Source: Candidatus Tectimicrobiota bacterium (lineage in GTDB: Bacteria; JACPUC01). From it: DNA of 64,000 bases. Shown in pieces: positions 1 through 64,000 of the stretch. The notes under the pieces are model-generated. The model was not told the origin of the DNA. It worked only from the letters and a program-made list of their open reading frames with translations, and made no database searches. Each line of letters opens with the position of its first letter. Within the stretch, counting starts at the first letter, position 1. Location of the stretch: contig JACPUC010000002.1 in the NCBI GenBank assembly GCA_016192455.1, positions 1 through 64,000 on the forward strand, in the 5' to 3' direction. The position numbers and the translations under genes were made by a program.

Positions 1-259
1 AGGGTTGGTCGTGCGGAACTTGCGTGGCATAACACCCCCACCAGCAAACAGCGGAACAGGGCCGGCACCCCGCCGGTTGCGAACACCTCACAGTCTACCA
101 AAAACCAGACGCCTGCGGGGGTTTCTCCGACAGGCTCCTAGGGCGGGATGCCGGGGGAGCGAGCTGCCATGGCTTGCCGGCTTGCGCCCCGCTCGTGTGC
201 CGCATGCCCTGGCGTTGCGGCGGCGGGCAGGGCGGGCTGGAGAACATAGAGGAGAGCCC

Positions 260-904
260 GTGCTTGATATCGCCCGCAAGGAGTTTGCGAGGTACGTCTA
301 TCAGTTGCGTCCCTCACTCGATCCTGTCCTTGTCGATATGGAGGCCCTCGCGAAAGAGAAACGCTTTCCCATCGTCGGGCCGCTTGTTGGCCAGCTCATC
401 GAGGTGCTCACCTACCTGCAACAGCCGCGACGCGTCTTTGAGATGGGCTCGGGGTATGGCTACTCCGCTTACTGGTTCGCCCGCGCCATGCCGGCCGACG
501 GGGAGGTGATCTGCACGGGGAGCGCCAGGAGCGCCGAACGCGCCCGCCAGTTCTTCACGCGCGGCCGGCTTGCCCATAAGCTGCGCTACGAGGTAGGCGA
601 CGCCCTGGAGGTGATCGACCGCATTCCCGGCGACTTCGATGCGATCCTCATCGACATCGACAAGCACCAGTACCCCGAAGCCTGGCGGAAGGCCTCGAAG
701 CGCGTCCGCGTCGGCGGCCTCATCATCACCGACAACCTGCTGCGCTTCGGTTTCGAGAAAGATCACACGCCCTTGAACGATGATCCCGACCCAGGCGTTC
801 AGGGGTTGAAAGAGTTCGCCCGCCTCGCCTACGCCGACCCTAACTTCTCCACCACCATCGTCACGGTCCGCGACGGGGTTGGACTCAGCGTGCGGATCGC
901 CTGA
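260..904 (+). CDS. SAM-dependent O-methyltransferase (caffeoyl-CoA OMT/YrrM-like family)
   Basis: Motifs FEMGSGYGYSA, FDAILIDIDK..YP, GGLIITDN and C-terminal VRDGVGL; GTG at 260 preceded by AGAGGAG. Confidence 0.85.
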   Translation: MLDIARKEFARYVYQLRPSLDPVLVDMEALAKEKRFPIVGPLVGQLIEVLTYLQQPRRVFEMGSGYGYSAYWFARAMPADGEVICTGSARSAERARQFFTRGRLAHKLRYEVGDALEVIDRIPGDFDAILIDIDKHQYPEAWRKASKRVRVGGLIITDNLLRFGFEKDHTPLNDDPDPGVQGLKEFARLAYADPNFSTTIVTVRDGVGLSVRIA

Positions 905-927
905 CGCGGCGGAGTCAGGAGCCTTCC

Positions 928-1215
928 ATGGCGCAACGCTTTACGATTGGTGACGCGGTGACGGTCAAGTTCATCTTCCCCGTCGGGCATGTGCGGACGC
1001 CGCCGTACGTCCGCGGCAAGACCGGCGTCATCCTCGGCTGCCACGGCGACTTTCGGAACCCCGAGACGCTCGCCTACGGAGGTGACGGCCTGCCGCGCCT
1101 GCCGCTCTATGCCGTCGGTTTCGAGGCCCGGCACGTAGCGGGGAACGACAGCCTGTCGCCGCGCGATCGGGTCGTCGTGGACATCTTCGAGCATTGGCTC
1201 GAGCCGGCCGCGTAG
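928..1215 (+). CDS. Nitrile hydratase beta-subunit C-terminal (SH3-like) domain as a standalone protein (thiocyanate hydrolase alpha-type)
   Basis: FTIGDAVTV...GHVRTPPYVRGKTGVI...LYAVGF...DIFEHWLEPA; AGGAG RBS upstream of ATG. Confidence 0.85.
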   Translation: MAQRFTIGDAVTVKFIFPVGHVRTPPYVRGKTGVILGCHGDFRNPETLAYGGDGLPRLPLYAVGFEARHVAGNDSLSPRDRVVVDIFEHWLEPAA

Positions 1216-1441
1216 GTCCGCCCGCCCGGCATCCCCTCGGAGCTGCCGGCGCGGCGCCGGCAGGAGAGCCTGTCGGGCGTTGCGCCGGCACGGTGAGAGG
1301 AGCTGTGGGAGCACCCAAGCCGCCCCGTGCCCGCAGTGGGCTGCGACATATGGCGCGCGGCCCGCGTTCCAGATTGACCCGCCAGCGGCGCCCGCACTCG
1401 GCAGCGGCGCGAGCGGCGAGCATATAGAAGGGAAGGAACTC

Positions 1442-2107
1442 ATGGCAGAGAGCGCGCACGATCATGACCAGGATCACCGGCAGCTCCCCCCCATCGTTAT
1501 GGAGGATCACGAGCTGACCTACTTTGAGAAGCAACTCACGGCCATCCTCAACCTGCTCGTCGAGAAGAAGATCATCACCCTCGACGAGCTGCGCCGGACC
1601 ATCGAGGAGAACAACGCCGCCACGCCCGCGGTGGGGGCCCGCATCGTGGCCAAGGCCTGGACCGATGGGGAATTCCTCGCGGCGCTGCGGCAGAATGCCA
1701 ACGCCGCTATCGCCGGCATCGGCATCCGGCCCGACCGCCTCACCGAAGCCAAAATTGTCACCCCGGTCAACACCGAGAGCCTGCACCACGTCGTGGTCTG
1801 CACGCTTTGTTCCTGCTACCCGCGGCTGCTTCTCGGCCAGCCACCCGACTGGTACAAGAGCGAGGCCTACCGGCGACGGGTGGTCCTCGATCCGCGGGGC
1901 ACGTTGCTGGAGATGGGGCTGGAACTGCCGGCGAGCATGGAGGTGCGCGTTGTCGACAGCACGGCCGAGGTCCGCTACCTCGTCATCCCGCGCCGACCCG
2001 CCGGCGCCGAGGGCTGGGGCGAGGCTGAGCTGGCGCGCCTGGTGACGAAGGAGAGCATGGTCGGCGTCGCCGAGGCGCTCAGCCCGACGGCCGTGCTGAA
2101 CGGCTAG
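1442..2107 (+). CDS. Cobalt-type nitrile hydratase alpha / thiocyanate hydrolase gamma subunit
   Basis: Metal-binding motif VVCTLCSCYP, His-rich N-terminus (HDHDQDH), ARIVAKAW, VRVVDSTAE, RPAGAEGW; GAAGGA before ATG 1442. Confidence 0.92.
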   Translation: MAESAHDHDQDHRQLPPIVMEDHELTYFEKQLTAILNLLVEKKIITLDELRRTIEENNAATPAVGARIVAKAWTDGEFLAALRQNANAAIAGIGIRPDRLTEAKIVTPVNTESLHHVVVCTLCSCYPRLLLGQPPDWYKSEAYRRRVVLDPRGTLLEMGLELPASMEVRVVDSTAEVRYLVIPRRPAGAEGWGEAELARLVTKESMVGVAEALSPTAVLNG

Positions 2108-2262
2108 AGGCGCCCCGCATCGCTTCCCGCCACCCCCGCCTGCCCATCCGCTGGCACGGCTGCGGGGGAGCCTCATGCCTCCGCACCCAGGTTATTACGG
2201 GCCGCCTCCGCGTCTGGGCTCGGGGGCAAGGGGATCAGCGCTCTTGCAGCGCGCCGCCTGCC

Positions 2263-4584
2263 TCAGCCTCCTTTTCCGAGCCGCTGCCGCAGCGCCACCT
2301 CGAGCTCACGTGCCGCCGCCACCGCGGGGTCGAGCCAGCGCGCCACCGCGAGCTCCGCGGCGGCCTTGCTCAGGTGGTTCAGATTCAGGTAGGCGAGACC
2401 GAGGTTGGTATGCGCCACGGGATTCCCCGGGTTCTGCCGCGCCACGGTGCGAAACTCCGCCAGCGCCGCCTCGAATGCGCCTAGTCGCAGGTAGGCAACG
2501 CCGAGATTGGCGCGCGCGTCGAGCGACGACGGATCGGCGCGCAGGGCGATCTGAAAATCGTTCACCGCCTTCTCGACGAGCCCCCGCGTCAGGTAGGCAA
2601 CGCCGCGGTAGGTGCGGGCCGGCGCGAAGGTCGGACGCAGCCGCAGGGCGCGAAGTGTTTCCAGGATCGCCCTGTCGATCTCCCTGCGCGGCAGCCTGGT
2701 TTTTGCCAGATTGGTGTAGGCCACGGCATTGCTTTCATGGAGAGACAAGGACCGGAGACTCGCCGCCGCCGATTTGTCCCCTCGGCCAAGGCCCAGATAG
2801 GCTGCCGCAAGGTACGTGTGCCCGTTGGCGTTTCCCGGTTGGTCGTGCAGCCCCTTCCGCAGCTCCGGCAGCGCCCGCGCGAGTTCTCCCTGCCGCACCA
2901 GGGCGACGCCGAGGTTCACTTGCGCCGCCGGGTAGAGGGGCCTGGCGCGCAGCGCGGCGCGCAGGTGCGGCTCGGCCTTCTTCGGAAGGTTGAGCTGCAG
3001 GTAGGCCACGGCGAGGTTGTTGGAGGCTCCTCGCGTCTGAGGGTTGATCTGCAGTGCCGTGAGGATCTCGGCGGCAGCCTTGGTGGAGAGGTGGGTCTGC
3101 AGGTACGCCGTGGCGAGGGTAATGTGGGCTCCGGTGTTCTGAGGCTGCGTGGCGAGGAAGCGCCGCAAGGCGGCAACTGCCTTCTCCGGCTGCCGCCGTT
3201 TCAGGTACGCCATGGCAAGGTTGGTCACCGCCTGTTCGAGCTGGACGGGGGATGAAAGGGCAAGCTTGTTTTCGGCGACGGCGCGATCGACCAACCCGGC
3301 ATCCCGATAGGCGCGCCCCATGTTGATATGGGGGATCGGCGTCCGGGGTGATTTCCGGGTCGTGTCCCGCCAGAGGGTGGCGCTGTCGTGCCAGATGCCG
3401 ATGCGGCTGATCGTCAGGACAGCCAGCAGGGCAAGGCCGAGGCAGCCAAGGAGAGCGACGCGCCTCTCGAGCTTCGCGGCGCGCTGCCGCCACGCCGCCG
3501 CCAGGTGAGAGGCCACGGATGCTCCGAGGATCGCCACCCCCACCGCCGGCAGGTAGACGAAGCGCTCCGCCAGGAGGATCGGAATCGGCACCAGGTTTAG
3601 CACCGGCAGCAGCGCGAGGAAAAACCACGCCAGACCGAAGACCGCCGTGCGGTTCGCCCGCAGCAGCGCTCTGATGAGGAGGAGGATTGCGGCCAGCCCG
3701 AGGAGCGCGATGAGGAACCGCACCTGCAGGACGCTGCCGAGGGCGCGGGCATCGTAGTAGGCGTTGAGCTGCACCGGCAGGAGGAGCTTGGCGGGGTAGG
3801 TGACGAGGAGCACCGGCACGGTGATGAGGGTGGCGCCCAGGCTGCCGCCGTAGTAGGAGGGGAGCACTGCCCCCGCCGCCGAGTGCGACAGCATCGTGGT
3901 GACCGAGGCCGCCCCCGCCAGCACGAAGAACGGGGCGGTCAAGCCGACCCGGGGCCGCTTCAGCAGCAGATGGTACGCCACCAGGATGAGCGGCAGGGGG
4001 ACGGCGGTCGATTTTGACAGCAAGGCAAGCGTCGCGAGGAGAAGGGCGGCGGCGTAGCACCCACGCCGCAGCGGCGGCTGCCGCGTCGCGCTCTCATAGG
4101 CGAGGAACGCTGCGAGCAGGAACGCCTGGGAGAGGACGGTCTTGCGCTCGGCGATCCAGGCCACCGATTCCACCTGCATGGGGTGGAGACCGAACCAGAG
4201 CGCCCCGAGCAGGGCGATGCCCCCGGCGCCGACGAGCCGCGCCAGCAGGACGTAGACCAACGCGGCATCGAAACTGTGCAGGAGCACGCTGGTGAGGTGG
4301 TAGCCGAACGGGGCGAACCCCCAGAGCAGCCGATCGGGAAAGAATGAGAGGAGATGGACGGGGAGGTACTCGGTGAAGTAGAACGAGGTGAAGACCGCCT
4401 TCAGGCTGGCGAGGCTGGGGACTCCCAGGAAGGGGTTCTCGGTGACGTAGACCTCGTCATCCCAGTTGGTGAACCCGTTGCCCAGGCTGCGCAGGTAGAC
4501 CAGGAGCGTCAGGGCGAAGACCAGCCCGGCGAGGAGCCACAGCCCTCGTGCATCCCGTCGCCAGCCAGGCTCAACGTTCTCCAT
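2263..4584 (-). CDS. Multi-pass membrane protein with C-terminal TPR repeats (TMTC-like GT-C glycosyltransferase family)
   Basis: N-terminal GFTNWDD..YV motif, HPMQVESVAWIAERK, many hydrophobic helices, AERFVYLP, then repeated NLGVAY/NLAMAY TPR units. Confidence 0.8.
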   Translation of the reverse strand: MENVEPGWRRDARGLWLLAGLVFALTLLVYLRSLGNGFTNWDDEVYVTENPFLGVPSLASLKAVFTSFYFTEYLPVHLLSFFPDRLLWGFAPFGYHLTSVLLHSFDAALVYVLLARLVGAGGIALLGALWFGLHPMQVESVAWIAERKTVLSQAFLLAAFLAYESATRQPPLRRGCYAAALLLATLALLSKSTAVPLPLILVAYHLLLKRPRVGLTAPFFVLAGAASVTTMLSHSAAGAVLPSYYGGSLGATLITVPVLLVTYPAKLLLPVQLNAYYDARALGSVLQVRFLIALLGLAAILLLIRALLRANRTAVFGLAWFFLALLPVLNLVPIPILLAERFVYLPAVGVAILGASVASHLAAAWRQRAAKLERRVALLGCLGLALLAVLTISRIGIWHDSATLWRDTTRKSPRTPIPHINMGRAYRDAGLVDRAVAENKLALSSPVQLEQAVTNLAMAYLKRRQPEKAVAALRRFLATQPQNTGAHITLATAYLQTHLSTKAAAEILTALQINPQTRGASNNLAVAYLQLNLPKKAEPHLRAALRARPLYPAAQVNLGVALVRQGELARALPELRKGLHDQPGNANGHTYLAAAYLGLGRGDKSAAASLRSLSLHESNAVAYTNLAKTRLPRREIDRAILETLRALRLRPTFAPARTYRGVAYLTRGLVEKAVNDFQIALRADPSSLDARANLGVAYLRLGAFEAALAEFRTVARQNPGNPVAHTNLGLAYLNLNHLSKAAAELAVARWLDPAVAAARELEVALRQRLGKGG

Positions 4585-4995
4585 GACTTGCCCCTCGCCA
4601 GCTTGCCCGATGCGCCGGCAGAGCGGTTCCCGCGGCTGGCGCGATGCAGCGCCGGGCGAGAGCCGCCGCCTCGTCCCGCGCTCGGTCAGCTCTCAGCATA
4701 CCGAGAGGGCGCCCTCTCGAGCAATCCCCTTCCTGGTGTTTGGAAAGGAGCTGATGCGGGAGAGTTCCTTGGCGGTCCATCTTCCCGCAGCGCGACGGGC
4801 GTCGGCAGCGCCGGAAGCAGCTTTACAGGGACGCTTTGACGAAGGCGCCTCGGTTGTCCATTCTTGGGAAGAGAAGGGGGGCGGGATTCGTTTCCCAGGT
4901 GGCGCCTGCGCCGGCGGAGGCCAGCCGACGAACGCGCGCGCTCCACGAGAAGGCCGAGGCGGGGATCGGGGGAGTTCCCCATTCTCGGAAGTGCG

Positions 4996-5025
4996 TTGCC
5001 TCGATCTGAGTCACTCTGCTAGAGT
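4996..5025 (+). promoter_or_regulatory. Putative sigma70 promoter of the tkt operon
   Basis: TTGCCT-N18-TAGAGT with extended -10 TGc, about 100 nt upstream of tkt. Confidence 0.4.
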
Positions 5026-5124
5026 GCGAAAAGGTGTCGCCGCGGAGAAGTGGGGGGCCGCGGCCTCCGGATGTGCCATGGACGGCTGATGAGGTGGGCG
5101 CCGGGTTGTGATCGGAGAGGCGGC

Positions 5125-7143
5125 GTGGCGATAGCAAAGCAACTGGACATCGATGAGCTGTGCGTGACGACGATCCGCATGTTGGCGGTGGATTGCGTGC
5201 AGCAGGCGAGGTCGGGGCACCCCGGTGCGCCGCTCGGGCTGGCGCCGGCGGCCTACGTCCTCTGGGACCGCTTCCTCAAGCACCATCCGGCCAACCCCCG
5301 CTGGTGTGACCGCGACCGTTTCGTCCTCTCCGCCGGGCACGCGTCGGCCCTGCTCTACGCCCTCCTGCACCTCTACGGCTACGACATCTCTCTCGACGAC
5401 CTGCGCGCCTTCCGCCAATGGGGCAGCCCCTGCGCCGGCCATCCCGAGTATGACCTGGCCCGCGGCATCGAGACCACCACGGGGCCGCTCGGCCAGGGCT
5501 TCGGCAACGCCGTCGGCTTCGCCCTCGCCGAGGCGCACCTAGCCGCCCACTTCAATCGCCCCGGCCATGCCATCGTGGATCACTTCACCTACTGCCTGTG
5601 CAGCGACGGCGACATGATGGAGGGGGTCGCCTCCGAGACCGCCTCGCTGGCCGGGCATCTCGGCCTCGGCAAACTCATCGCCCTCTACGACGATAACCAT
5701 ATCTCCATCGAAGGCCGCACCGAGCTGGCGTTCAGCGAGGACGTAGGTGGCCGCTTCTCGGCCTATGGCTGGCACGTGCAGAAAGCGGACGGGCATGACC
5801 GCGGCGCCATCGCGGCGGCGATCGAGGCGGCGCGCGCGGCGACGGACCGTCCCTCCCTCGTCATCCTCGCCACCAACATCGGCTACGGCAGCCCCGTGCA
5901 GGATACCGCCAAGGCCCACGGCGAGCCGATGAGCGAAGCGGACCACTTGGAGACCAAGCGCTTTTACGGCTGGCCCCTCGATCAACCCTTCTTTCGCCCG
6001 GCGGAGGCTCTGGCCCACATGCGCCGGGCCGATCAGCGCGGCGCGGCCGCCGAGGCGGACTGGCAGCGGCGCTTCGACGCTTACCAGCGCTGGCACCCCG
6101 AGCTCGCCGCCGACTTCCTCCGGGGCATGGCGCACGAGCTGCCCGACGGCTGGGACGACGACCTCCCCATTTTCTCGCCGACGGAGAAGCCCCTGGCGAC
6201 GCGGGTCTCGGCGGGCGCCGCCCTGAACAGCTTCGGCGCCAGGCTCTCTGGGTACCTCATCGGCGGCTCGGCGGACCTGGCGCCCTCCACGAAGACGCTC
6301 CTCGACGGCCAGCCGGGCATCCGGCGCCATGAGTACGGCGGCGCAAACCTCCACTTCGGCGTGCGCGAGCACGGCATGGGGACGATTTGCAACGGCCTGG
6401 CGCTGCACGGCGGGGTGCGCCCGTACTGCTCGACCTTCCTGGTCTTCTCCGACTACATGCGGCCGTCGATCCGCCTGGCGGCGCTCATGCGGGCGCCGGT
6501 CATCTACGTCTTCACCCATGACAGCATCGGCCTGGGCGAGGATGGGCCGACCCACCAGCCGGTGGAGCACCTGGCCGCCTTGCGCGCCATTCCCCGCCTC
6601 GTCGTGCTGCGTCCGGCCGACGCCAACGAGGCGGCGTGGGCCTGGCATACGGCGCTCCAGCACCGCGCCGGTCCGGTCGCCCTCGTCCTTTCCCGGCAAA
6701 ACCTGCCGACCCTGGACCGCACGCGCCTCGCCGCCGCGCCGAATGTCGCCCGGGGCGCCTACGTCCTGGCCGAGGCGGAGGGGGGCGCGCCGAAGCTGCT
6801 GCTGCTCGCCAGCGGCTCGGAGGTGATCCTGGCCTTGCAAGCCCGGGAGAAGCTGCAGGCCGACGGCGTGCCGACGCGCGTCATCAGCATGCCGAGCTGG
6901 GAGCTCTTCGAGGCGCAGCCGCGGGCCTACCGCGACGAGGTGCTGCCGCCGCGCGTCTCCGCCCGCATCGCCATCGAGGCCGGCGTGTCGCTGGGCTGGG
7001 AGCGCTACGTCGGCGCGCGCGGCGCCACCATCACGCACGATGAGTTCGGCGCCTCGGCGCCCGCCGCCGTGGCGTTCGAGAAGTTCGGCTTCAGCGTGGC
7101 GCGGCTGCTGTCCGAAGCGCAGAGATTGCTGCGGCAGGCTTGA
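5125..7143 (+). CDS. tkt: Transketolase
   Basis: [36 protein letters not shown] (ThDP motif), [21 protein letters not shown]. Confidence 0.97.
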
Positions 7144-7256
7144 AACGGTAGGCGTTGTACCACCTCGCAGGCAGGGAATGAAAGAGGCCGGGTTCGCCGT
7201 CATGCGAAGAGCCCCCTCGCCCCTTGCGTGGCGGAAAGAGTGTTGGAGCGTTGACC

Positions 7257-10200
7257 GTGCGCGTCGCCGTGGGTTCCGATCATGCCGGGTTTGCCCTGAA
7301 AGGCACGGTGGTCGCCGCCATCAAGGCGCTCGCGCATGAGGTCCTCGATCTTGGCGCCTCCAGCAGCGACGCCGTCGACTACCCCGACTACGCGGCGCGG
7401 GTCTGCGAGGCCATCCTGCGCGGCGACGCCGAGCGCGGCGTGCTCCTCTGCGGCAGCGGCATTGGCGTGGCCGTGGTGGCGAACAAGTTCCCCGGCATTC
7501 GCGCCGGCCTCTGCCACGACGTCTACTCGGCGCACCAGGGGGTGGAGCACGAGGACATGAACGTGCTGGCCCTCGGCGGCCGGATCATCGGCGCCGCCCT
7601 GGCGCGGGAGATCGTGACCTCCTTTTTGAACGCCTCGTTCCAGGCGGAGGAGCGTCACCTGCGCCGGGTTGCGAAGATTACCCAGATCGAGGAGCGCTGG
7701 CTCGGCGCGGGCGCGCGCCAGCCCTTGGGAGGTGCGGGGCGTATGGACAGGATCGCCAAAGTCCGCGAGCTTGGACAGAGCGTCTGGCTCGACTCCATCA
7801 GCCGCGATCTCGTCACCTCGGGCACGTTGCGGCGCCTCATCGAAGCGGACGGCCTGCTGGGTATGACGAGCAACCCCGCCATCTTCGAGAAGGCCATCAA
7901 CGGCAGCCCGGCGTATGACCAGGCGATTACCAGCCTAGCGCGGCAGGGCCTGGATGCCGCCGGCATCTACCAGGAGCTTGCCGTGGAGGACGTGCGGCTG
8001 GCGGCGGACCTCCTGGCGCCGGTGTACGCGCGCACCCAGGGGCTGGATGGCTACGTCAGCCTCGAGGTGTCACCCCTCCTGGCGCGCGACACGGAGGGGA
8101 CGATCCGCGAGGCGCGCCAGCTCTTCGCCGCGGTGGACCGGCCCAACATCTTCATCAAGGTGCCGGCCACCACGGAGGGGCTTCCCGCCATCCGCTCCCT
8201 CCTGGCGCAAGGCATCAACATCAACGTAACGCTCCTCTTCGCGGTGGAGCGCTACGTCGAGGTGGCGCAGACCTACCTCGACGGCATCGAGGAGCTGTTG
8301 GCGCGCGGCGGCGATGCCGGCACCGTGCGCTCCGTGGCGAGCTTCTTCGTCAGCCGCATCGACACCCTGGCGGATAGCTGGATCAACCAGCGCCTCGAGG
8401 GAGTCACCGACGCCGCGCAGCGCGGCCGCCTGGAGGCCCTGAAGGGCGTCCTGGCGATCGCCAACGCCAAGATCGCCTACCAGCGCTTCATGGAAATCTT
8501 CGGAAGCGAGCGCTTCGCCGCCTTGCGGGCCCAGGGCGCCCACGCGCAGCGGCTCCTGTGGGGAAGCACGAGCACGAAGAACCCGGCTTACGCCGATACC
8601 CTCTACGTCGACACCCTCATCGGGCCGGAGACCGTGAACACCATGCCGGAGGAGACCTTTCGCGCCTTCCAGGAGCACGGCGAGCCGGCGCTGACGCTCG
8701 AAGAAGGGCTGGAGGAGGCGCGCGCCCGTCTGCGGGATTTCGAGGCCTGCGGCTTCAGCATGCCGCAGCTTACGCAGCAGCTTCTTGATGAAGGCGTGGC
8801 GAAGTTCGCCGAGCCCTTCGAGAAGCTCCTGCGCGCCATCGAGGCGAAGCGGCTCCAGGCCGGCCCCGATCTCCTCGCCCAGGAGACGCGCTCCTGGGTG
8901 GCGATGCCGGGGGTGCAGAGCGAGATTCTCCAGCGCACCCTCAGCGGCATGCAGCAGCAAGGCTTCCAGCGACGGCTCTGGGAGAAAGACGCCAGCCTGT
9001 GGACGACTGACCCCACGCACCAGGAGCGCATCCGCAGCCGCCTCGGCTGGCTCACCGTCTGCCGGAGGCAGCGCCGCTTCCTCCCCGAGCTGCGCGCCTT
9101 TGCCGACGAGATCAGAGCTGCCGGCATGCGTCACGTCGTGCTCCTCGGCATGGGCGGGAGCAGCCTCGGCCCCGAGGTGCTGCGCCGCACCTTCGGTCCC
9201 CAGCCGGGCTACCCGCAGCTCTGCCTGCTGGACAGCACGGTGCCGGCCCAGGTGGCAAGCACCGCTGGGAAGCTGGACCTCGCGGCGACGCTCTTCGTGG
9301 TCTCGAGCAAATCCGGCGGCACCACCGAGTCGCTGTCGCTCTGCGCCTACTTCTACGATCAGCTCCGCAGCCGGCGCGGCGCCGGCGCCCACTTCGTCGC
9401 CATCACCGATCCCGGCTCGCCCCTGGAGGAGCTGGCGCGCCAGCGGCGGTTCCGGCGGGTCATCTCCGGCGAGCCGGAGGTCGGCGGGCGTTTCTCGGTG
9501 CTGTCGAACTTCGGCATGGCGCCGGCGGCGCTTGTGGGGCTCGATGTGGAGACGCTCCTCGAGCGCGCCGAGGGGATGATGCATCGCTGCGGCGCCAACG
9601 TCTCCTGCCGCGACAACCCCGGCATCGTGCTGGGGACGGTGCTCGGCATGCTCCAGAAAGCCGGCCGCGACAAGCTCACCCTGGTTCCCTCTCCCGGCAT
9701 CGCGGCCTTCGGCGCCTGGCTGGAGCAGCTCATCGCCGAGAGCACCGGCAAGATGGGGACGGGGCTGGTGCCCCTGGGCGATGAACCGGTGGGGCCGCCG
9801 GAGGTCTACGGACAAGACCGGGTGTTCATTTACCTCCGCCTCAGCGAATCCCCGGATGCCGCGCAGGAGGCGGCCCTTGAGGCGCTGCGGGAGGCGGGGC
9901 ACCCGGTGCTCCGCGTCACCGTGCCGGAACGCCTCGACCTCGGCGCGGCCTTCTACCTCTGGGAGATCGCCACCGCCACCGCCGGGGCGTTCCTGAAGAT
10001 CAATGCCTTCGACGAACCGAACGTGCAGGAGAGCAAGGACAACACGAAGGCGCTGCTGCGGGAGTTCGAGGCGAAGGGGCGGCTGCCGGAGCAGGAGCCG
10101 CTGCTGCGGGTTGACGGCATCAGCCTCTCGACCGATGCGGAGAACCACGCCGAGCTGAGCCGCGCCATCACCAGCCGGGGCCAGGACGCCGGCGCGCTCG

Positions 10201-10646
10201 AGGCGTGGCTGGCCGCCCACGTCGCCCGCCTCGCGGAGGGCGATTACCTCGCCATCAACGCCTACCTCGAGCAACGGCCGGCGCACCACGAGCTTCTCCA
10301 GGAGATGCGCCTCCGCCTCCGCGCCGCCTACCGCGTGGCGACGATGCTGGGCTACGGCCCGCGCTTCCTGCACTCGACCGGCCAACTCCACAAGGGGGGG
10401 CCGAATACGGCGCTGGTGCTGCAACTCACCTGTGACAATGTGCCCGATGTGGCCATCCCCGGCGAACGGTACTCGTTCGGCATCCTCAAGGACGCCCAGG
10501 CGCTGGGGGATTTTCACTCCCTCGCCGCCCGCCGGCGGCGCGCCTTGCGCCTCCACCTGGGAAGCGACGTCGAGGGCGGCCTGAAGCGACTCCTCGCGGC
10601 GGTGGAGGCCGTCACCGGAACCGCGGGGAGTTCGGCCCAGGGGTGA
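7257..10646 (+). CDS. rpiB-tal-pgi: Fused ribose-5-phosphate isomerase B / transaldolase / glucose-6-phosphate isomerase
   Basis: RpiB motifs GSDHAG, VDYPD, LCGSGIG; Tal motifs WLD, GMTSNPAIF, YVSLEVSP, IKVPAT, NVTLLF, ASFFVSR; Pgi motifs GMGGSSLG, SSKSG, VGGRFS, EQLIAESTGK; one uninterrupted frame. Confidence 0.93.
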   Translation: MRVAVGSDHAGFALKGTVVAAIKALAHEVLDLGASSSDAVDYPDYAARVCEAILRGDAERGVLLCGSGIGVAVVANKFPGIRAGLCHDVYSAHQGVEHEDMNVLALGGRIIGAALAREIVTSFLNASFQAEERHLRRVAKITQIEERWLGAGARQPLGGAGRMDRIAKVRELGQSVWLDSISRDLVTSGTLRRLIEADGLLGMTSNPAIFEKAINGSPAYDQAITSLARQGLDAAGIYQELAVEDVRLAADLLAPVYARTQGLDGYVSLEVSPLLARDTEGTIREARQLFAAVDRPNIFIKVPATTEGLPAIRSLLAQGININVTLLFAVERYVEVAQTYLDGIEELLARGGDAGTVRSVASFFVSRIDTLADSWINQRLEGVTDAAQRGRLEALKGVLAIANAKIAYQRFMEIFGSERFAALRAQGAHAQRLLWGSTSTKNPAYADTLYVDTLIGPETVNTMPEETFRAFQEHGEPALTLEEGLEEARARLRDFEACGFSMPQLTQQLLDEGVAKFAEPFEKLLRAIEAKRLQAGPDLLAQETRSWVAMPGVQSEILQRTLSGMQQQGFQRRLWEKDASLWTTDPTHQERIRSRLGWLTVCRRQRRFLPELRAFADEIRAAGMRHVVLLGMGGSSLGPEVLRRTFGPQPGYPQLCLLDSTVPAQVASTAGKLDLAATLFVVSSKSGGTTESLSLCAYFYDQLRSRRGAGAHFVAITDPGSPLEELARQRRFRRVISGEPEVGGRFSVLSNFGMAPAALVGLDVETLLERAEGMMHRCGANVSCRDNPGIVLGTVLGMLQKAGRDKLTLVPSPGIAAFGAWLEQLIAESTGKMGTGLVPLGDEPVGPPEVYGQDRVFIYLRLSESPDAAQEAALEALREAGHPVLRVTVPERLDLGAAFYLWEIATATAGAFLKINAFDEPNVQESKDNTKALLREFEAKGRLPEQEPLLRVDGISLSTDAENHAELSRAITSRGQDAGALEAWLAAHVARLAEGDYLAINAYLEQRPAHHELLQEMRLRLRAAYRVATMLGYGPRFLHSTGQLHKGGPNTALVLQLTCDNVPDVAIPGERYSFGILKDAQALGDFHSLAARRRRALRLHLGSDVEGGLKRLLAAVEAVTGTAGSSAQG

Positions 10647-10725
10647 TGCCGGAGGCCCAGCCGCGCCCGCGTCCCTGGGGGCGTCGCGGGTTGCGCCACC
10701 CAGCACTCAGATCGGGAGGGGTTCG

Positions 10726-11634
10726 ATGCAGCTCGGCATGGTGGGTCTGGGCAGGATGGGTGGGAACATGGCGCGCCGCCTCCTCCAGGCGGGGCACGAA
10801 GTTGCCGTCTCAGACCGTTCCAGCGAAGCGGTGCAGGCCATGGCGGCGGCCGGCGCGCAAGGGACCAGCAGCCTCGCGGAGCTGACGGAGAGGCTGACGC
10901 CACCGCGCGCCGTCTGGGTGATGGTGCCCTCCGGCGCCCCCACCGAGGAGACGATCCGCGCCCTGCGCGAGGTGCTGGCGGCGGGCGACATCATCATTGA
11001 CGGCGGCAACACCTACTACAAGGATGATCTGCGCCGGGCGGAGGAGCTGCGCGGGGCGGAGCTGCACTACGTGGATGTCGGCACGAGCGGCGGCATCTGG
11101 GGCCTCGAGGCGGGGTACTGCTTGATGGTCGGCGGCGAGCGGCGGATCGTCGCGCACCTGGAGCCGATCTTCCACGCCCTGGCGCCGGAGAACGGCTACC
11201 TCTACACCGGGCCGTGCGGCTCCGGCCACTTCACGAAAATGATCCACAACGGCATCGAGTATGCCATGATGCAGGCCTACGGGGAGGGGTTCGAGCTGCT
11301 GCGGCAGGCGCCGTTCGATCTCGATCTGCATGCCATCGCCGCGGTGTGGAACCATGGCAGCGTGGTGCGCTCATGGTTGCTGGAGCTGCTCGAGGCGGCC
11401 TTCAAGCGCGATCCCGACCTGGGGGAGCTGAGTGGCTATGTGGAGGACTCGGGAGAAGGCCGCTGGACCATTCTCCAGGCGATCGAGGAAGAGGTGCCCG
11501 CGCCCGGCCTGGCTCTCGCCCTGTTCACGCGTTTCCGCTCGCGCCAGGATCGCTCCTTTGCCGAGCGCGTGCTGGCGGCGCTGCGGCGCGAGTTCGGCGG
11601 GCACGCGGTGCGCCGCGCCGCGCCGCCGTCGTAG
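10726..11634 (+). CDS. gnd: 6-phosphogluconate dehydrogenase, decarboxylating (short form)
   Basis: GLGRMG, IDGGN, VDVGTSGG, GHFTKMIHNGIEY, DSGEGRWT; GGGAGG RBS. Confidence 0.95.
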   Translation: MQLGMVGLGRMGGNMARRLLQAGHEVAVSDRSSEAVQAMAAAGAQGTSSLAELTERLTPPRAVWVMVPSGAPTEETIRALREVLAAGDIIIDGGNTYYKDDLRRAEELRGAELHYVDVGTSGGIWGLEAGYCLMVGGERRIVAHLEPIFHALAPENGYLYTGPCGSGHFTKMIHNGIEYAMMQAYGEGFELLRQAPFDLDLHAIAAVWNHGSVVRSWLLELLEAAFKRDPDLGELSGYVEDSGEGRWTILQAIEEEVPAPGLALALFTRFRSRQDRSFAERVLAALRREFGGHAVRRAAPPS

Positions 11635-11781
11635 CCGCAGGGGTGGGGAGGCGGCACGGGCCGCCCGTCGCCCTGAGGAGAGGCGTGGCCTGCGCCGGGG
11701 CGCGACCTTCCTCCGCACCCCCTCCTGCGCCACCTTCTAGGCTGAAGGCGGGAAGGCCGGCGGAAGATCGTGAGGGACGCC

Positions 11782-13317
11782 ATGCCCGAGCCAATCGCAC
11801 CCTTCATCACCCTTCCGTCCCTTCCTGATGATGTCCCCGGCGCGCCCTGCGCCATGGTCGTCTTCGGCGCCTCGGGCGACCTCACGAAGCGCAAGCTGGT
11901 GCCCGCCCTCTTCAACCTCGCGTGCGAGGGGCTGTTGCCGGATGGGTTCGCCCTCCTCGGCTTCGCGCGCACGCCGTTGAACGAGGAAAAGTTCCGCGGC
12001 GCCATGACGGAGAGCATCAAGCGCTACGGCACGCGGCAGTTCAATGCCGCGGTGTGGGAGAAGTTCGTCCAGCGCCTCTTCTACCAGCAGCACGAGTACG
12101 ACGACCCTGCCTCCTACACCGCCCTGAAAGCGCAGCTCCAGAAGCTGGACCGCGACTGCGGCACCCAGGGGAACCACATCTTCTACCTCTCGACGCCTCC
12201 CGGCTTCTTCCCCACCATCATCGAGAACCTGGGGGCCGCCGGGCTGAACCTCGAGGAGCGGGGCAAGTTCAGCCGCGTGGTCATCGAGAAGCCGTTCGGC
12301 CGCGACCTCGCCAGCGCCGTCAAGCTCAACGAGATCGTCTACCAGCAGTTCCAGGAACACCAGGTGTTCCGCATCGACCACTACCTCGGCAAAGAGACGG
12401 TGCAGAACATCTTGGTGTTCCGCTTCGCCAACGGCATCTTCGAGCCGATCTGGAACCGGCGCTACGTCGATCACGTGCAGATCACCGTGGCGGAAACCAT
12501 CGGCATTGAAGGCCGCGGCAGCTACTACGAGACGGCGGGCGTGCTGCGCGACATGATCCAGAACCACATCTTCCACCTCTTGGCGTACATCGCCATGGAG
12601 CCGCCGATCGACATCAACGCCACCAAGGTGCGCGACGAGGAGGTGAAACTCCTCGACGCCGTGCAGCGCATGCGCCCGGAGCAGGTGCCGGTGCGCGCCG
12701 TGCGCGGCCAGTACGGCGAGGCCACCGTCGACGACCGCTGGCTGCCCTCCTACCGTGAGGAGAAAGGAGTAGCCGCGGATTCGCAGGTGGAGACCTTCGC
12801 GGCCCTGAAGCTCTACATTGACAACTGGCGCTGGGCGGGCGTGCCCTTCTACCTGCGCTCCGGGAAATGCCTCCCCGAGCGCCGGGCGGAGATCGCCATC
12901 CAGTTCAACCGCGCCCCGCTGCAGCTCTTCCGGCACCAAGAGGTGAAGCAGCTCTCCCCCAACCTCCTGGAGATGCGGCTGCAGCCCGACGAGGGTATCT
13001 CCCTGCGCTTCGAGACCAAGAAGCCGGGGACGAAAATCCGCATGCAGACGGTGGACATGCAGTTCGACTACACGCGCAGCTTTGACACCAACTATTCAAC
13101 GGGCTACGAGACGCTCCTGCATGACTGCATGACCGGAGACTCCACCCTCTTCGCGCGGGCAGACATGGTCGAGACCGCCTGGAAGGTGATCCAGCCGATC
13201 CAGGAAGTGTGGCAGAACACCGCCGCCGAGTTCCCCAACTATCCGGGGGGGACCTGGGGTCCTATCGAAGCGAACCACCTGCTCCAGCGGGACGGACGCG
13301 GCTGGCTGCAGGGGTGA
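11782..13317 (+). CDS. zwf: Glucose-6-phosphate 1-dehydrogenase
   Basis: FGASGDL, IEKPFG, RIDHYLGKETVQN, RDMIQNH, RWAGVPFYLRSGK. Confidence 0.97.
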   Translation: MPEPIAPFITLPSLPDDVPGAPCAMVVFGASGDLTKRKLVPALFNLACEGLLPDGFALLGFARTPLNEEKFRGAMTESIKRYGTRQFNAAVWEKFVQRLFYQQHEYDDPASYTALKAQLQKLDRDCGTQGNHIFYLSTPPGFFPTIIENLGAAGLNLEERGKFSRVVIEKPFGRDLASAVKLNEIVYQQFQEHQVFRIDHYLGKETVQNILVFRFANGIFEPIWNRRYVDHVQITVAETIGIEGRGSYYETAGVLRDMIQNHIFHLLAYIAMEPPIDINATKVRDEEVKLLDAVQRMRPEQVPVRAVRGQYGEATVDDRWLPSYREEKGVAADSQVETFAALKLYIDNWRWAGVPFYLRSGKCLPERRAEIAIQFNRAPLQLFRHQEVKQLSPNLLEMRLQPDEGISLRFETKKPGTKIRMQTVDMQFDYTRSFDTNYSTGYETLLHDCMTGDSTLFARADMVETAWKVIQPIQEVWQNTAAEFPNYPGGTWGPIEANHLLQRDGRGWLQG

Positions 13318-13379
13318 CCAGCAGGCGCCGCCCGCTGCGCTGCTCCCTCCTTCCTCTTGGCGCGACAGCAGAGACGGTG

Positions 13380-14351
13380 ATGATCCTGGCTGGCGACATC
13401 GGCGGCACGAAGACTCTGCTCGCCTCCTGCGAGCCGGCAGCCCCGCGACCCCTCGTGGTCCACCGGGAGAGTTACGCCAGCCGCGAGGCCGCCGGGTTGG
13501 CGGAGCTGGTGCGCCGGTTCCGCGGCAAGCACCCGGGCGCAATTGAAGCAGCCTGCTTCGGCATCGCCGGTCCCATCCAGGGCGGGCGCAGCGAGACGCC
13601 GAACCTCCCCTGGGTGGTCGAGGCCGGCGAGCTTGCTCGGCTGCTGGGGCTGCCGCAGGTTTCGCTCATCAACGACCTGGAAGCCACCGCATATGGAATT
13701 GCCGCGTTGGACGAGGGGGAGCTGGTGACGCTGAACCCGGAGGGGGAGGCGCGGCCGGGGAACGCCGCGGTGATCGCCGCCGGCACGGGGCTGGGCGAGG
13801 CGGTGTTGTACTGGGACGGCCAGCGCCACCAGCCCTTCGCCACCGAATCGGGGCATGCGGATTTCGCGCCCCGTACCTGTCGCGAGATGGAGCTGCTTCG
13901 TTTCCTTGGGAAGGAGTTTCCCCGGGTGAGCTATGAGCGCGTCATCTCCGGTCCGGGGCTCTTCCGCACTTACAGGTTCCTGCGGGCGTGGCGCGGCGAC
14001 GCCGAGCCCGCCTGGCTGACGGCGGAGCTGCAGGAAGGCGACCCGAGCGCCGTGGTGACCGAGGTCGCCTTGGCGCGGCGCGACGTGGTGTGCGAGGACG
14101 CGCTGCGCATGTTCGTCGCCTGCTACGGCGCCGAGGCCGGCAACTTGGCCCTGCGCTGCATGGCGGTGGGCGGGGTGTACCTCGGCGGCGGGATCGCCCC
14201 GAAAATCCTGCCGGCGTTGCGTGAGGCAGGCTTCATGGCCGCCTTCACGGCCAAGGGACGGTTTACGGATTTCCTGCGCAGGGTCCCCGTGCGGGTGATC
14301 TGCAACGAGGAGACAGCCTTGCTCGGGGCGGCGCGGCGAGCCAGCCTCTAG
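13380..14351 (+). CDS. glk: Glucokinase
   Basis: ILAGDIGGTKT, GIAGP, NLPW, LINDLEA, GTGLG, TESGH, GGVYLGGGIAPK. Confidence 0.93.
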   Translation: MILAGDIGGTKTLLASCEPAAPRPLVVHRESYASREAAGLAELVRRFRGKHPGAIEAACFGIAGPIQGGRSETPNLPWVVEAGELARLLGLPQVSLINDLEATAYGIAALDEGELVTLNPEGEARPGNAAVIAAGTGLGEAVLYWDGQRHQPFATESGHADFAPRTCREMELLRFLGKEFPRVSYERVISGPGLFRTYRFLRAWRGDAEPAWLTAELQEGDPSAVVTEVALARRDVVCEDALRMFVACYGAEAGNLALRCMAVGGVYLGGGIAPKILPALREAGFMAAFTAKGRFTDFLRRVPVRVICNEETALLGAARRASL

Positions 14352-14388
14352 AGGGTGGCAGGCCCGGCCGGCGGCCTGGAGAATATGC

Positions 14389-14416
14389 TTGACATGCCCC
14401 CAAGAGCTGCTAAGCT
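14389..14416 (+). promoter_or_regulatory. Putative sigma70 promoter of the M23 peptidase gene
   Basis: TTGACA-N16-TAAGCT with extended -10 TGc. Confidence 0.6.
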
Positions 14417-14590
14417 GAGGCACTTCCTGGTGTCAGAAACCGGTTTCCCACGTATTCCCCCGGCACCTCCGCAAATCGATGAATAAAGTAAGGAGCGGCG
14501 GCGGCAGAGGATCGTTCCAGCGGCTGCGCTAGCCTGCTTTGAAAGGGAGAAGGAAAGACTGCCCATCCTCGTCTAACTGGAGTTCCGCGC

Positions 14591-15541
14591 ATGCCACAGA
14601 ACAAGTACTACACGATGATGATCATGCCGGCGTCATCGAGCCGGTTCTACCGGTACTCGGTGCCGAAGTGGCTGCTGGTCACCGCCGCCGTCCTCGGCGG
14701 CTGCGCTTTCTTCATCTTCCTCGCCCTCATCATCAACGCAGCTCGCCATGAAGACACAACGGAGCGGGTTGCAATCCTGCAGAGAGCCAACACCCAGCAG
14801 AAGGAACGCCTGCACCAGTTCTCCAATACGATCAACGAGCTGAAGATGCAGATGCTGCAGTTGCAGGCGTTCGACAAGAAGCTGCGGGTGATCACGGCGT
14901 TCGGCAAGCCTGATCACCGCCTCCCCTTCATCGGCATCGGCGGCCCGACCAGTGAGATCACCCTGGAGGAGATCAAGAACGATCCCTCGAAGCAGAAACG
15001 CTTGATGGCGGCGATTCAGAAAGAGATCGAGCAGCTCTCCCTGGCGGCGGAGCGGCAGGCGGACAGCTTCAAGGAGCTTGAAAAGTTCTTCTCCGAGAAG
15101 CGCACGCTGCTTGTTTCCACCCCTTCCATCTGGCCCACCCGCGGCTGGTTGACGTCAACCTTCGGCTATCGCACCTCGCCCTTTACCGGCTTGCGCGAGA
15201 TGCATGAAGGGATCGATGTGGCTGGTTCGTTCGGCGCCCCCGTGGTGGCGCCGGGCAATGGCGTGATCACCAAGATCGGCAACGAGAGCGGCTACGGGAA
15301 AGTCCTTGAGATCGATCACGGCTACGGCGTCGCGACCCGTTACGGCCACCTGGCAAAGATTCTCGTCAAGGAGGGGGAGCGGGTCGAACGCGGCGACGAG
15401 ATCGCCCAGCTCGGCAACTCCGGTCGCAGCACCGGCCCGCACCTGCACTACGAGGTGTGGGTGAACAAGATTCCCATCAATCCAGTCAAGTATATCCTGG
15501 AGGATGACGTCCACACCCTTATCTCCGGCTTGGCGAACTAG
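14591..15541 (+). CDS. M23 family metallopeptidase (membrane anchor + coiled coil + LytM domain)
   Basis: N-terminal TM segment, coiled coil, TPSIWPT.G, HEGID, YGHL, STGPHLHYEV. Confidence 0.93.
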   Translation: MPQNKYYTMMIMPASSSRFYRYSVPKWLLVTAAVLGGCAFFIFLALIINAARHEDTTERVAILQRANTQQKERLHQFSNTINELKMQMLQLQAFDKKLRVITAFGKPDHRLPFIGIGGPTSEITLEEIKNDPSKQKRLMAAIQKEIEQLSLAAERQADSFKELEKFFSEKRTLLVSTPSIWPTRGWLTSTFGYRTSPFTGLREMHEGIDVAGSFGAPVVAPGNGVITKIGNESGYGKVLEIDHGYGVATRYGHLAKILVKEGERVERGDEIAQLGNSGRSTGPHLHYEVWVNKIPINPVKYILEDDVHTLISGLAN

Positions 15542-16196
15542 GTTCTCACGAGACACGCCGGCGTGCTCCTCCGCCGGTGGGTCCGCTGGCGAGCGGGCTT
15601 GAGCTGCGGCCGGAAAGTCGAACGGGACTGCCTCCTGGATCGGAGGCAAAGCCTGTCCGTGCCGCCCGGCTGCGAGTCTCCCGCAAAGCTCCCCTCCTTC
15701 CCTGGCCCCGTTGGGGCGTGTCGCTGCTGCCGTTGGGCGGGGGCGGTCATTTCCTTCCTTCGCGTCCTCGGGTCTTCCCCTCCGCCGTCGCCCCGGGCCA
15801 GTCGCCTTGGCCGGCTCTTCCGAGTGCCATTGTGGCCGCGCGGCGAGGCAACCAGCCTCATCCGCCAGGTAACCTCTGCACGTCGCACCCGGTGCCTCGC
15901 GGCTTCCCGCCGCGGGCGGCCGAGGCCGTCCCGGCCCCGCCCCGTACATGAGTGTTGGTGTATGGTTTGCGGGGTGCGTATAATAATCAAGCAGGTGGGT
16001 GCGCTGGCGGGGCGCCGAGGTGGTCGCCTGATCCGCCCGCGCCTCGACGTGCAAGGAGAGGAAGCGACGCGCCGCCAAGGCGGGTTTGGCGCCGGCGCGG
16101 ATGATGTGGTTGGCCAGGGCGGGGAGATCGAAGCTGCCGCGTCGGGGGGCGTTCTCATCTCCTTCGCTGCGTGAAATTGCTAAAGGATGACCTGGT

Positions 16197-18797
<2,601 letters not shown>

Positions 18798-18885
18798 GGA
18801 GGCCACAGGAAAGCCGGCGTGGAACCACCTCGCGGCTGCGGCAAAAGGTGGGGAAGCGGAGGTGAGTCTTTCTTCCGAGGACCGC

Positions 18886-19758
18886 ATGTTGAGGCTTGCC
18901 GGAATCCAGCTTGCCTGCGCGCCTGACAAGAAGCGGAACCTGCTCCGGGCGGTCGAGCTCATCCGCCTGGCGGCGGCGGAGGGGGCGCAGCTCGCCTGTC
19001 TGCAGGAGCTCTGCGTCACCCCGTGGTTCCCGAGCGGCAAGGACGCCGCAGCCTTCAGCCTGGCGGAGCCCGTCGACGGGGAGACAGTCCAGACGCTGGC
19101 GGAGGTTGCGGCCGCGACGCGCCTCGCCCTCGTCTGCCCCATCTTCGAGCGGGATGGCGAGCGCCATTTCAACTCCGCGGTAGTGCTCGATGCGAACGGC
19201 GCGGTGCTGGGGGTCTATCGCAAGGTGCACGTGCCGGCCATCCCCTTGTGGGAGGAGCGCTACTACTTCCAGCTCGGCGACGGCGGATTCCCGGTTTTCC
19301 ACGTCGGCGGGGTCTGCATCGGCGTGCAACTGAGCTGGGATAACTTCTTCCCGGAAGGGGCGCGGGCGCTGGCGCTGCAAGGGGCGCAGGTGATCTTCGC
19401 GCCGACCGCCGCCGCCTACGACTCGCAGCACCGCTGGGCCACGGTGATCAGCGCCAACGCCATTGCGAACGGGTGCTTCGCGTTTCGCGTCAACCGGGTG
19501 GGGACGGAGGGGGCGCAGAACTTCTACGGCAAGAGCTTCTGCGTGGACCCGAACGGCGAGATGATCATCGAGCCGAGCGGCGCCTACGATGCCGTCGTCC
19601 TCGCCGACCTTGATCTCGCGCTCATCGACATCGTGCGCGCGGAGTGGACGCTCTTCCAGGATCGCCGCATCGACGAGTACGGGCTTTTGACGAAGATTCC
19701 CACGCCCGCCGGCCTCAACGCTCCCGAGCTGGAACGCCCCGCTGGCGCCCAGCCGTAG
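18886..19758 (+). CDS. Carbon-nitrogen hydrolase (nitrilase superfamily, N-carbamoylputrescine amidase-like) with Ser at the nucleophile position
   Basis: LQEL (catalytic Glu), YRKVHVP (catalytic Lys), WEERYYF, IGVQLSWD..FPE, NRVG.E, FYGKSF; alternative GTG start at 18862. Confidence 0.85.
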   Translation: MLRLAGIQLACAPDKKRNLLRAVELIRLAAAEGAQLACLQELCVTPWFPSGKDAAAFSLAEPVDGETVQTLAEVAAATRLALVCPIFERDGERHFNSAVVLDANGAVLGVYRKVHVPAIPLWEERYYFQLGDGGFPVFHVGGVCIGVQLSWDNFFPEGARALALQGAQVIFAPTAAAYDSQHRWATVISANAIANGCFAFRVNRVGTEGAQNFYGKSFCVDPNGEMIIEPSGAYDAVVLADLDLALIDIVRAEWTLFQDRRIDEYGLLTKIPTPAGLNAPELERPAGAQP

Positions 19759-20082
19759 CGGAGTCGAAGTACCTTCCCCCCACAGAAGAGACGTCCCCTT
19801 CCCGACCTTGCGGGTAAACCAGCCCCCTTGCAGAAATTCTTGACAGGGGTGAGCTCTGCGAGGAGCATCGCCCCTCGCCTGCCAGGCTCTGCCTGCCTTC
19901 GCCGCCACCGCGGACAGGCCGGACTGGGCGGTAGGTAGGCGCACTCTCTGCCGCGAGTGCGCACGGCGCCGTCGCGCCGAGAGTGGGTGTGCAGGATCAA
20001 GGTCCCCCCGGAGACAACATCCCGACTCGCGCGCTCGCGATCAGGCGCGGACGGACATGTGCGCGGGGCTTCGGGAGAGAGG

Positions 20083-21045
<963 letters not shown>

Positions 21046-21221
21046 GGTTCATCACGCTCCAGAATCCTCGCCGCGCCACGCTGCACGATTGGGAACGACG
21101 AACGCCGCAGGCTGGGGGAGAGGTGGGATCAAAAGCGGTGAGGCGACGGGGAGGGCAGCCGGCGCCTGCGGCAAGACGACGCGGGGAGCAGCGCGACCAC
21201 GCGCCTCCCGCCCTGTTTGGG

Positions 21222-21788
21222 TTAGGTCTGCTTCGGCGCCCGCACGAAGTAGACGTCCGCGACGTTGAACTTCGAGTTGCGCCGGAAGCGCGCCTCAACC
21301 TGCATGCCGATCGAGATGTCAGCCGACTCGCAGCCGACGAGGCGGCTGAGGAAGAGCGTCGCCACGTTCTCCCATTCCACGAGTATAAGATGAAACGGCG
21401 TCTCGTCCAGGTAGGCTTCGCCGCTGAAGTAGCAGGTGGTCCAGGTATGCACGCGGCCGCGGCGCGGCAGCTCGAACCAGTCGCACTCGCCGCCGCAGCC
21501 CATGCAGCGCAGCCGCGGCGTGCCGTAGGCGGTGCCGCAGCGCGAGCAGCGCGTGCCGAGCAGCTTCTTATTCGCCAGCCCGGCGAAGAAGGGCGAATCC
21601 TGGCCGTAGCTGTGGATGTAATTGATCTGGTACGGCCATTTTGCAATGATCGGCGACATCCCCTTGAGCTGCGAGAGGTCGCTGGGGAAGGGGACGTTGA
21701 AGAGCACCGCGCCCTCTTCGGTCTCCTCGAGGCGCGGCGGATGCCGCCGCTCGGGGCTTTGCTCTGACGCCGGCTGGGGATCGACCAT
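21222..21788 (-). CDS. Zn-ribbon/OB-fold protein (DUF35 family, thiolase partner)
   Basis: GTRCSRCG...PRLRCMGCG zinc ribbon followed by OB fold (GRVHTWT...IGMQVEARF); start could be 21839. Confidence 0.85.
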   Translation of the reverse strand: MVDPQPASEQSPERRHPPRLEETEEGAVLFNVPFPSDLSQLKGMSPIIAKWPYQINYIHSYGQDSPFFAGLANKKLLGTRCSRCGTAYGTPRLRCMGCGGECDWFELPRRGRVHTWTTCYFSGEAYLDETPFHLILVEWENVATLFLSRLVGCESADISIGMQVEARFRRNSKFNVADVYFVRAPKQT

Positions 21789-21875
21789 CGATTGCCTCTG
21801 CGCGCCCGCCTGGACGGGGAAGGCGTCGTCTCCTCCCACGCCATGGGAGCACTGCCTCGTCGGCGAGGGCAGCGC

Positions 21876-23126
21876 CTACACCGCCTCCATGATCGTGACC
21901 GTGATGTAGGTGCCGGTGCCGGCGTGGCTGTGGATAAGGCCGCGCCGTGCCTTCGGCACCTGCAGGGTGCTGTCGCCGAAGTGCGTGCCGATGCGTCCCT
22001 GGAGCTGCCAGAAGGCGAAGACGGCCTGCATGAGGCCCGTGGCGCCCACCGGGTGGCCGCAGGCCAGCAGTCCCCCGGAGGGATTCACCGGCACCAGCCC
22101 ACCCAGGTCGGCCTTGCCGCTCTCCACGAAGGATCCCCCTTCGCCGTAGCGGCAGAGCCCGAGGTCCTCGTAGGTCTGGATTTCCGACGACGTGTAGGCG
22201 TCGTGGAGCTCCACGAAGTCGAGCTCCCGCGGCGGGTTCGTCACCCCTGCCATCTTGTACGCCTGTATGGCGGCGGTGCGGCCGGCGCGGAAGGAGTGCA
22301 CGCCGGGGTACTTCAGCCCCTTGTAGTCTGCGGGCGACTCATGGGGGAGCAACAGGACCTCACCGTGCGGGCGGTCGGCCATGCGCATGGTGTCGGTGCC
22401 GGTCCCCACGCCGGTGATGCGCACCGGCGCGTCGGTGAGCTTCGCCGCCATCTCCTCGCTCGCCAGGATGCAGGCGGCGGCGCCGTCGGACATGACGCAG
22501 ACGTCGAGGAGCGTCAGCGGGTAGGCGACCATGGGGGCGGCGCGCACGTCCTCGATGGTGAGCCGCAGGCGCTTCTGGGCGTAAGGGTTATGGCAGGCGT
22601 TGCGGTGGTTCTTGACGGAGACCCGGGCGAGCTGCTCGACAGTGGTGCCGAACTCGTGCATGTGGCGCACCACCATCATGGCGTAGTAGCCGGTGTAGAA
22701 GCCGCCGAGAGGGAAGTCGAAGCTCACGTCCGAGGCCAGGGCGATGAACTCGTTCCCCTTCCAGGTGTTGACGCGCGACATGGTCTCGAAGCCGTAGGCG
22801 ACGCAGACCTCCATGCGTCCCGAGGCCACGGCCTCCCAGGCGGTCTGGAAGCAGAGTCCGCCGGTGGCGCCGCCGCCTTCGACGCGCTTGCTCGGCTTCG
22901 GGCAGAGACCGAGGTAGTCCTGCACCATGATGCCGGCCATGAGCTGGCGCTGGAAGTGGTCCGAGAAGTAGGAGGCGACGCTGCCGTCGATCTGCTCCGG
23001 CGTCAGAGCGGGAACCTGCGCCAGGGCGGCGTCGAACGCCTCGGCCACCATCTGCTGGAAGGTGACGGTGGGCCGCGCCTTGGCGAACTTGCTGACGCCG
23101 CCGGCAACCATGTAGACCGGGCGCAT
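21876..23126 (-). CDS. Thiolase-family (SCP2-type) protein lacking the canonical active-site Cys
   Basis: VSVKNH.NA..NPYAQ, CVMSDGAAA, ELHDAY, NPSGGL..GHPVGATG; nucleophile loop reads VEGGGATGG. Confidence 0.88.
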   Translation of the reverse strand: MRPVYMVAGGVSKFAKARPTVTFQQMVAEAFDAALAQVPALTPEQIDGSVASYFSDHFQRQLMAGIMVQDYLGLCPKPSKRVEGGGATGGLCFQTAWEAVASGRMEVCVAYGFETMSRVNTWKGNEFIALASDVSFDFPLGGFYTGYYAMMVVRHMHEFGTTVEQLARVSVKNHRNACHNPYAQKRLRLTIEDVRAAPMVAYPLTLLDVCVMSDGAAACILASEEMAAKLTDAPVRITGVGTGTDTMRMADRPHGEVLLLPHESPADYKGLKYPGVHSFRAGRTAAIQAYKMAGVTNPPRELDFVELHDAYTSSEIQTYEDLGLCRYGEGGSFVESGKADLGGLVPVNPSGGLLACGHPVGATGLMQAVFAFWQLQGRIGTHFGDSTLQVPKARRGLIHSHAGTGTYITVTIMEAV

Positions 23127-23142
23127 GGCGCCTCCCGTTGCG

Positions 23143-23544
23143 TTACGCGACCTTGATCGCCTGGCGCACGAACTTCACCACGTCGTCGGTGTTGGTGCCG
23201 GGGGTGAAGACCTCGCGGATGCCGATCTTCTTCAGGGCTTCGATGTCGGCGCGGGGGATGATGCCGCCGGCGAACACCACCACGTCATCCATCCCCTTCT
23301 CGCGCAGCAGCTCCATAACACGCGGGAAGATGTAGTTGTGGGCGCCGGAGAGGATGCTCATGCCGATGCCGTCCACGTCCTCCTGCTCCGCCGCGGCGAC
23401 GATCTGCTCCGGCGTCTGGTGCAGCCCGGTGTAGATGACCTCGAAGCCCGCGTCGCGCAGCGCGCGGGCGATGATCTTGGCGCCGCGGTCGTGTCCGTCC
23501 AGGCCCGGTTTGGCGATGAGCACCCTGATCTTGCGTTCGGCCAT
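23143..23544 (-). CDS. Cobalamin-binding domain protein (acyl-CoA mutase small subunit)
   Basis: [12 protein letters not shown] (DxHxxG), SILSGAH, FAGGIIP, FTPGT. Confidence 0.93.
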
Positions 23545-23708
23545 GACGATTCGTCTCCTCTCAGAACGCCCGGCAGGCACCCGAGGAGGGTGCGGTCGCG
23601 GAGATCAGCCGCGCGTCTGCCCCTCTCCAGGCGCGACCAGCATGCGGCAACGAAAGATCGGTTGGCTCGACTCCAGGATGAGGAGGAAGCTTCCACCCCG
23701 CGGCGCCG

Positions 23709-24410
23709 TCAGGTGGCCGCCACGCCGCGAAGATCGGGGAAGCGCAAGCCGCATGATTCAAGAAGACCCCGCACCTCGGCGAAGTAGCGCCCTTGCACCT
23801 CCGCTGCCGAGCAGGACTTCAAGCCGTGGGAGAGGCAGAAGGCGTTATCCTCGGGGTCGGGACGCCCAAAGGCGCGTTTGACGACGATCGGCATCACGGT
23901 GTCGAGGTGCTGCTGAGCCCGCGCAGCCTCGCGGGGGTCGCGGCAGAGGCGCTCCAGTTGCTGGTTGCCAACCGCCTGGTGGACCTCTTCCTCGGCAAGG
24001 ATCTTCACCATCGTTGTGGCCCAGGGAACGTAGCTGGCGTCGCGGTAGGCCTCCAATTGGTAGGTGCCGGCCCTGTCGGCAAGGAAATTAAAGACGACGA
24101 CTTCCGTCCACTCCGTCAATGTCTCGGAGAGCCCGAAGAAGCTCATCCCCGACTTGCGGCTCGCCAGCAGGCCGCCCACGTCCTGACCGAGCTCCTCAAG
24201 GAGCCGGGCGGCGCTCTCGCTGTGCTCGGCTTCTTCGCGGCAGAAGCGGGCCTGCCGCACTTTCTCGCGCCACGTCGGCGCAAGTTCGATGGAGTGGCCG
24301 TAGATTTCCGCGGTGGCAAGCTCGGCCAGGAACTGGCGCGTCATCAGACGCACCACCATGCGACGGTAGTCATCGGTCATCTGGTCACGGCTGTAGATCG
24401 TTTCGGGCAT
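23709..24410 (-). CDS. Ferritin-like diiron protein of the PaaA/PaaC (phenylacetyl-CoA epoxidase subunit) family
   Basis: APTWREK, two ExxH motifs (EEAEH, EEEVH), ASYVPW. Confidence 0.7.
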   Translation of the reverse strand: MPETIYSRDQMTDDYRRMVVRLMTRQFLAELATAEIYGHSIELAPTWREKVRQARFCREEAEHSESAARLLEELGQDVGGLLASRKSGMSFFGLSETLTEWTEVVVFNFLADRAGTYQLEAYRDASYVPWATTMVKILAEEEVHQAVGNQQLERLCRDPREAARAQQHLDTVMPIVVKRAFGRPDPEDNAFCLSHGLKSCSAAEVQGRYFAEVRGLLESCGLRFPDLRGVAAT

Positions 24411-24469
24411 CTGCCGCTCCCCCCAAAGCCAAAGGAAGGCAGAATGATCCCTCCTGGTTCGTGCTGCTC

Positions 24470-25306
24470 TCAGACCCGAGCCTCGTCCGGGGGTCCCGGA
24501 ACCGTTGGCACGTTACGAGGTTCCTGTTGCGGATTGCGGGCCCTGCTTTTTTCAGACAATACTAATAGTAAAAAGGAAAGTTGTCTTGCTATCAATCGCG
24601 CTTGTCTGTGATATCCTGCCCAAATTGAAAGAACCAATATTACAAATAAAGCTAAAAGAAGAGTAGTTCTCCAATACGAACTGTAAGAATACGAGATGTA
24701 AGAAGGAACCAAAATCATTATTATTAAAGCGGCAGCCAAATTGTGACAAAGTGCCGCTTCAGCCCTCATTTTAGCCAATACCTGCTTCGCTTGTGGATTT
24801 TCTGTTTTTAAGAAATCGTGCAAGTACCCATCAATTCTCCTATAGTGCGTTTCTTGGGCAGTGGGCTTTTCTTGGTGAGCGCGTCTTTCTTGGTTAGTGC
24901 GTCTTTCTTGGGCAGTGCGAACAATGGGAAATATGTAGGGAATGTTTAATTCCTTGAAGGTATTATTGACCCAAGTCTTTGTCTTGTCTGGGAGGCTGCT
25001 ATACTTGCTGCAATTAAATATCCAATATATGCGGTGTAGCAGATCCCCAATAGGTGTCAAAATGATTCCGATTACATAACCCAACCCTATCAATAGCGAA
25101 AACAGAATTACAAGAGGAGCAAATTTAATTGCAATGAATTTATCAACTGAAAATACCCCCCCCATCTTAAACATGTCGAGCATCCACATTACAAACAAAG
25201 CTAACGCAGTTCCAGGTGGAACACGGCAAATTAGATCGTAAAAAATTTCTGGAACTAGATTGGCAATGGGTGAGGCAATGGATGAAAGCTTTTCTTCATC
25301 TGCCAT
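24470..25306 (-). CDS. Hypothetical AT-rich membrane protein (likely horizontally acquired)
   Basis: 278-aa ORF with about four hydrophobic segments, AAGGGAAG upstream of ATG, markedly lower GC than flanks. Confidence 0.7.
   Translation of the reverse strand: MADEEKLSSIASPIANLVPEIFYDLICRVPPGTALALFVMWMLDMFKMGGVFSVDKFIAIKFAPLVILFSLLIGLGYVIGIILTPIGDLLHRIYWIFNCSKYSSLPDKTKTWVNNTFKELNIPYIFPIVRTAQERRTNQERRAHQEKPTAQETHYRRIDGYLHDFLKTENPQAKQVLAKMRAEAALCHNLAAALIIMILVPSYISYSYSSYWRTTLLLALFVILVLSIWAGYHRQARLIARQLSFLLLVLSEKSRARNPQQEPRNVPTVPGPPDEARV
24843..24914. repeat. Four imperfect 18-bp tandem units within the AT-rich gene
   Basis: tagtgcgtttcttgggca / gtgggcttttcttggtga / gcgcgtctttcttggtta / gtgcgtctttcttgggca, encoding RTAQER-RTNQER-RAHQEK-PTAQET. 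Confidence 0.8.
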
Positions 25307-25604
25307 TGCTACTTCCCTTTGACATTAAACAGTCACAAGTGAAGATAAAAAAGAGCTGCACCGCTCCTGCGATGGAGCCGATGGTTGAGAAGACGGCGGA
25401 GGTGACAACGGCGGTAGGGTACAGTGATTTTACCTCGTTGTCAATCTGCCCCCGAAGTGCGAGGCAAGCATATCCTCTCCTTCCAGGTAGGCCCCGCAAA
25501 AGGTCCGACGCCCTGTCCGAACTGGTGCCAGCAGCCGATCTCGGGCAGCAACTTGAGTGGGGATGAGGGAGAACGGCGCGGCCGGCTTGATTCTGAGCGT
25601 GCCC

Positions 25605-26600
<996 letters not shown>

Positions 26601-26652
26601 CGTTCCGATACTCCGTTCCTGGTGGGGCAGCTTCGAGGGAGAGCCAGGGGGG

Positions 26653-27444
26653 CTAGACGACCTTTGCTTCTTCGCGCAGCAAGCGCACCAGCTCCTTGGC
26701 GGCGTGCGCGGGGTCACCCTCGATCTTCCGCCCGGCGCTGCGGGGAGGGGGCGGGAAGAACTGCCTGATCTGCACCGCGGCGGCGCCGGCGCCGACGCTG
26801 GCCGGATCGATGCCGAGTTCGCCGGCCCGCCACTCGTCGAGGGGTTTCTTCTTGGCGCCCATGATGCCTTTCAGCGACGGGTAGCGCGGCTCGTTCAGCC
26901 CTTTCTGGCAGGTGATCACGGCGGGGAAGGTGACGGAGACGACCTCGCTGCCGCCCTCGATCTGGCGGTGGGCCACGGCGCTCGTGCCGTCCTCGGCGAC
27001 GCTCAGCTTGTTCACCACGCACACCTGCGGCAGGTCGAGGAGTTCCGCGAGCTGCGGGCCGACGTGCATGCAGTCGTCGTCGATAGCCTGCTTGCCGCAG
27101 AGGATGAGGTCGTACTCCAGCTTGCGCAGGGCGGCGGCCAGCACGCCGGCGGTGCCGAGGGAGTCGCAGCCCGCAAAGGCGGGATCATTGAGGTGGACGC
27201 CCCTGTCGGCGCCCATGGCGAGGCAGGTGCGCAGGGCCTCCTTGGCTTTGTCACCTCCCATGGTGACGACGGTCACCTCGCCGCCGAAGCGCTCCTTCAG
27301 CCGCAGCGCCTCCTCCAGCGCGAATTCGTCGTAGGGGTTGACGACGAACTGGGCGTCGTGCAGATCGACGCCTCCGCCGTCCGGCGCGAGCTTGATCTGC
27401 GTCTCGCTGTCGGGCACCTGCTTCATGCAGACAACGATCTTCAT
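26653..27444 (-). CDS. etfB: Electron transfer flavoprotein beta subunit
   Basis: MKIVVCMKQVPD, NPYDEFALEEA, AMGAD, CGKQAIDD, LNEPRYP; AAGGAAGG RBS. Confidence 0.96.
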   Translation of the reverse strand: MKIVVCMKQVPDSETQIKLAPDGGGVDLHDAQFVVNPYDEFALEEALRLKERFGGEVTVVTMGGDKAKEALRTCLAMGADRGVHLNDPAFAGCDSLGTAGVLAAALRKLEYDLILCGKQAIDDDCMHVGPQLAELLDLPQVCVVNKLSVAEDGTSAVAHRQIEGGSEVVSVTFPAVITCQKGLNEPRYPSLKGIMGAKKKPLDEWRAGELGIDPASVGAGAAAVQIRQFFPPPPRSAGRKIEGDPAHAAKELVRLLREEAKVV

Positions 27445-27612
27445 GGTGCCTTCCTTCGCAAAATAGCCCCGATAGCGACGCACCGTCTGGCGATCGGGGC
27501 TATGAGGAGGGGAGAAATCCCGCCGGGCGCCGCCGCGGCACGACGCCGCGCCGGGGCGGCGCCATGCCACGGCAGGCTCGGCGTCTCCACGAGGAACCGG
27601 GGAGGGCAGCCG

Positions 27613-29142
<1,530 letters not shown>

Positions 29143-29774
29143 GGTGCGGAAATCCTTTCGCATGCGCTGGAGGCCGCTCCGGCGGCGTCAGCGTGCAGAG
29201 CGCCAAGGCCCAGGAGGCGTTGCGACCGGAAGCCGAGGCAACGGAGCGCGGCGACAGGGGCGGCGGGAACACCCGCTGGGGCGCGCGGCTCGTTGCGCAG
29301 GCGCCAAACGACGGCTGGACCTTAGCATAGAACTTGGCAGTCGGGCAAGGGAGGTTCATCCCCCTAGACGGCGACTGCGGATGCGGAGAACGATGAGATC
29401 AGAACACCGTCACGCGGCGTTACTGGGGGGGCAGAAGTCGTAGGGGGAGGAGGGGCAGGGCGAGGGTGGAGAAGGGAGAGAGCGTCTGAGAACATGCCCA
29501 CGGCATGCCAGCTTCGCCACGAGCTCGTCTCCTGGGTGAACCCCAGGAGCACCGTGCCGGGCTTGCACCCTGGCGCTCAGGTTGGGGTGGTACGCTCCAC
29601 ATCGTGCATTCCTCCTTCTGTCGGCGCATGCTTTGCTTGCGCCTTACCACTCGAACGGCCTGCTCCCGGCGCGGCTTCATCCTTTCGCGGGCGCCGAGGA
29701 TGGTCCCTTGCGGAACCACAGCCTCACGGCCAACCCCGGGATCGGTCGCCGCCGCCGCAGCCCGCCGCTCCTCA

Positions 29775-30269
29775 CTACAGGCTGCCAAAATCTTCCGGCC
29801 TGAGGTTTTCAAGCCAGCTCTTCAGGTTCTCGGGCTCCTCAGGCGTCTCCTCACTCTGCTGCTGTTCGGGAATCTCGATGCTGCGCGCTTCCTCAATAAC
29901 CTTTTCGGCAACGAAGATGGGCGCCTCCATCCGCAACGCCAGGGCGATGGCGTCGCTGGGGCGTGAATCAATGCTCAGGGAAGCCCCATTCATCACCAGT
30001 TCAATGCTAGCATAGAAGGTGTTGTTCTTCAAGTCGCTGACGATGACGCGCTCTACCCGAGCCTTAGCCCCCTCGATGATGTTCTTGATGAGATCATGCG
30101 TCATCGGCCGGGGCGTGGGCACGTTCTCCATCTTCATCGCAATGGCGTTGGCTTCGAAGATGCCCACCCAGATCGGCAGCGCCTTTTGCCCACCGAGGTC
30201 CTTCAAGATAACGATCGGCATGTTGGTCAACGGATCCAGGGTAAGCCCCTTCACTTTCATTTCAATCAC
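29775..30269 (-). CDS. Bifunctional nuclease family protein (DUF151)
   Basis: [46 protein letters not shown] before GTG 30269. Confidence 0.92.
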
Positions 30270-30282
30270 CGACGTTACCTCC

Positions 30283-31608
30283 TCATGAGGAGTGAGCAGC
30301 AAGGCGGCCTTCGAAGCTGTACAGGCCTGCCCGCACAATTTCGACCGGCACGAGCTTGCCCTTCAGGGAGAGATCACCCACAAAGTTCACCACCTTGTTC
30401 GACGCCGTGCGGCTGGTCAGTTTGGCGGCATCCTTCTTGCTAGGGCCCTCCACGAGGACGGTCTCGATGCGTCCCTCGTACCGCGCATTGCGCTTCACTT
30501 GGATGCCTTGCTGAAGTCGCTGCAGGGTGTCGAAGCGCTCCTTCTTCTTGGTCTCGGAGACCTGATCCGGCATCGACGCCGCCGGAGTGAGGGGACGCGG
30601 GGAGTACTTGAAGAGGAAGAAACTGTCGTACTCGACCTCCTCAACGAGCGCCACGGTGCGCTGGAAGTCGTCGTCCGTCTCGCCGGGGAAGCCCACGATC
30701 AGGTCGGTGGAGAACGCCATCTCGGCAACGAGCGCGCGCATGCGGCGCACCTTCGCAAGGTACTCCGCAGCGGTGTAGCCGCGATCCATGCGGCGGAGGA
30801 TGCGGTCCGACCCCGACTGCACCGGCAGGTGGAGCTGCTTGCAGAGGGTCTCGCTGCGGGCGATGGTCTCCATGAGCGCCTCGGAGAAGTCTGCCGGATG
30901 CGAGGTCACGAACCGCACCCGCGCCATCCCCGACACCGCCGCAACCTGTTCGAGCAGCGCCGGAAAGCTGCGCTCGCCGGGGAGGTCGTGCCCGTACGAG
31001 TTCACGTTCTGCCCGATGAGGGTCACTTCCTTGTAGCCATTCGCGGCGAGCTGCTTGACCTCCTCGATGATGAGGCGGCTGGGACGACTGCGCTCGGCCC
31101 CGCGCGTCAACGGCACAATGCAGTACGTGCAGCGATGGTTGCAGCCCTTAATGATGCTGACAAAGGCCGCGTACTCGGTCTGCCGCTGGATGACCGAGGG
31201 CTCGTCGAAGCTCGCATCGACGCTCACGTCGACGACGCTGCGTTGCTCCTCGCCCGCCTGCCGAAGGAGGTCTGGTAACTTTTCAATATTGTCCGTCCCA
31301 CAGACCACGTCAACGATCGGCATCCTCTCGGAAATGCCGCTCCCCGCCCGCTGGGCGACACAGCCGCACACAGCAATCTGCGTGCCAGGGTTTTTCTCCT
31401 TCAGCTCGCGCAGCCGCCCCAGGTGGCTGAAGACCTTCTGCTCCGATTTCTCCCGGATGGCGCAGGTGTTGAGGACGATGAGGTCCGCATCGCGGGCGTT
31501 CTCGGTGAGGTCGTAGTCTTCCCGCGCCATCAACCCGACGATGCGCTCGGCATCGTATTTATTCATCTGGCAGCCGAAATTCACCACGGCGAGCCGCTTC
31601 CTGGCCAC
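30283..31608 (-). CDS. miaB: tRNA-2-methylthio-N6-dimethylallyladenosine synthase
   Basis: [14 protein letters not shown], radical-SAM [25 protein letters not shown]-terminal TRAM domain. Confidence 0.95.
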
Positions 31609-31636
31609 TTCGAGCTCCTCTCCTAAGTGCTGTCCA

Positions 31637-31664
31637 AATATAGTGTTATTGAGTGCGCTGTCAA
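31637..31664 (-). promoter_or_regulatory. Putative sigma70 promoter of miaB
   Basis: Minus strand TTGACA-N16-TATATT just upstream of the GAGGAG RBS. Confidence 0.6.
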
Positions 31665-31866
31665 GAAGCCAGGAGCTGGGGAGAGGCTGCGTGGCAGGCG
31701 TGGGGTGCTGCCGCGGCGCTTCCCTCGCGCAGGGCATCGGCGCGCACCGCAGCAGCAACGGCGCCTGGCGCCATCCCAAGGACGGCCGCTCTTGCCAGTG
31801 CGCTGTTTCTCACCTGAGATCGCAGAGATGTGCCAGAGCGCCGCGCCCCCTTGCGCACCCCGCCTT

Positions 31867-31894
31867 GTAGGGGCGGTTCGCGAACCGCCCCTAC
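31867..31894. repeat. Perfect 28-bp palindrome, GTAG-type REP-like element
   Basis: GTAGGGGCGGTTCGCGAACCGCCCCTAC equals its own reverse complement; intergenic. Confidence 0.8.
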
Positions 31895-31998
31895 GGGAGT
31901 AAGGGTTTGGAAGAGCAAGGGACCCCTCCAAGAACTTCCCCCCGTACATCGCACGAAGATGGCGTCGAATTTAAGGCTGGAACTTGTGCGACGCAACC

Positions 31999-33075
31999 CT
32001 AAGCGGCGGATTCCCCCGGAGAGACCGTGGCGGCCATGTCGCTCCGCCGGCAGCGCACGCCGCGCCGCGCCAGGCGGATATCGAGGAGCCGCCCGCCCGC
32101 CGCGGTGATGGCCTGCCGCACGGCAAGGCGTTTTGCCGGCGGCGTCACGAAGAAGACGCAGCCGCCGCCGCCGGCGCCGCACACCTTCATGGCCTCGGCG
32201 CCGGCGCGGTGCGCGGCCCGCCCCAGGCACTCGATGCCGGGCGTGCTGGTGCCGCGGCTGAGGCGCCGGCGGTAGGACCACTCCGCGGCGATAGGCGCCG
32301 CCAGCCGATCCAGCCGGCCCGCGCTCAGCTCCTCGTAGAGGCGCAGCGAACTTGCCGCGATGCCGCCGAGCAGACGCCGCAGCGCCTGGCTGCCGTCGAA
32401 GAAGCCGCGAAACACCTCCCAGTTGTTCAGCGCCGAGCGCCGCGGCACGCCGGTGTAGCAAAGGAGGAGACGCTCGCCCAGGGCCTCCAGGTCGACGTGG
32501 AGGGCCTCGCGTCGCACTCCTGCGGGCGTTCCCCAGAGCGCCTGCACCCCGCCGTAGGCCGCCGGGTAGTAGTCCTGCCAGCCGGTGGGGGCTTGGATGA
32601 TGGTCGTCTCCAGGTTCTGCGCCTGCTGAATGAGCCCCGGCAGGTTGAGTCGCCCTCCCAGGAAGCGTCGCAACGCCGCGAGCAGCGCGACGAGGAGCGC
32701 CGAGGAGCCGCCAAGCCCGGAGCCGGCGGGCGCCTGGCAGTCGGTCTCGAGGGTGAGCCCGGCGCGCGGCGGGGCGGCATGCGGGGCGGTCGCCTGGCGC
32801 AGCTCGTGCAGGAGCGCCGCGCGCAGCATGGGGAGGCTGCGGCAGCGCTGCAGCGCCTCGACATCAGCCCCTCTCCACCGCCGCCCCTGATCGAGCGAAC
32901 GCAGCAGGATGGCGCCGTCCTGGCGAGGAGAAAGTCGCACCGTGGCGTAGCAATCGATCGCCACGTTCAGGGTCACGGCATCCTTGCAAAAGAGATAAAG
33001 AGGCCAGAGATCGAGCGTCCCGCCGGCGAGGTCGATGCGGCTGGGGGCGCTAGCTTCGAGAGGGTGGCGCGTCAC
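31999..33075 (-). CDS. GHMP-family sugar kinase (HddA/heptose-7-phosphate kinase-like)
   Basis: APSRIDLAGGTLD, PAGSGLGGSS, TGWQDY, KVCGAGGGGC. Confidence 0.85.
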   Translation of the reverse strand: MTRHPLEASAPSRIDLAGGTLDLWPLYLFCKDAVTLNVAIDCYATVRLSPRQDGAILLRSLDQGRRWRGADVEALQRCRSLPMLRAALLHELRQATAPHAAPPRAGLTLETDCQAPAGSGLGGSSALLVALLAALRRFLGGRLNLPGLIQQAQNLETTIIQAPTGWQDYYPAAYGGVQALWGTPAGVRREALHVDLEALGERLLLCYTGVPRRSALNNWEVFRGFFDGSQALRRLLGGIAASSLRLYEELSAGRLDRLAAPIAAEWSYRRRLSRGTSTPGIECLGRAAHRAGAEAMKVCGAGGGGCVFFVTPPAKRLAVRQAITAAGGRLLDIRLARRGVRCRRSDMAATVSPGESAA

Positions 33076-33317
33076 CGGTTGGCGGTCCCTTGCGGAGAGG
33101 CGGCGAGCCGCGCCGGCGCTTGAGGACGCCTGGCAGGTTCGCGCAGCATGGGTTGGCTCACGGGGTCGGCGGACGGATCACCTGCCGTCGGTTCGTTGCC
33201 ACCACACTCTAATCAGGAGGGGGAGCCTTGTCCACCTGCCGGTGCCGCGGGCCGGCGCGATGAAACCCTGTCGGCGAGACCCCGCGTCAGCGACCGGCCG
33301 AGGTACGAGCGGCGGCG

Positions 33318-33346
33318 TGGACAGCGGCGCCTGCCTCTCCTAGAAT
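33318..33346 (+). promoter_or_regulatory. Putative sigma70 promoter of acpS-uvrB-uvrC
   Basis: TGGACA-N17-TAGAAT. Confidence 0.5.
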
Positions 33347-33494
33347 AAAAGTGAAGCTGTTCCCGGGCCGCGTTGCTGGAGCAGGCGCGGTCCTGAGTGA
33401 GCATGGCTTGCCGGCTGAGCCGTTTCGCTCTGGGGAGAAACGGCCGCGGCATGGCGCCGGCGGGAAGGCCACAGCCTGCGGCGGTTTGTTCGGC

Positions 33495-33878
33495 ATGATT
33501 GTCGGGGTGGGGGTCGATACGATCGAGATCGCGCGGGTCGCGGCGCTGCTGGAGCGCTACGGGGCGCGTTTCCGCCGCCGGGTCTTCACGGAGGGGGAGC
33601 AGCGTTACTGCGATCGGCGGCGGCGCTTCGCGCAGCACTACGCGGCCCGCTTCGCCGCCAAGGAGGCTCTCCTGAAAGCCCTGGGGATCGGCCTGCGCAT
33701 GGGGGTGCGCTGGCGCGACATCGAGGTCGTCAATCTGCCGGACGGCAAGCCAACGCTGCGCCTGCACGGCCGCACCGCCGAGCGGGCTGCAAAGCTGGGC
33801 ACCCATCGCCTCGAACTGAGCCTGACCCACGCCCAGGAGGTCGCGTCGGCCTTCCTGATCCTTGAAACCCTCGGCTGA
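33495..33878 (+). CDS. acpS: Holo-[acyl-carrier-protein] synthase
   Basis: [35 protein letters not shown]. Confidence 0.93.
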
Positions 33879-33911
33879 GGTCGCGCCGCAAGAACACGAA
33901 AATGAAATAGC

Positions 33912-33976
33912 AACCACTGATGGACGCGGATCGACACGGCTAATTTATCAGTGTTCATCCGTGGTTCCTCGTGGTT
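33912..33976. repeat. Imperfect inverted repeat built from ~10-nt (A)CGGATGAAC-like units
   Basis: Arms aaccactgatggacgcggatcgacacggct and atcagtgttcatccgtggttcctcgtggtt, 18/30 complementary, around an AATTT loop. Confidence 0.55.
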
Positions 33977-33999
33977 CTTTTTCGATGGGAAGGATCGGC

Positions 34000-35993
<1,994 letters not shown>

Positions 35994-35997
<4 letters not shown>

Positions 35998-37949
35998 CTT
36001 CCGGCGCGACGGCGGAGCTGAAGGAGAAAATCGATCGCCTGCCGATGACGCCGGGGGTCTACTTCATGCTCGACCACGCCGGCAAAGTGCTCTACGTCGG
36101 CAAGGCGGTGAACCTGCGCAGCCGCGTGCGCTCCTACTTCCGCAACGGCGGGGATGGCCGCGTCCACATCCGCTTCCTGGTGCCGAAGGTGGTGGATGTC
36201 CGGGTCATCGCTACGGATACCGAGACGGAGGCGCTCATCCTTGAGAACAACCTCATCAAGGAGCACCGGCCGCGCTACAACGTCATGTTCCGCGACGACA
36301 AGACGTACGTCAGCCTGAAGCTCAACGTGCGCGACCGCTGGCCGCGGCTGACGGTGGTGCGGCGCCATGGCCGCGACGAGCACCTCTACTTCGGCCCCTA
36401 CGCCTCGGCCCAGGCGGTGCGGCAGACGCTGCACGCCATCCAGCGCATCTTCCCCATCCGCTCCTGCACCGACAGCGTCTTCAAGAACCGCACCCGCCCC
36501 TGTCTCTACCACCAGATCGGCCAGTGCGTGGCGCCCTGCGTCGAGGGCTACACGACGGAGGCGGCGTACCGCGAGCTCGTCGAGCAGGTCATCCTCTTCC
36601 TGCGCGGGCGCAGCGAGGATCTCATCGAGGTGCTGCGCCGCCGCATGCAGGACGAGTCCGAGGCGCTGCGCTTCGAGGAGGCGGGGCGAATCCACCGTCG
36701 CATCCAGGCCATCGCGCACACCGTCGAGCGCCAGAAGATCACCTCGCAGGTGCGCGATGATCAGGACATCTACGGCCTCTACCGCGAAGGCGAGGTCATC
36801 GAGTTGCAGTGCCTGACGGTGCGCGGCGGCAAGCTTTTGGGCGGCAGGAACCGCAGCTTCAGTGGCCAGCTCCTGCCGAGCGAGGAGCTGCTGAGCTCCT
36901 ACCTGAACCAGAGCTACGCCGCCGAAGGGGTCATCCCTCCCGAAATCCTCGTGCCGCTGGAGCTGGAGGACGCGGCGACGTTGGGGGCACTCTTGAGCGA
37001 GCGCAGCGGCCGGCGCGTCGTCATCCTGCGACCGCAGCGCGGCGAGAAGCGGCAGCTCGTCGACATGGCCTGCCGCAACGCCCGGGTGGCCTTCGAGCAG
37101 CGCCAGGTGAAGGCGGGGGACGATGCGGCCACCCTCGCCCAGGTGCAGAGCAAGCTCCACCTCCGCGCCCTCCCCCGCAAGATCGAGTGCTTCGACATCT
37201 CGAACATCCAGGGGACGAACGCGGTCGGCTCGATGGTGCGCTTCGTCAACGGCGCGCCGGACAAGAAGGGCTACCGCACCTACCGCGTACGCACCGTCGA
37301 GGGGGCGAACGATTTCGCCATGATGGCGGAGGTGCTGGGAAGGCGCTACCGGCGGGCGCTCGAGGAGGACGATCTGCCCGATCTCCTCCTCGTCGACGGC
37401 GGCAAGGGGCAGCTCGGCATGGCCGTCGAGGTGATGCGTCAGCTCGGGATCAGCAGCGTCGATCTCGCTGGTATCGCCAAGAGCCGCCTGCGGGAGGGGG
37501 TGATCGCCGGCCGGCGCGAACGCTCCGAGGAGCGCATTTTCTTGGTCGGGCGCGTCAACCCCGTCACCTTCAACCCCAACTCCTCGGCGCTCTTCCTGCT
37601 GCAGCGCGTGCGCGACGAGGCGCACCGCTTCGCCATCACCGCCCACCGCAAGCTGCGCCGGCGCCAGTCCCTCACCTCGGCTCTCGAGGAGATTCCCGGC
37701 ATCGGCGCGAAGCGCAAGCAGGCGCTGCTGCGCGCCTTCGGCAGCCTGCGCGGCGTGACGGCGGCGACGATCGAGCAGCTCGCCGCCGTTCCCGGCATGA
37801 CGAGCGCCCTGTCCGAGGAGGTGCACCGCTCCCTGGCGCCCCTCAGCCCTGCCGCCGCGGCGGCGCCTCTCCCTGCCGCGGCGACTCCTCCCGCCGAGAC
37901 GCCGTCGGCTGAGCGCCTTCCTGCCGCGGCGCCTGGGGCGACAGGCTGA
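35994..37949 (+). CDS. uvrC: Excinuclease ABC subunit C
   Basis: GIY-YIG domain (PGVYFM..LYVGKA), [26 protein letters not shown], HhH IPGIG; GTGA overlap with uvrB. Confidence 0.97.
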
Positions 37950-40530
37950 TCGTGCCCCGCTCGCCGTCCACCTCGAGGGGATCGCCGTTGCGCAGCAGTT
38001 CCGTTGCGCGCCGCACGCCGACGACCATCGGCAGGCCTAGCTCGCGCGCCATGATCGCCCCGTGGCTCAGCAGGCCGCCGGCCTCGGCAACCACGGCGGC
38101 CACGTGGGCAAAGTAGGGTGTCCAGCTTGGGTCGATGTGCGGTGCCACCAGCACGTCTCCGGGCCGCACCTCCTCGAGCTCGTCCCAGCGCCGGACCACC
38201 CGCGCCACGCCGCCGCGCCGCCCGCGGCTGACGCCGATGCCGGAGAGACGGGCGCCGGCCGCGGAATTCAGCAGGCTCGTCCGCGGCTCGGCGCCGCTTT
38301 CGCCCGCGCCTGGTGTGGCTGCGGCCGCGCCCTCGGGACGGATGAAGTAGGGCGGTCGGCGGGCGCTCGCCGTGGCGAAGGCCACGCGTCGGGCGGCGAT
38401 GGTCGCCGCGAGCTCCGGCGCCGCCTGGCTGGCGAGTCCGGATGCGGCGTGCAGCGCCTCGGCTTCGTCGAGGTGCAGGAAGAAGACGTCGTCAGGCTGC
38501 CGCAGGGCACCGCGGGCGACGAGTCCGCGCCCCAGATCGAGGAGGTCCTGCCGCAGGAGGTCGAGGCGCCGGTCGAGGGCGGCGCGCAGGTCTTCACGCA
38601 GGGCGAGGTAGCGCCGCGTCCACCCCAAGAGGCGGCGGAACAGCCAGGCGAGCAGGGCGCGTTTCGGCCAGGGGGCCTGCTCGCAGAGGCGCCGCTCGAC
38701 GAGCCGCGCGACGGGCGCGCCGCCGCCCGCCGTCTGACCCGCGGGCGTCTTCCTCTCGCCCCGCAGCGCCCGCAGGGAATTGACGGTCTCCCAGAGGAGG
38801 GCCGGCTGCTCGTGCCAGCGAGGTTGCGCCAAGTCGCGGTGGGGGGAGCGGCTCCCGTGGCGGGCCAGGTAGTCCTCCACGGCCGTTGCGAGCACAGGCT
38901 TTGACTCCGGCGGCGGTGCGCTGGGCGACCCCGGCGTCGCGCCAAGCGCAGGCAAGGTTCGTCCGGCGCTGTCGGCGACGAGATCAAGGAGGCCGGCGAG
39001 GTCGCGGTTGGCGCGCAGGGTGGCGTGCTCCGGCAGGCGTTCGATGAGGGCCAGGACGAGGGCGGCATCGCCGAGGCGGCTGGTGAGCGCCTTCAGGACC
39101 CAGGTGGCGAGCATGGCATGGAGGTACGCCCATTGGCTTACCTCTTGCAGCGTTGCGATGGTTTCGATGCGCGCCTCGATTCCCGCCGCGCCGCGACGCG
39201 CCTCGCGGACCGCCCGTTGCAGCCGGCGCGTGCGCTCGGTGTCGGCGCTCAGCCAGCTTCGGATGCGGCGATGGGCGGTAAGGAAGCGGGCGTAGGGCTG
39301 GAGGAGCTGCAGGAGCGCGAGGCCGAGGCCGGCCCGCAGCAGGCTCCCCCACGGCGGCCTTGGCGGGTGCGGCCTCGCTGGGCCGGTTGTCGTGGCGGCG
39401 GCGGCCTGGGGGGATGGCATGATGCCCCGCACCTCGTCCAGTTCGAGCAGCGGGAAGAAGCCGCGGCGCACCTCGGCGATGAGGCGGCAGTCGAGGTAGA
39501 GGTAGTGGTCGAAGACGCGCAGCGCCGGGCGGCGCGACAGACGCCGCAGGCCGAGGAGGCGCAGCGCCGTGGGGAAGGTGAAGCGCGGCGCCAGGCGGTC
39601 GACGATGATCGAGGCGGTCAGCGGCGTCATCGGCTCGTCCCATAATTCCTCGCAGAGGGCGCGCGACCAGACGCCGCGCAGCGCGGCAGGCGGGGGGGGC
39701 GCCGGCCGCGGTGACCCCGCCGCGGCGGCCTGCAGCGCCAGGGGGGAGAGGTCAGCCGTGATGGGACGCGCCTGCAGGAACCAGAAGAGGCGGCTGTCGA
39801 AGGCCCACTCGATATCCTGTGGGCGGCCGAAGGAGGCTTCCACGTCGAGGCAGCGGCGCAGGAAGGTCCGGAAGCGGGCTGCGGAGCCGGGCGGGCGGGA
39901 GGCGGCGAGCAGGCGCGCGAGGCGCCGCGCCCCTGGCGCGTGCAGCGCCTGGTGCGCGACGGCGGTGCGCTGGGGAAGACCGCGCCCGGAGGTCACGCTG
40001 CTCTCGCTCTCCGCCGACCACTCGGCCAGGAGCAGGGAGCCGGCGCTGACCACCGCCTCTGGCGTCGTTCGCGTGAAGACCACCCCGGCGGCGATGGCGG
40101 CGATCATTGGCTGCACGAGGACGGCGCCGGGCGCGGCGTCATGCCATGGCGGCGGCGCGGCGGGCTGCTGCATGGCGGTGAGGCAGGCGATGATCGCCCG
40201 CGGCACCTCGGCGGCGGAGACATGGAGGTAGGTCTGGAACTCGCCCGCGTGGCTGGCATGGGGAGCGTCCTCGAGGCGGGACGACGAGCGCACCGCGAAG
40301 GTCCCGTCGCCATGCCGCGCCAGGAACCGCTGCAGCATGGGAAGCGCAGCGCAGGCCGCCTCGATCTCCTCCGGCGTGAACTTGGCCTGCTCCGCTCCGG
40401 ACTGCATGACTACCAGCGTCGGCGGCACCAAGAATCCCGCCGCGGCGAGGCGCGCCAAGGCCGCCGCCTTGTTCCCGGCGCTGCGGCGCTGCTCCGAGCC
40501 GAGCGCTCTCAGCGGGATAACGTGCCACAT
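37843..40530 (-). CDS. PEP-utilising phosphotransferase (ATP-grasp + central domain + C-terminal phospho-His domain; rifamycin-phosphotransferase-like architecture)
   Basis: GNKAAAL, AVRSSS..ED, SHAGEF, PQDIEWA, LQARPIT, and C-terminal GGLLSHGAIMARELGLP; start uncertain. Confidence 0.8.
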   Translation of the reverse strand: MWHVIPLRALGSEQRRSAGNKAAALARLAAAGFLVPPTLVVMQSGAEQAKFTPEEIEAACAALPMLQRFLARHGDGTFAVRSSSRLEDAPHASHAGEFQTYLHVSAAEVPRAIIACLTAMQQPAAPPPWHDAAPGAVLVQPMIAAIAAGVVFTRTTPEAVVSAGSLLLAEWSAESESSVTSGRGLPQRTAVAHQALHAPGARRLARLLAASRPPGSAARFRTFLRRCLDVEASFGRPQDIEWAFDSRLFWFLQARPITADLSPLALQAAAAGSPRPAPPPPAALRGVWSRALCEELWDEPMTPLTASIIVDRLAPRFTFPTALRLLGLRRLSRRPALRVFDHYLYLDCRLIAEVRRGFFPLLELDEVRGIMPSPQAAAATTTGPARPHPPRPPWGSLLRAGLGLALLQLLQPYARFLTAHRRIRSWLSADTERTRRLQRAVREARRGAAGIEARIETIATLQEVSQWAYLHAMLATWVLKALTSRLGDAALVLALIERLPEHATLRANRDLAGLLDLVADSAGRTLPALGATPGSPSAPPPESKPVLATAVEDYLARHGSRSPHRDLAQPRWHEQPALLWETVNSLRALRGERKTPAGQTAGGGAPVARLVERRLCEQAPWPKRALLAWLFRRLLGWTRRYLALREDLRAALDRRLDLLRQDLLDLGRGLVARGALRQPDDVFFLHLDEAEALHAASGLASQAAPELAATIAARRVAFATASARRPPYFIRPEGAAAATPGAGESGAEPRTSLLNSAAGARLSGIGVSRGRRGGVARVVRRWDELEEVRPGDVLVAPHIDPSWTPYFAHVAAVVAEAGGLLSHGAIMARELGLPMVVGVRRATELLRNGDPLEVDGERGTISLSPQAPRQEGAQPTASRREESPRQGEAPPRRQG

Positions 40531-40735
40531 GACGACACCGAGTGGGGAAAGCAGGCGCTCCCCTGGAGCACCCCGGCGTGGAGCGCAAGGGTGCGCCTCA
40601 CATCGCGGCGCTGCGTCCTCCATGGTACACCAACCGCCGAGCCAGAGGCAGCCCGTGGGCTCGGCTGCAACGACAAAAGCTCCAGGCCGCACCCGACCTG
40701 GAGCTCTTGGAGGAAGACCTGCTGTTGGAGGCCCG

Positions 40736-41200
40736 TTAGAGCTTCTTGATCTCCGCGATCAGCTCGTTGTTCTCGGGGATTCCCTTCTCCCAAACCTTGC
40801 TGAAGCGGATCGTGCCCGCCTTGTCGATAAGGAAGCAGGCTCGCTTCGAGAAGCCCTTCTCGTTGAAGACGCCGAAGGTCTGCGCGGCCTTGCCGTGCGG
40901 GTAGAAGTCCGACAGCATGGGGAAGGAGATGCCTCCCAGCTTCTCGGCGAACACCTTGTTGCTGAAGACGCTGTCACAACTGATACTCACGACCTGAGTA
41001 TTGAGCTCTTCGAAGCGCTTGCGGTCGGCCTCGAAGTTCTTCAGCTCATTCTCTCACCCAGGTGTGAAGGCGAGGGGGTAGAAAGCGACGAGGACATTCT
41101 TCTTGCCGCGGTACTCAGCCAGCGAGTGGTTCTTGCCGAACTCGATCGCAAGCTCGACCGAGGGGGCTTTGGTACCGGGCTGTAAGGGTTGATCAGCCAT
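40736..41200 (-). CDS. Peroxiredoxin (AhpC/TSA, AhpE/BCP-like), selenocysteine-containing; in-frame TGA at 41056-41054
   Basis: AAAGGAGG RBS, then MADQPLQPG.KAP...VLVAFYPLAFTPG-TGA-ENEL...SISCDS...FPMLSDF.PHG...RACFLID; TGA is at the peroxidatic-Cys position and the frame stays open on both sides. Confidence 0.88.
41003..41047 (-). promoter_or_regulatory. Candidate SECIS hairpin of the peroxiredoxin gene
   Basis: After UGA: GAGCU...CUUCGAGGC-loop(CGACCGCAAGC)-GCUUCGAAG-AGCUC; 9-bp upper stem with one G-U pair. Confidence 0.5.
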
Positions 41201-41535
41201 AGCGAGCCTCCTTTACAGCGGATCATCGGACGGGCGCGCGGAATGCGCCCTGCTTCGACTGGAGAGGTAATGCGTCATCAGTATGGTGCAAGGGAGCGGG
41301 ACGCGCAACGCCTCTTTGTGGAGCATCCCGTGCAGAGTGGCGGGGCTGCGCGGCGGGCTTCCGCGCGGACGGGCTCGGCATGGGGGGCGCGCGGAGGCAG
41401 ACTGGAGCGCACCGCAAGAAGGGCTCCCAGAACCCCTCGCCGCGCGCTATAACCCTCGTGAGGGGGTCAGGAAGACGCTACCTACGGCGGTGGAGCGAGC
41501 TGCTCGTCGCGCAAGCCACTGCCCTGGATGTCTCG

Positions 41536-42309
41536 ATGGAACGTTCTGCTGAGTGCCCGGAGACCTTGCTCGAGGAGGAGCCGGCGGGGCTGCTCGATCG
41601 GGCTGCCATCGCGCGCCAGGTAGGCCAGCCGTGGGAGCGCGAGAGCGGCGTCGGCCGCGCCCTCGAGGAGGCCATGGAGGCGGTGGCGCGCAGCCTGGCG
41701 CCGCGCAGCTTAAGCGCCTGCTTCCCGCTGGCCGTGGGCGCGCCTCCCCAACCGGGAGGGCCCGCCGGCATCTGGATCGGCTCTCGGTGGTTCGAGGCGC
41801 CGTACCTTGCCCGCCGCCTGGCGCCGTTGGCGCCGCCGCGCGTCGCGCTCTTCTGCGTCACCCTGGGGTCGGCCTGCGACGCGCTCATCAGCGGCCTCGG
41901 CCGGCGCGGCGCCGTCGCCGAGGCGTACTTCGCCGATTGCGTGGCCTCGGCGGCGATCTCCACCTTGACGAACCGCGTGCATGAACGGCTGCAGGGAGCG
42001 GCGGGGGCGCGCCGCACCTTCCGGTTGAGTCCCGGCATCATGGCGCGCAGCGGCTCCGGGGTGGCCTACGACCGTGAGCACTGGCCGCTCGCGGCGCAGG
42101 CGATGTTCGCGCAGCTCCTCTCCCTGGACCGTCTCGGCGTGCGGCTGGACCAGACGTACTGGACCCTGCAGCCGAGCAAGACGACGACCGCCCTGGTGCC
42201 GCTCTGCCCGCTGCCCTCCGCCGCGTCCGGCGGCTCGTCGGGGCGCGGCCGTTCTCGACGCGGCCCTTCGAGACGTGCCGAGTCGCCTCCGGACGACTCT
42301 AGGGCATGA
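41536..42309 (+). CDS. Protein resembling the B12-dependent methionine synthase reactivation domain
   Basis: ALFCVTLG, EAYFADCVAS, RLSPG, WPL..Q, LGVRL...LQPSKTTTAL; start uncertain. Confidence 0.55.
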   Translation: MERSAECPETLLEEEPAGLLDRAAIARQVGQPWERESGVGRALEEAMEAVARSLAPRSLSACFPLAVGAPPQPGGPAGIWIGSRWFEAPYLARRLAPLAPPRVALFCVTLGSACDALISGLGRRGAVAEAYFADCVASAAISTLTNRVHERLQGAAGARRTFRLSPGIMARSGSGVAYDREHWPLAAQAMFAQLLSLDRLGVRLDQTYWTLQPSKTTTALVPLCPLPSAASGGSSGRGRSRRGPSRRAESPPDDSRA

Positions 42310-42545
42310 GTGGGGGTTCGCGTCGAAGCGCCGGCCGGGGGCGAGGCAGGGTCCGGGTTCAGGGCATCAGCGGCGACGGTGAGTCGGCGTAGGGCGGTGT
42401 GGAGGGTGGCGGCGGCGCGCTGGGGTACCAGGACATTCCCTGTGTCAAGGGGGGAGGGGGTGGAATAGCGGCCAGGGCGCCGTGCTGGCGGTGCGGCGCG
42501 GAGGAAGGCGGACGACGGGGGGCGGCCGGCCCGTGCGGCGGGTAC

Positions 42546-43400
42546 CTACATCTCCAGCGCCAGTCGGTTCAGCGAGCGCGCCACGTTCTGGAAGCAGCGC
42601 GAGGCGGCGCTCTGCGGGAACAGCTCGGTGACCGGGCGCTGCGCGCAGACGGCCTGCACGACGCGCTCATCCAGCACGACATGACCTGCGTAGGTGAGCT
42701 TCACATCGAGGAAGCGATTGGTGACGGCCTGCAGGCGCTTGAAGATTTCCGCCGCCTCGGCGGCGCTCTTGACGCAATTGATGACGAGGATGAAGCTGTG
42801 CCTGGCGTGACGCAGGGAGAGCACCTTGATCACCGCATAGGCATCGGTCATCGAGGTCGGCTCCGGCGTCAGCACCACCAGGACATCATCGGCCATGAGG
42901 TTGAAGAAGACCACGTTGGAGGAAATGCCCGCGGAGGTATCGAGGAGGAGGAGGTCGTAGGTGCTGGCGAAGGACGAGATCTCTTCGAGCACGGTGGTGC
43001 GATCTTCGGGGCTGAGGCGCGTCAGCTCCTCGATCCCCGAGGCCGCCGGAATAATGGAGGAGCCTCCCGGTCCCGGGACGATGATCTCCCCCATCTCGCG
43101 CTCGCCCTCCAGCACGTGCTGCAGCGTGTAGCGCGGCGCCAGGCCGAGCAACACGTCGAGGTTGGCGAGGCCCAGGTCGGCGTCGAGCACGAGCACCTTC
43201 CGACCCGCCTTGGCGTAGAGGGCAGCCAGGTTGATGACGAGGTTGGATTTCCCCACGCCCCCCTTGCCGCTCGTGACGGAGATCACCCGAACCTGGGTCT
43301 TCGGCACGCCGGGGCGGTGTGCCTCCTCTCTGGTGAGGAGCGTCCGCTCCGGCGTGCCGATCGCCGTTAGTTGTTGCTCGTCGCCATCCCATGCGCCCAT
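42546..43400 (-). CDS. MinD/ParA-family ATPase, FlhG/FleN-like
   Basis: ISVTSGKGGVGKSN, LDADLGLAN, DTSAGIS, TPEPTSMTDAYA.IK. Confidence 0.88.
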   Translation of the reverse strand: MGAWDGDEQQLTAIGTPERTLLTREEAHRPGVPKTQVRVISVTSGKGGVGKSNLVINLAALYAKAGRKVLVLDADLGLANLDVLLGLAPRYTLQHVLEGEREMGEIIVPGPGGSSIIPAASGIEELTRLSPEDRTTVLEEISSFASTYDLLLLDTSAGISSNVVFFNLMADDVLVVLTPEPTSMTDAYAVIKVLSLRHARHSFILVINCVKSAAEAAEIFKRLQAVTNRFLDVKLTYAGHVVLDERVVQAVCAQRPVTELFPQSAASRCFQNVARSLNRLALEM

Positions 43401-43444
43401 CTTGCATCCCTTCTCTATGGCTGGTCGTTCACGCGCTTTTGTCG

Positions 43445-44365
43445 TTACTGCGAGACCAAGAGCTCCTTTTCGTGAGACGTGATCTGCATCCGCCCCGCCT
43501 TGGCGCCATCCGCGAAGCAGCTCACCCGATTGCGCCCTGCGCGCTTGGCGGCGTAGAGGGCGACATCGGCACGCTCGATGAGCTCCTGCTCGCCGAGCCC
43601 GTCGTCGAAGCGATGGGTGGAGACGCCGAAGCTCGCCGTCACGTTCAGGCGCAGGTCGCGGAACGTGAACACGCTGCTGCTGATGCAGCGTCGCATGCGT
43701 TCAGCAAGGACCCGCGCCTGCGCCGAGTTGGCGTCGGGAAGGATGAGCCCGAACTCCTCCCCGCCGTAACGGGTGAGGGTGTCGGTCTCGCGCATGGTGG
43801 CCAGCATCAGCCGCGCCACGTGGCGCAGCACGGCGTCGCCGGTGAGATGCCCGTAGGTGTCATTCACCTGCTTGAAATGGTCGAGGTCGATGATGGCGAC
43901 GGAGCAGGGCTCCTTCACCCGACGGACGCGCTTGAACTCCCGACCCAGCACGTCGAGGAAGTAGGTGCGATTGCGCAGACCGGTGAGGCCATCGGTCATG
44001 GAGAACTCGCACAGCCGGTTGATGAGGTGCTGGAGATCCTCCGCGCTGCGTGGCAGCGACGGGCGCCCTACCCCCGGCGTGCCGGCGCCGTGCAGGTTCT
44101 GCTCGAGCTGGGCGACAATGCGGATGGCCTCGTGGAGGTCGAGGCCAGCCGCGTCGATGAGGCCGGCGCGCTGGTCCTCGATCTCCTCGCCGCGCGGGCT
44201 CGCCAGGGGACGCAGTGGCGCCTCGAGGGGATGATCCTCCGCACCTCTCCCCCGACGCTCGCCGCTGACGATCGTCATCCTCCTGCGGGCGTCTCGGGGT
44301 AGCCTGACGGCGCGCGTGCGTTTTTGATCCTCGAGTTTCTTCACCGGCAGCATCCTTGCCCTCAT
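43445..44365 (-). CDS. Diguanylate cyclase (GGDEF domain)
   Basis: TDGLTGLRNR, DLDHFKQVNDTYGH, RETD I-site, RYGGEEF, ADVALYAAKRAGRNR; start uncertain. Confidence 0.92.
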   Translation of the reverse strand: MRARMLPVKKLEDQKRTRAVRLPRDARRRMTIVSGERRGRGAEDHPLEAPLRPLASPRGEEIEDQRAGLIDAAGLDLHEAIRIVAQLEQNLHGAGTPGVGRPSLPRSAEDLQHLINRLCEFSMTDGLTGLRNRTYFLDVLGREFKRVRRVKEPCSVAIIDLDHFKQVNDTYGHLTGDAVLRHVARLMLATMRETDTLTRYGGEEFGLILPDANSAQARVLAERMRRCISSSVFTFRDLRLNVTASFGVSTHRFDDGLGEQELIERADVALYAAKRAGRNRVSCFADGAKAGRMQITSHEKELLVSQ

Positions 44366-44811
44366 GCGTCGCGGCAGCGCTGGTGGCTCGACCAGCCGCT
44401 GATTGAAGAGGTGTTCCGCATCCCCCGCTCCTTGGGGTCCCGGAAGTGCACTCTTCTTATCGACAGATGCGGCGGAATCTTAAGATTGAGATGCGCCGGC
44501 GCGGCCGGGGCCGGGGAAAAAACAGCGGCAAGCAGGGCGGGATGTATATTGAGTGGGTGGGCCGTCCCCCGCCCGGCGCGTCCGAGGCGGTGCGAGGCTT
44601 CGGGACGCGGGTTCTGCGCCCGGCCCCGGGGGAGGGCTGGCCGCTGGGCGCTCCTCCCTGCCTCTGCCGGCGCGGTAGACGGCTGCTCCCCAGTGGAGAC
44701 CGCCCCCGGAAGAGCGGCAGCGCCCGGCGCGAGGCGCGGGGGATCGCCACCCTACGACGTTCGCCGTTGGCGTTGATCCGCAGTGTAGCCAAGGAAGACA
44801 GGAGGAAACGT

Positions 44812-45576
44812 ATGGGGTTGGAGATGTTTTCCCTGCAGGGGAAGATTGCCGTGGTCACCGGCGGCGGCCGTGGGCTGGGGAGAGCGATTGCCGAGGGTTT
44901 TGCCGAAGCCGGGGCCGATGTGGTGCTGGTGGCGCGCACGCAGGCGCAGCTCGACGCGGCGGCGCGGCACATCGAGGGGCTGGGCCGCCGGGCGCACCCG
45001 GTGGCCGCCGATGTGACGAAGCGCCGGGACGTGGAGCACGTCGTCGCCGAGGCCGTGCAGCGCTTCGGGCAGATCGACATCCTCGCCAACGTGGCCGGCA
45101 TGAACATCGAGGGACCGAGCGCCGAGCAGACGGAAGAGGACTGGGATGCGGTGCTGGCGGTCAACCTGAAGGGCTGCTACCTCGGCTGCCAGACGGTGGG
45201 ACGCCACATGATCGAACGGGGCGGCGGGCGCATCATCAACATGTCCTCGATCGGCGGCCTCATCGGCATTGCGCGCAACTCCGCCTACACCGCCGCGAAG
45301 GCGGGGATCATCATGCTCAGCCGCTCCCTCGCCGTGGAGTGGGCGCGCTATCGCATCAACGTCAACGCGCTCTGCCCCGGCTACTTCATCACCGATATCA
45401 ATCGCGACTACTTCGCCAGCGAGTCCGGTCAAGCCTTCATCAAACGCTTCATCCCCCTTCGTCGCACCGGCCAGATCGAGGAGATCAAGGGGGCGGCGAT
45501 CTTCCTGGCCTCGCCGGCCTCGAACTTCATGACCGGCTCCGCCCTCGTCATCGACGGCGGCCAGACCGCCTGGTAG
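44812..45576 (+). CDS. Short-chain dehydrogenase/reductase
   Basis: TGGGRGLG, NVAG, INMSS, YTAAK, VNALCPG, DGG; AGGAGG RBS. Confidence 0.93.
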   Translation: MGLEMFSLQGKIAVVTGGGRGLGRAIAEGFAEAGADVVLVARTQAQLDAAARHIEGLGRRAHPVAADVTKRRDVEHVVAEAVQRFGQIDILANVAGMNIEGPSAEQTEEDWDAVLAVNLKGCYLGCQTVGRHMIERGGGRIINMSSIGGLIGIARNSAYTAAKAGIIMLSRSLAVEWARYRINVNALCPGYFITDINRDYFASESGQAFIKRFIPLRRTGQIEEIKGAAIFLASPASNFMTGSALVIDGGQTAW

Positions 45577-45649
45577 CGGGGGAGGGCGGGTGCGGGGGGG
45601 CAAGGAGTCCCCCCCAAGAGTCTTGTGCGGCGACGTGCTGCGAGGAACC

Positions 45650-47071
45650 CTAGCCGCCGCGAAGGGCCGCCGCGATCGCCTGGCGCGGCAGGCTGCGCTG
45701 CTCGCCGCTGCGCAGGTCCTTCACCTGCACCTCGCCGCGGGTTACCTCCTCCGGTCCCAGGATGGCCACGTAGGGGATACCGCGCTTACTCGCAAACCTG
45801 AGCTGCTTGGCGAGCTTCTCGGCGCCGACGTACAGCTCGCTGCGAATGCCGGCGCGGCGCAGCTCGCCGACGAGCCGCAGGGACTCCCCGATGAGCTCCT
45901 CGCCGAAGATCGTGACGAGGACCTGCGTGGTGGTCGTCGGCACCCTTCCGGCGGCCAGTCCCAGTTCCTCCATGACGTCGACGATGCGCTCCAGGCCGAT
46001 GGTCGAGCCGGTGGCCGGCACCTGGCGGCCGGAGAAGATGCCGACGAGGTTGTCGTAGCGCCCGCCGCCGGTGATGCTGCCGATGCGCGGCTCCTCGACG
46101 ACGGTCTCGAAGATGGGGCCGGTGTAGTAGTCAAGGCCGCGCACCATGGTGAAATCGACCGCGTAGGCGGCGGGATCGACGCCGAGGTCGCGCAGGTGGC
46201 TGAGCAGGCGCATCAGATCATCAATCGCTTTGTTTGCCTCTCTCGATGCATCCTGAGACTCTGAAAGGATTTCGAATACCTCTTTAAGTAGGTTCTCGTG
46301 ATCTTGCTTTTCTGCTTCAAGCAGGTTGCTTGAGAACCGTGGATTGTTGGTTAGGTAGAGAAGTGGTTCGAGCTTCCGAACAGCATTCTGGGCTATTCCT
46401 GCGCTCAACATTTCTTCATGCACACCTGTGGTCCCGATCTTCTCCAGCTTGTCGATGGCGCGATACATGGCGCCGAGCTGCTCGCCCTCGATGCCGGCGT
46501 AGTGGCCAATGCCCGCCAGCAGCTTGCGGTGGTTGATCTTCGTCGTGAAGCGCTGGAAGCCCAACCGGGAAAGCGCCGTATAGAGCACCGCGATGATCTC
46601 GGCATCGGCGAGCATGCTGGAGCTGCCGAGGATGTCCACGTCGCACTGCCAGAACTCGCGGTAGCGCCCCTTCTGCGGCTTGTCGGCCCGCCACACCGGC
46701 TGCATCTGGTAGCGCTTGAACGGCTTCGGCAGCTCGGGGTACATGGCGACGACGCGGCAGAGCGGCACCGTCAGGTCGTAGCGCAGGGCCACCTCGCGTC
46801 GGCCGTGGTCCTCGAAGCGGTAGATGAGCTTCTCCCCCTCCTCGCCGTACTTCCCCTCCAGCGTCGCCGCGTATTCCAGGGCGGGCGTCTCCAGCGGCTC
46901 GAAGCCGAAGCTCTCGAAGGTGTCGGCGATGGTGCGGATGACGTGCTGGCGCAGCAGCATCGTCCGCGGCAGGAAGTCGCGCGTCCCCTTGAGGATCTGT
47001 GGCTTCACCTTCGCTGTCGCCTGGCCGGGGGAAGTCGGCACGGGAGGATTCGGGGAGGTCTGCTCAGCCAT
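45650..47071 (-). CDS. hisS: Histidine--tRNA ligase
   Basis: KGTRDF, LRYDLTVP, WRADKPQKGRYREFWQCD, RGLDYYTG, GGGRYD, anticodon-binding domain. Confidence 0.95.
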   Translation of the reverse strand: MAEQTSPNPPVPTSPGQATAKVKPQILKGTRDFLPRTMLLRQHVIRTIADTFESFGFEPLETPALEYAATLEGKYGEEGEKLIYRFEDHGRREVALRYDLTVPLCRVVAMYPELPKPFKRYQMQPVWRADKPQKGRYREFWQCDVDILGSSSMLADAEIIAVLYTALSRLGFQRFTTKINHRKLLAGIGHYAGIEGEQLGAMYRAIDKLEKIGTTGVHEEMLSAGIAQNAVRKLEPLLYLTNNPRFSSNLLEAEKQDHENLLKEVFEILSESQDASREANKAIDDLMRLLSHLRDLGVDPAAYAVDFTMVRGLDYYTGPIFETVVEEPRIGSITGGGRYDNLVGIFSGRQVPATGSTIGLERIVDVMEELGLAAGRVPTTTTQVLVTIFGEELIGESLRLVGELRRAGIRSELYVGAEKLAKQLRFASKRGIPYVAILGPEEVTRGEVQVKDLRSGEQRSLPRQAIAAALRGG

Positions 47072-47206
47072 GGCTCTCCTGGTTTCCAACGGTTGTGGTG
47101 GGCCTCGCCGGCGCGGGGAAGGGAGGGGAATCGGCAGGGCGCCAGGGCTGCGCCGCGGCTCGTGCTGTACGGCCCGCGCGCGGCCCTCCGGGCGGGCGAG
47201 GGTCGG

Positions 47207-48238
47207 TCAGGCTTCCTTCCAGTGCTTCAGCAGGCCGGTCAGGCGCTCGTAGCTCGTACACGTATCCGCGAAGACGAACTCGCCCTTCGATACCGTGATG
47301 CCGCTGCCGCCGGCAGCCCGCAGGTGGGCGATGGCGCGGTCGACAAGCGCCCTCTTCACCACCACGCTGACGGCGTACCAATCGCGCTCGTGGCGCTCCT
47401 TGGCGTAGACCTTGGCGATGGTGGGCCCCTTCATGCCGGCGAGCTCGAGGTCGCCGATGAGGTGGTCGGCCACCGCTTCCTCGGAGGCGCCCCGCAGGTT
47501 CGCCGTGATGCTGTAGTACTCCTGGGCGCGGCGCCGGCTCTCGAACGCCTCCAAGAGGTAGCGCGTCTGACGCAGCTTGGCGCGGCTGGCGTGCAGGGCG
47601 TGGAGGTTGCCGATCAGGCACGCCTCGGAGCGCAGGATGGTGCCGTTCTGGATGGTCTTCAGGCGGTTGTCGCGCAGGGTGACGCCGGAGGTCGTCAGGT
47701 CGGAGATGATGTCGGCGAACCCCATCGCCGGCGCCAGCTCAATGGCGCCGTGCGACTCGACGAGCGAGAAGTAGTGGATGCCATGATCGTGCAGGAATTG
47801 CCAGGTGAGGCTGGGGAACTTCGTGGCGACGCGCAGCTCGCCGCCGCGCTCCTTGAAGAGGGTGGCCAGGTCGGCGAGGTCGCCGAGGCTCTGCGCGTCC
47901 ACCCAGCTCTCCGGCACCGCCAGCACCAGCGCGCAGCGCCCATAGCCGAGGTTCTCCATGAGCACCGCCAGGCGATCGGTCTCGCGCTTGTACTCCATGA
48001 GCAGGTCGTAGCCGGCGATGCCGAGGTCGGCGATCTCCTCCTCAACCTTGGAGGGGATGTCATCGGTGCGCTGGAAGATGACCTTCATGTCAGGCTGACC
48101 CGCCACCCCCGCCTCGTACTCGCGCGGGTTCAGCCGCTCGACCCGCAGGTTGCACTCCGCCATGAAGGCAAGGGTGGGATCCTCGAGGTTCCCCTTGCTC
48201 GGGAGCGCGATGGTCAAACGTTGCCCGTTGTCGCGCAT
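47207..48238 (-). CDS. hisG: ATP phosphoribosyltransferase, long form
   Basis: IALPSKG, DLGIAGYD, RVATKF, GAIELAP, DLTTSGVTLRDNRL, plus C-terminal regulatory domain (GMKGPTI...GGSGI). Confidence 0.92.
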   Translation of the reverse strand: MRDNGQRLTIALPSKGNLEDPTLAFMAECNLRVERLNPREYEAGVAGQPDMKVIFQRTDDIPSKVEEEIADLGIAGYDLLMEYKRETDRLAVLMENLGYGRCALVLAVPESWVDAQSLGDLADLATLFKERGGELRVATKFPSLTWQFLHDHGIHYFSLVESHGAIELAPAMGFADIISDLTTSGVTLRDNRLKTIQNGTILRSEACLIGNLHALHASRAKLRQTRYLLEAFESRRRAQEYYSITANLRGASEEAVADHLIGDLELAGMKGPTIAKVYAKERHERDWYAVSVVVKRALVDRAIAHLRAAGGSGITVSKGEFVFADTCTSYERLTGLLKHWKEA

Positions 48239-48248
48239 GGCCCAGCCC

Positions 48249-49793
48249 TCACCCTGCTTGCCGCGCGGCGAGAATGGTTGCGGCGAGGCGCCCCAGCTCG
48301 GCCAGCGGCTCGCTGCGCTCCTCGCGCGTGCGCATGTTGCGCAGCCGCACCGTCGCGGCGCGCAGCTCATCCTCGCCGACGATGCAGGCGAACGGCACGC
48401 CGCTCTTGTTGGCGTAGCTGAGGCTCGATTTCAACGTGCGCTCCTTGATCTCCAGCTCCACCCGCAGGCCCGACCCCCGCAGCAGCTCGGCGAGGCGCGC
48501 GGCTTCCCCGCCGACGGCGCGGCCGATGGGGATGACGAGGAGATCGGGGCCCTCGCTGCGCGCCAGCGGCAGCTCCTCCGCTTCCAGCGCCAGGAGGAGA
48601 CGCTCCAGCCCAAAGGAGAAGCCGCACGCGGGCACCGCCTCATCGCCGCCCAGCACCGCCACCAGGTCGTCGTAGCGCCCGCCGCCGCAGAGCTCATCCT
48701 CGCGCCCCAGGGCTTCGTGCTGAATTTCAAAGATGACCCCCGTGTAGTACTGGATGCCGCGGCCGAAGCTCAGGTCGATGCTGAGCTGCTCCTCCGGCAC
48801 CTCATAGGCCCGCAGGGTTTCGACGAGACGCTGCAGGTCCTCCAACGGCTGCTGCGGCAGGGCGAACTTCTCCAGCAGCTTGCCGATGTCGGTGAAGACC
48901 TCCGGCGGTTGTCCTTTGATGAGGGCGAGCTCGGCCAGGAAATCCACCGCCCGCTGCACCTGCGCCTGGTGCTCCTCGTGGCGCATCTTGCCGAGGAGTC
49001 GGGCCGCCACCTGGCGGGCGTCGCGCGACTGCCGCGGCTGCACGTTCATCATCGCCAGCAGGCGCTCGATGAGCGCCGCCGCCTCCTCCGGCCGCGCCTC
49101 GAGGAGGGGGCGGAGGATGTCGTTGTGGGGTTCGGCGGGCGCCGCGCCGGCGGGGATGATCTCCAGGTCGTGCAGCGCCTGCTTGATCGACTCGATCCCC
49201 AGGTGCGGCTTGCCGAGGTTCTCCATGCTCTCGATGAAGAAACTGCGGGCCCGCTCGCTCAAACGCAGGTTGGTGAGCAGGGCCAGCATGACGCCGACGT
49301 GCCCCAGACGCACCGTCAGCCGCCGCAGCCCGAGGGCCTGCAACCCCTTGCAGGCCAGGGCGATGATCTCCGCATCAGCGGCGGGTCCGGCAGCGCCGAG
49401 GAGCTCCACGCCGATGTGGGTGAACTGGCGGTGGCGGCCCCGCTGCGGCTGTTCGTAACGGAAGGCCGGGCCACAGTACTGCAGGCGGACCGGGAGCGGC
49501 GCGTGGCGCAGGGCGTTGACGTAGACCCGCACCACCGACGCCGTCAGCTCCGGCCGCAGGCAGAGGCGCCGCCGGGCGAAGTCCTGGAAGGTGTAGAGCT
49601 TCGAGATGATGCCGCCGCCGGACTTGCGCAGGTGCAGCTCGGCGTGCTCGAGGATCGGCGGCTCCACGCCGCGGTAACCGTACGACGCAAAGAGGCGGCT
49701 GAGCTGCTCGCGCACCGCGACGTGCTGGGCGTAGCTCTCCGGCAGCAGGTCCAGAGTTCCCTTCACGCGTTCGATGGGACGTTGTCGGTCCAT
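48249..49793 (-). CDS. hisZ: HisZ / HisS paralogue (ATP-PRT regulatory subunit-like) that retains an anticodon-binding domain
   Basis: KGTLDLLP, LRPELTASV, FRYEQPQRGRHRQFTH, YYTG, GGGRYD, GFSFGLERL; directly upstream of hisG. Confidence 0.7.
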   Translation of the reverse strand: MDRQRPIERVKGTLDLLPESYAQHVAVREQLSRLFASYGYRGVEPPILEHAELHLRKSGGGIISKLYTFQDFARRRLCLRPELTASVVRVYVNALRHAPLPVRLQYCGPAFRYEQPQRGRHRQFTHIGVELLGAAGPAADAEIIALACKGLQALGLRRLTVRLGHVGVMLALLTNLRLSERARSFFIESMENLGKPHLGIESIKQALHDLEIIPAGAAPAEPHNDILRPLLEARPEEAAALIERLLAMMNVQPRQSRDARQVAARLLGKMRHEEHQAQVQRAVDFLAELALIKGQPPEVFTDIGKLLEKFALPQQPLEDLQRLVETLRAYEVPEEQLSIDLSFGRGIQYYTGVIFEIQHEALGREDELCGGGRYDDLVAVLGGDEAVPACGFSFGLERLLLALEAEELPLARSEGPDLLVIPIGRAVGGEAARLAELLRGSGLRVELEIKERTLKSSLSYANKSGVPFACIVGEDELRAATVRLRNMRTREERSEPLAELGRLAATILAARQAG

Positions 49794-49851
49794 GCAGAGC
49801 GGCTCCGCGGTGTCTGCGTCGGCGTCTGAGGAAGGGCGTCGGCGAGGGGTG

Positions 49852-50361
49852 TCACGACTCCTCCGGCGGCGCCTCCTCAGCGAAACGGCGCGGCCCCAGC
49901 TTCAACACCAGCAAGGCGAGGCAGAGCGCCATGCCCAGCCCCGACTCGGGAAGTTGCAGGCGGGTCTTCAGGAGGGGGATGAGCTCTAGCAGGAGCTGCC
50001 GTTCAGCCGCCTCGCCGCCATCGAAAGGGTGCCGCGCCAGCAGGCTGCGCACGGCGCCCTGGACGGTGCCCCGCACGCGCGACCAGTAGTCCAGCCCAGT
50101 TTCCTGAAAATCGTCCTCATCCAGGTAGAGGTGCGCCGCCGTCTCGATGTTCCAGTGCCACTGGTAGCCGAGGGAGATGACCAGCCCAAGCTCGCGCGTG
50201 ATCCCGGCGCGAATCTCTTCGAACGCCCCGCCGTAGGGCGTCTCCGCCAGCCAGTCAGCGAAGCGCCGCAGTTCCTCCGGCCGCACCTGGGTGGTGGCGT
50301 AGGTCAGCCCGTAGCTCCTCGCCAGGTACTCCTCGTACTGCGCGCGCAGGGCCGGGTCCAC
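49852..50361 (-). CDS. Hypothetical protein
   Basis: 169-aa ORF with GAGGGAGGGAG RBS before GTG; first gene of the his run; no family recognised. Confidence 0.6.
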   Translation of the reverse strand: MDPALRAQYEEYLARSYGLTYATTQVRPEELRRFADWLAETPYGGAFEEIRAGITRELGLVISLGYQWHWNIETAAHLYLDEDDFQETGLDYWSRVRGTVQGAVRSLLARHPFDGGEAAERQLLLELIPLLKTRLQLPESGLGMALCLALLVLKLGPRRFAEEAPPEES

Positions 50362-50415
50362 AAGTGCCGCTCTCCCTCCCTCGTCTTCCGCGCCGCCGGT
50401 TGCAATTACCTTACG

Positions 50416-50444
50416 ATTATGATTCGTACCGTCGCAGAGGACAA
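50416..50444 (-). promoter_or_regulatory. Putative sigma70 promoter of the hypothetical-hisZ-hisG-hisS run
   Basis: Minus strand TTGTCC-N17-CATAAT. Confidence 0.4.
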
Positions 50445-50581
50445 GTCCCCGCCCGTCGGCGGAGGGCGCGCGGCGCTGGGGGGCAGCATTGCGGACAGCA
50501 CCGTCAGACGCTCAACCCCGGTCGTCCACGACCCGTGGGGCAGCCGAGGGCCTTGCGCCAGACCCGCTTCGGAGGCAGGAC

Positions 50582-51883
50582 GTGCGGTTCGAGCGTTTCA
50601 TCCTCGCCGGGCTGGTCTTCCTGTTGCCGGTCATGGCGCGCTGGCCGTTCAACCTCGTCCTCAACGCCACCCTGGCGCAGAAGATCGAACCGGTCGATCT
50701 CTTCTTCGCCCTCACGTTCCCAATCTGGCTGCTGCGGGCCTGCCGGTCGGACCGGCGCGCCGTCAGGTTGCCTCCGGGCTCGATCGTCCTGGCGGCATTC
50801 CTCTGCGGGGCCGCCCTCTCCGCGCTCCTGGCGCCCGACGTGGGCGCCGCGCTCCTCGAGGTGGCCGGCTTCCTCTACGTCGCGTTCTTCTACCTCTTCC
50901 TCTTCAACCTGCTGCGGCGGGAGGAGGAGCGACGCTTCGCCGTCGATGCGTTCCTCCTCAGCGCCTGCGCCGTGCTCCTCATCGGGGCGGCGGGGATCAT
51001 CGCCTATCGCGTCGCCGGGGTCGAGTCCTTCGCCATTGCGCGCGCCGCCACCTACGCGCAGCCCGTCGGCGAGGTCGTCACCCGGGCCCGCGCCACGTTC
51101 TCGGGGGAGAACCTCTTCTTCGTCTACGGCCTGCTGGCGGCGGCGCTGTCGCTGCCGCGCCTCGCCGGCGCCGGCGGTTGGGTGCGCGCGGCGGCCCGGG
51201 CGAACGTGGCGCTCATGGCGATCATCGCCGTCAGCGCACCCTATCGCGGCGCCTTCATCTTTTGGGGGCTTTGCACCATAGCCCTCTGGGACGCCGGGCG
51301 ACGGTGGTGGCGGAAGGCGCTCCTCGGCCTAACGGCGCTCCTCTTCCTCGCAACCCTCGGTCTCAGCATCGTGCAGGCGCGCGTCCAGCTCTTCCCCGCG
51401 CGGCTGGCAGCGGACCGCGACAGCGGGCAGATCAGTCTCACCCTTTCGAGACGCGACGCTTTCTACTACCTCCTGCACCGTGGGGCGGTGCGCATGTTCC
51501 TCGAGGCGCCGCTCCTGGGCGTCGGCCCTGGGAGGTTCAACGCGATGATCCGTCAGGAGCGCTACGGCGCCGCAGCCGGCCTGGGCGGCCTCGACCCGCA
51601 CAGCACCTACTTCGGCGCCCTGGCGGAGAGCGGCCTTGTGGGGGCGCTGCCGCTCTTCCTCTTCTACGCCGCGATCCTCGTCCTGCTCTTGCGGCTGGCT
51701 CGCCGCGCAGCCGCGCCGGGCGCCCCCTGGAGGATGCTGCTCGCCTGCTACGTCCTCCTCCTCGTCTATGCCGTCTACATTGACCTCACCACCATGCGCG
51801 TCCTCTGGTTCATCTATGCCCTCATCGCGGCGGCGGCACGGTTCGAGGGCGAGCCGTCTGGAGTGGAGCAGCCACCGGACTAA
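50582..51883 (+). CDS. O-antigen ligase/Wzy_C-family membrane protein
   Basis: Many TM segments, RARATF..EN, PLLGVGPG.F, DPHSTYF..LAESGLVG; start uncertain. Confidence 0.8.
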   Translation: MRFERFILAGLVFLLPVMARWPFNLVLNATLAQKIEPVDLFFALTFPIWLLRACRSDRRAVRLPPGSIVLAAFLCGAALSALLAPDVGAALLEVAGFLYVAFFYLFLFNLLRREEERRFAVDAFLLSACAVLLIGAAGIIAYRVAGVESFAIARAATYAQPVGEVVTRARATFSGENLFFVYGLLAAALSLPRLAGAGGWVRAAARANVALMAIIAVSAPYRGAFIFWGLCTIALWDAGRRWWRKALLGLTALLFLATLGLSIVQARVQLFPARLAADRDSGQISLTLSRRDAFYYLLHRGAVRMFLEAPLLGVGPGRFNAMIRQERYGAAAGLGGLDPHSTYFGALAESGLVGALPLFLFYAAILVLLLRLARRAAAPGAPWRMLLACYVLLLVYAVYIDLTTMRVLWFIYALIAAAARFEGEPSGVEQPPD

Positions 51884-51915
51884 GGACGCCGGAGGACCTG
51901 GAGCGCTTTCTTGGG

Positions 51916-54216
51916 CTAGTCGGACGCCCGCCCCTCCGCCACGAGGCGGGCCACCTTGGGGGGATGCAGGGGGATCTCGCGGATGCGAACGCCGAAGGGG
52001 CCCAGGGCGTCCTCGACGGCCGCGGCAAGCACTCCCAGCGCGGCGATCGTCCCCGCCTCGCCGGCGCCCTTGGTGCCGAGGGGGTTCCAGGGTGACGGCG
52101 TCTCCTGGTGCAGGGTCTCGACGCGGGGCACCTCCAGCGCCGCCGGCATGGGGTAGTCCATGAACGAGCCGACCAGCGCCTGGCCGTTTTCGTCGAAGTA
52201 CATCTCCTCGAAGAGCGCCTCGCCGATGCCGTGCGCCACGCCGCCCTGCACCTGCCCCTCGACGATGAGCGGGTTGAGCACCGTGCCGCAGTCGTGCACG
52301 GTGGCGTAGCGCAGCACCCGCACGTGCCCCGTCTGCGGGTCCACCTCGACGATCGCGGCGGTCGAGCTGCTTGCCCAGGACTCGGCGGCCCCCTCGAAGC
52401 GCTCCGTTGCCTCGAGGCGACGATCAGCCCGGCGGGCGATGGCGGCGAGGTCTTGCAGGCTGACGCCGCGGGCGCTGCTGCCGCGCACCGAGACGCCGCC
52501 GCCACCCACTTCGAGGTCCGCCGCGTCCACCTCCAGGTGCTCCGCCGCCAGCTCCTTGAGGCGCCGCAGGAGCGTCTGGGCGGCCATGAAGGTGGCGTTG
52601 GCGCCAAGGATGGCGACGCGGCTGCCGAAGGTGCCGACGCCGTCCGGCACCCCATCGGTGTCCCCCAGACCGACGCGGATGCCTTCGGGAGGCACGCCGA
52701 AGACATCCGCGACCACCTGCGCCAAGCTGGTGCCGATCCCCTGCCCCTGGGAGGGTGAGCCGCAGTGCAGACGCAGGCCGCCGGCGTCGTCGAGCTCGAC
52801 GCGGGAGGTCTCCGACAGGCCGGCGCCCGTCGGCTCGACGCACATCGTCATGCCGAGGCCGCGGTAAACGGCGCCCTGCCGCAGGCGCGCCTGCTCGGCG
52901 CGGAACGCCGGCACGTCGAGGTGGCGGCGCAGCGTGTCGAGGAGCGCCGGGTAGTTGCCGCTGTCGTAGCGGATGGGGGCGCCGGCGACCGTCTTCAGGC
53001 CGGTGTCGTAGGGGAACTCGTGGGGTTGGATAAGGTTGCGCGCGCGCACCTCGAGCGGGTCGAGACCGAGCTCGGCGGCCGCGAAGTCGAGGAGGCGCTC
53101 GATGACGAAGTTCGCCTGCGGACGGCCCGCGCCGCGCACCGGACAGAGCGGCACCCGCGTGGTGTAGACGTGCGTGCCCTGAATGTCATAGGCCGGGATG
53201 TGGTAGCTGTTGAGGAGCGACATGGCGACGCGGTTCGGCGTCACCACGCTCATGGCGGCATAGGCCCCGGCTTCACTGAGGTAGTGGTCGCGCAAGCCGA
53301 GGAGAGTGCCGTCGCGGCGCACCGCAAGCTCCGCGTCGTGAAGCTGCAAGGTCTCCTGGAAGGTGCCGACGAAGTGCTCGTGGCGGTCCTCGACGAACTT
53401 CACGGCTCGCCGCAGGCGACGCGCCAGGTAGGGGACAAGGACATCCTCGGGGTAGAATCCCCCCTTGACGCCGAAGCCGCCCCCCACATCCGGGGCGATG
53501 ACGTGGATCTGCTCGACAGGCAGATCGAGCATGACGGCGAGCTTGGCGCGAAAACCGTGGGGCATCTGGGCGGAGGGCCAGACGGTGAGGCGCTGGCTGT
53601 CGGCATCGAAGGAGGCGACGAGGCCGCGCGTCTCCATCGGCATGCCGGAGGAGCACTTGATCCTGAAACGCTCGCGGATGACGAGGTCCGCCGCCGCGGC
53701 CGCCGCCGCGAAGTCCCCCCGCCGCTGCACCACGCGGGTGCAGAGGTTGGAGGGGTGGCGCTCATGGATGCGCGGCGTTGTCGGATCGAGCGCCTGCTCG
53801 AGGTCGATGACCGCCGGGAGCGGCTCGTACTCCACAACGATCTGCTCGACCGCGTCCTCGGCGAGGTAGCGCGACTCCGCCGCCACGCAGGCGATCGGTT
53901 CGCCGACGTAGCGCACCTTCTCTCGCGCCAGCGGCAGCAAGTTGGCGGGCTGCTCGACCGGGAAAGGAGTGAACATCGGCAGCTCGCGCGTGATCTCGGG
54001 GATGTCCTTGGCGCAGAGCGCCGCCGCCACGCCGGTGACGCGCCGCGCCGCCGCGACATCGACGCGCCGCAAGAGGGCGTGCGCGTGCGTGCTGCGCAGC
54101 ACCGCCAGGTGCAGCATGCCGTCGAAGGACAGGTCGGCCGCGTAGCAGCCCTGACCGGTGAGGAGCCGCGGGTCTTCCAGGCGTTTCAGGGCGGCGCCGA
54201 CGTAGCGCTGGGTCAT
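51916..54216 (-). CDS. Xanthine dehydrogenase-family molybdopterin-binding subunit (CoxL-like, not form I CODH)
   Basis: REKVRYVGEP, APDVGGGFGVKG, PVRGAGRP, QGQG..T, GTFGSR, QVQGG..HG, KGAGE; AAAGGAG RBS. Confidence 0.92.
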   Translation of the reverse strand: MTQRYVGAALKRLEDPRLLTGQGCYAADLSFDGMLHLAVLRSTHAHALLRRVDVAAARRVTGVAAALCAKDIPEITRELPMFTPFPVEQPANLLPLAREKVRYVGEPIACVAAESRYLAEDAVEQIVVEYEPLPAVIDLEQALDPTTPRIHERHPSNLCTRVVQRRGDFAAAAAAADLVIRERFRIKCSSGMPMETRGLVASFDADSQRLTVWPSAQMPHGFRAKLAVMLDLPVEQIHVIAPDVGGGFGVKGGFYPEDVLVPYLARRLRRAVKFVEDRHEHFVGTFQETLQLHDAELAVRRDGTLLGLRDHYLSEAGAYAAMSVVTPNRVAMSLLNSYHIPAYDIQGTHVYTTRVPLCPVRGAGRPQANFVIERLLDFAAAELGLDPLEVRARNLIQPHEFPYDTGLKTVAGAPIRYDSGNYPALLDTLRRHLDVPAFRAEQARLRQGAVYRGLGMTMCVEPTGAGLSETSRVELDDAGGLRLHCGSPSQGQGIGTSLAQVVADVFGVPPEGIRVGLGDTDGVPDGVGTFGSRVAILGANATFMAAQTLLRRLKELAAEHLEVDAADLEVGGGGVSVRGSSARGVSLQDLAAIARRADRRLEATERFEGAAESWASSSTAAIVEVDPQTGHVRVLRYATVHDCGTVLNPLIVEGQVQGGVAHGIGEALFEEMYFDENGQALVGSFMDYPMPAALEVPRVETLHQETPSPWNPLGTKGAGEAGTIAALGVLAAAVEDALGPFGVRIREIPLHPPKVARLVAEGRASD

Positions 54217-54376
54217 GCAGGTCTCCTTTCCGCGGTGCGTCGCGTGGCGGAGGAGCAGGCGCCGGCTGAGCCCCACGACGGGCTGCGTCGCCTCTCCCGT
54301 TGCTCGCGGGCGCTGCCGAAGGGGCGCGAGACCCCGCGGCAGCGTAGAGACTTGGCTTCCCCGCCGCGGCAGGGTG

Positions 54377-54405
54377 AGTATAGGGTTCGCGCCAGGGTCA
54401 ATCAA
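54377..54405 (-). promoter_or_regulatory. Putative sigma70 promoter of the Mo-subunit gene
   Basis: Minus strand TTGATT-N17-TATACT. Confidence 0.5.
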
Positions 54406-54472
54406 CCGCGCGCCTCTGCGCCGCGCCGGGGAGGGGGCGGGAAAGGCGGCCCCGCGGGGGGTGAGGGGGTGA

Positions 54473-54502
54473 TTGACAGCCTCGACGTGCGCGCCGTAAG
54501 AT
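54473..54502 (+). promoter_or_regulatory. Putative sigma70 promoter of the grdE-grdB unit
   Basis: TTGACA-N18-TAAGAT, back-to-back with the minus-strand promoter. Confidence 0.6.
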
Positions 54503-54621
54503 TGGGCAACTCAACGAGCTGCGGTTCCCGCCGAGCCCGCTGCCGGATGGCCCGTCCCGCCTCCGGGTGACGCGAAGGTTCGCTGCGCCGGCGGTCGCGC
54601 CACCTGCGGGGGTGCCCCTCC

Positions 54622-55920
54622 ATGAGACTTGAGCTGCTCGTCCACCGCATCCGCGATCTGCGCGCCGGTGCGCCGACGCGCCTGGGGGGGGGCGTGCTCA
54701 CGGTTGACACGGCGGCCTTGGGCGAGGCGCTGCGTGCGGCGGCGGGCATCGAGGTGCGCGTCGAGCTGGCGCGACCAGGCGAGTCGGTGCGCCTGAGCAA
54801 CGTGCTCGACCTGATCGAGCCGCGCTGCAAGGATGACGCCGGCGGCGCCTACTTCGCCGGCTTCCATGCCCCGCTCCAGGTGGCGGGGAGCGGCGGCACG
54901 CACGTGCTGGAGGGGCTTGCCGTCGTCGAGACGGGGGCGCTGCGCGGCCTCATCGGCGGCGTCATCGACCTCTCCGGGGCTGCGGCCAGGCTCACGCCGT
55001 TCGGCAGCCTGCATCACGTTGTCCTGGAGACGGCCCCCAGGGCGGGGATGGACAAGACCTCCTACGCCGCCGCCATCCGCCGCGCCGGCCTCGAAGCGGC
55101 TTGCCTTCTGGCCCGCGCCTGCCGCAGCGCCGCGCCGGACGAGCGGCGGACCTACGATCTCTCCCTCACCGCCGAGGGGTCCGCATCCTCGCTCCCCGCC
55201 GCCGGGGCCGACGGGGCGCCACGCCTGCCGCGCATCGCGTACGTGTGCATGCTCCATGCCCTCGGCGACACGCGGGAATCGTACCTCTACGGCCAGCGGG
55301 TGCGCGACTTCACCCCGACCCTGCTGCATCCCAACGAGGTCCTTGATGGGGCCGTGGTCTCGCACCACTACGATATCTCCCCCGGCATGAAGAACACCAC
55401 TTACACCTTCCAGAACCATCCGGTGATCCGCGACCTCTATGCCCGGCATGGCCGCGACCTCATCTTCGCCGGCGTGGTGGCGGCCAATCAGCCGGTGCGC
55501 CTGGAGGACAAGGAGTGTTCCGCCTTCATGACGGCGCGCCTCTCGGCCCACCTGCTGCGCGCCGACGGCGTCATCATCACCAAGGAGGGGGCAGGCGCGG
55601 GCGACTACGACCTCATGCGGCAGTGCCAGGCGCACGAGGCGATGGGGGTGAGGACGGTCCTCATTGATAACGAGCAGATCAACGCCAGCGGCATCGGCGA
55701 AATGCCGCTCATCGACGTGACCCCGTACGCCGAGGCGATGGTCAGCACCGGCAACGTCGAGGAGCTCGTCCACCTGCCGGAGGTTGCGCGGGTGCTCGGG
55801 GGCGACACGATGGTGAACGTGCCGGGCTCGCTGCGCGGGCCGCTACGCCTGGAGTCGATCGTCATCCCCGGCGCCAACAGCACGCTCGGCCTTACGTCCA
55901 TGGCGACCGCCCACGTCTAG
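54622..55920 (+). CDS. grdE: Glycine/sarcosine/betaine reductase component B accessory subunit (GrdE/GrdI-like)
   Basis: MRLEL, LARPGESVR..NVLDLIEPRCK, G.THVL, LPRIAYV, PTLLHPNEVLDGAVVS, KNTTYTFQNHP, ADGVIITKEG, MVSTGN. Confidence 0.85.
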   Translation: MRLELLVHRIRDLRAGAPTRLGGGVLTVDTAALGEALRAAAGIEVRVELARPGESVRLSNVLDLIEPRCKDDAGGAYFAGFHAPLQVAGSGGTHVLEGLAVVETGALRGLIGGVIDLSGAAARLTPFGSLHHVVLETAPRAGMDKTSYAAAIRRAGLEAACLLARACRSAAPDERRTYDLSLTAEGSASSLPAAGADGAPRLPRIAYVCMLHALGDTRESYLYGQRVRDFTPTLLHPNEVLDGAVVSHHYDISPGMKNTTYTFQNHPVIRDLYARHGRDLIFAGVVAANQPVRLEDKECSAFMTARLSAHLLRADGVIITKEGAGAGDYDLMRQCQAHEAMGVRTVLIDNEQINASGIGEMPLIDVTPYAEAMVSTGNVEELVHLPEVARVLGGDTMVNVPGSLRGPLRLESIVIPGANSTLGLTSMATAHV

Positions 55921-56055
55921 GCCGCGGAGCGGCCCGACGCAGCCCGGCGGCCGGGGGGGGCCGCGGTGGGCGCGATGGATGGCCGCAACCTCCTCCGCCA
56001 TGCGTCGTGTTTCTCCTCCGCGTGCGAGGGGAGCGAGTGCTCTGAAGGGGCTGGT

Positions 56056-57402
56056 ATGGTCGAGCCATTGCGTGTCGTGCACTACCTCAATCAGTTCTTC
56101 GGGCAGATCGGCGGCGAGGAGAAGGCGGACGCAGCGCCGCGCCTGCACCAGGGCCCGCTCGGACCGGGGCTGCTCCTCCAGGAACGGCTTGGAGAGCGGG
56201 GCAGGGTGGTCGCCACCGTCATCTGCGGCGACAATTACGCGGCGGAGCGTCAGGAGACCGCCGGCGAGGTGCTGGCCCTGCTGCGGGGGCTGGAGTTCGA
56301 CGCCTTTGTGGCGGGTCCCGCGTTCAACGCCGGGCGGTACGGCCTGGCCTGCGGCAGCCTCTGCGCGGCGGTGCGGGAGGCGCGCGGGGTGCCCTGCGTG
56401 ACCGGCATGTTTGCCGAGAACCCAGCGGTGGAGCAGTTCCGCCGCCGCGCCTACATCGTGCGCAGCGGCTCCACGGCGAGGGAGATGGCGCAGGCCATGG
56501 AGGCGGTGACGGCGCTGCTCCTGAAGCTCGCCGCGGCGCCGGACGAGACCGGGGTGCAGGCTGGCGGCCTCGCCGTCTCGCCGGAAGCTGATGGCTACTT
56601 TCCGCAGGGGCGCACGGTGAACGTCGTCGGCGATCGCCTTGCCGCCGCGCGCGCCGTGGAGATGCTCCTCGCCAGAGTGCAGGGGCGGCCGTTCCACACC
56701 GAGATCCCCCTGCCCGCGCCGGGGCGCGTGCCGCCGGCGCCGGCGCTGCGGGAACTGCGCGGCGCCTGTCTGGCGCTGGTGACGGAGGGAGGGCTGGTGC
56801 CGGCGGGCAACCCCGATGGCCTCGTGGGGGCGCGGGCGAGCAGCTATCGCGCTTACAGCATCGCGGGGCTCGGGTCGCTCCGGGCCGGGGCCTACGAGTC
56901 GGTGCACCGCGGCTTCGACACCTCGGCGGTGAACGCCGATCCGAACCGCATCGTGCCGCTCGACGCGGCGCGCCAGCTCGAAGCCGAGGGGGTGTTCGGC
57001 AAGCTCCACGAGACCTACTATGTCACCTCCGGCTGCGCCACCTGGATCGAGAGCAGTCAGGCGATGGCCGCCGGCATTGCCGCGGAGCTGCGCCGAAACG
57101 GCGTGGACGGAGTCATCCTCACCGCGACGTGAGGCACCGGGGTGCGCTGCGGGGCAGCGATGGCACGTGAGCTGGAGCGGCAGGGCATTCCCACGGCGCT
57201 CGTCGCCACCCTCGTCTCCACGGCGCTGACGGTGGGGGCGAACCGCATCGTTGTGGGGACCGGCATCCAGCATCCGCTCGGCAACCCGAAGCTCAGCGCC
57301 GAGGAGGAGCGCCGCCAGCGCCGCAGGCTCCTGGAGTGCGCGCTCCAGAGCCTGACGACGGACCTCCAGGAACAACGGGTCTTCGAGGCCGCGGCGGCCT
57401 GA
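56056..57402 (+). CDS. grdB: Glycine/betaine reductase selenoprotein B-like; in-frame TGA (Sec) at 57130-57132
   Basis: RVVHYLNQFFGQIGGEEKAD, ICGDNY, AGPAFNAGRYG.ACG, LVTEGG.VP.GNPD, NADPNR.VPLD, then VILTAT-TGA-GTGVRCGAAMARELERQGIP...VGANRIV...HPLGNP in the same frame. Confidence 0.92.
57142..57166 (+). promoter_or_regulatory. Candidate SECIS hairpin of grdB
   Basis: CGCTGC-GGG-GCAGCG stem-loop (57145-57159) starting 13 nt after the TGA, extended by GTG/CAC. Confidence 0.65.
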
Positions 57403-57560
57403 GGGGCGGCCGCCCGGCGAAGGCCGGGGTTCGCGGAGTTGCCCCGCGCGGCGCGGCCGGATGCGCTCGGGCGCTGGGGGGCTGGAGCACGTCACGAGAA
57501 CCCTGCGTGAGGCGGCCTCCCCTCCTCGCGCCGTGCAAGGGCAGAAGGAAGCCAGGCGCA

Positions 57561-59132
57561 ATGACTCTCGGAGACCTCCTCCTGGCGAGCGCCCGCAACG
57601 TGCCGCAGAAGACCGCCCTGGTCATGGCAGGGCGCGCGCTCACCTTTGCAAGCTGGAACGAGCGCGCCAACCGCGTGGCCAATGCCCTCCTCGGCCTTGG
57701 GCTGGGGGCGGGCGACCGGGTGTCGATCTACCTGTCGAACTGCCTCGAGTGGGCCGAGGCATACTTCGGCGTGACCAAGAGCGGCGGCATCGTGGCGCCT
57801 GTCAACGCCTGGTTCCGAGAGAAGGAGCTGGGCGTGGTGCTGCGCCATGCGGAGCCCCGCTTTGTCATCACGGAGCGCGCCCTTCTGGGGTATGTGCGCA
57901 AGGTGCGGGAGAACGTCGCCTCCATAGCGCAGGCGGTCATCGTCGACGAGCCGCGCGCCGCCCCACTCACGCGCGGCGAGCTCGACTACCGCGGCCTCCT
58001 CGAGGCCGCCTCGGCCGCCGAGCCCGGGGTGCCGCTCAGCGAGCAGGACGTGCAGGCCATCGTCTACACCTCCGGCACCACGGGGGCGCCGAAGGGTACC
58101 GTCCTGACGCACCTGAACCAGCTCCTAGCCGGCTTCTACATCCTCATGCACGAGTGGGGCCTGCGGCACGAGGACGTCTTCCTGGCCGCCGCCCCCTTCT
58201 GCTTCCGCACCGGCCTGCACCGCCTGCACCTCTGCGCCGGCCTGGGGGGGACGACGCACTACCTCGAGCGCTTCGAAGCGCGGCAGATGCTGAAGGTTGC
58301 CGCCGAGGAGCGGGTGACGGCGCTGGGCGTGGTGCCGACCATGCTCCACAAGCTCCTCGATGTGCTCGAGTCGGAGCCGTACGACCTGCAGGCGCTGCGC
58401 GTCGTCTTCAGCACCTCGGCGCCGCTGCCGCAGGCCGACAAGGAACGCCTGCTGACGCTCTTCCCGCACGTCGAGCTGAACGAGTACTACGCCGCCACCG
58501 AAGGAGGCATCATCAGCAACCTGAAGCCGTGCGATCAACTGCGCAAGCTCAACTGCGTGGGCAAACCGGCCCTGGGCATGCAGGTGCGGCTGCTGGACGA
58601 CATGGGGCGCGACGCGCCGCAGGGCGAGACGGGGGAGATCGCCGTCAGCAGCGGGCCGGGAGGCGGTCCCCTGGTCTTCCGGGAGTACTTCCGCAATCCG
58701 CAGGCCACCGCCGCGGCAATGCGGGGCGACTGGTATTTGTCGGGCGATCTCGGCCGCTTCGACGAGGACGGCTACCTCTATGTCATGGGGCGGAAGAAGG
58801 ACATGATCATCAGCGGCGGGGTGAACATCTTCCCGCGCGACATCGAGGAGCATCTCTGCACGCATCCGAGCGTGCGCGAGGCCGCCGTGGTCGGCGTCCC
58901 CGATGCGCAGTGGGGCGAGATCGTCACGGCGGTGGTGGCCTTGCAGTCCGGGGTGCAGGTGGGCGAGGAGGACCTCATCGCGTACTGCAAGGATGCTCTG
59001 GCCAGCTACAAGAAACCGCGCCGGGTGCTCTTCTGCGAGGAGCTGCCGAAGAACGCCAACGGCAAGATCATGAAGGACGAGCTGCGACAGTCAATCGTCG
59101 GTGCTGCGCGGGCGGAACGCAGGGGCGGGTAG
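57561..59132 (+). CDS. AMP-dependent acyl-CoA synthetase / ligase
   Basis: YTSGTTGAPKG, YAATEGG, SGDLG.FDEDG, GRKKDMIISGG, WGE, LPKNANGK. Confidence 0.93.
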   Translation: MTLGDLLLASARNVPQKTALVMAGRALTFASWNERANRVANALLGLGLGAGDRVSIYLSNCLEWAEAYFGVTKSGGIVAPVNAWFREKELGVVLRHAEPRFVITERALLGYVRKVRENVASIAQAVIVDEPRAAPLTRGELDYRGLLEAASAAEPGVPLSEQDVQAIVYTSGTTGAPKGTVLTHLNQLLAGFYILMHEWGLRHEDVFLAAAPFCFRTGLHRLHLCAGLGGTTHYLERFEARQMLKVAAEERVTALGVVPTMLHKLLDVLESEPYDLQALRVVFSTSAPLPQADKERLLTLFPHVELNEYYAATEGGIISNLKPCDQLRKLNCVGKPALGMQVRLLDDMGRDAPQGETGEIAVSSGPGGGPLVFREYFRNPQATAAAMRGDWYLSGDLGRFDEDGYLYVMGRKKDMIISGGVNIFPRDIEEHLCTHPSVREAAVVGVPDAQWGEIVTAVVALQSGVQVGEEDLIAYCKDALASYKKPRRVLFCEELPKNANGKIMKDELRQSIVGAARAERRGG

Positions 59133-59274
59133 GGGGTGCGCTGGAATCCCCGCCGCGCCGCGTCCCCCATGCGCGCCTCTCTCGCAGCGCTGCCTGGGAG
59201 CCGCGCCGGACCTGCAAACTCAGTGGTGGGAACGAAGGGCGCACGTCTGCCTCCGCCCCCATGGAGGTCTGTTC

Positions 59275-59490
59275 ATGAACGATGTAGAACGCGACTATCT
59301 CCGCTATTCCCTTGACCAGACTATCGAGACGCTCCAGGACATTCGAGAGCGCCTCATCACCGAGGATTACAATGAGGACTACGACATCACCGGGATGGTG
59401 GCGACCGTGAACAGTTTCCGCTGGGAGGTGGAGGCCTTCCTCGAAGAATTCAGCGCCAGCGCCGACGATGCGCAGGATGAAGCTGATTGA
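59275..59490 (+). CDS. Small acidic hypothetical protein (71 aa)
   Basis: GGAGG RBS before ATG; MNDVERDYLRYSLDQTIETLQDIRERL...EEFSASADDAQDEAD. Confidence 0.65.
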   Translation: MNDVERDYLRYSLDQTIETLQDIRERLITEDYNEDYDITGMVATVNSFRWEVEAFLEEFSASADDAQDEAD

Positions 59491-59667
59491 GCGTGGGAGG
59501 GGCGCCCTGACGTGGGGGGGGCCCGGCGTCGCGAGCGGCGTGAAGTCCGCGCGGCGGGCCGATGCGCCGCCGGGGATGCCGCCGCCGCGTGATTGTTGGT
59601 GGTGGGGGTGCGGCGAGGAGGATGTTGCCGGTGTTGCCGACGAACGTTCCAGAGGGGGAGAGCGCAG

Positions 59668-60102
59668 ATGGGTGAGATCGAAGTGCGGCAACGCATCACG
59701 GCGCCGGCGCTGGACGTCTTCAACTTCATCGCTGATGTCACCACTCATCCGCGCTACGCGGAGTTCTGCAAGCGCATCGAGATCACCTCGGCGCAGCGCC
59801 ACGGCGTCGGCGTCACCTTCACCCAGCTTACCGACCACGGCGACGGGGGGCTCTACGAGGTGCGCTCCCGCATCGCCCGCTGGGAGCCTGGCACGCATGT
59901 GAGCTGGGTGAACACGGATGCCCACGGCACGCCGCAGGTGGAGGTGATCTACGATCTCGTCCAGCACGGCGGCGAGGTCGAGGTGATCCACCGCGTCATC
60001 GGACCGATGCTCGACGACGAGGCCCTTCGTCAACGCTCGTACGACGACAATGTGGTTGAGCTCGCCAATTTGAAGCGGCTCCTGGAGCGGGGTGATCGCT
60101 AG
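59668..60102 (+). CDS. SRPBCC/START-superfamily ligand-binding protein (polyketide cyclase/dehydrase-like)
   Basis: I.APALDVFNFIAD...P, GVG.TF, WEPG..VSW, C-terminal helix LANLKRLLE; GGGGGAG RBS. Confidence 0.8.
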   Translation: MGEIEVRQRITAPALDVFNFIADVTTHPRYAEFCKRIEITSAQRHGVGVTFTQLTDHGDGGLYEVRSRIARWEPGTHVSWVNTDAHGTPQVEVIYDLVQHGGEVEVIHRVIGPMLDDEALRQRSYDDNVVELANLKRLLERGDR

Positions 60103-60225
60103 GCGCGTCCTGCCTCCTTCATGGCGCATCGGACCCCTTGCCCCACCATGGTGCGCCCGACGGCGCGAGGGGAGAGAGGTTTAGCCCTCACGCTGTTCTA
60201 ATCATCACGGCGTGGTCCGACGGCC

Positions 60226-60255
60226 TTGACGTAGGAAGCTTTGCGAGAGTACTAT
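60226..60255 (+). promoter_or_regulatory. Putative sigma70 promoter of the UGSC/flavoprotein unit
   Basis: TTGACG-N18-TACTAT. Confidence 0.55.
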
Positions 60256-60439
60256 CGAAGCCTGCCCCGGTCGTGCGCACGGGTACTGCCAGTTCTTCCC
60301 CTGCAGTGCCGTGGATGTGGAAACGCCGCCCCTGAAGATTGGTACGACGAGGTCTGCCGCCGTCGGCCCGCAGCGCCGCGAAGCAGCATTCCCGACTCGT
60401 TGCGCCACGGTTGCACCGTTGCCTCGGAAGGTTGGAAGG

Positions 60440-61462
60440 ATGAGCCAAGCCAGGGGTGTGGCCGCAATCACCGTTGCTTCCCTCGAGGAGGCGCTTGAGA
60501 CCTGTTACGCGCGGGGTTGGACTGATGGTCTGCCCGTGATCCCGCCGACGGAGGGCCGCGTGCAGGGTATGCTTGCGGCGGCGGGGCGCCGGGGCGGCGA
60601 GCTCGTGGCGCACGTCAGCACGCGGCGCTGCAGCATCACCGCGCAGCAAATCGCCGTCAACGCGGTGATGGCGGGCTGCCTGCCGGAGTACTACCCCGTG
60701 GTCGAGACGGCGGTGCGGGCCATCGCCCAGCCGCAGTTTGGCGTGCATGGACCGATCACCAGCACCGCCGGCGCGGCCATCCTGGTGATCGTGCATGGTC
60801 CCATGGCGCGCCGGCTCGGCGTCCGCAGCGGCGGCAACCTCCTGGGGCCCGGGGCGCGCGCCAACGCCACCATCGGCCGGGCCCTGCGCCTGGTGATCCT
60901 CAATGTCCTTGGGGCGCGGGGCGAGCTCGACCGCTCCACGTTCGGCCAGCCGGGGAAGTACACCTCGTGCATTGCCGAGCACGATTCCTCCGGCCCCTGG
61001 CCACCCCTGCACGCCGCCCGCGGGCTGGACCCTGGGTGCAGCGCCGTGACCGTCTTCGCCTGCGAGGCGCAGCACCAGGTGAACGACCACCTGAGCGCCA
61101 CGCCGCAGGGCATCCTCGACACTGTGGCGCGGGTCATGGCCTTGCGCGGGCAGTGTGAGTACCTCCTCGTCTTCGGCGCCGAGCACCTGGCCACGCTGCG
61201 GGCGGCCGGCTGGTCGCGTCAGGATGTGGTGGACTACCTCTGGCGGCAGGCCCGGGCGCCCCTGGCCTACCTGAAGACGCTCATGAAGGTGCCCGGCTCC
61301 ATCGAGCCGGGCGATGGCGAGCAGCTCGTGCGGGTGGTGGAAGAGCCCGGGGACATCATGGTGATGCACGCGGGCGGCGAGGCGGGGCGCTTCTCACTCT
61401 GCTTCTATGGCTGGGCGACGCGCCGGAACTCCCGCGCCGTCACCCTCCCACTCGAGGGGTAA
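60440..61462 (+). CDS. Conserved uncharacterised protein of the family that accompanies UGSC-motif (seleno)proteins
   Basis: GWTDGLPVIPPT, IAVNAVMAGC.PEY, RANATIGRALRL, GQPGKY..CIAE; ends 7 nt before the UGSC gene. Confidence 0.75.
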   Translation: MSQARGVAAITVASLEEALETCYARGWTDGLPVIPPTEGRVQGMLAAAGRRGGELVAHVSTRRCSITAQQIAVNAVMAGCLPEYYPVVETAVRAIAQPQFGVHGPITSTAGAAILVIVHGPMARRLGVRSGGNLLGPGARANATIGRALRLVILNVLGARGELDRSTFGQPGKYTSCIAEHDSSGPWPPLHAARGLDPGCSAVTVFACEAQHQVNDHLSATPQGILDTVARVMALRGQCEYLLVFGAEHLATLRAAGWSRQDVVDYLWRQARAPLAYLKTLMKVPGSIEPGDGEQLVRVVEEPGDIMVMHAGGEAGRFSLCFYGWATRRNSRAVTLPLEG

Positions 61463-61469
61463 TCTGCAC

Positions 61470-62069
61470 ATGGTCCAGCCCTCTGCCGTGGAAGGCGCCT
61501 TTGCGGCGCCGCTCCGCCTCCTGGCGCCGGACGACGTCGGCGAAGCGGAAGCGCTGCCGCTTGCGGCGCGACCGGCGTCGTTCGAGGGGAGGGTGCTTGG
61601 CATCCTCGACAACCGCAAGCACAACTCCGAGCGCCTGCTCCTCGAAGTGGGAGAGCTGCTGCGCCGGCAGTACCGCCTGCGCGATGTCCGCCTGCACAAG
61701 AAGCCGAGCTTCAACGTTGAGGTGAGCCCGGAGCTGCTCCAGGCCATGGTGCAGGAGTGCGACCTGGTGGTCACCGGCATCGGCGACTGAGGGTCGTGCA
61801 GTTCGAGCAGTGTGCTCGACGCCATCCTCTTCGAGCAGGCCGGGGTGCCAAGCGCGGCGATCGTCACCGACGCCTTCGTCCGCACCGGGGCCGCCATTGC
61901 GGCGGCGTGGGGCATGCCCGATTACGGCTTCGCCGTGACCCATCATCCGATCGTGATTCAATCGACTGCGGAACTGGCGCGCTGGGCAACCGAGGTGGTG
62001 CCGCAGGTGCGGGCGATTCTCTCCGGGGAGGCCGCGTCGGGCGGGCGCGAAGGCAACCGAAGGGAGTAG
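61470..62069 (+). CDS. UGSC-motif selenoprotein; in-frame TGA (Sec) at 61788-61790
   Basis: LAARP..FEG..LGILDNRKHNS...CDLVVTGIGD-TGA-GSCSSSSVLDAI.FE.AGVP...TDAF...HHP; the two ORF-track halves are in one frame and give a UxxC motif. Confidence 0.9.
61803..61819 (+). promoter_or_regulatory. Candidate SECIS hairpin of the UGSC gene
   Basis: TCGAGCA-GTG-TGCTCGA perfect 7-bp stem starting 13 nt after the TGA. Confidence 0.65.
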
Positions 62070-62120
62070 GCCGGAGCCGCGGCCGGCCTTGCCAGGCAGG
62101 AGCAGGTCAGGGGAGGGAGC

Positions 62121-63893
62121 ATGCTGCCGAAAGGTGTCGTCGATCAGGAGCTGCGCGTCGATCTCCTCGTCCTCGGCTCTGAGGGGGCCGGCGCCAAGGC
62201 TGCCATTGAAGCGTATGACCTTGGCGTCACCAACAGTGTCATGGTGACGAAGGGGTTCTTCGGCAAGAGCGGCGTGACACTGATGGCGGGCCGTGCCGTG
62301 CAGGCCGCCCTTGGCCATATGGACCCCCATGACAACCCCGAGGTGCACCTGAAAGACACCGTGGAGGTCGGAGGGTACCTGACCAACCAGAAGCTCTCCG
62401 AGCGGCTCGTCACCCTGGCGCTCACCGAGATTCCGAAGCTGGAGACCTGGGGCGCCCGCTTCCAGAAAGAGGGAGACAAGTTCTTCCAGATCCAGTTGCC
62501 CGGCGCCTCCTATCCGCGCTCCTGCACCTCCGCCGTGCAGCAGGGCGGCCTCGAGTGGCGGCGCGCTTACAAGGCGCAGGCGCGCAAACGGCGCCTGCGG
62601 GTGCTGGAGAACGTCTTCGTCACCTCCCTGATGACGAAGGGGGGCCGCGTCTGCGGCGCCACCGCGGTCAACCTCGCCGACGGCCAGTTCTACCTCCTGC
62701 GCGCCAAGGCCGTGGTGCTGGCCTGCGGCGGCGCGACGCAGCTCTTCCCCCATACCGACGCCGCGCTGGAGGCCACCGGCGACGGCATGGCGCTCGCCTA
62801 CCGCGCCGGCTGCGACCTGGTGGACATGGAGTTCCACATGTTCTTCCCGTTCGGCGTGCTCTGGCCGACGGGCTTCCAGGGCCAAATCTGGCCGGCGGAC
62901 TTCCGCTACCGGCTGCGCGCCAAGTTCTACAACAACCTCGGCGAGGAATTCCTCCTGCGCTACCAGCCGGAGTGGGGCAACTGGGGGCTGCGCGACCCGA
63001 CCTCGCAGGCGATCTACCTCGAGAACCTCTACGGGCGCGGCTCGCCGCACGGTGGCGCCTACCTGTCGATCAACCACCTGCCGCGGAACATGATCGACAA
63101 CTTCATCGCCAAGTTCCACCGCAACCGCAAGAAGTGGTACTGGACGAAGCTGCAGCAGCTTGGCGTGGACCTGCGCACTGATGCCATCGAGGTGGGGCCG
63201 GTCTCCCACTACACCATGGGCGGTGTGCGCGTGGATGAGTGCTGCCGCACCACGCTGCAAGGCCTCTTCGCTGCCGGCGAGGTGGCGGGAGGGATGGACG
63301 GTGCCGAGCGCCTCGACGGCGGCCCGGCGATCACCTGGACCCAGACCATGGGACTAATCTGCGCCCAGGAGAGTGCCGCCCACCTGCAAGGCGCCGAGCT
63401 GCCGGAGATTGATGCGCAGCAGGTGCGGGAGGCCCGCGAGCGGGCCTACCAGCCGCTGGCGCGCTCCGAAGGTCCGCGAGGTTACGAGGCGAAGCGGCTC
63501 GTCAAACAGCTCATGGGCGCCGCCTGCACCTTCGTGCGCGACGAGGCGCGCCTGCGGGAGGGCTTGGCGCGGCTGGCGCGCCTGCGGGAAGAGGTGCTGC
63601 CGCGGCTCTCCGCCAATCCGACGCGCCGCTACAACCGGGACTGGGTGCACGCCCTTGAGGCGCAGAACCTTGCCGATGTTGCCGAGCTGGTGCTGCATGC
63701 GGCGCTCACCCGGCGCGAGAGCCGCAAGGCGCATTTCCGCTCGGACTTCCCGAAGGAAGACCCGGCGTGGATCAAGAACGTCATCCTGCGGCGGGGGGGA
63801 GATGGGCGGCTGGAGGTCCAGATCGTCGATCCGGTGATGACGAAAGTGTTTCCCCCGGTGACCACTCCGTCCGGCCGCGATGGTTCAGCATGA
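62121..63893 (+). CDS. FAD-dependent oxidoreductase, SdhA/FrdA/NadB/AprA superfamily flavoprotein subunit
   Basis: DLLVLGSEGAG, AKAVVLACGG, TGDGMALAYRAG, HYTMGG, GLFAAGE, RRESRKAHFRSDFP. Confidence 0.88.
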   Translation: MLPKGVVDQELRVDLLVLGSEGAGAKAAIEAYDLGVTNSVMVTKGFFGKSGVTLMAGRAVQAALGHMDPHDNPEVHLKDTVEVGGYLTNQKLSERLVTLALTEIPKLETWGARFQKEGDKFFQIQLPGASYPRSCTSAVQQGGLEWRRAYKAQARKRRLRVLENVFVTSLMTKGGRVCGATAVNLADGQFYLLRAKAVVLACGGATQLFPHTDAALEATGDGMALAYRAGCDLVDMEFHMFFPFGVLWPTGFQGQIWPADFRYRLRAKFYNNLGEEFLLRYQPEWGNWGLRDPTSQAIYLENLYGRGSPHGGAYLSINHLPRNMIDNFIAKFHRNRKKWYWTKLQQLGVDLRTDAIEVGPVSHYTMGGVRVDECCRTTLQGLFAAGEVAGGMDGAERLDGGPAITWTQTMGLICAQESAAHLQGAELPEIDAQQVREARERAYQPLARSEGPRGYEAKRLVKQLMGAACTFVRDEARLREGLARLARLREEVLPRLSANPTRRYNRDWVHALEAQNLADVAELVLHAALTRRESRKAHFRSDFPKEDPAWIKNVILRRGGDGRLEVQIVDPVMTKVFPPVTTPSGRDGSA

Positions 63894-63914
63894 GAACCGC
63901 CAGAGGGCGATGAG

Positions 63915-64000
63915 ATGATGGGGAAGATGGGGAAAGAATCAGCTCGCAGCTCCAGTTCTGAAGGCACGGTCGAAGTGTTTCGTTTCGATCCCAAGGTCGA
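63915..64000 (+). CDS. Probable SdhB/FrdB-type iron-sulfur subunit, 5' fragment
   Basis: Frame reads ...GTVEVFRFDPKV directly after the flavoprotein, typical of SdhB/FrdB N-termini; truncated by the window end. Confidence 0.6.
   Translation, partial: MMGKMGKESARSSSSEGTVEVFRFDPKV

Follow-up and report, generated by a model that had tools for sequence, protein, structure and literature searches.

A probable mosaic of functional units around two selenoprotein genes in a Candidatus Tectimicrobiota genome, including a putative partner/UGSC selenoenzyme

The window analysed here is the whole 64,000-nucleotide stretch at positions 1 to 64,000 of contig JACPUC010000002.1 (contig C5 in our numbering; Candidatus Tectimicrobiota bacterium, assembly GCA_016192455.1). 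Its last part carries a divergent gene for a molybdenum-enzyme subunit, followed by a long run of genes on the plus strand, two of which contain an in-frame TGA. The features are, in order:

51916-54216, minus strand: CoxL/XDH-family molybdopterin subunit (PF01315, PF02738, PF20256)
54377-54502: divergent intergenic region with one sigma-70-like site per strand (54405-54377, minus; 54473-54502, plus)
54622-55920, plus strand: GrdE-like alpha subunit of a protein-B-type reductase (PF09338, 365 bits)
56056-57402, plus strand: GrdB-like selenoprotein B (TIGR01918, 464 bits; motif TAT-U-GTGVRC)
57130-57132, plus strand: putative selenocysteine (Sec) codon, TGA, in GrdB, inside ILTAT-U-GTGVRCGA
57561-59132, plus strand: AMP-forming acyl-CoA ligase (PF00501 and PF13193)
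59275-59490, plus strand: small acidic open reading frame, 71 amino acids, in a lower-GC stretch, without family match
59668-60102, plus strand: SRPBCC-like protein, 144 amino acids, a weak match (Polyketide_cyc2, 27.4 bits, equal to the cut-off)
60226-60255, plus strand: promoter-like site 5' of the partner gene (TTGACG, 18-nt spacer, TACTAT)
60440-61462, plus strand: the 'partner', 341 amino acids, of a very large family that no Pfam or NCBIfam model matches
61470-62069, plus strand: UGSC selenoprotein (PF24696, 183 bits; NF041046, 132.8 bits)
61788-61790, plus strand: putative Sec codon, TGA, in UGSC, inside GIGD-U-GSC
62121-63893, plus strand: SdhA/FrdA/TfrA-superfamily flavoprotein with a divergent active site (PF00890 and PF02910)
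63915-64000, plus strand: start of the gene for a 127-amino-acid 2Fe-2S protein with the SdhB N-terminal domain only (PF13085, 81 bits)

From 54622 to the window end, eight to nine genes are co-directional, and the last of them runs past the window to C5:64298. An earlier interpretation of this DNA (hereafter the sequence-only reading) had described eight such genes, two of them interrupted by an in-frame TGA at a catalytic position, together with a divergent CoxL-type gene. All of these are present, and the back-to-back promoter region that it proposed does hold promoter-like hexamers on both strands. Over 10 kb the scan gave four promoter-like sites where shuffled sequence predicts 0.6, and no terminator-like site was found between the co-directional genes from grdE to the 2Fe-2S gene. 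Spacing along the run is uneven. As measured on the sequence, 135 nt separate the end of grdE from grdB, gaps of about 530 and 337 nt flank the SRPBCC gene, and the gaps within the partner-UGSC-flavoprotein-2Fe-2S block are 7, 51 and 21 nt.

The sequence-only reading presupposed selenocysteine insertion, and the machinery is encoded in full: selA (C23:42751-44103), selB (C23:40655-42544), the tRNA-Sec gene selC (C8:15301-15393, 75.5 bits) and selD (C3:190907-191827, which carries one TGA itself). Nearly all GrdB homologue matches have exactly one TGA, and the Sec column of GrdB is TGA in 11 aligned relatives also. For UGSC, the motif was read in 57 of the 61 UGSC neighbours of partner genes, and the G-D-U-G-S-C columns are invariant across 22 aligned sequences. 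If the two TGA codons were true stops, the GrdB and UGSC genes would be broken or truncated. Hairpins 3' of the codons are no stabler than in shuffled sequence (z -0.27 and -0.16), so folding energy adds nothing to the Sec case and, taken by itself, would favour stops. Yet the reading frames beyond both codons are open and conserved, dozens of homologues have TGA at the same column, and the genome holds selA to selD. We regard true stops as scarcely credible and, on this conservation, take both codons to be real selenocysteine codons.

GrdB matches its family models over the full length (TIGR01918, 464 bits against a cut-off of 65.45; PF07355, 422.5 against 22). It stays below the equivalog cut-offs for glycine (TIGR01917, 411/602), sarcosine (NF040794, 449/800) and betaine (NF040795, 433/775), as do its paralogues on contigs C30 and C31. 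GrdE, whose gene adjoins that of the Sec subunit, scores 274 bits against a cut-off of 780 for NF040793 and 194 against 675 for the FarE model. The motif named for selenoprotein B is UxxCxxC (in the accessible text of PMC13188914). The window GrdB instead has U-G-T-G-V-R-C: U+3 is Gly, and the sole Cys comes at U+6. Another paralogue group has UGTCNRC. In C. difficile GrdE, Cys242 is cleaved to leave an N-terminal pyruvoyl group (PMC9908766, in its available part). In our alignment this column was placed by the relatives L133 and L145 (PPC and VPC), not by a characterised GrdE, and the window protein has Gly255 there. The precursor Cys is absent from all three GrdE proteins of the genome: Gly in the window and on C30, a deletion on C31. 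A Gly at the pyruvoyl-Cys column, together with a GrdB without the first Cys of CxxC, makes a substrate other than glycine or sarcosine likely, and the pair fits a non-canonical, FarBE/GrdHI-like protein B. The earlier argument that altered residues speak against ordinary substrates stands for glycine, through Gly255 and UGTGVRC; for fumarate, motifs are also lost in the flavoprotein, as detailed below.

Three GrdE/GrdB pairs occur in the genome, on C5 (the window), C30 and C31, beside one grdC-grdA pair, adjacent and single-copy, on contig C1. GrdA (C1:114817-115269; PF04723, 193 bits) has one TGA and a CFVU motif, GrdC scores 646 bits against a cut-off of 450 (NF040746), and the thioredoxin reductase gene trxB lies on contig C8. 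The sequence-only reading was right, then, that grdA and trxB are missing near the cluster, as neither is on the window's contig. Its caveat that a full grdA/C/D set might lie elsewhere is borne out for grdA and grdC and fails for grdD: NF040747 has no match at E <= 0.001 in this 88%-complete genome. Likewise, five of five Methylomirabilota genomes with grdC-grdA give only 22-31 bits against a cut-off of 350. With grdD not found, the canonical GrdA/C/D route in its known form would be incomplete here. Among 20 Methylomirabilota GrdB loci, GrdE is adjacent in 19, and GrdC and GrdA fall within the fetched stretch in 11.

In the published arrangement, several substrate-specific B proteins feed one common reductase (PMC10838667, in its accessible passages). 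We propose that the grdE/grdB unit encodes one such substrate-specific B protein, in a system of the glycine-reductase type. Most likely, the single GrdA, working with GrdC, would receive a carboxymethyl (or similar) group from it, and the thioredoxin system would then return GrdA to its reduced state. The substrate is probably not a primary or secondary amine. A compound with a good leaving group would be likelier, by analogy with betaine (GrdHI) and fluoroacetate (FarBE). Since the genome encodes grdC-grdA(Sec) and thioredoxin reductase, it has no need of UGSC and the partner as substitutes for GrdA/GrdC, and the earlier suggestion that they stand in for GrdA/thioredoxin is not supported.

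The ligase has both its domains, AMP-binding (PF00501, 267 bits) and AMP-binding_C (PF13193, 81 bits), falls below the PRK06187 cut-off (447 against 476) and is one of 29 full-length copies in the genome. CoxL is one of 32 paralogues (31 further copies by tblastn) and lies below all NCBIfam cut-offs (720 against 950 bits at best). No CoxM or CoxS gene is next to it; its flanks are the Wzy_C-like and grdE-like genes. Given families of this size, chance adjacency is likely for both. The SRPBCC protein, for its part, has no paralogue that we could find in the genome. An NMT1-type ABC transporter is also among the neighbour genes. We would treat the ligase, the SRPBCC protein, the CoxL paralogue and the transporter as neighbours whose tie to either unit is unproven. 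The sequence-only reading had the ligase activate an acid as a CoA thioester; we found no evidence for any ligase role.

The UGSC protein exceeds both of its cut-offs (NF041046, 132.8 against 125; PF24696, 182.8 against 25). In other organisms, 130 of 160 loci have UGSC adjoining the partner (61 of 80 from genomes, 69 of 80 from metagenomes), and this genome has three such pairs. The partner shows the motifs GWTDGLPVxPPT, NAVMAGC and HGxxTST and many invariant polar residues. Fusions occur in its long homologues, to PF24696 in 9 of 43 and to thioredoxin-reductase-type domains in 19 of 43 (six of the sequences were inspected), and ESM Atlas clusters hold partner fusions with UGSC and with AhpC-TSA/Redoxin domains. 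The partner family is present in 209 of 251 Methylomirabilota genomes, at up to at least eight copies per genome; GrdB is present in 62. Judged by these distributions, partner and UGSC are an autonomous module, far more widespread than GrdB. Copy numbers this high suggest many substrates rather than one client, and a 341-amino-acid protein with so many invariant polar residues looks like an enzyme rather than a carrier.

Do these genes nonetheless form one selenium-dependent pathway? That was the sequence-only proposal, with UGSC and partner in place of GrdA/thioredoxin, the ligase activating an acid and the flavoprotein/Fe-S pair supplying electrons. The co-directional layout without a predicted terminator is in keeping with it, as are the missing grdD and the non-canonical residues of GrdE and GrdB. 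Strain contigs, 92-96% identical, also span the GrdB-ligase, partner-UGSC and UGSC-flavoprotein junctions. Moreover, in the Methylomirabilota genomes L030, L134 and L138, a distance of 2-3 kb separates partner/UGSC from GrdE, a closeness that exceeds the ~3% expected from copy number and that may be one inherited arrangement. However, the eight-gene neighbourhood recurs as a unit in 0 of 180 loci from other organisms. GrdE/GrdB is near the partner in 1/160 partner loci, partner/UGSC is near GrdB in 2/20 GrdB loci, and a ligase is near in 7/160 and 1/20, respectively. Within this genome, neither the C30 nor the C31 GrdE/GrdB pair is flanked by a partner, UGSC, ligase or flavoprotein gene, and the two other partner/UGSC pairs have no neighbouring GrdE/GrdB. 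The promoter-like site ahead of the partner gene points the same way, as do the commonness of the partner family, the many ligase and CoxL copies and the location of grdA, grdC and trxB elsewhere. In the genome collection the window's phylum is this genome alone, and the neighbourhood comparison is with distant phyla, so a lineage-specific functional link is still compatible with the neighbourhood loss. We consider a single pathway unlikely, and it seems to us somewhat probable that this part of the window is a mosaic in which three or more functional units lie side by side.

What the UGSC unit does can be approached through homology and structure. When UGSC is compared with the GrdB C-terminal domain by hhalign, Sec aligns on Sec with a probability of 74.7% (E 2.6e-5; controls, E 0.06-0.6). 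From this single profile comparison, at about 75% probability, UGSC would be a distant homologue of the Sec-bearing GrdB C-terminal domain. With HMMER, UGSC reached none of the Prd or Grd models (0 of 22). The partner has no detectable similarity to GrdE (hhalign E 0.6) or to the N-terminal part of GrdB (E 0.23). In the UGSC model the fold is alpha/beta and flavodoxin-like, Sec opens a helix, and there is no specific PDB match. The complex was modelled with a stand-in, the natural Cys-form partner/UGSC pair of another organism (L082). It scored 0.72, with 0.00 for the best control; among solved complexes 58 of 80 reach the mark on this score, among mismatched pairs 2 of 110. Contacts were at least 90% consistent between runs, partner pLDDT was at least 88, and Cys97, at the Sec position, lay at the interface. 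By extension, the UGSC Sec is predicted to sit at the partner interface.

We propose that partner, UGSC, flavoprotein and 2Fe-2S protein form a separate operon, read from the promoter-like site at 60226-60255. Partner and UGSC would make a heterodimeric selenoenzyme. In this enzyme, the partner is the putative catalytic subunit, and the Sec-x-x-Cys of UGSC would form a redox centre of the GrdB/PrdB kind where UGSC meets the partner's invariant motifs. A flavoprotein would bring in the electrons; in this genome that would be the divergent TfrA-like protein together with the 2Fe-2S protein. The flavoprotein is below all equivalog cut-offs (best, the TfrA model, 389 against 718), and one relative, L147, retains the partner-UGSC-flavoprotein order at 81, 65 and 85% identity. 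The electron role given to this pair by the sequence-only reading is plausible as feeding the UGSC pair, in view of the thioredoxin-reductase fusions and the L147 gene order; the single-pathway context around that role is not supported.

These four genes might instead be a dedicated, thioredoxin-like reductant of GrdA (or GrdB) in this lineage, not a catalytic replacement. Partner fusions to thioredoxin-reductase-like and Trx-fold domains would suit such a role, as would the U-x-x-C redox motif of UGSC, the trxA and trxB genes of clostridial grd operons (PMC10838667, accessible passages) and the closeness of the module to grdEB here and in three Methylomirabilota genomes. A Grd client is nevertheless hard to reconcile with at least 147 of 251 Methylomirabilota genomes that have the partner family without a GrdB match; nor do the copy number, the enzyme-like partner and the ordinary trxB already in the genome favour it, and we hold this role to be quite improbable. 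Returning to the heterodimeric enzyme, we tentatively suggest, as a possibility short of the likeliest outcome, that partner/UGSC is a third stand-alone branch of Grd/Prd-type selenoreductases: a minimal GrdB-type Sec domain with a catalytic subunit without a solved fold counterpart, flavoprotein-reduced and many-copy. Its reductants would be fused thioredoxin-reductase-like domains or, in this genome, the divergent TfrA-like/2Fe-2S pair. In groundwater and soil phyla such a branch would have grown to many copies in each genome, presumably with many substrates, and the compounds handled by the window pair may belong to the class that the adjacent Cys-less GrdE/GrdB uses.

In 2008, few predicted selenoproteins were as abundant as UGSC in ocean and freshwater metagenomes (PMC2398784, accessible text), and a 2026 review, in its available part, calls its function still largely uncharacterised (PMC13188914). 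For this major orphan family we offer a hypothesis amenable to experiment, made up of a usual partner enzyme, a predicted interface Sec, a likeness to the GrdB Sec domain and thioredoxin-reductase-like partner fusions. The genome also shows that Grd systems are not confined to the classical anaerobes; in this one, three B proteins are Cys-less, and GrdC-GrdA come with no detectable GrdD. This raises the questions of which groundwater compounds such enzymes reduce and by what step the acyl group comes free. More generally, a tidy co-directional cluster in a paralogue-rich genome needs a test of neighbourhood conservation before it is read as one pathway.

Several known systems offer a comparison. 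Like TfrA, FrdA and SdhA, the flavoprotein has FAD_binding_2 and Succ_DH_flav_C domains and is followed by a Fer2_3 2Fe-2S protein; unlike in those systems, the latter is a 2Fe-2S domain alone. HYTMGG is shared with FrdA/SdhA, and so is the Arg of GANRLG. In contrast to them, SHT is replaced by SGVT, with no His for covalent FAD, HPT is replaced by FPF, and the RGEGG loop is not conserved.

The window GrdE/GrdB resembles the known protein B systems (GrdE/GrdB, GrdG/GrdF, GrdI/GrdH and FarE/FarB) in its adjacent alpha and Sec-beta genes, its full-length matches to PF09338, PF07355 and TIGR01918 and its Sec at the conserved position, and the genome resembles them in having several B pairs and one GrdA. 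As far as the accessible passages of PMC10838667 go, FarE and GrdI are also without the pyruvoyl-precursor Cys, and FarB also has an incomplete CxxC. Unlike the known systems, the window pair scores far below every equivalog cut-off and lies outside an operon of grdA, grdC or trx, with grdD not found in the genome. Its host is a high-GC groundwater lineage, alone in its phylum, and neither a Firmicute nor a Synergistete.

The window UGSC, above both cut-offs and with the UGSC motif, is like the family of Zhang and Gladyshev (2008; PMC2398784, accessible text). The fold suggested there is thioredoxin-like, whereas our model is flavodoxin-like. The same text reports a UGSC fusion with a conserved domain called 'Unknown_1', and states neither a profile similarity to the GrdB Sec domain, nor a pairing with the 341-amino-acid partner (which 'Unknown_1' could itself be), nor partner fusions to thioredoxin-reductase domains, nor a link to a TfrA-like flavoprotein. 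Finally, the partner differs from kin of the PrdA/PrdB type in having no detectable similarity to GrdE or the GrdB N-terminal part. In other respects D-proline reductase is a close parallel to the enzyme proposed here (the available part of PMC13188914, with general knowledge): PrdA/PrdB is a two-subunit selenoenzyme with a U-x-x-C subunit, needs no GrdA/GrdC and is reduced by a separate electron-transfer protein.

The eight co-directional genes that a sequence-only reading had taken as one selenium-dependent reductive pathway, and the divergent CoxL-type gene beside them, are all located in the window, and the same-strand run extends further along the contig (C5, of which the window is positions 1-64000). 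As an observation that finding is real. As a single pathway it is wrong, and the genes are best taken as separate modules. The genome (G000; 4.46 Mb in 31 contigs, 88% complete, ~67% GC) alone represents its phylum among 199,900 species, and the DNA of the window is present in groundwater metagenomes.

Features of the cluster on contig C5
51916-54216, divergent to the eight-gene run: CoxL-type Mo subunit
54622-55920 (+): GrdE-like protein
56056-57402 (+): GrdB-like protein, TGA at 57130
57561-59132 (+): AMP-forming acyl-CoA ligase
59275-59490: small, very acidic ORF (71 aa) between the ligase and SRPBCC genes, of locally lower GC and with no Pfam match
59668-60102 (+): SRPBCC protein, weak match
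60226-60255: promoter-like site
60440-61462 (+): 'partner' protein, 341 aa, no Pfam or NCBIfam family
61470-62069 (+): UGSC-family selenoprotein, TGA at 61788
62121-63893 (+): SdhA/FrdA/TfrA-like flavoprotein
63915-64298 (+): 2Fe-2S-domain-only protein, 127 aa, running past the window end
64640-67685 (locus L001, beyond the window): NMT1/SsuA-type solute-binding protein, then convergent ABC ATPase and permease

To the left of the CoxL gene lie a Wzy_C-like gene and then histidine-related genes. At 45650-49901 hisG stands between two HisS-like (tRNA-synt_His) genes, probably hisZ/hisG plus hisS; these are ordinary housekeeping genes and form the left boundary of the cluster. Paralogous flavoprotein and binding-protein genes also sit together on contigs C2 and C6. 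In two other studies, strains 92-96% identical have contigs that span the junctions of GrdB with the ligase, the ligase with the small ORF, the partner with UGSC and UGSC with the flavoprotein, which argues against a chimeric assembly; such strains are too close for the bridged junctions to be counted as conservation. The small acidic ORF is covered by a contig of a strain ~94% identical. None of the strain contig pieces listed covers 59495-59663 or 60277-60386, and no single piece crosses 60161-60676.

Both TGA codons encode selenocysteine, a conclusion we hold with high confidence. In both genes conserved sequence continues in frame past the TGA. GrdB homologues in 62 Methylomirabilota genomes nearly all carry exactly one in-frame TGA, and the UGSC genes found beside partner genes read U-G-S-C in 57 of 61 cases (CGSC in one, no motif found in three). 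The genome itself holds selA, selB, tRNA-Sec and a Sec-containing selD (C3:190907-191827), so that the search for selA/selB/selC/selD proposed with the first reading found the full set. Hairpins are predicted just 3' of the two TGA codons, but their stability does not exceed that of shuffled controls (z -0.27 and -0.16), and they are not counted as evidence for selenocysteine. G000 is unusually rich in selenoproteins, with three GrdB, three UGSC, GrdA, the Sec-containing SelD and a PrdB-like gene split by a TGA (C25:22599-23624).

Conservation of the neighbourhood does not support a single pathway, whether loci are anchored on the partner or on GrdB. Around the partner we surveyed 80 genome loci from at least 10 phyla, with flanks of up to 10 kb where the contig allowed, and 80 metagenome loci, many of them short. 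UGSC lies near the partner in 61/80 genome loci and 69/80 metagenome loci. The corresponding counts are 1/80 and 0/80 for GrdE/GrdB, 4/80 and 3/80 for the ligase, 0/80 and 1/80 for the flavoprotein, 3/80 and 1/80 for CoxL, and 0/80 in both surveys for the 2Fe-2S protein, the solute-binding protein and SRPBCC; many metagenome contigs are just 1-3 kb long, so missing neighbours there are weak evidence. No third family is common to the operon neighbours of partner/UGSC in the 80 genome loci, the most frequent being Bac_luciferase and 4HBT (5/110 proteins each). Outside near-identical strains just one sub-block is conserved, partner-UGSC-flavoprotein, and it comes from a metagenome contig of 2.2 kb (L147) with amino-acid identities of 81%, 65% and 85%, respectively. 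In one of the 80 loci, from a Burkholderiales MAG, a CoxL-family gene (L018:7585-9933) lies directly upstream of partner/UGSC in the same orientation, probably by chance given that single occurrence.

Sixty taxon-based 'relatives' of G000 share only its domain, and the partner occurs in 1/60 of them; Methylomirabilota, whose proteins are among the best matches, were taken as the comparison group instead. Their best 20 GrdB loci contain GrdE in 19/20, GrdC and GrdA in 11/20, partner plus UGSC in 2/20, CoxL in 3/20, and the ligase and a flavoprotein/Fe-S pair in 1/20 each. The flavoprotein/Fe-S genes beside grdEB at L145 were considered as a parallel to the window and rejected, as they belong to a conventional Sdh that has a membrane subunit. 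The partner family is present in 209/251 Methylomirabilota genomes (G061-G314; 150 matches listed and 990 further), many with at least eight copies, and GrdB in 62/251. Three unpublished genomes (G141, G280, G281) are counted here; leaving them out gives 206/248 and 62/248, and none of the fetched loci comes from the three. Within G000, the other two GrdE/GrdB pairs have unrelated contexts, and the other two partner/UGSC pairs stand beside UbiD-family and flavin genes with no grd genes. With 29 full-length copies of the ligase family and 32 of CoxL in the genome, adjacency of either carries little weight. The UbiD-family (prenyl-FMN decarboxylase) genes near those pairs are at C7:124725-126131 and C9:98650-100380, and a Flavin_Reduct gene is directly upstream of the C9 partner. 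That partner is split from its UGSC gene by a 2.7-kb insert (C9:102706-105469; ~51% GC against 67% for the genome) with two DNA methyltransferase-like ORFs (DPPW and SPPY motifs), which looks like an acquired restriction-modification cassette.

The GrdE/GrdB pair would form a protein-B module serving a single GrdA/GrdC encoded elsewhere. GrdE/GrdB(Sec) pairs number three in G000, on C5, C30 and C31, and their GrdB proteins share 48-54% identity. The grdA(Sec) and grdC genes are both single-copy and are neighbours on C1, where grdC comes first (C1:114268-118294); a thioredoxin reductase gene is on C8. One common reductase fed by several substrate-specific B proteins is a pattern described in passages of PMC10838667, so the lack of grdA, grdC and trx in the window does not have to be explained separately. 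A search for grdA/C/D elsewhere in the genome was thus answered for grdA and grdC, while GrdD has no match in this 88% complete genome. Methylomirabilota genomes with grdC-grdA-grdE-grdB give only weak GrdD matches of 22-31 bits in 5/5 cases (cut-off 350). A grdA gene directly after grdC, with grdD undetectable, is common to G000 and these five genomes (within loci L127-L145), so the Grd system of these lineages is apparently without known GrdD and may run without the known protein C alpha subunit.

The B protein in the window also departs from the canonical form. None of the three G000 pairs reaches the NCBIfam specificity cut-offs for glycine, sarcosine, betaine or fluoroacetate, and neither GrdE nor GrdB has a match in sequence searches of the PDB. 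Gly255 of the window GrdE aligns with a Cys (PPC, VPC) of two Methylomirabilota proteins whose top-scoring model is sarcosine GrdG, in a column set by uncharacterised relatives, the alignment holding no characterised GrdE, GrdI or FarE sequence; the C30 GrdE has Gly in the same column and the C31 GrdE a deletion. The GrdB motif reads U-G-T-G-V-R-C, compared with U-G-T-C-N-R-C in another paralogue group. Sections of PMC10838667 describe the same two departures for fluoroacetate reductase, with FarB lacking CxxC, and part of PMC9908766 places the pyruvoyl group of C. difficile GrdE at residue 242. We infer that the window GrdE/GrdB does not hold its substrate via a Schiff base and that this substrate carries a good leaving group.

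The second module centres on the partner, which belongs to a very large family (>7,400 proteins at E <= 1e-5 among the matches listed) of ~345-aa proteins labelled 'hypothetical'. Its many invariant residues include GWTDGLPVxPPT, NAVMAGC and HGxxTST. The AlphaFold model is confident (pLDDT 84, pTM 0.86) and has no real PDB counterpart in Foldseek; a class-I fumarate hydratase or Toblerone-fold hydrolase fold was considered and not assigned, the best TM being 0.26-0.30. Among 43 long homologues (598-2000 aa), nine carry a UGSC domain and 19 thioredoxin-reductase-type domains; of the latter, both sequences that were read have a CAVC or CATC motif (six long homologues were read overall). In ESM Atlas clusters of the family, some auto-named 'thioredoxin', the partner is also joined to UGSC and to AhpC-TSA/Redoxin domains. 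A fusion of UGSC to a domain termed 'Unknown_1', which may be the partner, already appears in part of a 2008 GOS paper (PMC2398784).

UGSC is modelled as a flavodoxin-like alpha/beta domain with Sec at a helix start (pLDDT 87), and its Foldseek matches were all to generic folds of the flavodoxin-like, Rossmann-like and receiver-like kinds. Profile comparison places UGSC 88-184 on GrdB 332-425 with Sec on Sec (probability 74.7%, E 2.6e-5), the E-x-x-G-(I/V)-P and H-P motifs matching too; four control comparisons gave E 0.06-0.6. As a stand-in for the window pair we modelled that of L082, which alone of the 80 genome loci has a natural Cys-form pair. Its predicted complex scored 0.72, against 0.00 for the best of three controls, on a scale whose mark is reached by 58/80 solved complexes and 2/110 mismatched pairs; contact agreement between runs was at least 90% and partner pLDDT at least 88. 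Cys97, the Sec equivalent, is modelled at the interface adjoining the NAVMAGC and HG..TST segments of the partner. This prediction, made on a stand-in pair, supports binding of partner and UGSC.

Partner and UGSC would together constitute a selenoenzyme, with a flavoprotein re-reducing its Sec-x-x-Cys centre; in G000 that flavoprotein is presumably the TfrA-like one, acting with the 2Fe-2S protein. Gaps within the partner-UGSC-flavoprotein-2Fe-2S block are 7, 51 and 21 nt, and such an operon would begin at the promoter-like site at 60226-60255. Of most interest are this partner/UGSC module and the Grd system, with neither the GrdE Cys nor a detectable GrdD.

The sequence-only reading took altered active-site residues in several enzymes to argue against ordinary glycine or fumarate substrates. 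The flavoprotein differs from an ordinary fumarate reductase: it has Gly for the His of covalent FAD attachment, FPF for HPT, and no RGEGG loop. Like fumarate reductase, it keeps HYTMGG and the second Arg.

Follow-up and report, generated by a model that had tools for sequence, protein, structure and literature searches.

Two selenoprotein genes, one encoding a GrdB-like protein and the other a member of the UGSC family, are found 4.07 kb apart on the same strand of the window analysed here (the whole stretch of DNA, 64,000 nucleotides). This raises the question of whether the two proteins are related and whether they work on the same chemistry. UGSC is among the most abundant bacterial selenoprotein families of aquatic metagenomes and has been without an assigned function for nearly 20 years. 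In the 2008 paper, which counted 255 sequences of this "UGSC-containing protein" in the GOS survey, it was considered likely Trx-like (PMC2398784), and a 2026 review places it beside Trx-like proteins as well. Within the openly accessible literature, we found no published statement of a link between UGSC and GrdB. The first-pass annotation of the window had proposed that UGSC is a standalone relative of the catalytic domain of GrdB/PrdB, and that both proteins may share one redox centre or pass a covalent intermediate between them.

Gene order and decoding of the two TGA codons

Nine genes between 54622 and 64298 are located on the same strand with intergenic gaps of 7-337 nt (Table 1). The PF09338 gene, 135 nt upstream of grdB, encodes a GrdE-like protein that stays below the cut-offs of the GrdG, FarE and PrdA models and lacks the pyruvoyl-autocleavage CxxxC at residues 242-267, which assigns it to the GrdI/FarE type. 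The window GrdB contains the motif U-G-T-G-V-R-C without Cys+3 (counted from Sec as 0) and shows 42-47% identity to its best full-length homologues. It scores 464 bits against TIGR01918 (cut-off 65), does not reach the TIGR01917 equivalog cut-off (411 versus 602 bits), and is also below those of GrdF (449, cut-off 800) and GrdH (433, cut-off 775). The window UGSC matches PF24696 (E 8e-54, 182.8 bits, cut-off 25) and NF041046 (132.8 bits, cut-off 125), while its direct match to the PrdB model TIGR04483 is weak (E 0.026). Both families are expanded in the source genome, which has two more UGSC pairs on contigs without GrdB and two PrdB-like UxxC genes. Phylum-wide searches returned the source genome only, so near relatives could not be compared.

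Table 1. Features of the locus and their positions in the window.
Feature	Position	Strand	Evidence or remark
GrdE-like subunit, protein B of glycine/betaine/sarcosine-reductase family	54622..55920	+	PF09338 E 4.1e-109
GrdB-like selenoprotein B, 448 aa, U359	56056..57402	+	PF07355 E 1.9e-126
In-frame TGA, very probably Sec359 of GrdB	57130..57132	+	TGA at same column in 84/84 aligned GrdB-like sequences
Candidate SECIS of GrdB	57145..57159	+	6-bp stem, GGG loop 18 nt past TGA
Acyl-CoA ligase, intervening gene	57561..59132	+	PF00501, PF13193
Acidic ORF, 71 aa, intervening	59275..59490	+	no family
SRPBCC/polyketide-cyclase-like protein, intervening	59668..60102	+	PF10604 at cut-off
Sigma-70-like consensus, candidate separate promoter	60226..60255	+	in 337-nt gap 5' of UGSC partner
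Unnamed UGSC partner, 340 aa	60440..61462	+	W-x-D-G-L-P family; 7 nt upstream of UGSC
UGSC selenoprotein, 199 aa, U107	61470..62069	+	motif G-D-U-G-S-C (Cys+3, Ser+6)
In-frame TGA, very probably Sec107 of UGSC	61788..61790	+	
Candidate SECIS of UGSC	61803..61819	+	7-bp stem, GUG loop 19 nt past TGA
Fumarate-reductase/succinate-dehydrogenase-like flavoprotein	62121..63893	+	PF00890, PF02910; below all equivalog cut-offs
Small Fe-S-type ORF	from 63915		3' of flavoprotein

Both TGA codons are very probably read as selenocysteine, because selA, selB and tRNA-Sec are present in the source genome and covarying candidate SECIS hairpins follow 3' of each codon. In the GrdB family, 99.4% of the stem cells are paired in 85 loci, with pairs 18-28 and 19-27 showing compensatory changes, and the candidate agrees with the bSECIS model (PMC13188914). 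In the UGSC family the stem is paired in 87% of the cells across 66 TGA loci, whereas none of 1000 permutations exceeded 75% and shifted registers gave 20-50%. The support comes from covariation, as in folding energy neither hairpin is stronger than shuffles (z -0.23 to 0.68). In 119 of the 122 UGSC sequences from databases, a Cys aligns with Sec107; nearly every genomic copy carries one TGA. Moreover, the SECIS stem begins at the identical nucleotide in both families, and the +6 codon, which encodes Cys in the window GrdB, is situated in its 5' arm in both. The +6 residue is constrained by this stem, so the difference between Cys+6 and Ser+6 reflects the RNA at least in part, and residues +5 to +9 cannot be interpreted at the protein level alone, as their codons make up the stem.

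Relationship of UGSC to the C-terminal domain of GrdB

All ten identities or similarities that the first-pass annotation had listed for the window pair (G+1, A+11, E+15, G+18, I/V+19, P+20, T/S+21, A+22, V/I+24 and T+26) are present, and between 0 and +26 the only Cys is indeed found at +6 in GrdB and at +3 in UGSC. The signature is gapless, as claimed, from Sec onward but not upstream, where the Asp precedes Sec by 8 residues in GrdB and by 9 in UGSC. The pair shows 8 identities in 27 positions, Sec included, and a BLOSUM62 score of 27 over +1 to +26. Of 1,013,095 ungapped windows from likely ORFs of the source genome, 41 attained this score with UGSC as the query and 95 with GrdB. Such a score is improbable when anchored on Sec, but the pair alone would be inconspicuous in a database search. 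At the family level, A+11 is not a common feature (A in 58/122 UGSC and 26/84 GrdB), and past +26 the alignment needs more gaps before it resumes at a common His-Pro and the last helix.

The comparison of profiles gave a significant match. Using hhalign, UGSC and the GrdB C-terminal domain were aligned with a probability of 96.7% (E 3.7e-10, score 67.8, 95 gapped columns) and in a separate comparison with 94.3% (E 1.1e-7), whereby such pairwise E-values are not database-calibrated; the reversed profile reached 1.05% and the best of 30 column shuffles 2.6%. The first alignment of 15 UGSC sequences had resulted in a weak match (41.7%), and a metagenome scan with a single protein returned no UGSC relative. 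Searching 11,166 six-frame segments, the UGSC HMM gave 70 matches at E<=1, which were without exception GrdB segments (70/70, best 2.6e-7). Reciprocally, the GrdB C-domain HMM found 62 of the 122 UGSC proteins at E<=0.1 versus none of their 122 reversed copies at E<=1, the window UGSC itself reaching E 4.4 only, and TIGR01917 was matched at E<=0.1 by 47/122. The PrdB-like profile matched UGSC weakly (53.5% and 37.8%) and is farther away than GrdB. The N-terminal domain of GrdB has an element order similar to UGSC, and its profile matches neither UGSC (5.0%) nor its own C-domain (6.7%) significantly; an internal duplication of GrdB is at most conjectural.

The matched region covers approximately 95 of the 199 UGSC residues; strands 1-2 have no sequence alignment, and the first 85 residues are unaligned. 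Sec, Gly+1, Cys+3, E-x-x-G-x-P, the distal His-Pro and the last helix are in register across the families. Asp-1 and Asp+10 are kept in UGSC (117/122 and 116/122) and absent from GrdB, so the chemistry may differ. Pfam leaves the two families unlinked because PF07355 ends at residue 358, immediately N-terminal of Sec.

The AF2 models of the window proteins (pLDDT 92.4 for UGSC, 83.6 for GrdB), compared by element order, have five beta-alpha units in common with Sec after strand 3; the insertion between strand 1 and helix 1 of GrdB is missing from the UGSC model. In a thioredoxin fold the redox motif follows the first core strand, and a beta-beta-alpha hairpin is found at the C-terminus. The predicted UGSC elements (E42-47 H53-68 E72-77 H87-96 E99-105 U107 H108-123 E128-133 H134-146 E155-157 H166-185) show neither arrangement, since every strand pair is separated by a helix. 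The best matches listed in a fold search were doubly wound alpha/beta domains (Z up to 10.8, rmsd 3.0, 129 aligned), and no thioredoxin-fold chain was among them. In its element order, the predicted fold is unlike the published "Trx-like" label. The fold search with GrdB was dominated by its N-terminal domain and gave generic alpha/beta matches; by sequence, no solved structure was found for GrdB and only ribosomal-L2 noise for UGSC.

On the evidence of the profiles, one alpha/beta domain was ancestral both to UGSC and to the C-terminal GrdB/PrdB domain, with Sec predicted to lie between strand 3 and helix 3. The proposed kinship is supported by profile-profile comparison, reciprocal HMM searches and predicted element order, whereas the word "standalone" hardly fits, as the 340-residue partner is nearly always adjacent or fused. 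The distant relation to the active end of GrdB suggests which chemistry UGSC may perform.

Two separate enzymes or one shared centre

The different cysteines of the window pair turned out to be ordinary for the respective families. Cys+3 is absent from 33 of 84 GrdB-like sequences, including all three full-length paralogues of the source genome, and this loss represents one change on the tree; the window GrdB lacks Cys+3 because the entire subfamily does. Among the GrdE proteins encoded beside such GrdBs the pyruvoyl CxxxC is missing in 29/30, compared to 2/43 beside others, and the Cys+3-less genomes contain GrdA (24/27) and GrdC (22/27). The source genome has both on contig C1 with no other GrdA above the family cut-off, and GrdD was not found in this 88% complete assembly. 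For annotation it matters that the GrdB genes without Cys+3 belong to a subfamily that is intact and widespread; a B component without UxxCxxC was described as a likely pseudogene in one genome paper (PMC6778437). UGSC, in turn, has Cys+3 in 117/122 sequences, and its partner gene was found within 500 nt in 59 of 70 metagenome loci and near each of the three UGSC genes of the source genome as one of three paralogues. This partner belongs to no Pfam or NCBIfam family, has no profile match to GrdE, to either GrdB domain or to UGSC, and probably corresponds to "Unknown_1" as described by Zhang and Gladyshev 2008.

Both families are almost never neighbours elsewhere. UGSC lies beside GrdB in 1/70 metagenome loci, and neither UGSC nor its partner occurs in any of 80 GrdB loci, while 22 of the 28 Cys+3-less loci extend at least 5 kb downstream. 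The ordinary cysteine pattern, the separate conserved partners and the rare adjacency leave the idea of a shared centre or a passed intermediate unsupported. We therefore favour, with some reservation, the reading that the two Sec domains of the window are homologous but belong to separate enzymes with different partners. The GrdE-like and GrdB-like proteins would, by family membership, make up a protein B that is non-pyruvoyl and of the betaine/fluoroacetate-reductase type. By analogy with glycine reductase and FarEB, the GrdB selenolate would attack a carbon that is already polarised, and the resulting selenoether would move on to GrdA and GrdC from the other contig. UGSC and the 340-aa partner, paired by gene order, would represent a two-part selenoenzyme. 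Considering the homology and the UxxC precedent of PrdB, Sec107 would most likely be the nucleophile for a substrate held jointly with the partner, and Cys110 would resolve the adduct to a selenenylsulfide, which is then reduced by a thiol system. More tentatively, with somewhat less than even confidence, UGSC and its partner may form a third branch of Sec-nucleophile reductases next to glycine and proline reductase. Placing UGSC with the Sec domain of GrdB/PrdB shifts the relevant assay to a selenoether adduct with the partner, beyond disulfide exchange.

It appears unlikely, though worth considering, that UGSC, though homologous, serves its partner simply as a thiol/disulfide oxidoreductase or peroxidase and attacks no carbon. 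The conserved UxxC-type motif, the protective redox role ascribed to GrdB cysteines (PMC6778437; PMC10838667), the fairly conserved Cys80 of the partner (48/56) and the missing strand 1-helix 1 insertion would be consistent with this role. However, the partner Cys is not invariant, 5 of 122 UGSC proteins lack Cys+3, and up to 30 paralogues in a single genome suggest many substrates.

We give rather little credence to the assumption that both enzymes, without touching each other, convert successive intermediates of a single catabolic pathway that also involves the ligase, the SRPBCC protein and the flavoprotein. The same-strand array with its short gaps and the expansion of both families in the source genome favour it, but the gene layout is not kept in the examined loci, the other two UGSC pairs are on GrdB-free contigs, and a sigma-70-like site is found in the largest gap, 5' of the UGSC partner (four matches in 10 kb versus 0.6 in shuffles, as consensus matches only). 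Such a pathway is compatible with no direct contact between GrdB and UGSC.

Direct cooperation is very improbable in either form. The UGSC pair could serve as downstream acceptor/reductant of the non-pyruvoyl, Cys+3-less protein B, with a covalent intermediate passing from Sec359 to Sec107 in a Grd-type pathway with GrdC and without GrdD that feeds CoA chemistry, which seems hardly credible. It is slightly less credible still that Cys+6 of GrdB and Cys+3 of UGSC build one UxxCxxC centre in trans, or that UGSC replaces GrdA as acceptor. In addition to the distance of the two genes on one strand, three observations speak for such a centre or acceptor role: no grdA lies beside the window grdB; UGSC is enriched in Cys+3-less genomes (9/27 versus 1/52; Fisher p 1.8e-4, ignoring kinship); and in one metagenome locus, L149, which is one of the 11 loci having 4 kb on both sides, a UGSC pair lies between Grd genes and close to two genes for GrdB, of which one can be read as Cys+3-less. 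Nevertheless, the enrichment goes back to one change on the tree, and in 18 of the 27 Cys+3-less genomes, which are drafts, no UGSC above cut-off was found. In L149, the strand of the UGSC pair is opposite. All ten genomes holding both genes have them on different contigs or more than 100 kb apart; furthermore, 4 of 84 GrdB-like proteins contain neither cysteine and 25/122 UGSC proteins both. Convergence of unrelated families towards the widespread beta-alpha-beta motif with its E-x-x-G-I-P strand is already largely refuted, although the fold is common (many matches at Z 8-11), the first 85 residues are unaligned and the hhalign E-values lack calibration, since GrdB/PrdB proteins alone were picked out of thousands of unrelated segments, the conserved residues align in register and the SECIS stems start alike.

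Comparison with known systems

Compared to the canonical glycine reductase, the window GrdB differs in the absence of the UxxCxxC motif (PMC6778437, PMC13188914) and its score below the GrdB equivalog cut-off, and the window GrdE differs in lacking the pyruvoyl-forming proprotein motif with its two conserved Cys. Within the GrdB/GrdF/GrdH group (PF07355, TIGR01918), the window protein is a full-length subfamily member adjoining a GrdE-like gene; however, it is below all three substrate-specific cut-offs, with grdA and grdC elsewhere and grdD not found. The fluoroacetate reductase FarE/FarB of Cloacibacillus porcorum and the betaine reductase GrdI/GrdH resemble the window system in their non-proprotein E subunit, FarE being without the processing cysteines (PMC10838667). 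A further resemblance is that FarB is without CxxC (PMC10838667). Differences are that the window GrdB keeps Cys+6 and that the window GrdE, with a score of 194, stays far below the FarE cut-off (675). PrdB (TIGR04483) resembles UGSC as a single-domain Sec protein with UxxC, but UGSC is as a rule without an accompanying PrdB or GrdE/PrdA-type gene. Finally, the window protein is above both cut-offs of the UGSC family (PF24696, NF041046) and carries its G-D-U-G-S-C motif; an unnamed partner is directly adjacent, comparable to the UGSC/Unknown_1 fusion reported in PMC2398784.

Homology of UGSC and the GrdB C-terminal domain

The GrdB-like protein and the UGSC protein of the window are both members of catalogued families, and the proposal of the first-pass annotation that UGSC is a relative of the GrdB catalytic domain was borne out by profile-profile comparison. 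Judged by sequence profiles, UGSC is homologous to the GrdB C-terminal domain. The profile of 122 UGSC sequences (near full-length and unfused, drawn from 14 + 150 database matches) matched that of 50 GrdB sequences in hhalign with 94.3% (E 1.1e-7) and the C-terminal domain of 84 GrdB-like sequences with 96.7% (E 3.7e-10, 95 columns), the controls for the latter reaching 1.05% (reversed profile) and at best 2.6% (30 column shuffles). The aligned stretch comprises helix 2, strand 3, Sec, helix 3, E-x-x-G-x-P, a distal His-Pro and the last helix. Furthermore, the UGSC HMM found 70 matches at E<=1 among 11,166 six-frame segments, every one GrdB, and the GrdB C-domain HMM matched 62/122 UGSC sequences at E<=0.1 (reversed copies 0/122 at E<=1); its four strong matches in the window's genome are each a GrdB or PrdB-like gene. 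However, it must be mentioned that the PrdB-like profile matched UGSC weakly (53.5% and 37.8%), that the window's own UGSC reached only E 4.4 with the GrdB HMM, and that the initial 85 residues are without alignment. No statement of this family link was found in the main text of the open-access papers searched, among them PMC2398784, PMC1976440, PMC13188914 and PMC9312934.

All residues claimed as shared by the two proteins were found (8/27 identities, Sec to +26, counted from Sec as 0), and the pair score was matched by 41 and 95 of 1,013,095 windows from the genome's likely ORFs. The claimed gapless match holds from Sec onward but fails upstream, where the Asp is shifted by one residue.

The UGSC model (pLDDT 92.4) predicts five strand-helix alternations with Sec directly after strand 3, and the C-domain in the whole GrdB model (pLDDT 83.6, pTM 0.55) has the same predicted element order plus an insertion after strand 1. 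Fold searches returned generic doubly wound alpha/beta matches. UGSC has been described as likely thioredoxin-like (PMC2398784), but its predicted element order does not fit a thioredoxin fold. The GrdB N-terminal domain shares the predicted beta-alpha order of the C-terminal domain, in register at strand 3-helix 3, with a non-significant profile match (6.7%); an ancient internal duplication within GrdB is possible.

Features discussed, with coordinates in the window unless a contig (C) of the same genome or a comparison locus (L) is named
Feature	Location	Strand	Remarks
GrdB-like gene	56056-57402		TGA at 57130 = U359; PF07355/TIGR01918
GrdB N-terminal domain	56056-56550		residues 1-165
GrdB C-domain elements, predicted	E238-243 H302-310 E316-323 H331-347 E352-357 U359 H363-375 E380-384 H387-393 E397-400 H415-433		residue numbers
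UGSC gene	61470-62069		TGA at 61788 = U107; PF24696/NF041046
Divergent fumarate-reductase-like flavoprotein, then small Cys-rich ORF	62121-64000; C5 to 64298		flavoprotein: closest model TfrA, 389 vs cut-off 718
Xanthine-dehydrogenase-family molybdoprotein large subunit	51916-54216	minus	divergent from grdE
Promoter-like sites	54377-54502	both	between molybdoprotein gene and grdE
ATP-phosphoribosyltransferase-like ORF between two histidyl-tRNA-synthetase-like ORFs	45650-49793	minus	recognised from translations
grdC-grdA	C1 114814-116851	minus
PrdB-like selenoprotein genes	C25:22599-23486; C30 near 51.5 kb	minus; minus	UxxC (U-P-A-C, U-P-V-C)
GrdB-like selenoproteins without Cys at +3 or +6	L023:5335, L032:4594, L043:11036, L052:11039		compensating changes preserve SECIS stem
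Divergent UGSC-like gene	L120:1-572	minus	Sec but no Cys+3 (W-U-S-G-A)
Divergent UGSC-like gene fused to partner	L118:1498-3200		Met at Sec position

Probable Sec decoding and the SECIS stem

The TGA codons of both genes very probably encode Sec. The genome encodes SelA and SelB, both above family cut-offs, and tRNA-Sec; in GrdB and UGSC alike, a hairpin with a G-first loop begins 13 nt 3' of the TGA, as in the bacterial SECIS model (PMC13188914). Folding energy by itself is unremarkable for both candidates. Under controls that ignore kinship among loci, 99.4% of cells in the GrdB stem are paired (85 distinct loci; permutation maximum 96.3%) and 87% in the UGSC stem (66 loci; permutation maximum 75%, shifted registers 20-50%). 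The +6 codon lies inside this stem in both families: where GrdB has Ser for Cys, the Ala+8 codon differs as well and so compensates, and Cys+6 of UGSC co-occurs with His+9, whose codon gives the pairing base, in 14/15 cases. Covariation at the protein level may still play some part beside this SECIS constraint.

Candidate chemistry and gene neighbourhoods

In UGSC, Sec107 would be the nucleophile, acting with a 340-aa partner protein, and resolution may take place on Cys110, analogous to what is proposed for proline reductase. The partner, for which a family match was sought and none found, ends 7 nt upstream of UGSC, and the genome holds three genes of each, paired on three contigs (C5, C7 and C9, the C9 pair 2.9 kb apart). 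A pattern search gave 121 matches in metagenomes, and of the 79 loci listed from these, 70 contain UGSC. The partner lies no more than 500 nt away in 59 of the 70, and GrdB is present in one; this single locus (L149) shows many frameshifts and carries its Grd genes on the opposite strand. Eleven listed UGSC loci have 4 kb on each side, ten with the partner and one with GrdB. Two single draft genomes gave 30 (G022) and 13 (G013) UGSC matches, many in 550-650-aa frames resembling partner fusions. A plain redox role of UGSC is a strong rival to the nucleophilic one, possible if somewhat unlikely. The flavoprotein next to UGSC could be an electron source for the UGSC pair.

For protein B, glycine reductase and FarEB (PMC10298544 and PMC10838667) suggest that Sec359 would attack a pre-polarised carbon and that the selenoether would then be passed to GrdA. 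This canonical acceptor is present in 24/27 genomes with Cys+3-less GrdB and adjoins GrdC in the window's genome. Direct hand-over between GrdB and UGSC is unlikely: neither UGSC nor the partner was found in 80 GrdB loci (at least 5 kb downstream covered in 22/28 Cys+3-less loci), and in all ten genomes with both, the genes lie on separate contigs or >100 kb apart.

Cysteine pattern and type of GrdE

The first-pass annotation regarded the Cys positions of GrdB and UGSC as complementary, but they are nothing special, since Cys+3-less GrdB is common and, of 122 UGSC sequences, 117 have Cys+3 and 25 the full +3/+6 pair. The 80 genome loci yielded 81 GrdB-like sequences after removal of one with a frameshift; of these, 51 show the canonical UxxCxxC, 26 are without Cys+3 and four without both. 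Cys+3 is absent from all three full-length GrdB paralogues of the window's genome, and its loss, spanning many phyla, is explained by a single change on a quickly built tree (support 63). The Cys+3 state of GrdB tracks the type of its GrdE partner subunit: GrdE is without the pyruvoyl-forming CxxxC in 29/30 Cys+3-less loci versus 2/43 others (one further locus unclassified), and the window's GrdE also is without it.

UGSC occurs above cut-off in 9/27 genomes with fetched Cys+3-less GrdB versus 1/52 others (p 1.8e-4), and another of the 27 carries a diverged copy below cut-off. The enrichment speaks for some connection through ecology or metabolism, but on the tree it counts as a single event. 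GrdC is above cut-off in 22 of these 27 genomes and GrdD is present in 2, compared with GrdD in 32/52 genomes with UxxCxxC GrdB. Phylum and draft quality confound this contrast, and GrdD is also absent from several UxxCxxC genomes outside the clostridia. The window's genome has no GrdD match, and none of its three PF09338 matches is a PrdA-type gene. The scarcity of GrdD suggests that these systems release their product without GrdD, perhaps as acyl-CoA rather than acetyl phosphate.

New here are the examination and rejection of Cys complementation, the finding that loss of Cys+3 goes with a non-pyruvoyl GrdE, the constraint that the SECIS stem puts on +6, and the observation that GrdD is scarce among genomes of the Cys+3-less subfamily. 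Both traits, a B subunit without CxxC and a non-proprotein E subunit, occur together in the published FarB and FarE (PMC10838667); betaine GrdI, too, is not a proprotein.

Follow-up and report, generated by a model that had tools for sequence, protein, structure and literature searches.

Judged by family models and alignment, positions 61470-62069 of the window (the whole 64,000-nucleotide stretch of DNA analysed here) encode a genuine UGSC-family selenoprotein, and we see about an even chance that this protein, with Sec107, and the 340-aa protein encoded upstream form a two-subunit selenol/thiol-dependent oxidoreductase. The features concerned are the following.

60226-60255, + strand: sigma-70-type promoter-like site, TTGACG and TACTAT spaced by 18 nt, upstream of the partner gene
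60440-61462, + strand: partner gene of the unnamed 'Unknown_1' family, 340 aa, motifs WTDGLPVxPPT and NAVMAGC (Cys80)
61470-62069, + strand: UGSC-family selenoprotein gene, 199 aa, Sec107, motif D-U-G-S-C, by family models and alignment
61803-61819, + strand: SECIS-type hairpin, 7-bp stem (61803-61809 with 61813-61819), GUG loop 61810-61812
62121-63893, + strand: divergent SdhA/FrdA/TfrA-like FAD flavoprotein, 590 aa, PF00890 and PF02910
63915-64000, + strand: start of a 2Fe-2S protein, 127 aa, PF13085, running past the window to contig position 64298

Ordinary ORF calling breaks the UGSC frame at an in-frame TGA (61788-61790) and yields 61407-61790 and 61812-62069. When this codon is read as U, the segment from 61470, the likeliest start codon, gives a 199-residue protein free of further stops, with U as residue 107, which reproduces the length and Sec position proposed by the sequence-only reading. 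The codon string GGC GAC TGA GGG TCG TGC lies at 61782-61799, as that reading had it, and its spacing was likewise recovered, with 7 nt between the 60440-61462 ORF and the UGSC gene and 51 nt from there to the ATG at 62121. The HMM search that it had proposed for the family assignment was passed with both models: the protein scores 132.8 bits against NF041046 (NCBIfam, curated cut-off 125) and 182.8 bits against PF24696 (Pfam, cut-off 25), the latter match covering residues 17-185, TGA included. In 13 of 13 aligned full-length homologues the TGA column is Cys (DCGSC), and D106/C107/G108/S109/C110 and H159/P160 are invariant. Across 163 UGSC-family genes from 161 loci, aligned with hmmalign, the same column is TGA in 153, Cys in 9 and Ser in 1. 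A lack of homologues with Cys at the TGA, or a downstream half not kept in frame, had been named as evidence against the gene; because of these 13 homologues, the two models running across the TGA and the 153 genes with TGA, we conclude that Cys-aligned homologues exist and that the downstream half is kept in frame. The U-x-x-C motif was read correctly for this copy, which has D-U-G-S-C; it is too narrow for the family, in which Ser replaces the +3 Cys in 53 of the 163 genes. The family is the one that Zhang and Gladyshev described as 'UGSC-containing protein', for which the sections of their papers used here give a GOS tally of 255 Sec and 21 Cys forms (PMC2398784, PMC1976440). This genome contains three UGSC copies, each with a partner copy no more than 4 kb away.

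A Sec-decoding context, consisting of the SECIS hairpin and the machinery, is present, and Sec insertion itself is predicted. The hairpin begins 13 nt past the UGA. Over 60 sequences, 96.2% of its cells are paired compared with 84.5 +/- 1.1 in shuffles, and 35 cells are altered on both sides compared with 9.6 in shuffles, values reached in both cases by 0 of 500 shuffles. In the same 60 sequences, pair 19-29 is UA in 45, GU in 7, AU in 6 and CG in 2, and pair 21-27 is CG in 40 and GC in 20. Rfam gave 0 matches over the whole window at gathering thresholds, so the hairpin belongs to no RNA family curated there. The genome also encodes tRNA-Sec (75.5 bits, anticodon tca), selB (366 bits), selA (596 bits) and selD (389 bits). 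That the TGA genuinely terminates translation or stems from a sequencing error, leaving two small genes or a pseudogene, would agree with the two frames of standard ORF calling but is scarcely credible in view of the single HMM match over both halves, the TGA in the same column of 153/163 homologues, the covarying hairpin 3' of it, the full Sec machinery, and the retention of TGA and hairpin in the three paralogues of this genome.

The AF2 model of the UGSC protein (pLDDT 87.1) adopts a flavodoxin-like alpha/beta fold of five strand-helix units, in which Sec directly follows strand 3, where helix 3 begins. Fold searches against the PDB gave generic flavodoxin-like or Rossmann-like matches (best Z 10.6), and no thioredoxin-fold chain is among the matches listed, whereas the 2008 paper, in the section used here, guessed a Trx-like fold (PMC2398784). 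A PDB sequence search with the UGSC profile returned no usable match (best E 0.096).

The partner matched no family in Pfam or NCBIfam. Of 8,000 candidates scored, 7,924 are homologues, and the family comprises 7,051 representatives at 50% identity. The public gene call is only 300 aa long, starting at residue 41, so that the invariant W27-T37 motif would be lost. The Cys of NAVMAGC, described earlier as conserved-looking, is indeed conserved in this subfamily: of 188 partner domains, 156 have Cys there and 32 have Ala or Gly. Asn74, Asn142, Arg147, Arg140 and His249 are near-invariant, and from this conservation the Arg/Asn/His pocket looks like a small-molecule site. The AF2 model of the partner (pLDDT 82.5) has no clear PDB fold match, and the PDB sequence search with the partner profile gave no usable match (best E 0.33). 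The best Foldseek match was the class I fumarate hydratase 7xky_A (E 4.5e-4, TM 0.28), which VIA-align wide superposed with Z 5.4 over 192 residues at rmsd 5.2; the best VIA-align wide match had Z 6.4 over 75 residues, and no fold was named from either search. With no clear structural relative, the active site of the partner was therefore assigned from conservation alone. The partner is probably the substrate-binding subunit. An 'Unknown_1' domain fused to UGSC was shown by Zhang and Gladyshev in 2008 as an alignment block only, with no function assigned (Fig. S1A, PMC2398784), and the conserved Cys motif of that block recurs in the partner.

The coupling of the UGSC gene to its upstream neighbour, as proposed by the sequence-only reading, is borne out by 155 adjacent same-strand pairs in 161 loci, by fusions and by a predicted complex; it is already in print as the fusion published in 2008 (PMC2398784). 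Among loci selected by the partner, a UGSC gene is present in 64 of 78 from genomes and in 74 of 80 from metagenomes. At least one adjacent same-strand pair is found in 132 of the 161 loci, and the 155 pairs are separated by a median gap of 66 nt, with UGSC first in 97 and the partner first in 58. Within the stretches of DNA covered, no UGSC was seen in 22 of 160 partner loci, some of which have full 10-kb flanks on both sides. The search for UGSC-partner fusions that had been suggested was successful: eight of 12 long frames in two genomes are in-frame Sec-UGSC/partner fusions. Locus L108 provides a natural fusion example. In a second sample, 30 long representatives of the partner family were scanned with Pfam; 16 contain UGSC or half of it, 4 contain AhpC-TSA/Redoxin, 2 contain FeThRed_B (one of them also with a UGSC half), 1 contains Pyr_redox_2, and 8 are without any match. 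In addition, two Acidimicrobiales frames (L110 and L111) carry an N-terminal CPTC extension on the frame. With a threshold of E 0.01, Pfam gave no match to these extensions, and TIGR01068 reaches only E 0.17 on that of L111; both are Trx-like by motif alone. In 4 of 161 loci, a TrxB-like gene adjoins the pair. The fusion of the partner to UGSC, thioredoxin-fold, ferredoxin:thioredoxin-reductase-like and TrxR-like domains points to a selenol/thiol-driven reductase, and the module fusions and neighbours fit a thiol/selenol-disulfide exchange relay.

UGSC and the partner are predicted to bind each other through an interface that includes the Sec-equivalent residue. The complex was modelled on the natural Cys-type pair of a homologous locus (L036) rather than on the window proteins, and scored 0.77, whereas the best of three controls scored 0.00. 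Of 157 solved complexes, 116 reach this 0.77 mark, as do 2 of 215 mismatched pairs; these counts serve only as a rough calibration since the L036 prediction was run on custom alignments. At least 92% of contacts agree between runs, and the pLDDT of the partner chain is at least 86. The predicted interface contains the Sec-equivalent C97-G98-S99 and invariant residues of both chains, among them N48, K50, K78 and F136 of UGSC; the partner Cys is not among the listed interface residues.

Profile comparison supports a relationship between the Sec-bearing core of UGSC and the Sec domain of GrdB/PrdB. When the UGSC profile was aligned by hhalign with 11 GrdB/PrdB Sec-domain sequences, the probability was 89% (E 2.3e-6, 62 columns) with U placed over U, compared with 0.2% for reversed columns and at most 0.7% for 32 column-shuffle rows. 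Against four full-length GrdB sequences, the values were 74.9%, E 2.6e-5 and 99 columns. TIGR01918 and PF07355 did not reach the UGSC protein, for which NCBIfam and Pfam list only UGSC models at E <=0.01. As the alignments are small and the result is a single profile-profile comparison, the kinship is claimed at the domain level only. A PDB sequence search with the GrdB-like protein gave 0 matches. The partner was also compared with two glycine reductase proteins: hhalign gave only 0.3% against full-length GrdB and 0.6% against the GrdE-like protein of the window. Kinship with the GrdB N-domain or with GrdE/PrdA was therefore set aside, although with a single-sequence template a very distant relation could have escaped notice. 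GrdE and PrdA bear a pyruvoyl group.

An unlikely reading is that UGSC acts as nothing more than a dedicated thioredoxin-like reductant. The partner would then be the enzyme proper, working through Cys80, which would be oxidised at each turnover and restored by UGSC through U-x-x-C exchange, much as methionine sulfoxide reductase is served by thioredoxin. The AhpC-TSA/Redoxin modules that occupy the place of UGSC in long representatives and the CPTC extensions of the Acidimicrobiales frames are consistent with this reading, as is the combination of U-x-x-C with partner Cys80, which is the commonest (89 of 155 pairs) and is found in the window pair. However, Ala occupies the partner Cys position in 29 of the 155 pairs, and 20 of these also have no +3 Cys while Sec is retained. 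These 20 pairs rule out that partner Cys80 stands in for a missing +3 Cys, and a Sec-Cys redox couple is therefore not the universal mechanism. Since neither Cys is universal, the mechanism is narrowed to Sec itself. The location of the four invariant UGSC residues in the predicted interface also points to a fixed composite site rather than transient exchange, and the alignment of the UGSC core with the catalytic Sec domain of GrdB/PrdB likewise stands against a simple reductant.

For the two-subunit oxidoreductase, the chemistry, substrate class and electron route that we infer are as follows. UGSC would be the small flavodoxin-like subunit, and the partner would contribute the pocket, formed by Asn74, Asn142, Arg147, Arg140, His249 and, in this subfamily, Cys80. 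Sec107 is predicted to lie in the interface with this pocket. Once the substrate is bound, Sec may attack it, probably a small carboxylate, or may attack an oxidised residue of the partner. A selenenyl-sulfide would then be formed, here with Cys110 or Cys80, and would be re-reduced by an electron-input module that varies with the lineage. Elsewhere this module may be thioredoxin-fold, TrxR-like or ferredoxin:thioredoxin-reductase-like; here the role may fall to the SdhA-like flavoprotein and its 2Fe-2S protein.

The sequence-only reading took the link to an SdhA/SdhB-like pair as a functional clue. This link does not extend to the family: by phmmer, only 2 of 161 loci have an SdhA-like flavoprotein close to the pair, namely the window locus and the 81%-identical L114, which keeps the order partner, UGSC, flavoprotein (flavoprotein 503 bits). 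In 80 other loci, blastp gave no match to the flavoprotein at E 1e-12 or better, and at the two paralogous loci of this genome no SdhA-like gene is near the pair. The neighbouring flavoprotein is a local addition to the pair. Its best NCBIfam match is TfrA (389 bits, under the 718-bit cut-off), and its TfrA, SdhA and FrdA scores are all well under the curated cut-offs. In its best PDB match, 7d6v_A (242 bits), the FHPTG motif aligns with FFPFG of the flavoprotein, and the aligned His is Gly here; fumarate or succinate is therefore an unlikely substrate. The neighbour called 'SdhB-like' proved to be merely a 127-aa 2Fe-2S domain (PF13085 Fer2_3, 81 bits), which covers only positions 5-109 of the 238 of the SdhB model and has TfrB as its third-best model. 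The promoter-like site claimed ahead of these genes was confirmed as a consensus match (9/12), the sole one in contig 60001-66000 compared with 0.3 +/- 0.5 in shuffles, and is a putative promoter. It is plausible that the flavoprotein feeds or drains the selenol/thiol pair.

Another reading, which we regard as unlikely, places all four proteins in a lineage-specific complex, a selenium-dependent analogue of thiol:fumarate reductase. UGSC and the partner would serve the TfrA-like flavoprotein and 2Fe-2S protein as their thiol/selenol-reactive head; equally unlikely in our estimate is the further point that they take the place of the thiol-oxidising C-terminal part of TfrB. The gene gaps of 7, 51 and 21 nt behind one promoter-like site, the order kept in L114 (the only close relative found), the TfrA and TfrB matches, and the TrxR-like or FeThRed_B modules that adjoin or are fused to the partner in other lineages are in line with this reading. 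The same holds for the Fe-S protein, which has only the 2Fe-2S domain, so that another component must complete the electron path. On the other hand, the rarity of the SdhA-like gene, its absence at the two paralogous loci, the sub-cut-off scores and the FFPFG motif all argue against it. A bolder form, decidedly unlikely on present evidence, is a new selenoenzyme class in which a glycine/proline reductase Sec domain and an unrelated, unclassified catalytic subunit are connected, by way of a solitary 2Fe-2S protein, to a TfrA-like flavoprotein that does not act on fumarate. If true, it would be a selenium-dependent counterpart of thiol:fumarate reductase, with UGSC and the partner replacing the thiol-oxidising domain of TfrB.

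Finally, the pair might be a carrier or maturation system (e.g. Se or S transfer, or protein repair) rather than a metabolite enzyme, which is highly improbable. The neighbourhood is very variable among 81 loci (ABC ATPase 20, SDR 12, luciferase-like 10, CoA-transferase III 9, TctC 7 and amidase 7) with no single conserved pathway, and the copy number per genome can be very high, with 24 in one genome; both observations speak for such a system. Against it, the many diverged paralogues of a genome, with a different catabolic cluster around each, are better explained by substrate-specialised enzymes than by a single housekeeping carrier, and the pocket of the partner has the look of a small-molecule site.

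The statement that UGSC has no demonstrated biochemical function is borne out, as none is in print in the literature passages covered, and the portion of a 2026 review used here describes functions as largely uncharacterised, with UGSC still without one (PMC13188914). Given a defined obligate partner, a predicted interface containing Sec, the GrdB/PrdB kinship and relay-type fusions, the function of UGSC is now testable, and the window operon, with its flavoprotein and 2Fe-2S protein, offers a rare and concrete candidate electron-transfer module.

Compared with the UGSC family (NF041046/PF24696), which mostly has Sec and rarely Cys, the window protein has the D-U-G-S-C motif, length and HP motif in common, whereas its operon with an SdhA-like flavoprotein is rare. 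The partner shares with the published 'UGSC/Unknown_1' fusion the block AVNxVMAGC followed by PEY, including the highlighted Cys, but in the window they are encoded separately, the partner gene preceding the UGSC gene by 7 nt (PMC2398784). The flavoprotein has FAD_binding_2 and Succ_DH_flav_C in common with TfrAB and SdhAB/FrdAB, and the Fe-S protein matches their 2Fe-2S domain; unlike those systems, the scores are below the cut-offs and the entire C-terminal cluster domain of the Fe-S protein is absent. With respect to thioredoxin-type relays (TlpA-like, TrxR, ferredoxin:thioredoxin reductase), such modules are fused to the partner and replace or add to UGSC, whereas UGSC itself is modelled with a flavodoxin-like fold and keeps Sec even without a second Cys. 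With respect to GrdB/PrdB, UGSC is without the N-terminal GRDB domain, but the order of the core is the same (strand, Sec, Cys some residues on, helix, E-x-x-G-[IV]-P, strand, HP), and in both systems there is a second, larger subunit.

The plus-strand sequence at 61782-61799 reads GGC GAC TGA GGG TCG TGC, and standard ORF calling cuts the surrounding frame in two (61407-61790 and 61812-62069). Once the TGA is read as Sec, 61470-62069 is open throughout and encodes 199 residues, of which U is the 107th. The coordinates of the sequence-only reading, including the gaps of 7 and 51 nt and the promoter-like site, were rechecked and are all correct. The window covers positions 1-64000 of contig C5, at 68% G+C, and the layout around UGSC is as follows.

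Features of the UGSC region
60226-60255, sigma-70-like site TTGACG-18-TACTAT; consensus match, unique in 6 kb versus 0.3 +/- 0.5 in shuffles
60440-61462, + strand, partner gene; the ORF ends 7 nt before the UGSC ATG
61470-62069, + strand, UGSC selenoprotein gene
61803-61819, + strand, SECIS-type hairpin 13 nt past the UGA; 7-bp stem, GUG loop
62121-63893, + strand, flavoprotein gene; its ATG lies 51 nt past the UGSC stop

The read-through protein matches NCBIfam NF041046, 'UGSC family (seleno)protein', with 132.8 bits (cut-off 125), and Pfam PF24696 with 182.8 bits over residues 17-185, so that a single match spans the TGA. A search of 5.8 billion proteins within a length band of 109-349 aa returned only 14 relatives. 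In the alignment of 13 of these (a 116-aa fragment was left out), Cys is aligned to U107 in all 13, the residues D106, C107, G108, S109, C110, H159, and P160 are invariant, and the half downstream of the TGA, with His159 and Pro160, stays in frame. The genome also encodes tRNA-Sec (RF01852, 75.5 bits; ARAGORN anticodon tca), selB (366 bits), selA (596 bits), and selD (389 bits). The family matches across the TGA, the Cys column and the Sec machinery thus bear out the claim of a hidden UGSC selenoprotein. The TGA recurs in two more copies of UGSC in the genome, one on contig C9 and one on contig C7. The selD gene (contig C3, 190907-191827) itself has one in-frame TGA and thus encodes a selenoprotein SelD. 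A peroxiredoxin-like AhpC/TSA gene (40736-41200, minus strand; in-frame TGA 41054-41056) is the third selenoprotein gene of the window, and in its FTPGU motif Sec replaces the peroxidatic Cys.

The stem of the SECIS-type hairpin is identical in the C9 copy and differs by one G-U pair in the C7 copy. Covariation was tested on 60 aligned sequences out of 74 distinct UxxC-type downstream stretches from other loci. In the helix, 96.2% of cells pair, versus 84.5 +/- 1.1 in shuffled alignments (0 of 500 reach 96.2%) and at most 60.2% when the pairing-partner columns are slid; cells changed on both sides number 35, where shuffling gives 9.6 (0 of 500 reach 35). At pair 19-29, UA occurs in 45 sequences, GU in 7, AU in 6, and CG in 2; at pair 21-27, CG occurs in 40 and GC in 20. 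An Rfam search of the window returned no family for this hairpin. The stem (columns 16-32 of alignment A5, window 61803-61819) falls within codons, and the residues at +5 (S, C or W) and +8 (L or H) from Sec covary; RNA pairing therefore makes these two residues change jointly and shapes the protein sequence. A large UGSC subfamily has H-U-G-S-S, with the +3 Cys replaced by Ser (metagenome loci L115-L158 and others, e.g., L120:5566-5613), and its hairpin differs, with a 7-bp G+C-rich stem starting approximately 18 nt after the UGA.

The coupling of UGSC to its partner is seen in gene order. Of the loci picked by the partner alone, 64 of 78 on genome contigs and 74 of 80 on metagenome contigs contain a UGSC gene, and several loci that lack it are short contigs.

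Conservation of the UGSC/partner pair at 161 loci (genome and metagenome sets and 3 loci of this genome; hmmalign-based count)
UGSC genes that include the Sec region: 163
UGSC column 107 (163 genes): U 153, C 9, S 1
UGSC +3 residue, column 110 (163 genes): C 110, S 53
Partner domains counted: 188
Partner position 80 (188 domains): Cys 156, Ala 31, Gly 1
Partner residues conserved elsewhere (of 188 domains): N74 180, N142 183, R147 185, R140 152, H249 152
Adjacent same-strand pairs, gap at most 400 nt: 155; median gap 66 nt
Order within pairs: UGSC leads in 97, partner in 58
Loci holding one pair or more: 132 of 161
Loci with at least two pairs: 16
UGSC motif/partner residue 80, majority classes: UxxC/Cys 89, UxxS/Cys 27, UxxS/Ala 20, UxxC/Ala 9
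Minor classes: CxxS/Cys 5, CxxC/Cys 3, SxxS/Cys 1, UxxC/Gly 1

The window pair, UxxC with Cys80, has the commonest combination, and the combinations imply that Sec alone is near-universal as the redox residue. The Cys of NAVMAGC, which had been singled out as conserved-looking, is indeed the prevailing residue at position 80. With 155 adjacent pairs and the in-frame fusions described below, we regard the coupling as solid, as is the identity of UGSC as a selenoprotein.

The 340-aa partner has no match in Pfam or NCBIfam, in keeping with its description as uncharacterised, and none of 26 members of the partner alignment matched either database (best E 0.066). The family itself is large: when 8,000 candidates were scored, 7,924 proved homologous, every one of them unnamed or 'hypothetical', and a full HMMER pass gave 7,051 representatives (50% identity) at E <=0.001, 2,017 of them at E <=1e-30. 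Figure S1A of Zhang and Gladyshev (2008; PMC2398784) displays a 'UGSC/Unknown_1' fusion, in which the Unknown_1 block contains AVNxVMAGC-PEY with a highlighted Cys; the partner shares this motif and Cys and is therefore the Unknown_1 domain. Its AF2 model (pLDDT 82.5, pTM 0.85) has no convincing relative among solved structures. The public gene call is 300 aa long and begins at residue 41, omitting window 60440-60559. Such a call would drop the invariant WTDGLPVxPPT (residues 27-37), which places the true start upstream, most likely at the ATG at 60440.

Fusions of UGSC to the partner, suggested as a check in the sequence-only reading, are present both in genomes and among family representatives. 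The lead came from an ESM Atlas look-up. Partner copies number 24 in a Burkholderiales-type MAG (G062, locus L047) and 8 in an Acidimicrobiales MAG (G064, locus L073). Among 12 long frames examined in these two MAGs, 8 are in-frame Sec-UGSC/partner fusions, and PF24696 was found in the 3 of them scanned with Pfam (93, 70, and 65 bits); 2 other frames are extended at the N-terminus by a stretch containing a CPTC motif. A Sec-UGSC/partner fusion at L113:692-2218 has Ala at the conserved Cys of the partner.

Pfam scan of 30 long partner-family representatives (P0236 is counted in two classes, so the total is 31)
Full N-terminal UGSC domain and partner: 8/30
UGSC C-terminal half, then partner: 4/30; gene call truncated at the TGA
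Partner, then UGSC N-terminal half: 4/30
AhpC-TSA/Redoxin thioredoxin-fold domain and partner: 4/30
FeThRed_B (ferredoxin:thioredoxin reductase catalytic chain) and partner: 2/30
Pyr_redox_2 (TrxR-like) and partner: 1/30
No Pfam match: 8/30

In the representatives P0184, P0236, and P0251, the partner domain is joined to PF02943 (ferredoxin:thioredoxin reductase catalytic chain) or to TrxR-like Pyr_redox_2.

Complex prediction used a naturally occurring Cys-type pair, that of locus L036, whose partner is 41% identical to that of the window. The pair reached 0.77, and none of 3 controls exceeded 0.00; by a calibration that applies only roughly, as our own alignments were supplied, 0.77 is attained by 116 of 157 solved complexes and by 2 of 215 mismatched pairs. 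Contacts agree by at least 92% between runs, with a partner-chain pLDDT of at least 86. On the UGSC side, the predicted interface comprises the Sec-equivalent C97-G98-S99 and the invariant N38, K40, K68, and F126; on the partner side, it comprises W21, residues 29-32, N68, M71, H97-G98, S102-T103, and N149, and the conserved Cys of the partner is absent from the residues listed. This model supports binding between UGSC and its partner. The two proteins may form a composite active site in which Sec is the reactive residue, and a thiol/selenol-disulfide relay, with an input module that may vary by lineage, would feed this site.

The flavoprotein has FAD_binding_2 and Succ_DH_flav_C domains; its top NCBIfam model is TfrA (389 bits, under the 718-bit cut-off), and its top PDB match is SdhA 7d6v_A (242 bits). 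In the alignment with this SdhA, FFPFG replaces FHPTG, and Gly lies opposite the His of the KAH-T segment, positions that in SdhA serve substrate binding and covalent FAD attachment, respectively. The 2Fe-2S protein gene that follows (contig C5, 63915-64298; 127 aa, Fer2_3) matches only the first ~105 positions of SdhB models. Apart from the window locus, none of the first set (80 further loci) has a flavoprotein homologue near the partner, and across all 161 loci one lies near the pair in 2, the window locus and L114, an 81%-identical relative that has the same gene order. A TrxB-like gene is near the pair in 4 of 161 loci. The SdhA/SdhB-like pair, put forward as a functional clue, thus holds as a candidate input or output module for electrons in this lineage, on local evidence only, but does not extend to the family. 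Neighbours are variable (81 loci): ABC ATPase 20, SDR 12, luciferase-like 10, CoA-transferase III 9, TctC 7, amidase 7, and enoyl-CoA hydratase 6. Each of the three UGSC/partner loci in the genome has at least one UbiD-family decarboxylase-like gene no more than ~10 kb away (C5 71445-72995, called via Pfam; C9 98650-100380 and 108842-110461 and C7 124725-126131, judged by eye from translations). The blastp cluster with the C9 and C7 genes occurs in 3 of 81 loci, the C5 gene being outside the slice compared.

A second selenoprotein gene, GrdB-like, lies 4 kb upstream of UGSC (55966-57402, plus strand; TGA 57130-57132; TIGR01918 349 and 90 bits in two halves), preceded by a GrdE-like gene (54571-55920, plus strand; PF09338). 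Full-length GrdB-like selenoproteins number three in the genome, which also encodes two shorter PrdB-like proteins of this kind (C30:50753-51157 and C25:22845-23216). The AF2 model of UGSC (pLDDT 87.1) has five strand-helix units in flavodoxin-like order, with Sec opening helix 3. The PDB matches listed for it are generic flavodoxin-like or Rossmann-like ones, with no thioredoxin-fold chain among them; the 2008 study (PMC2398784) proposed a Trx-like fold for UGSC. In profile-profile comparison, UGSC matches 11 Sec-domain sequences at 89% (E 2.3e-6), with U opposite U, and 4 full-length GrdB sequences at 74.9% (E 2.6e-5, 99 columns); the controls gave 0.2% for reversed columns, at most 0.7% for 32 column-shuffle rows, and 0.2% for UGSC versus partner. 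The partner gave 0.3% versus GrdB and 0.6% versus the GrdE-like protein of the window. UGSC and GrdB are treated as separate families in the available text of the literature naming both. The local layout of UGSC resembles that of GrdB/PrdB-like selenoproteins, both from this genome and from others: a strand precedes U and Cys, and a helix, E-x-x-G-[IV]-P, a second strand, and HP follow.
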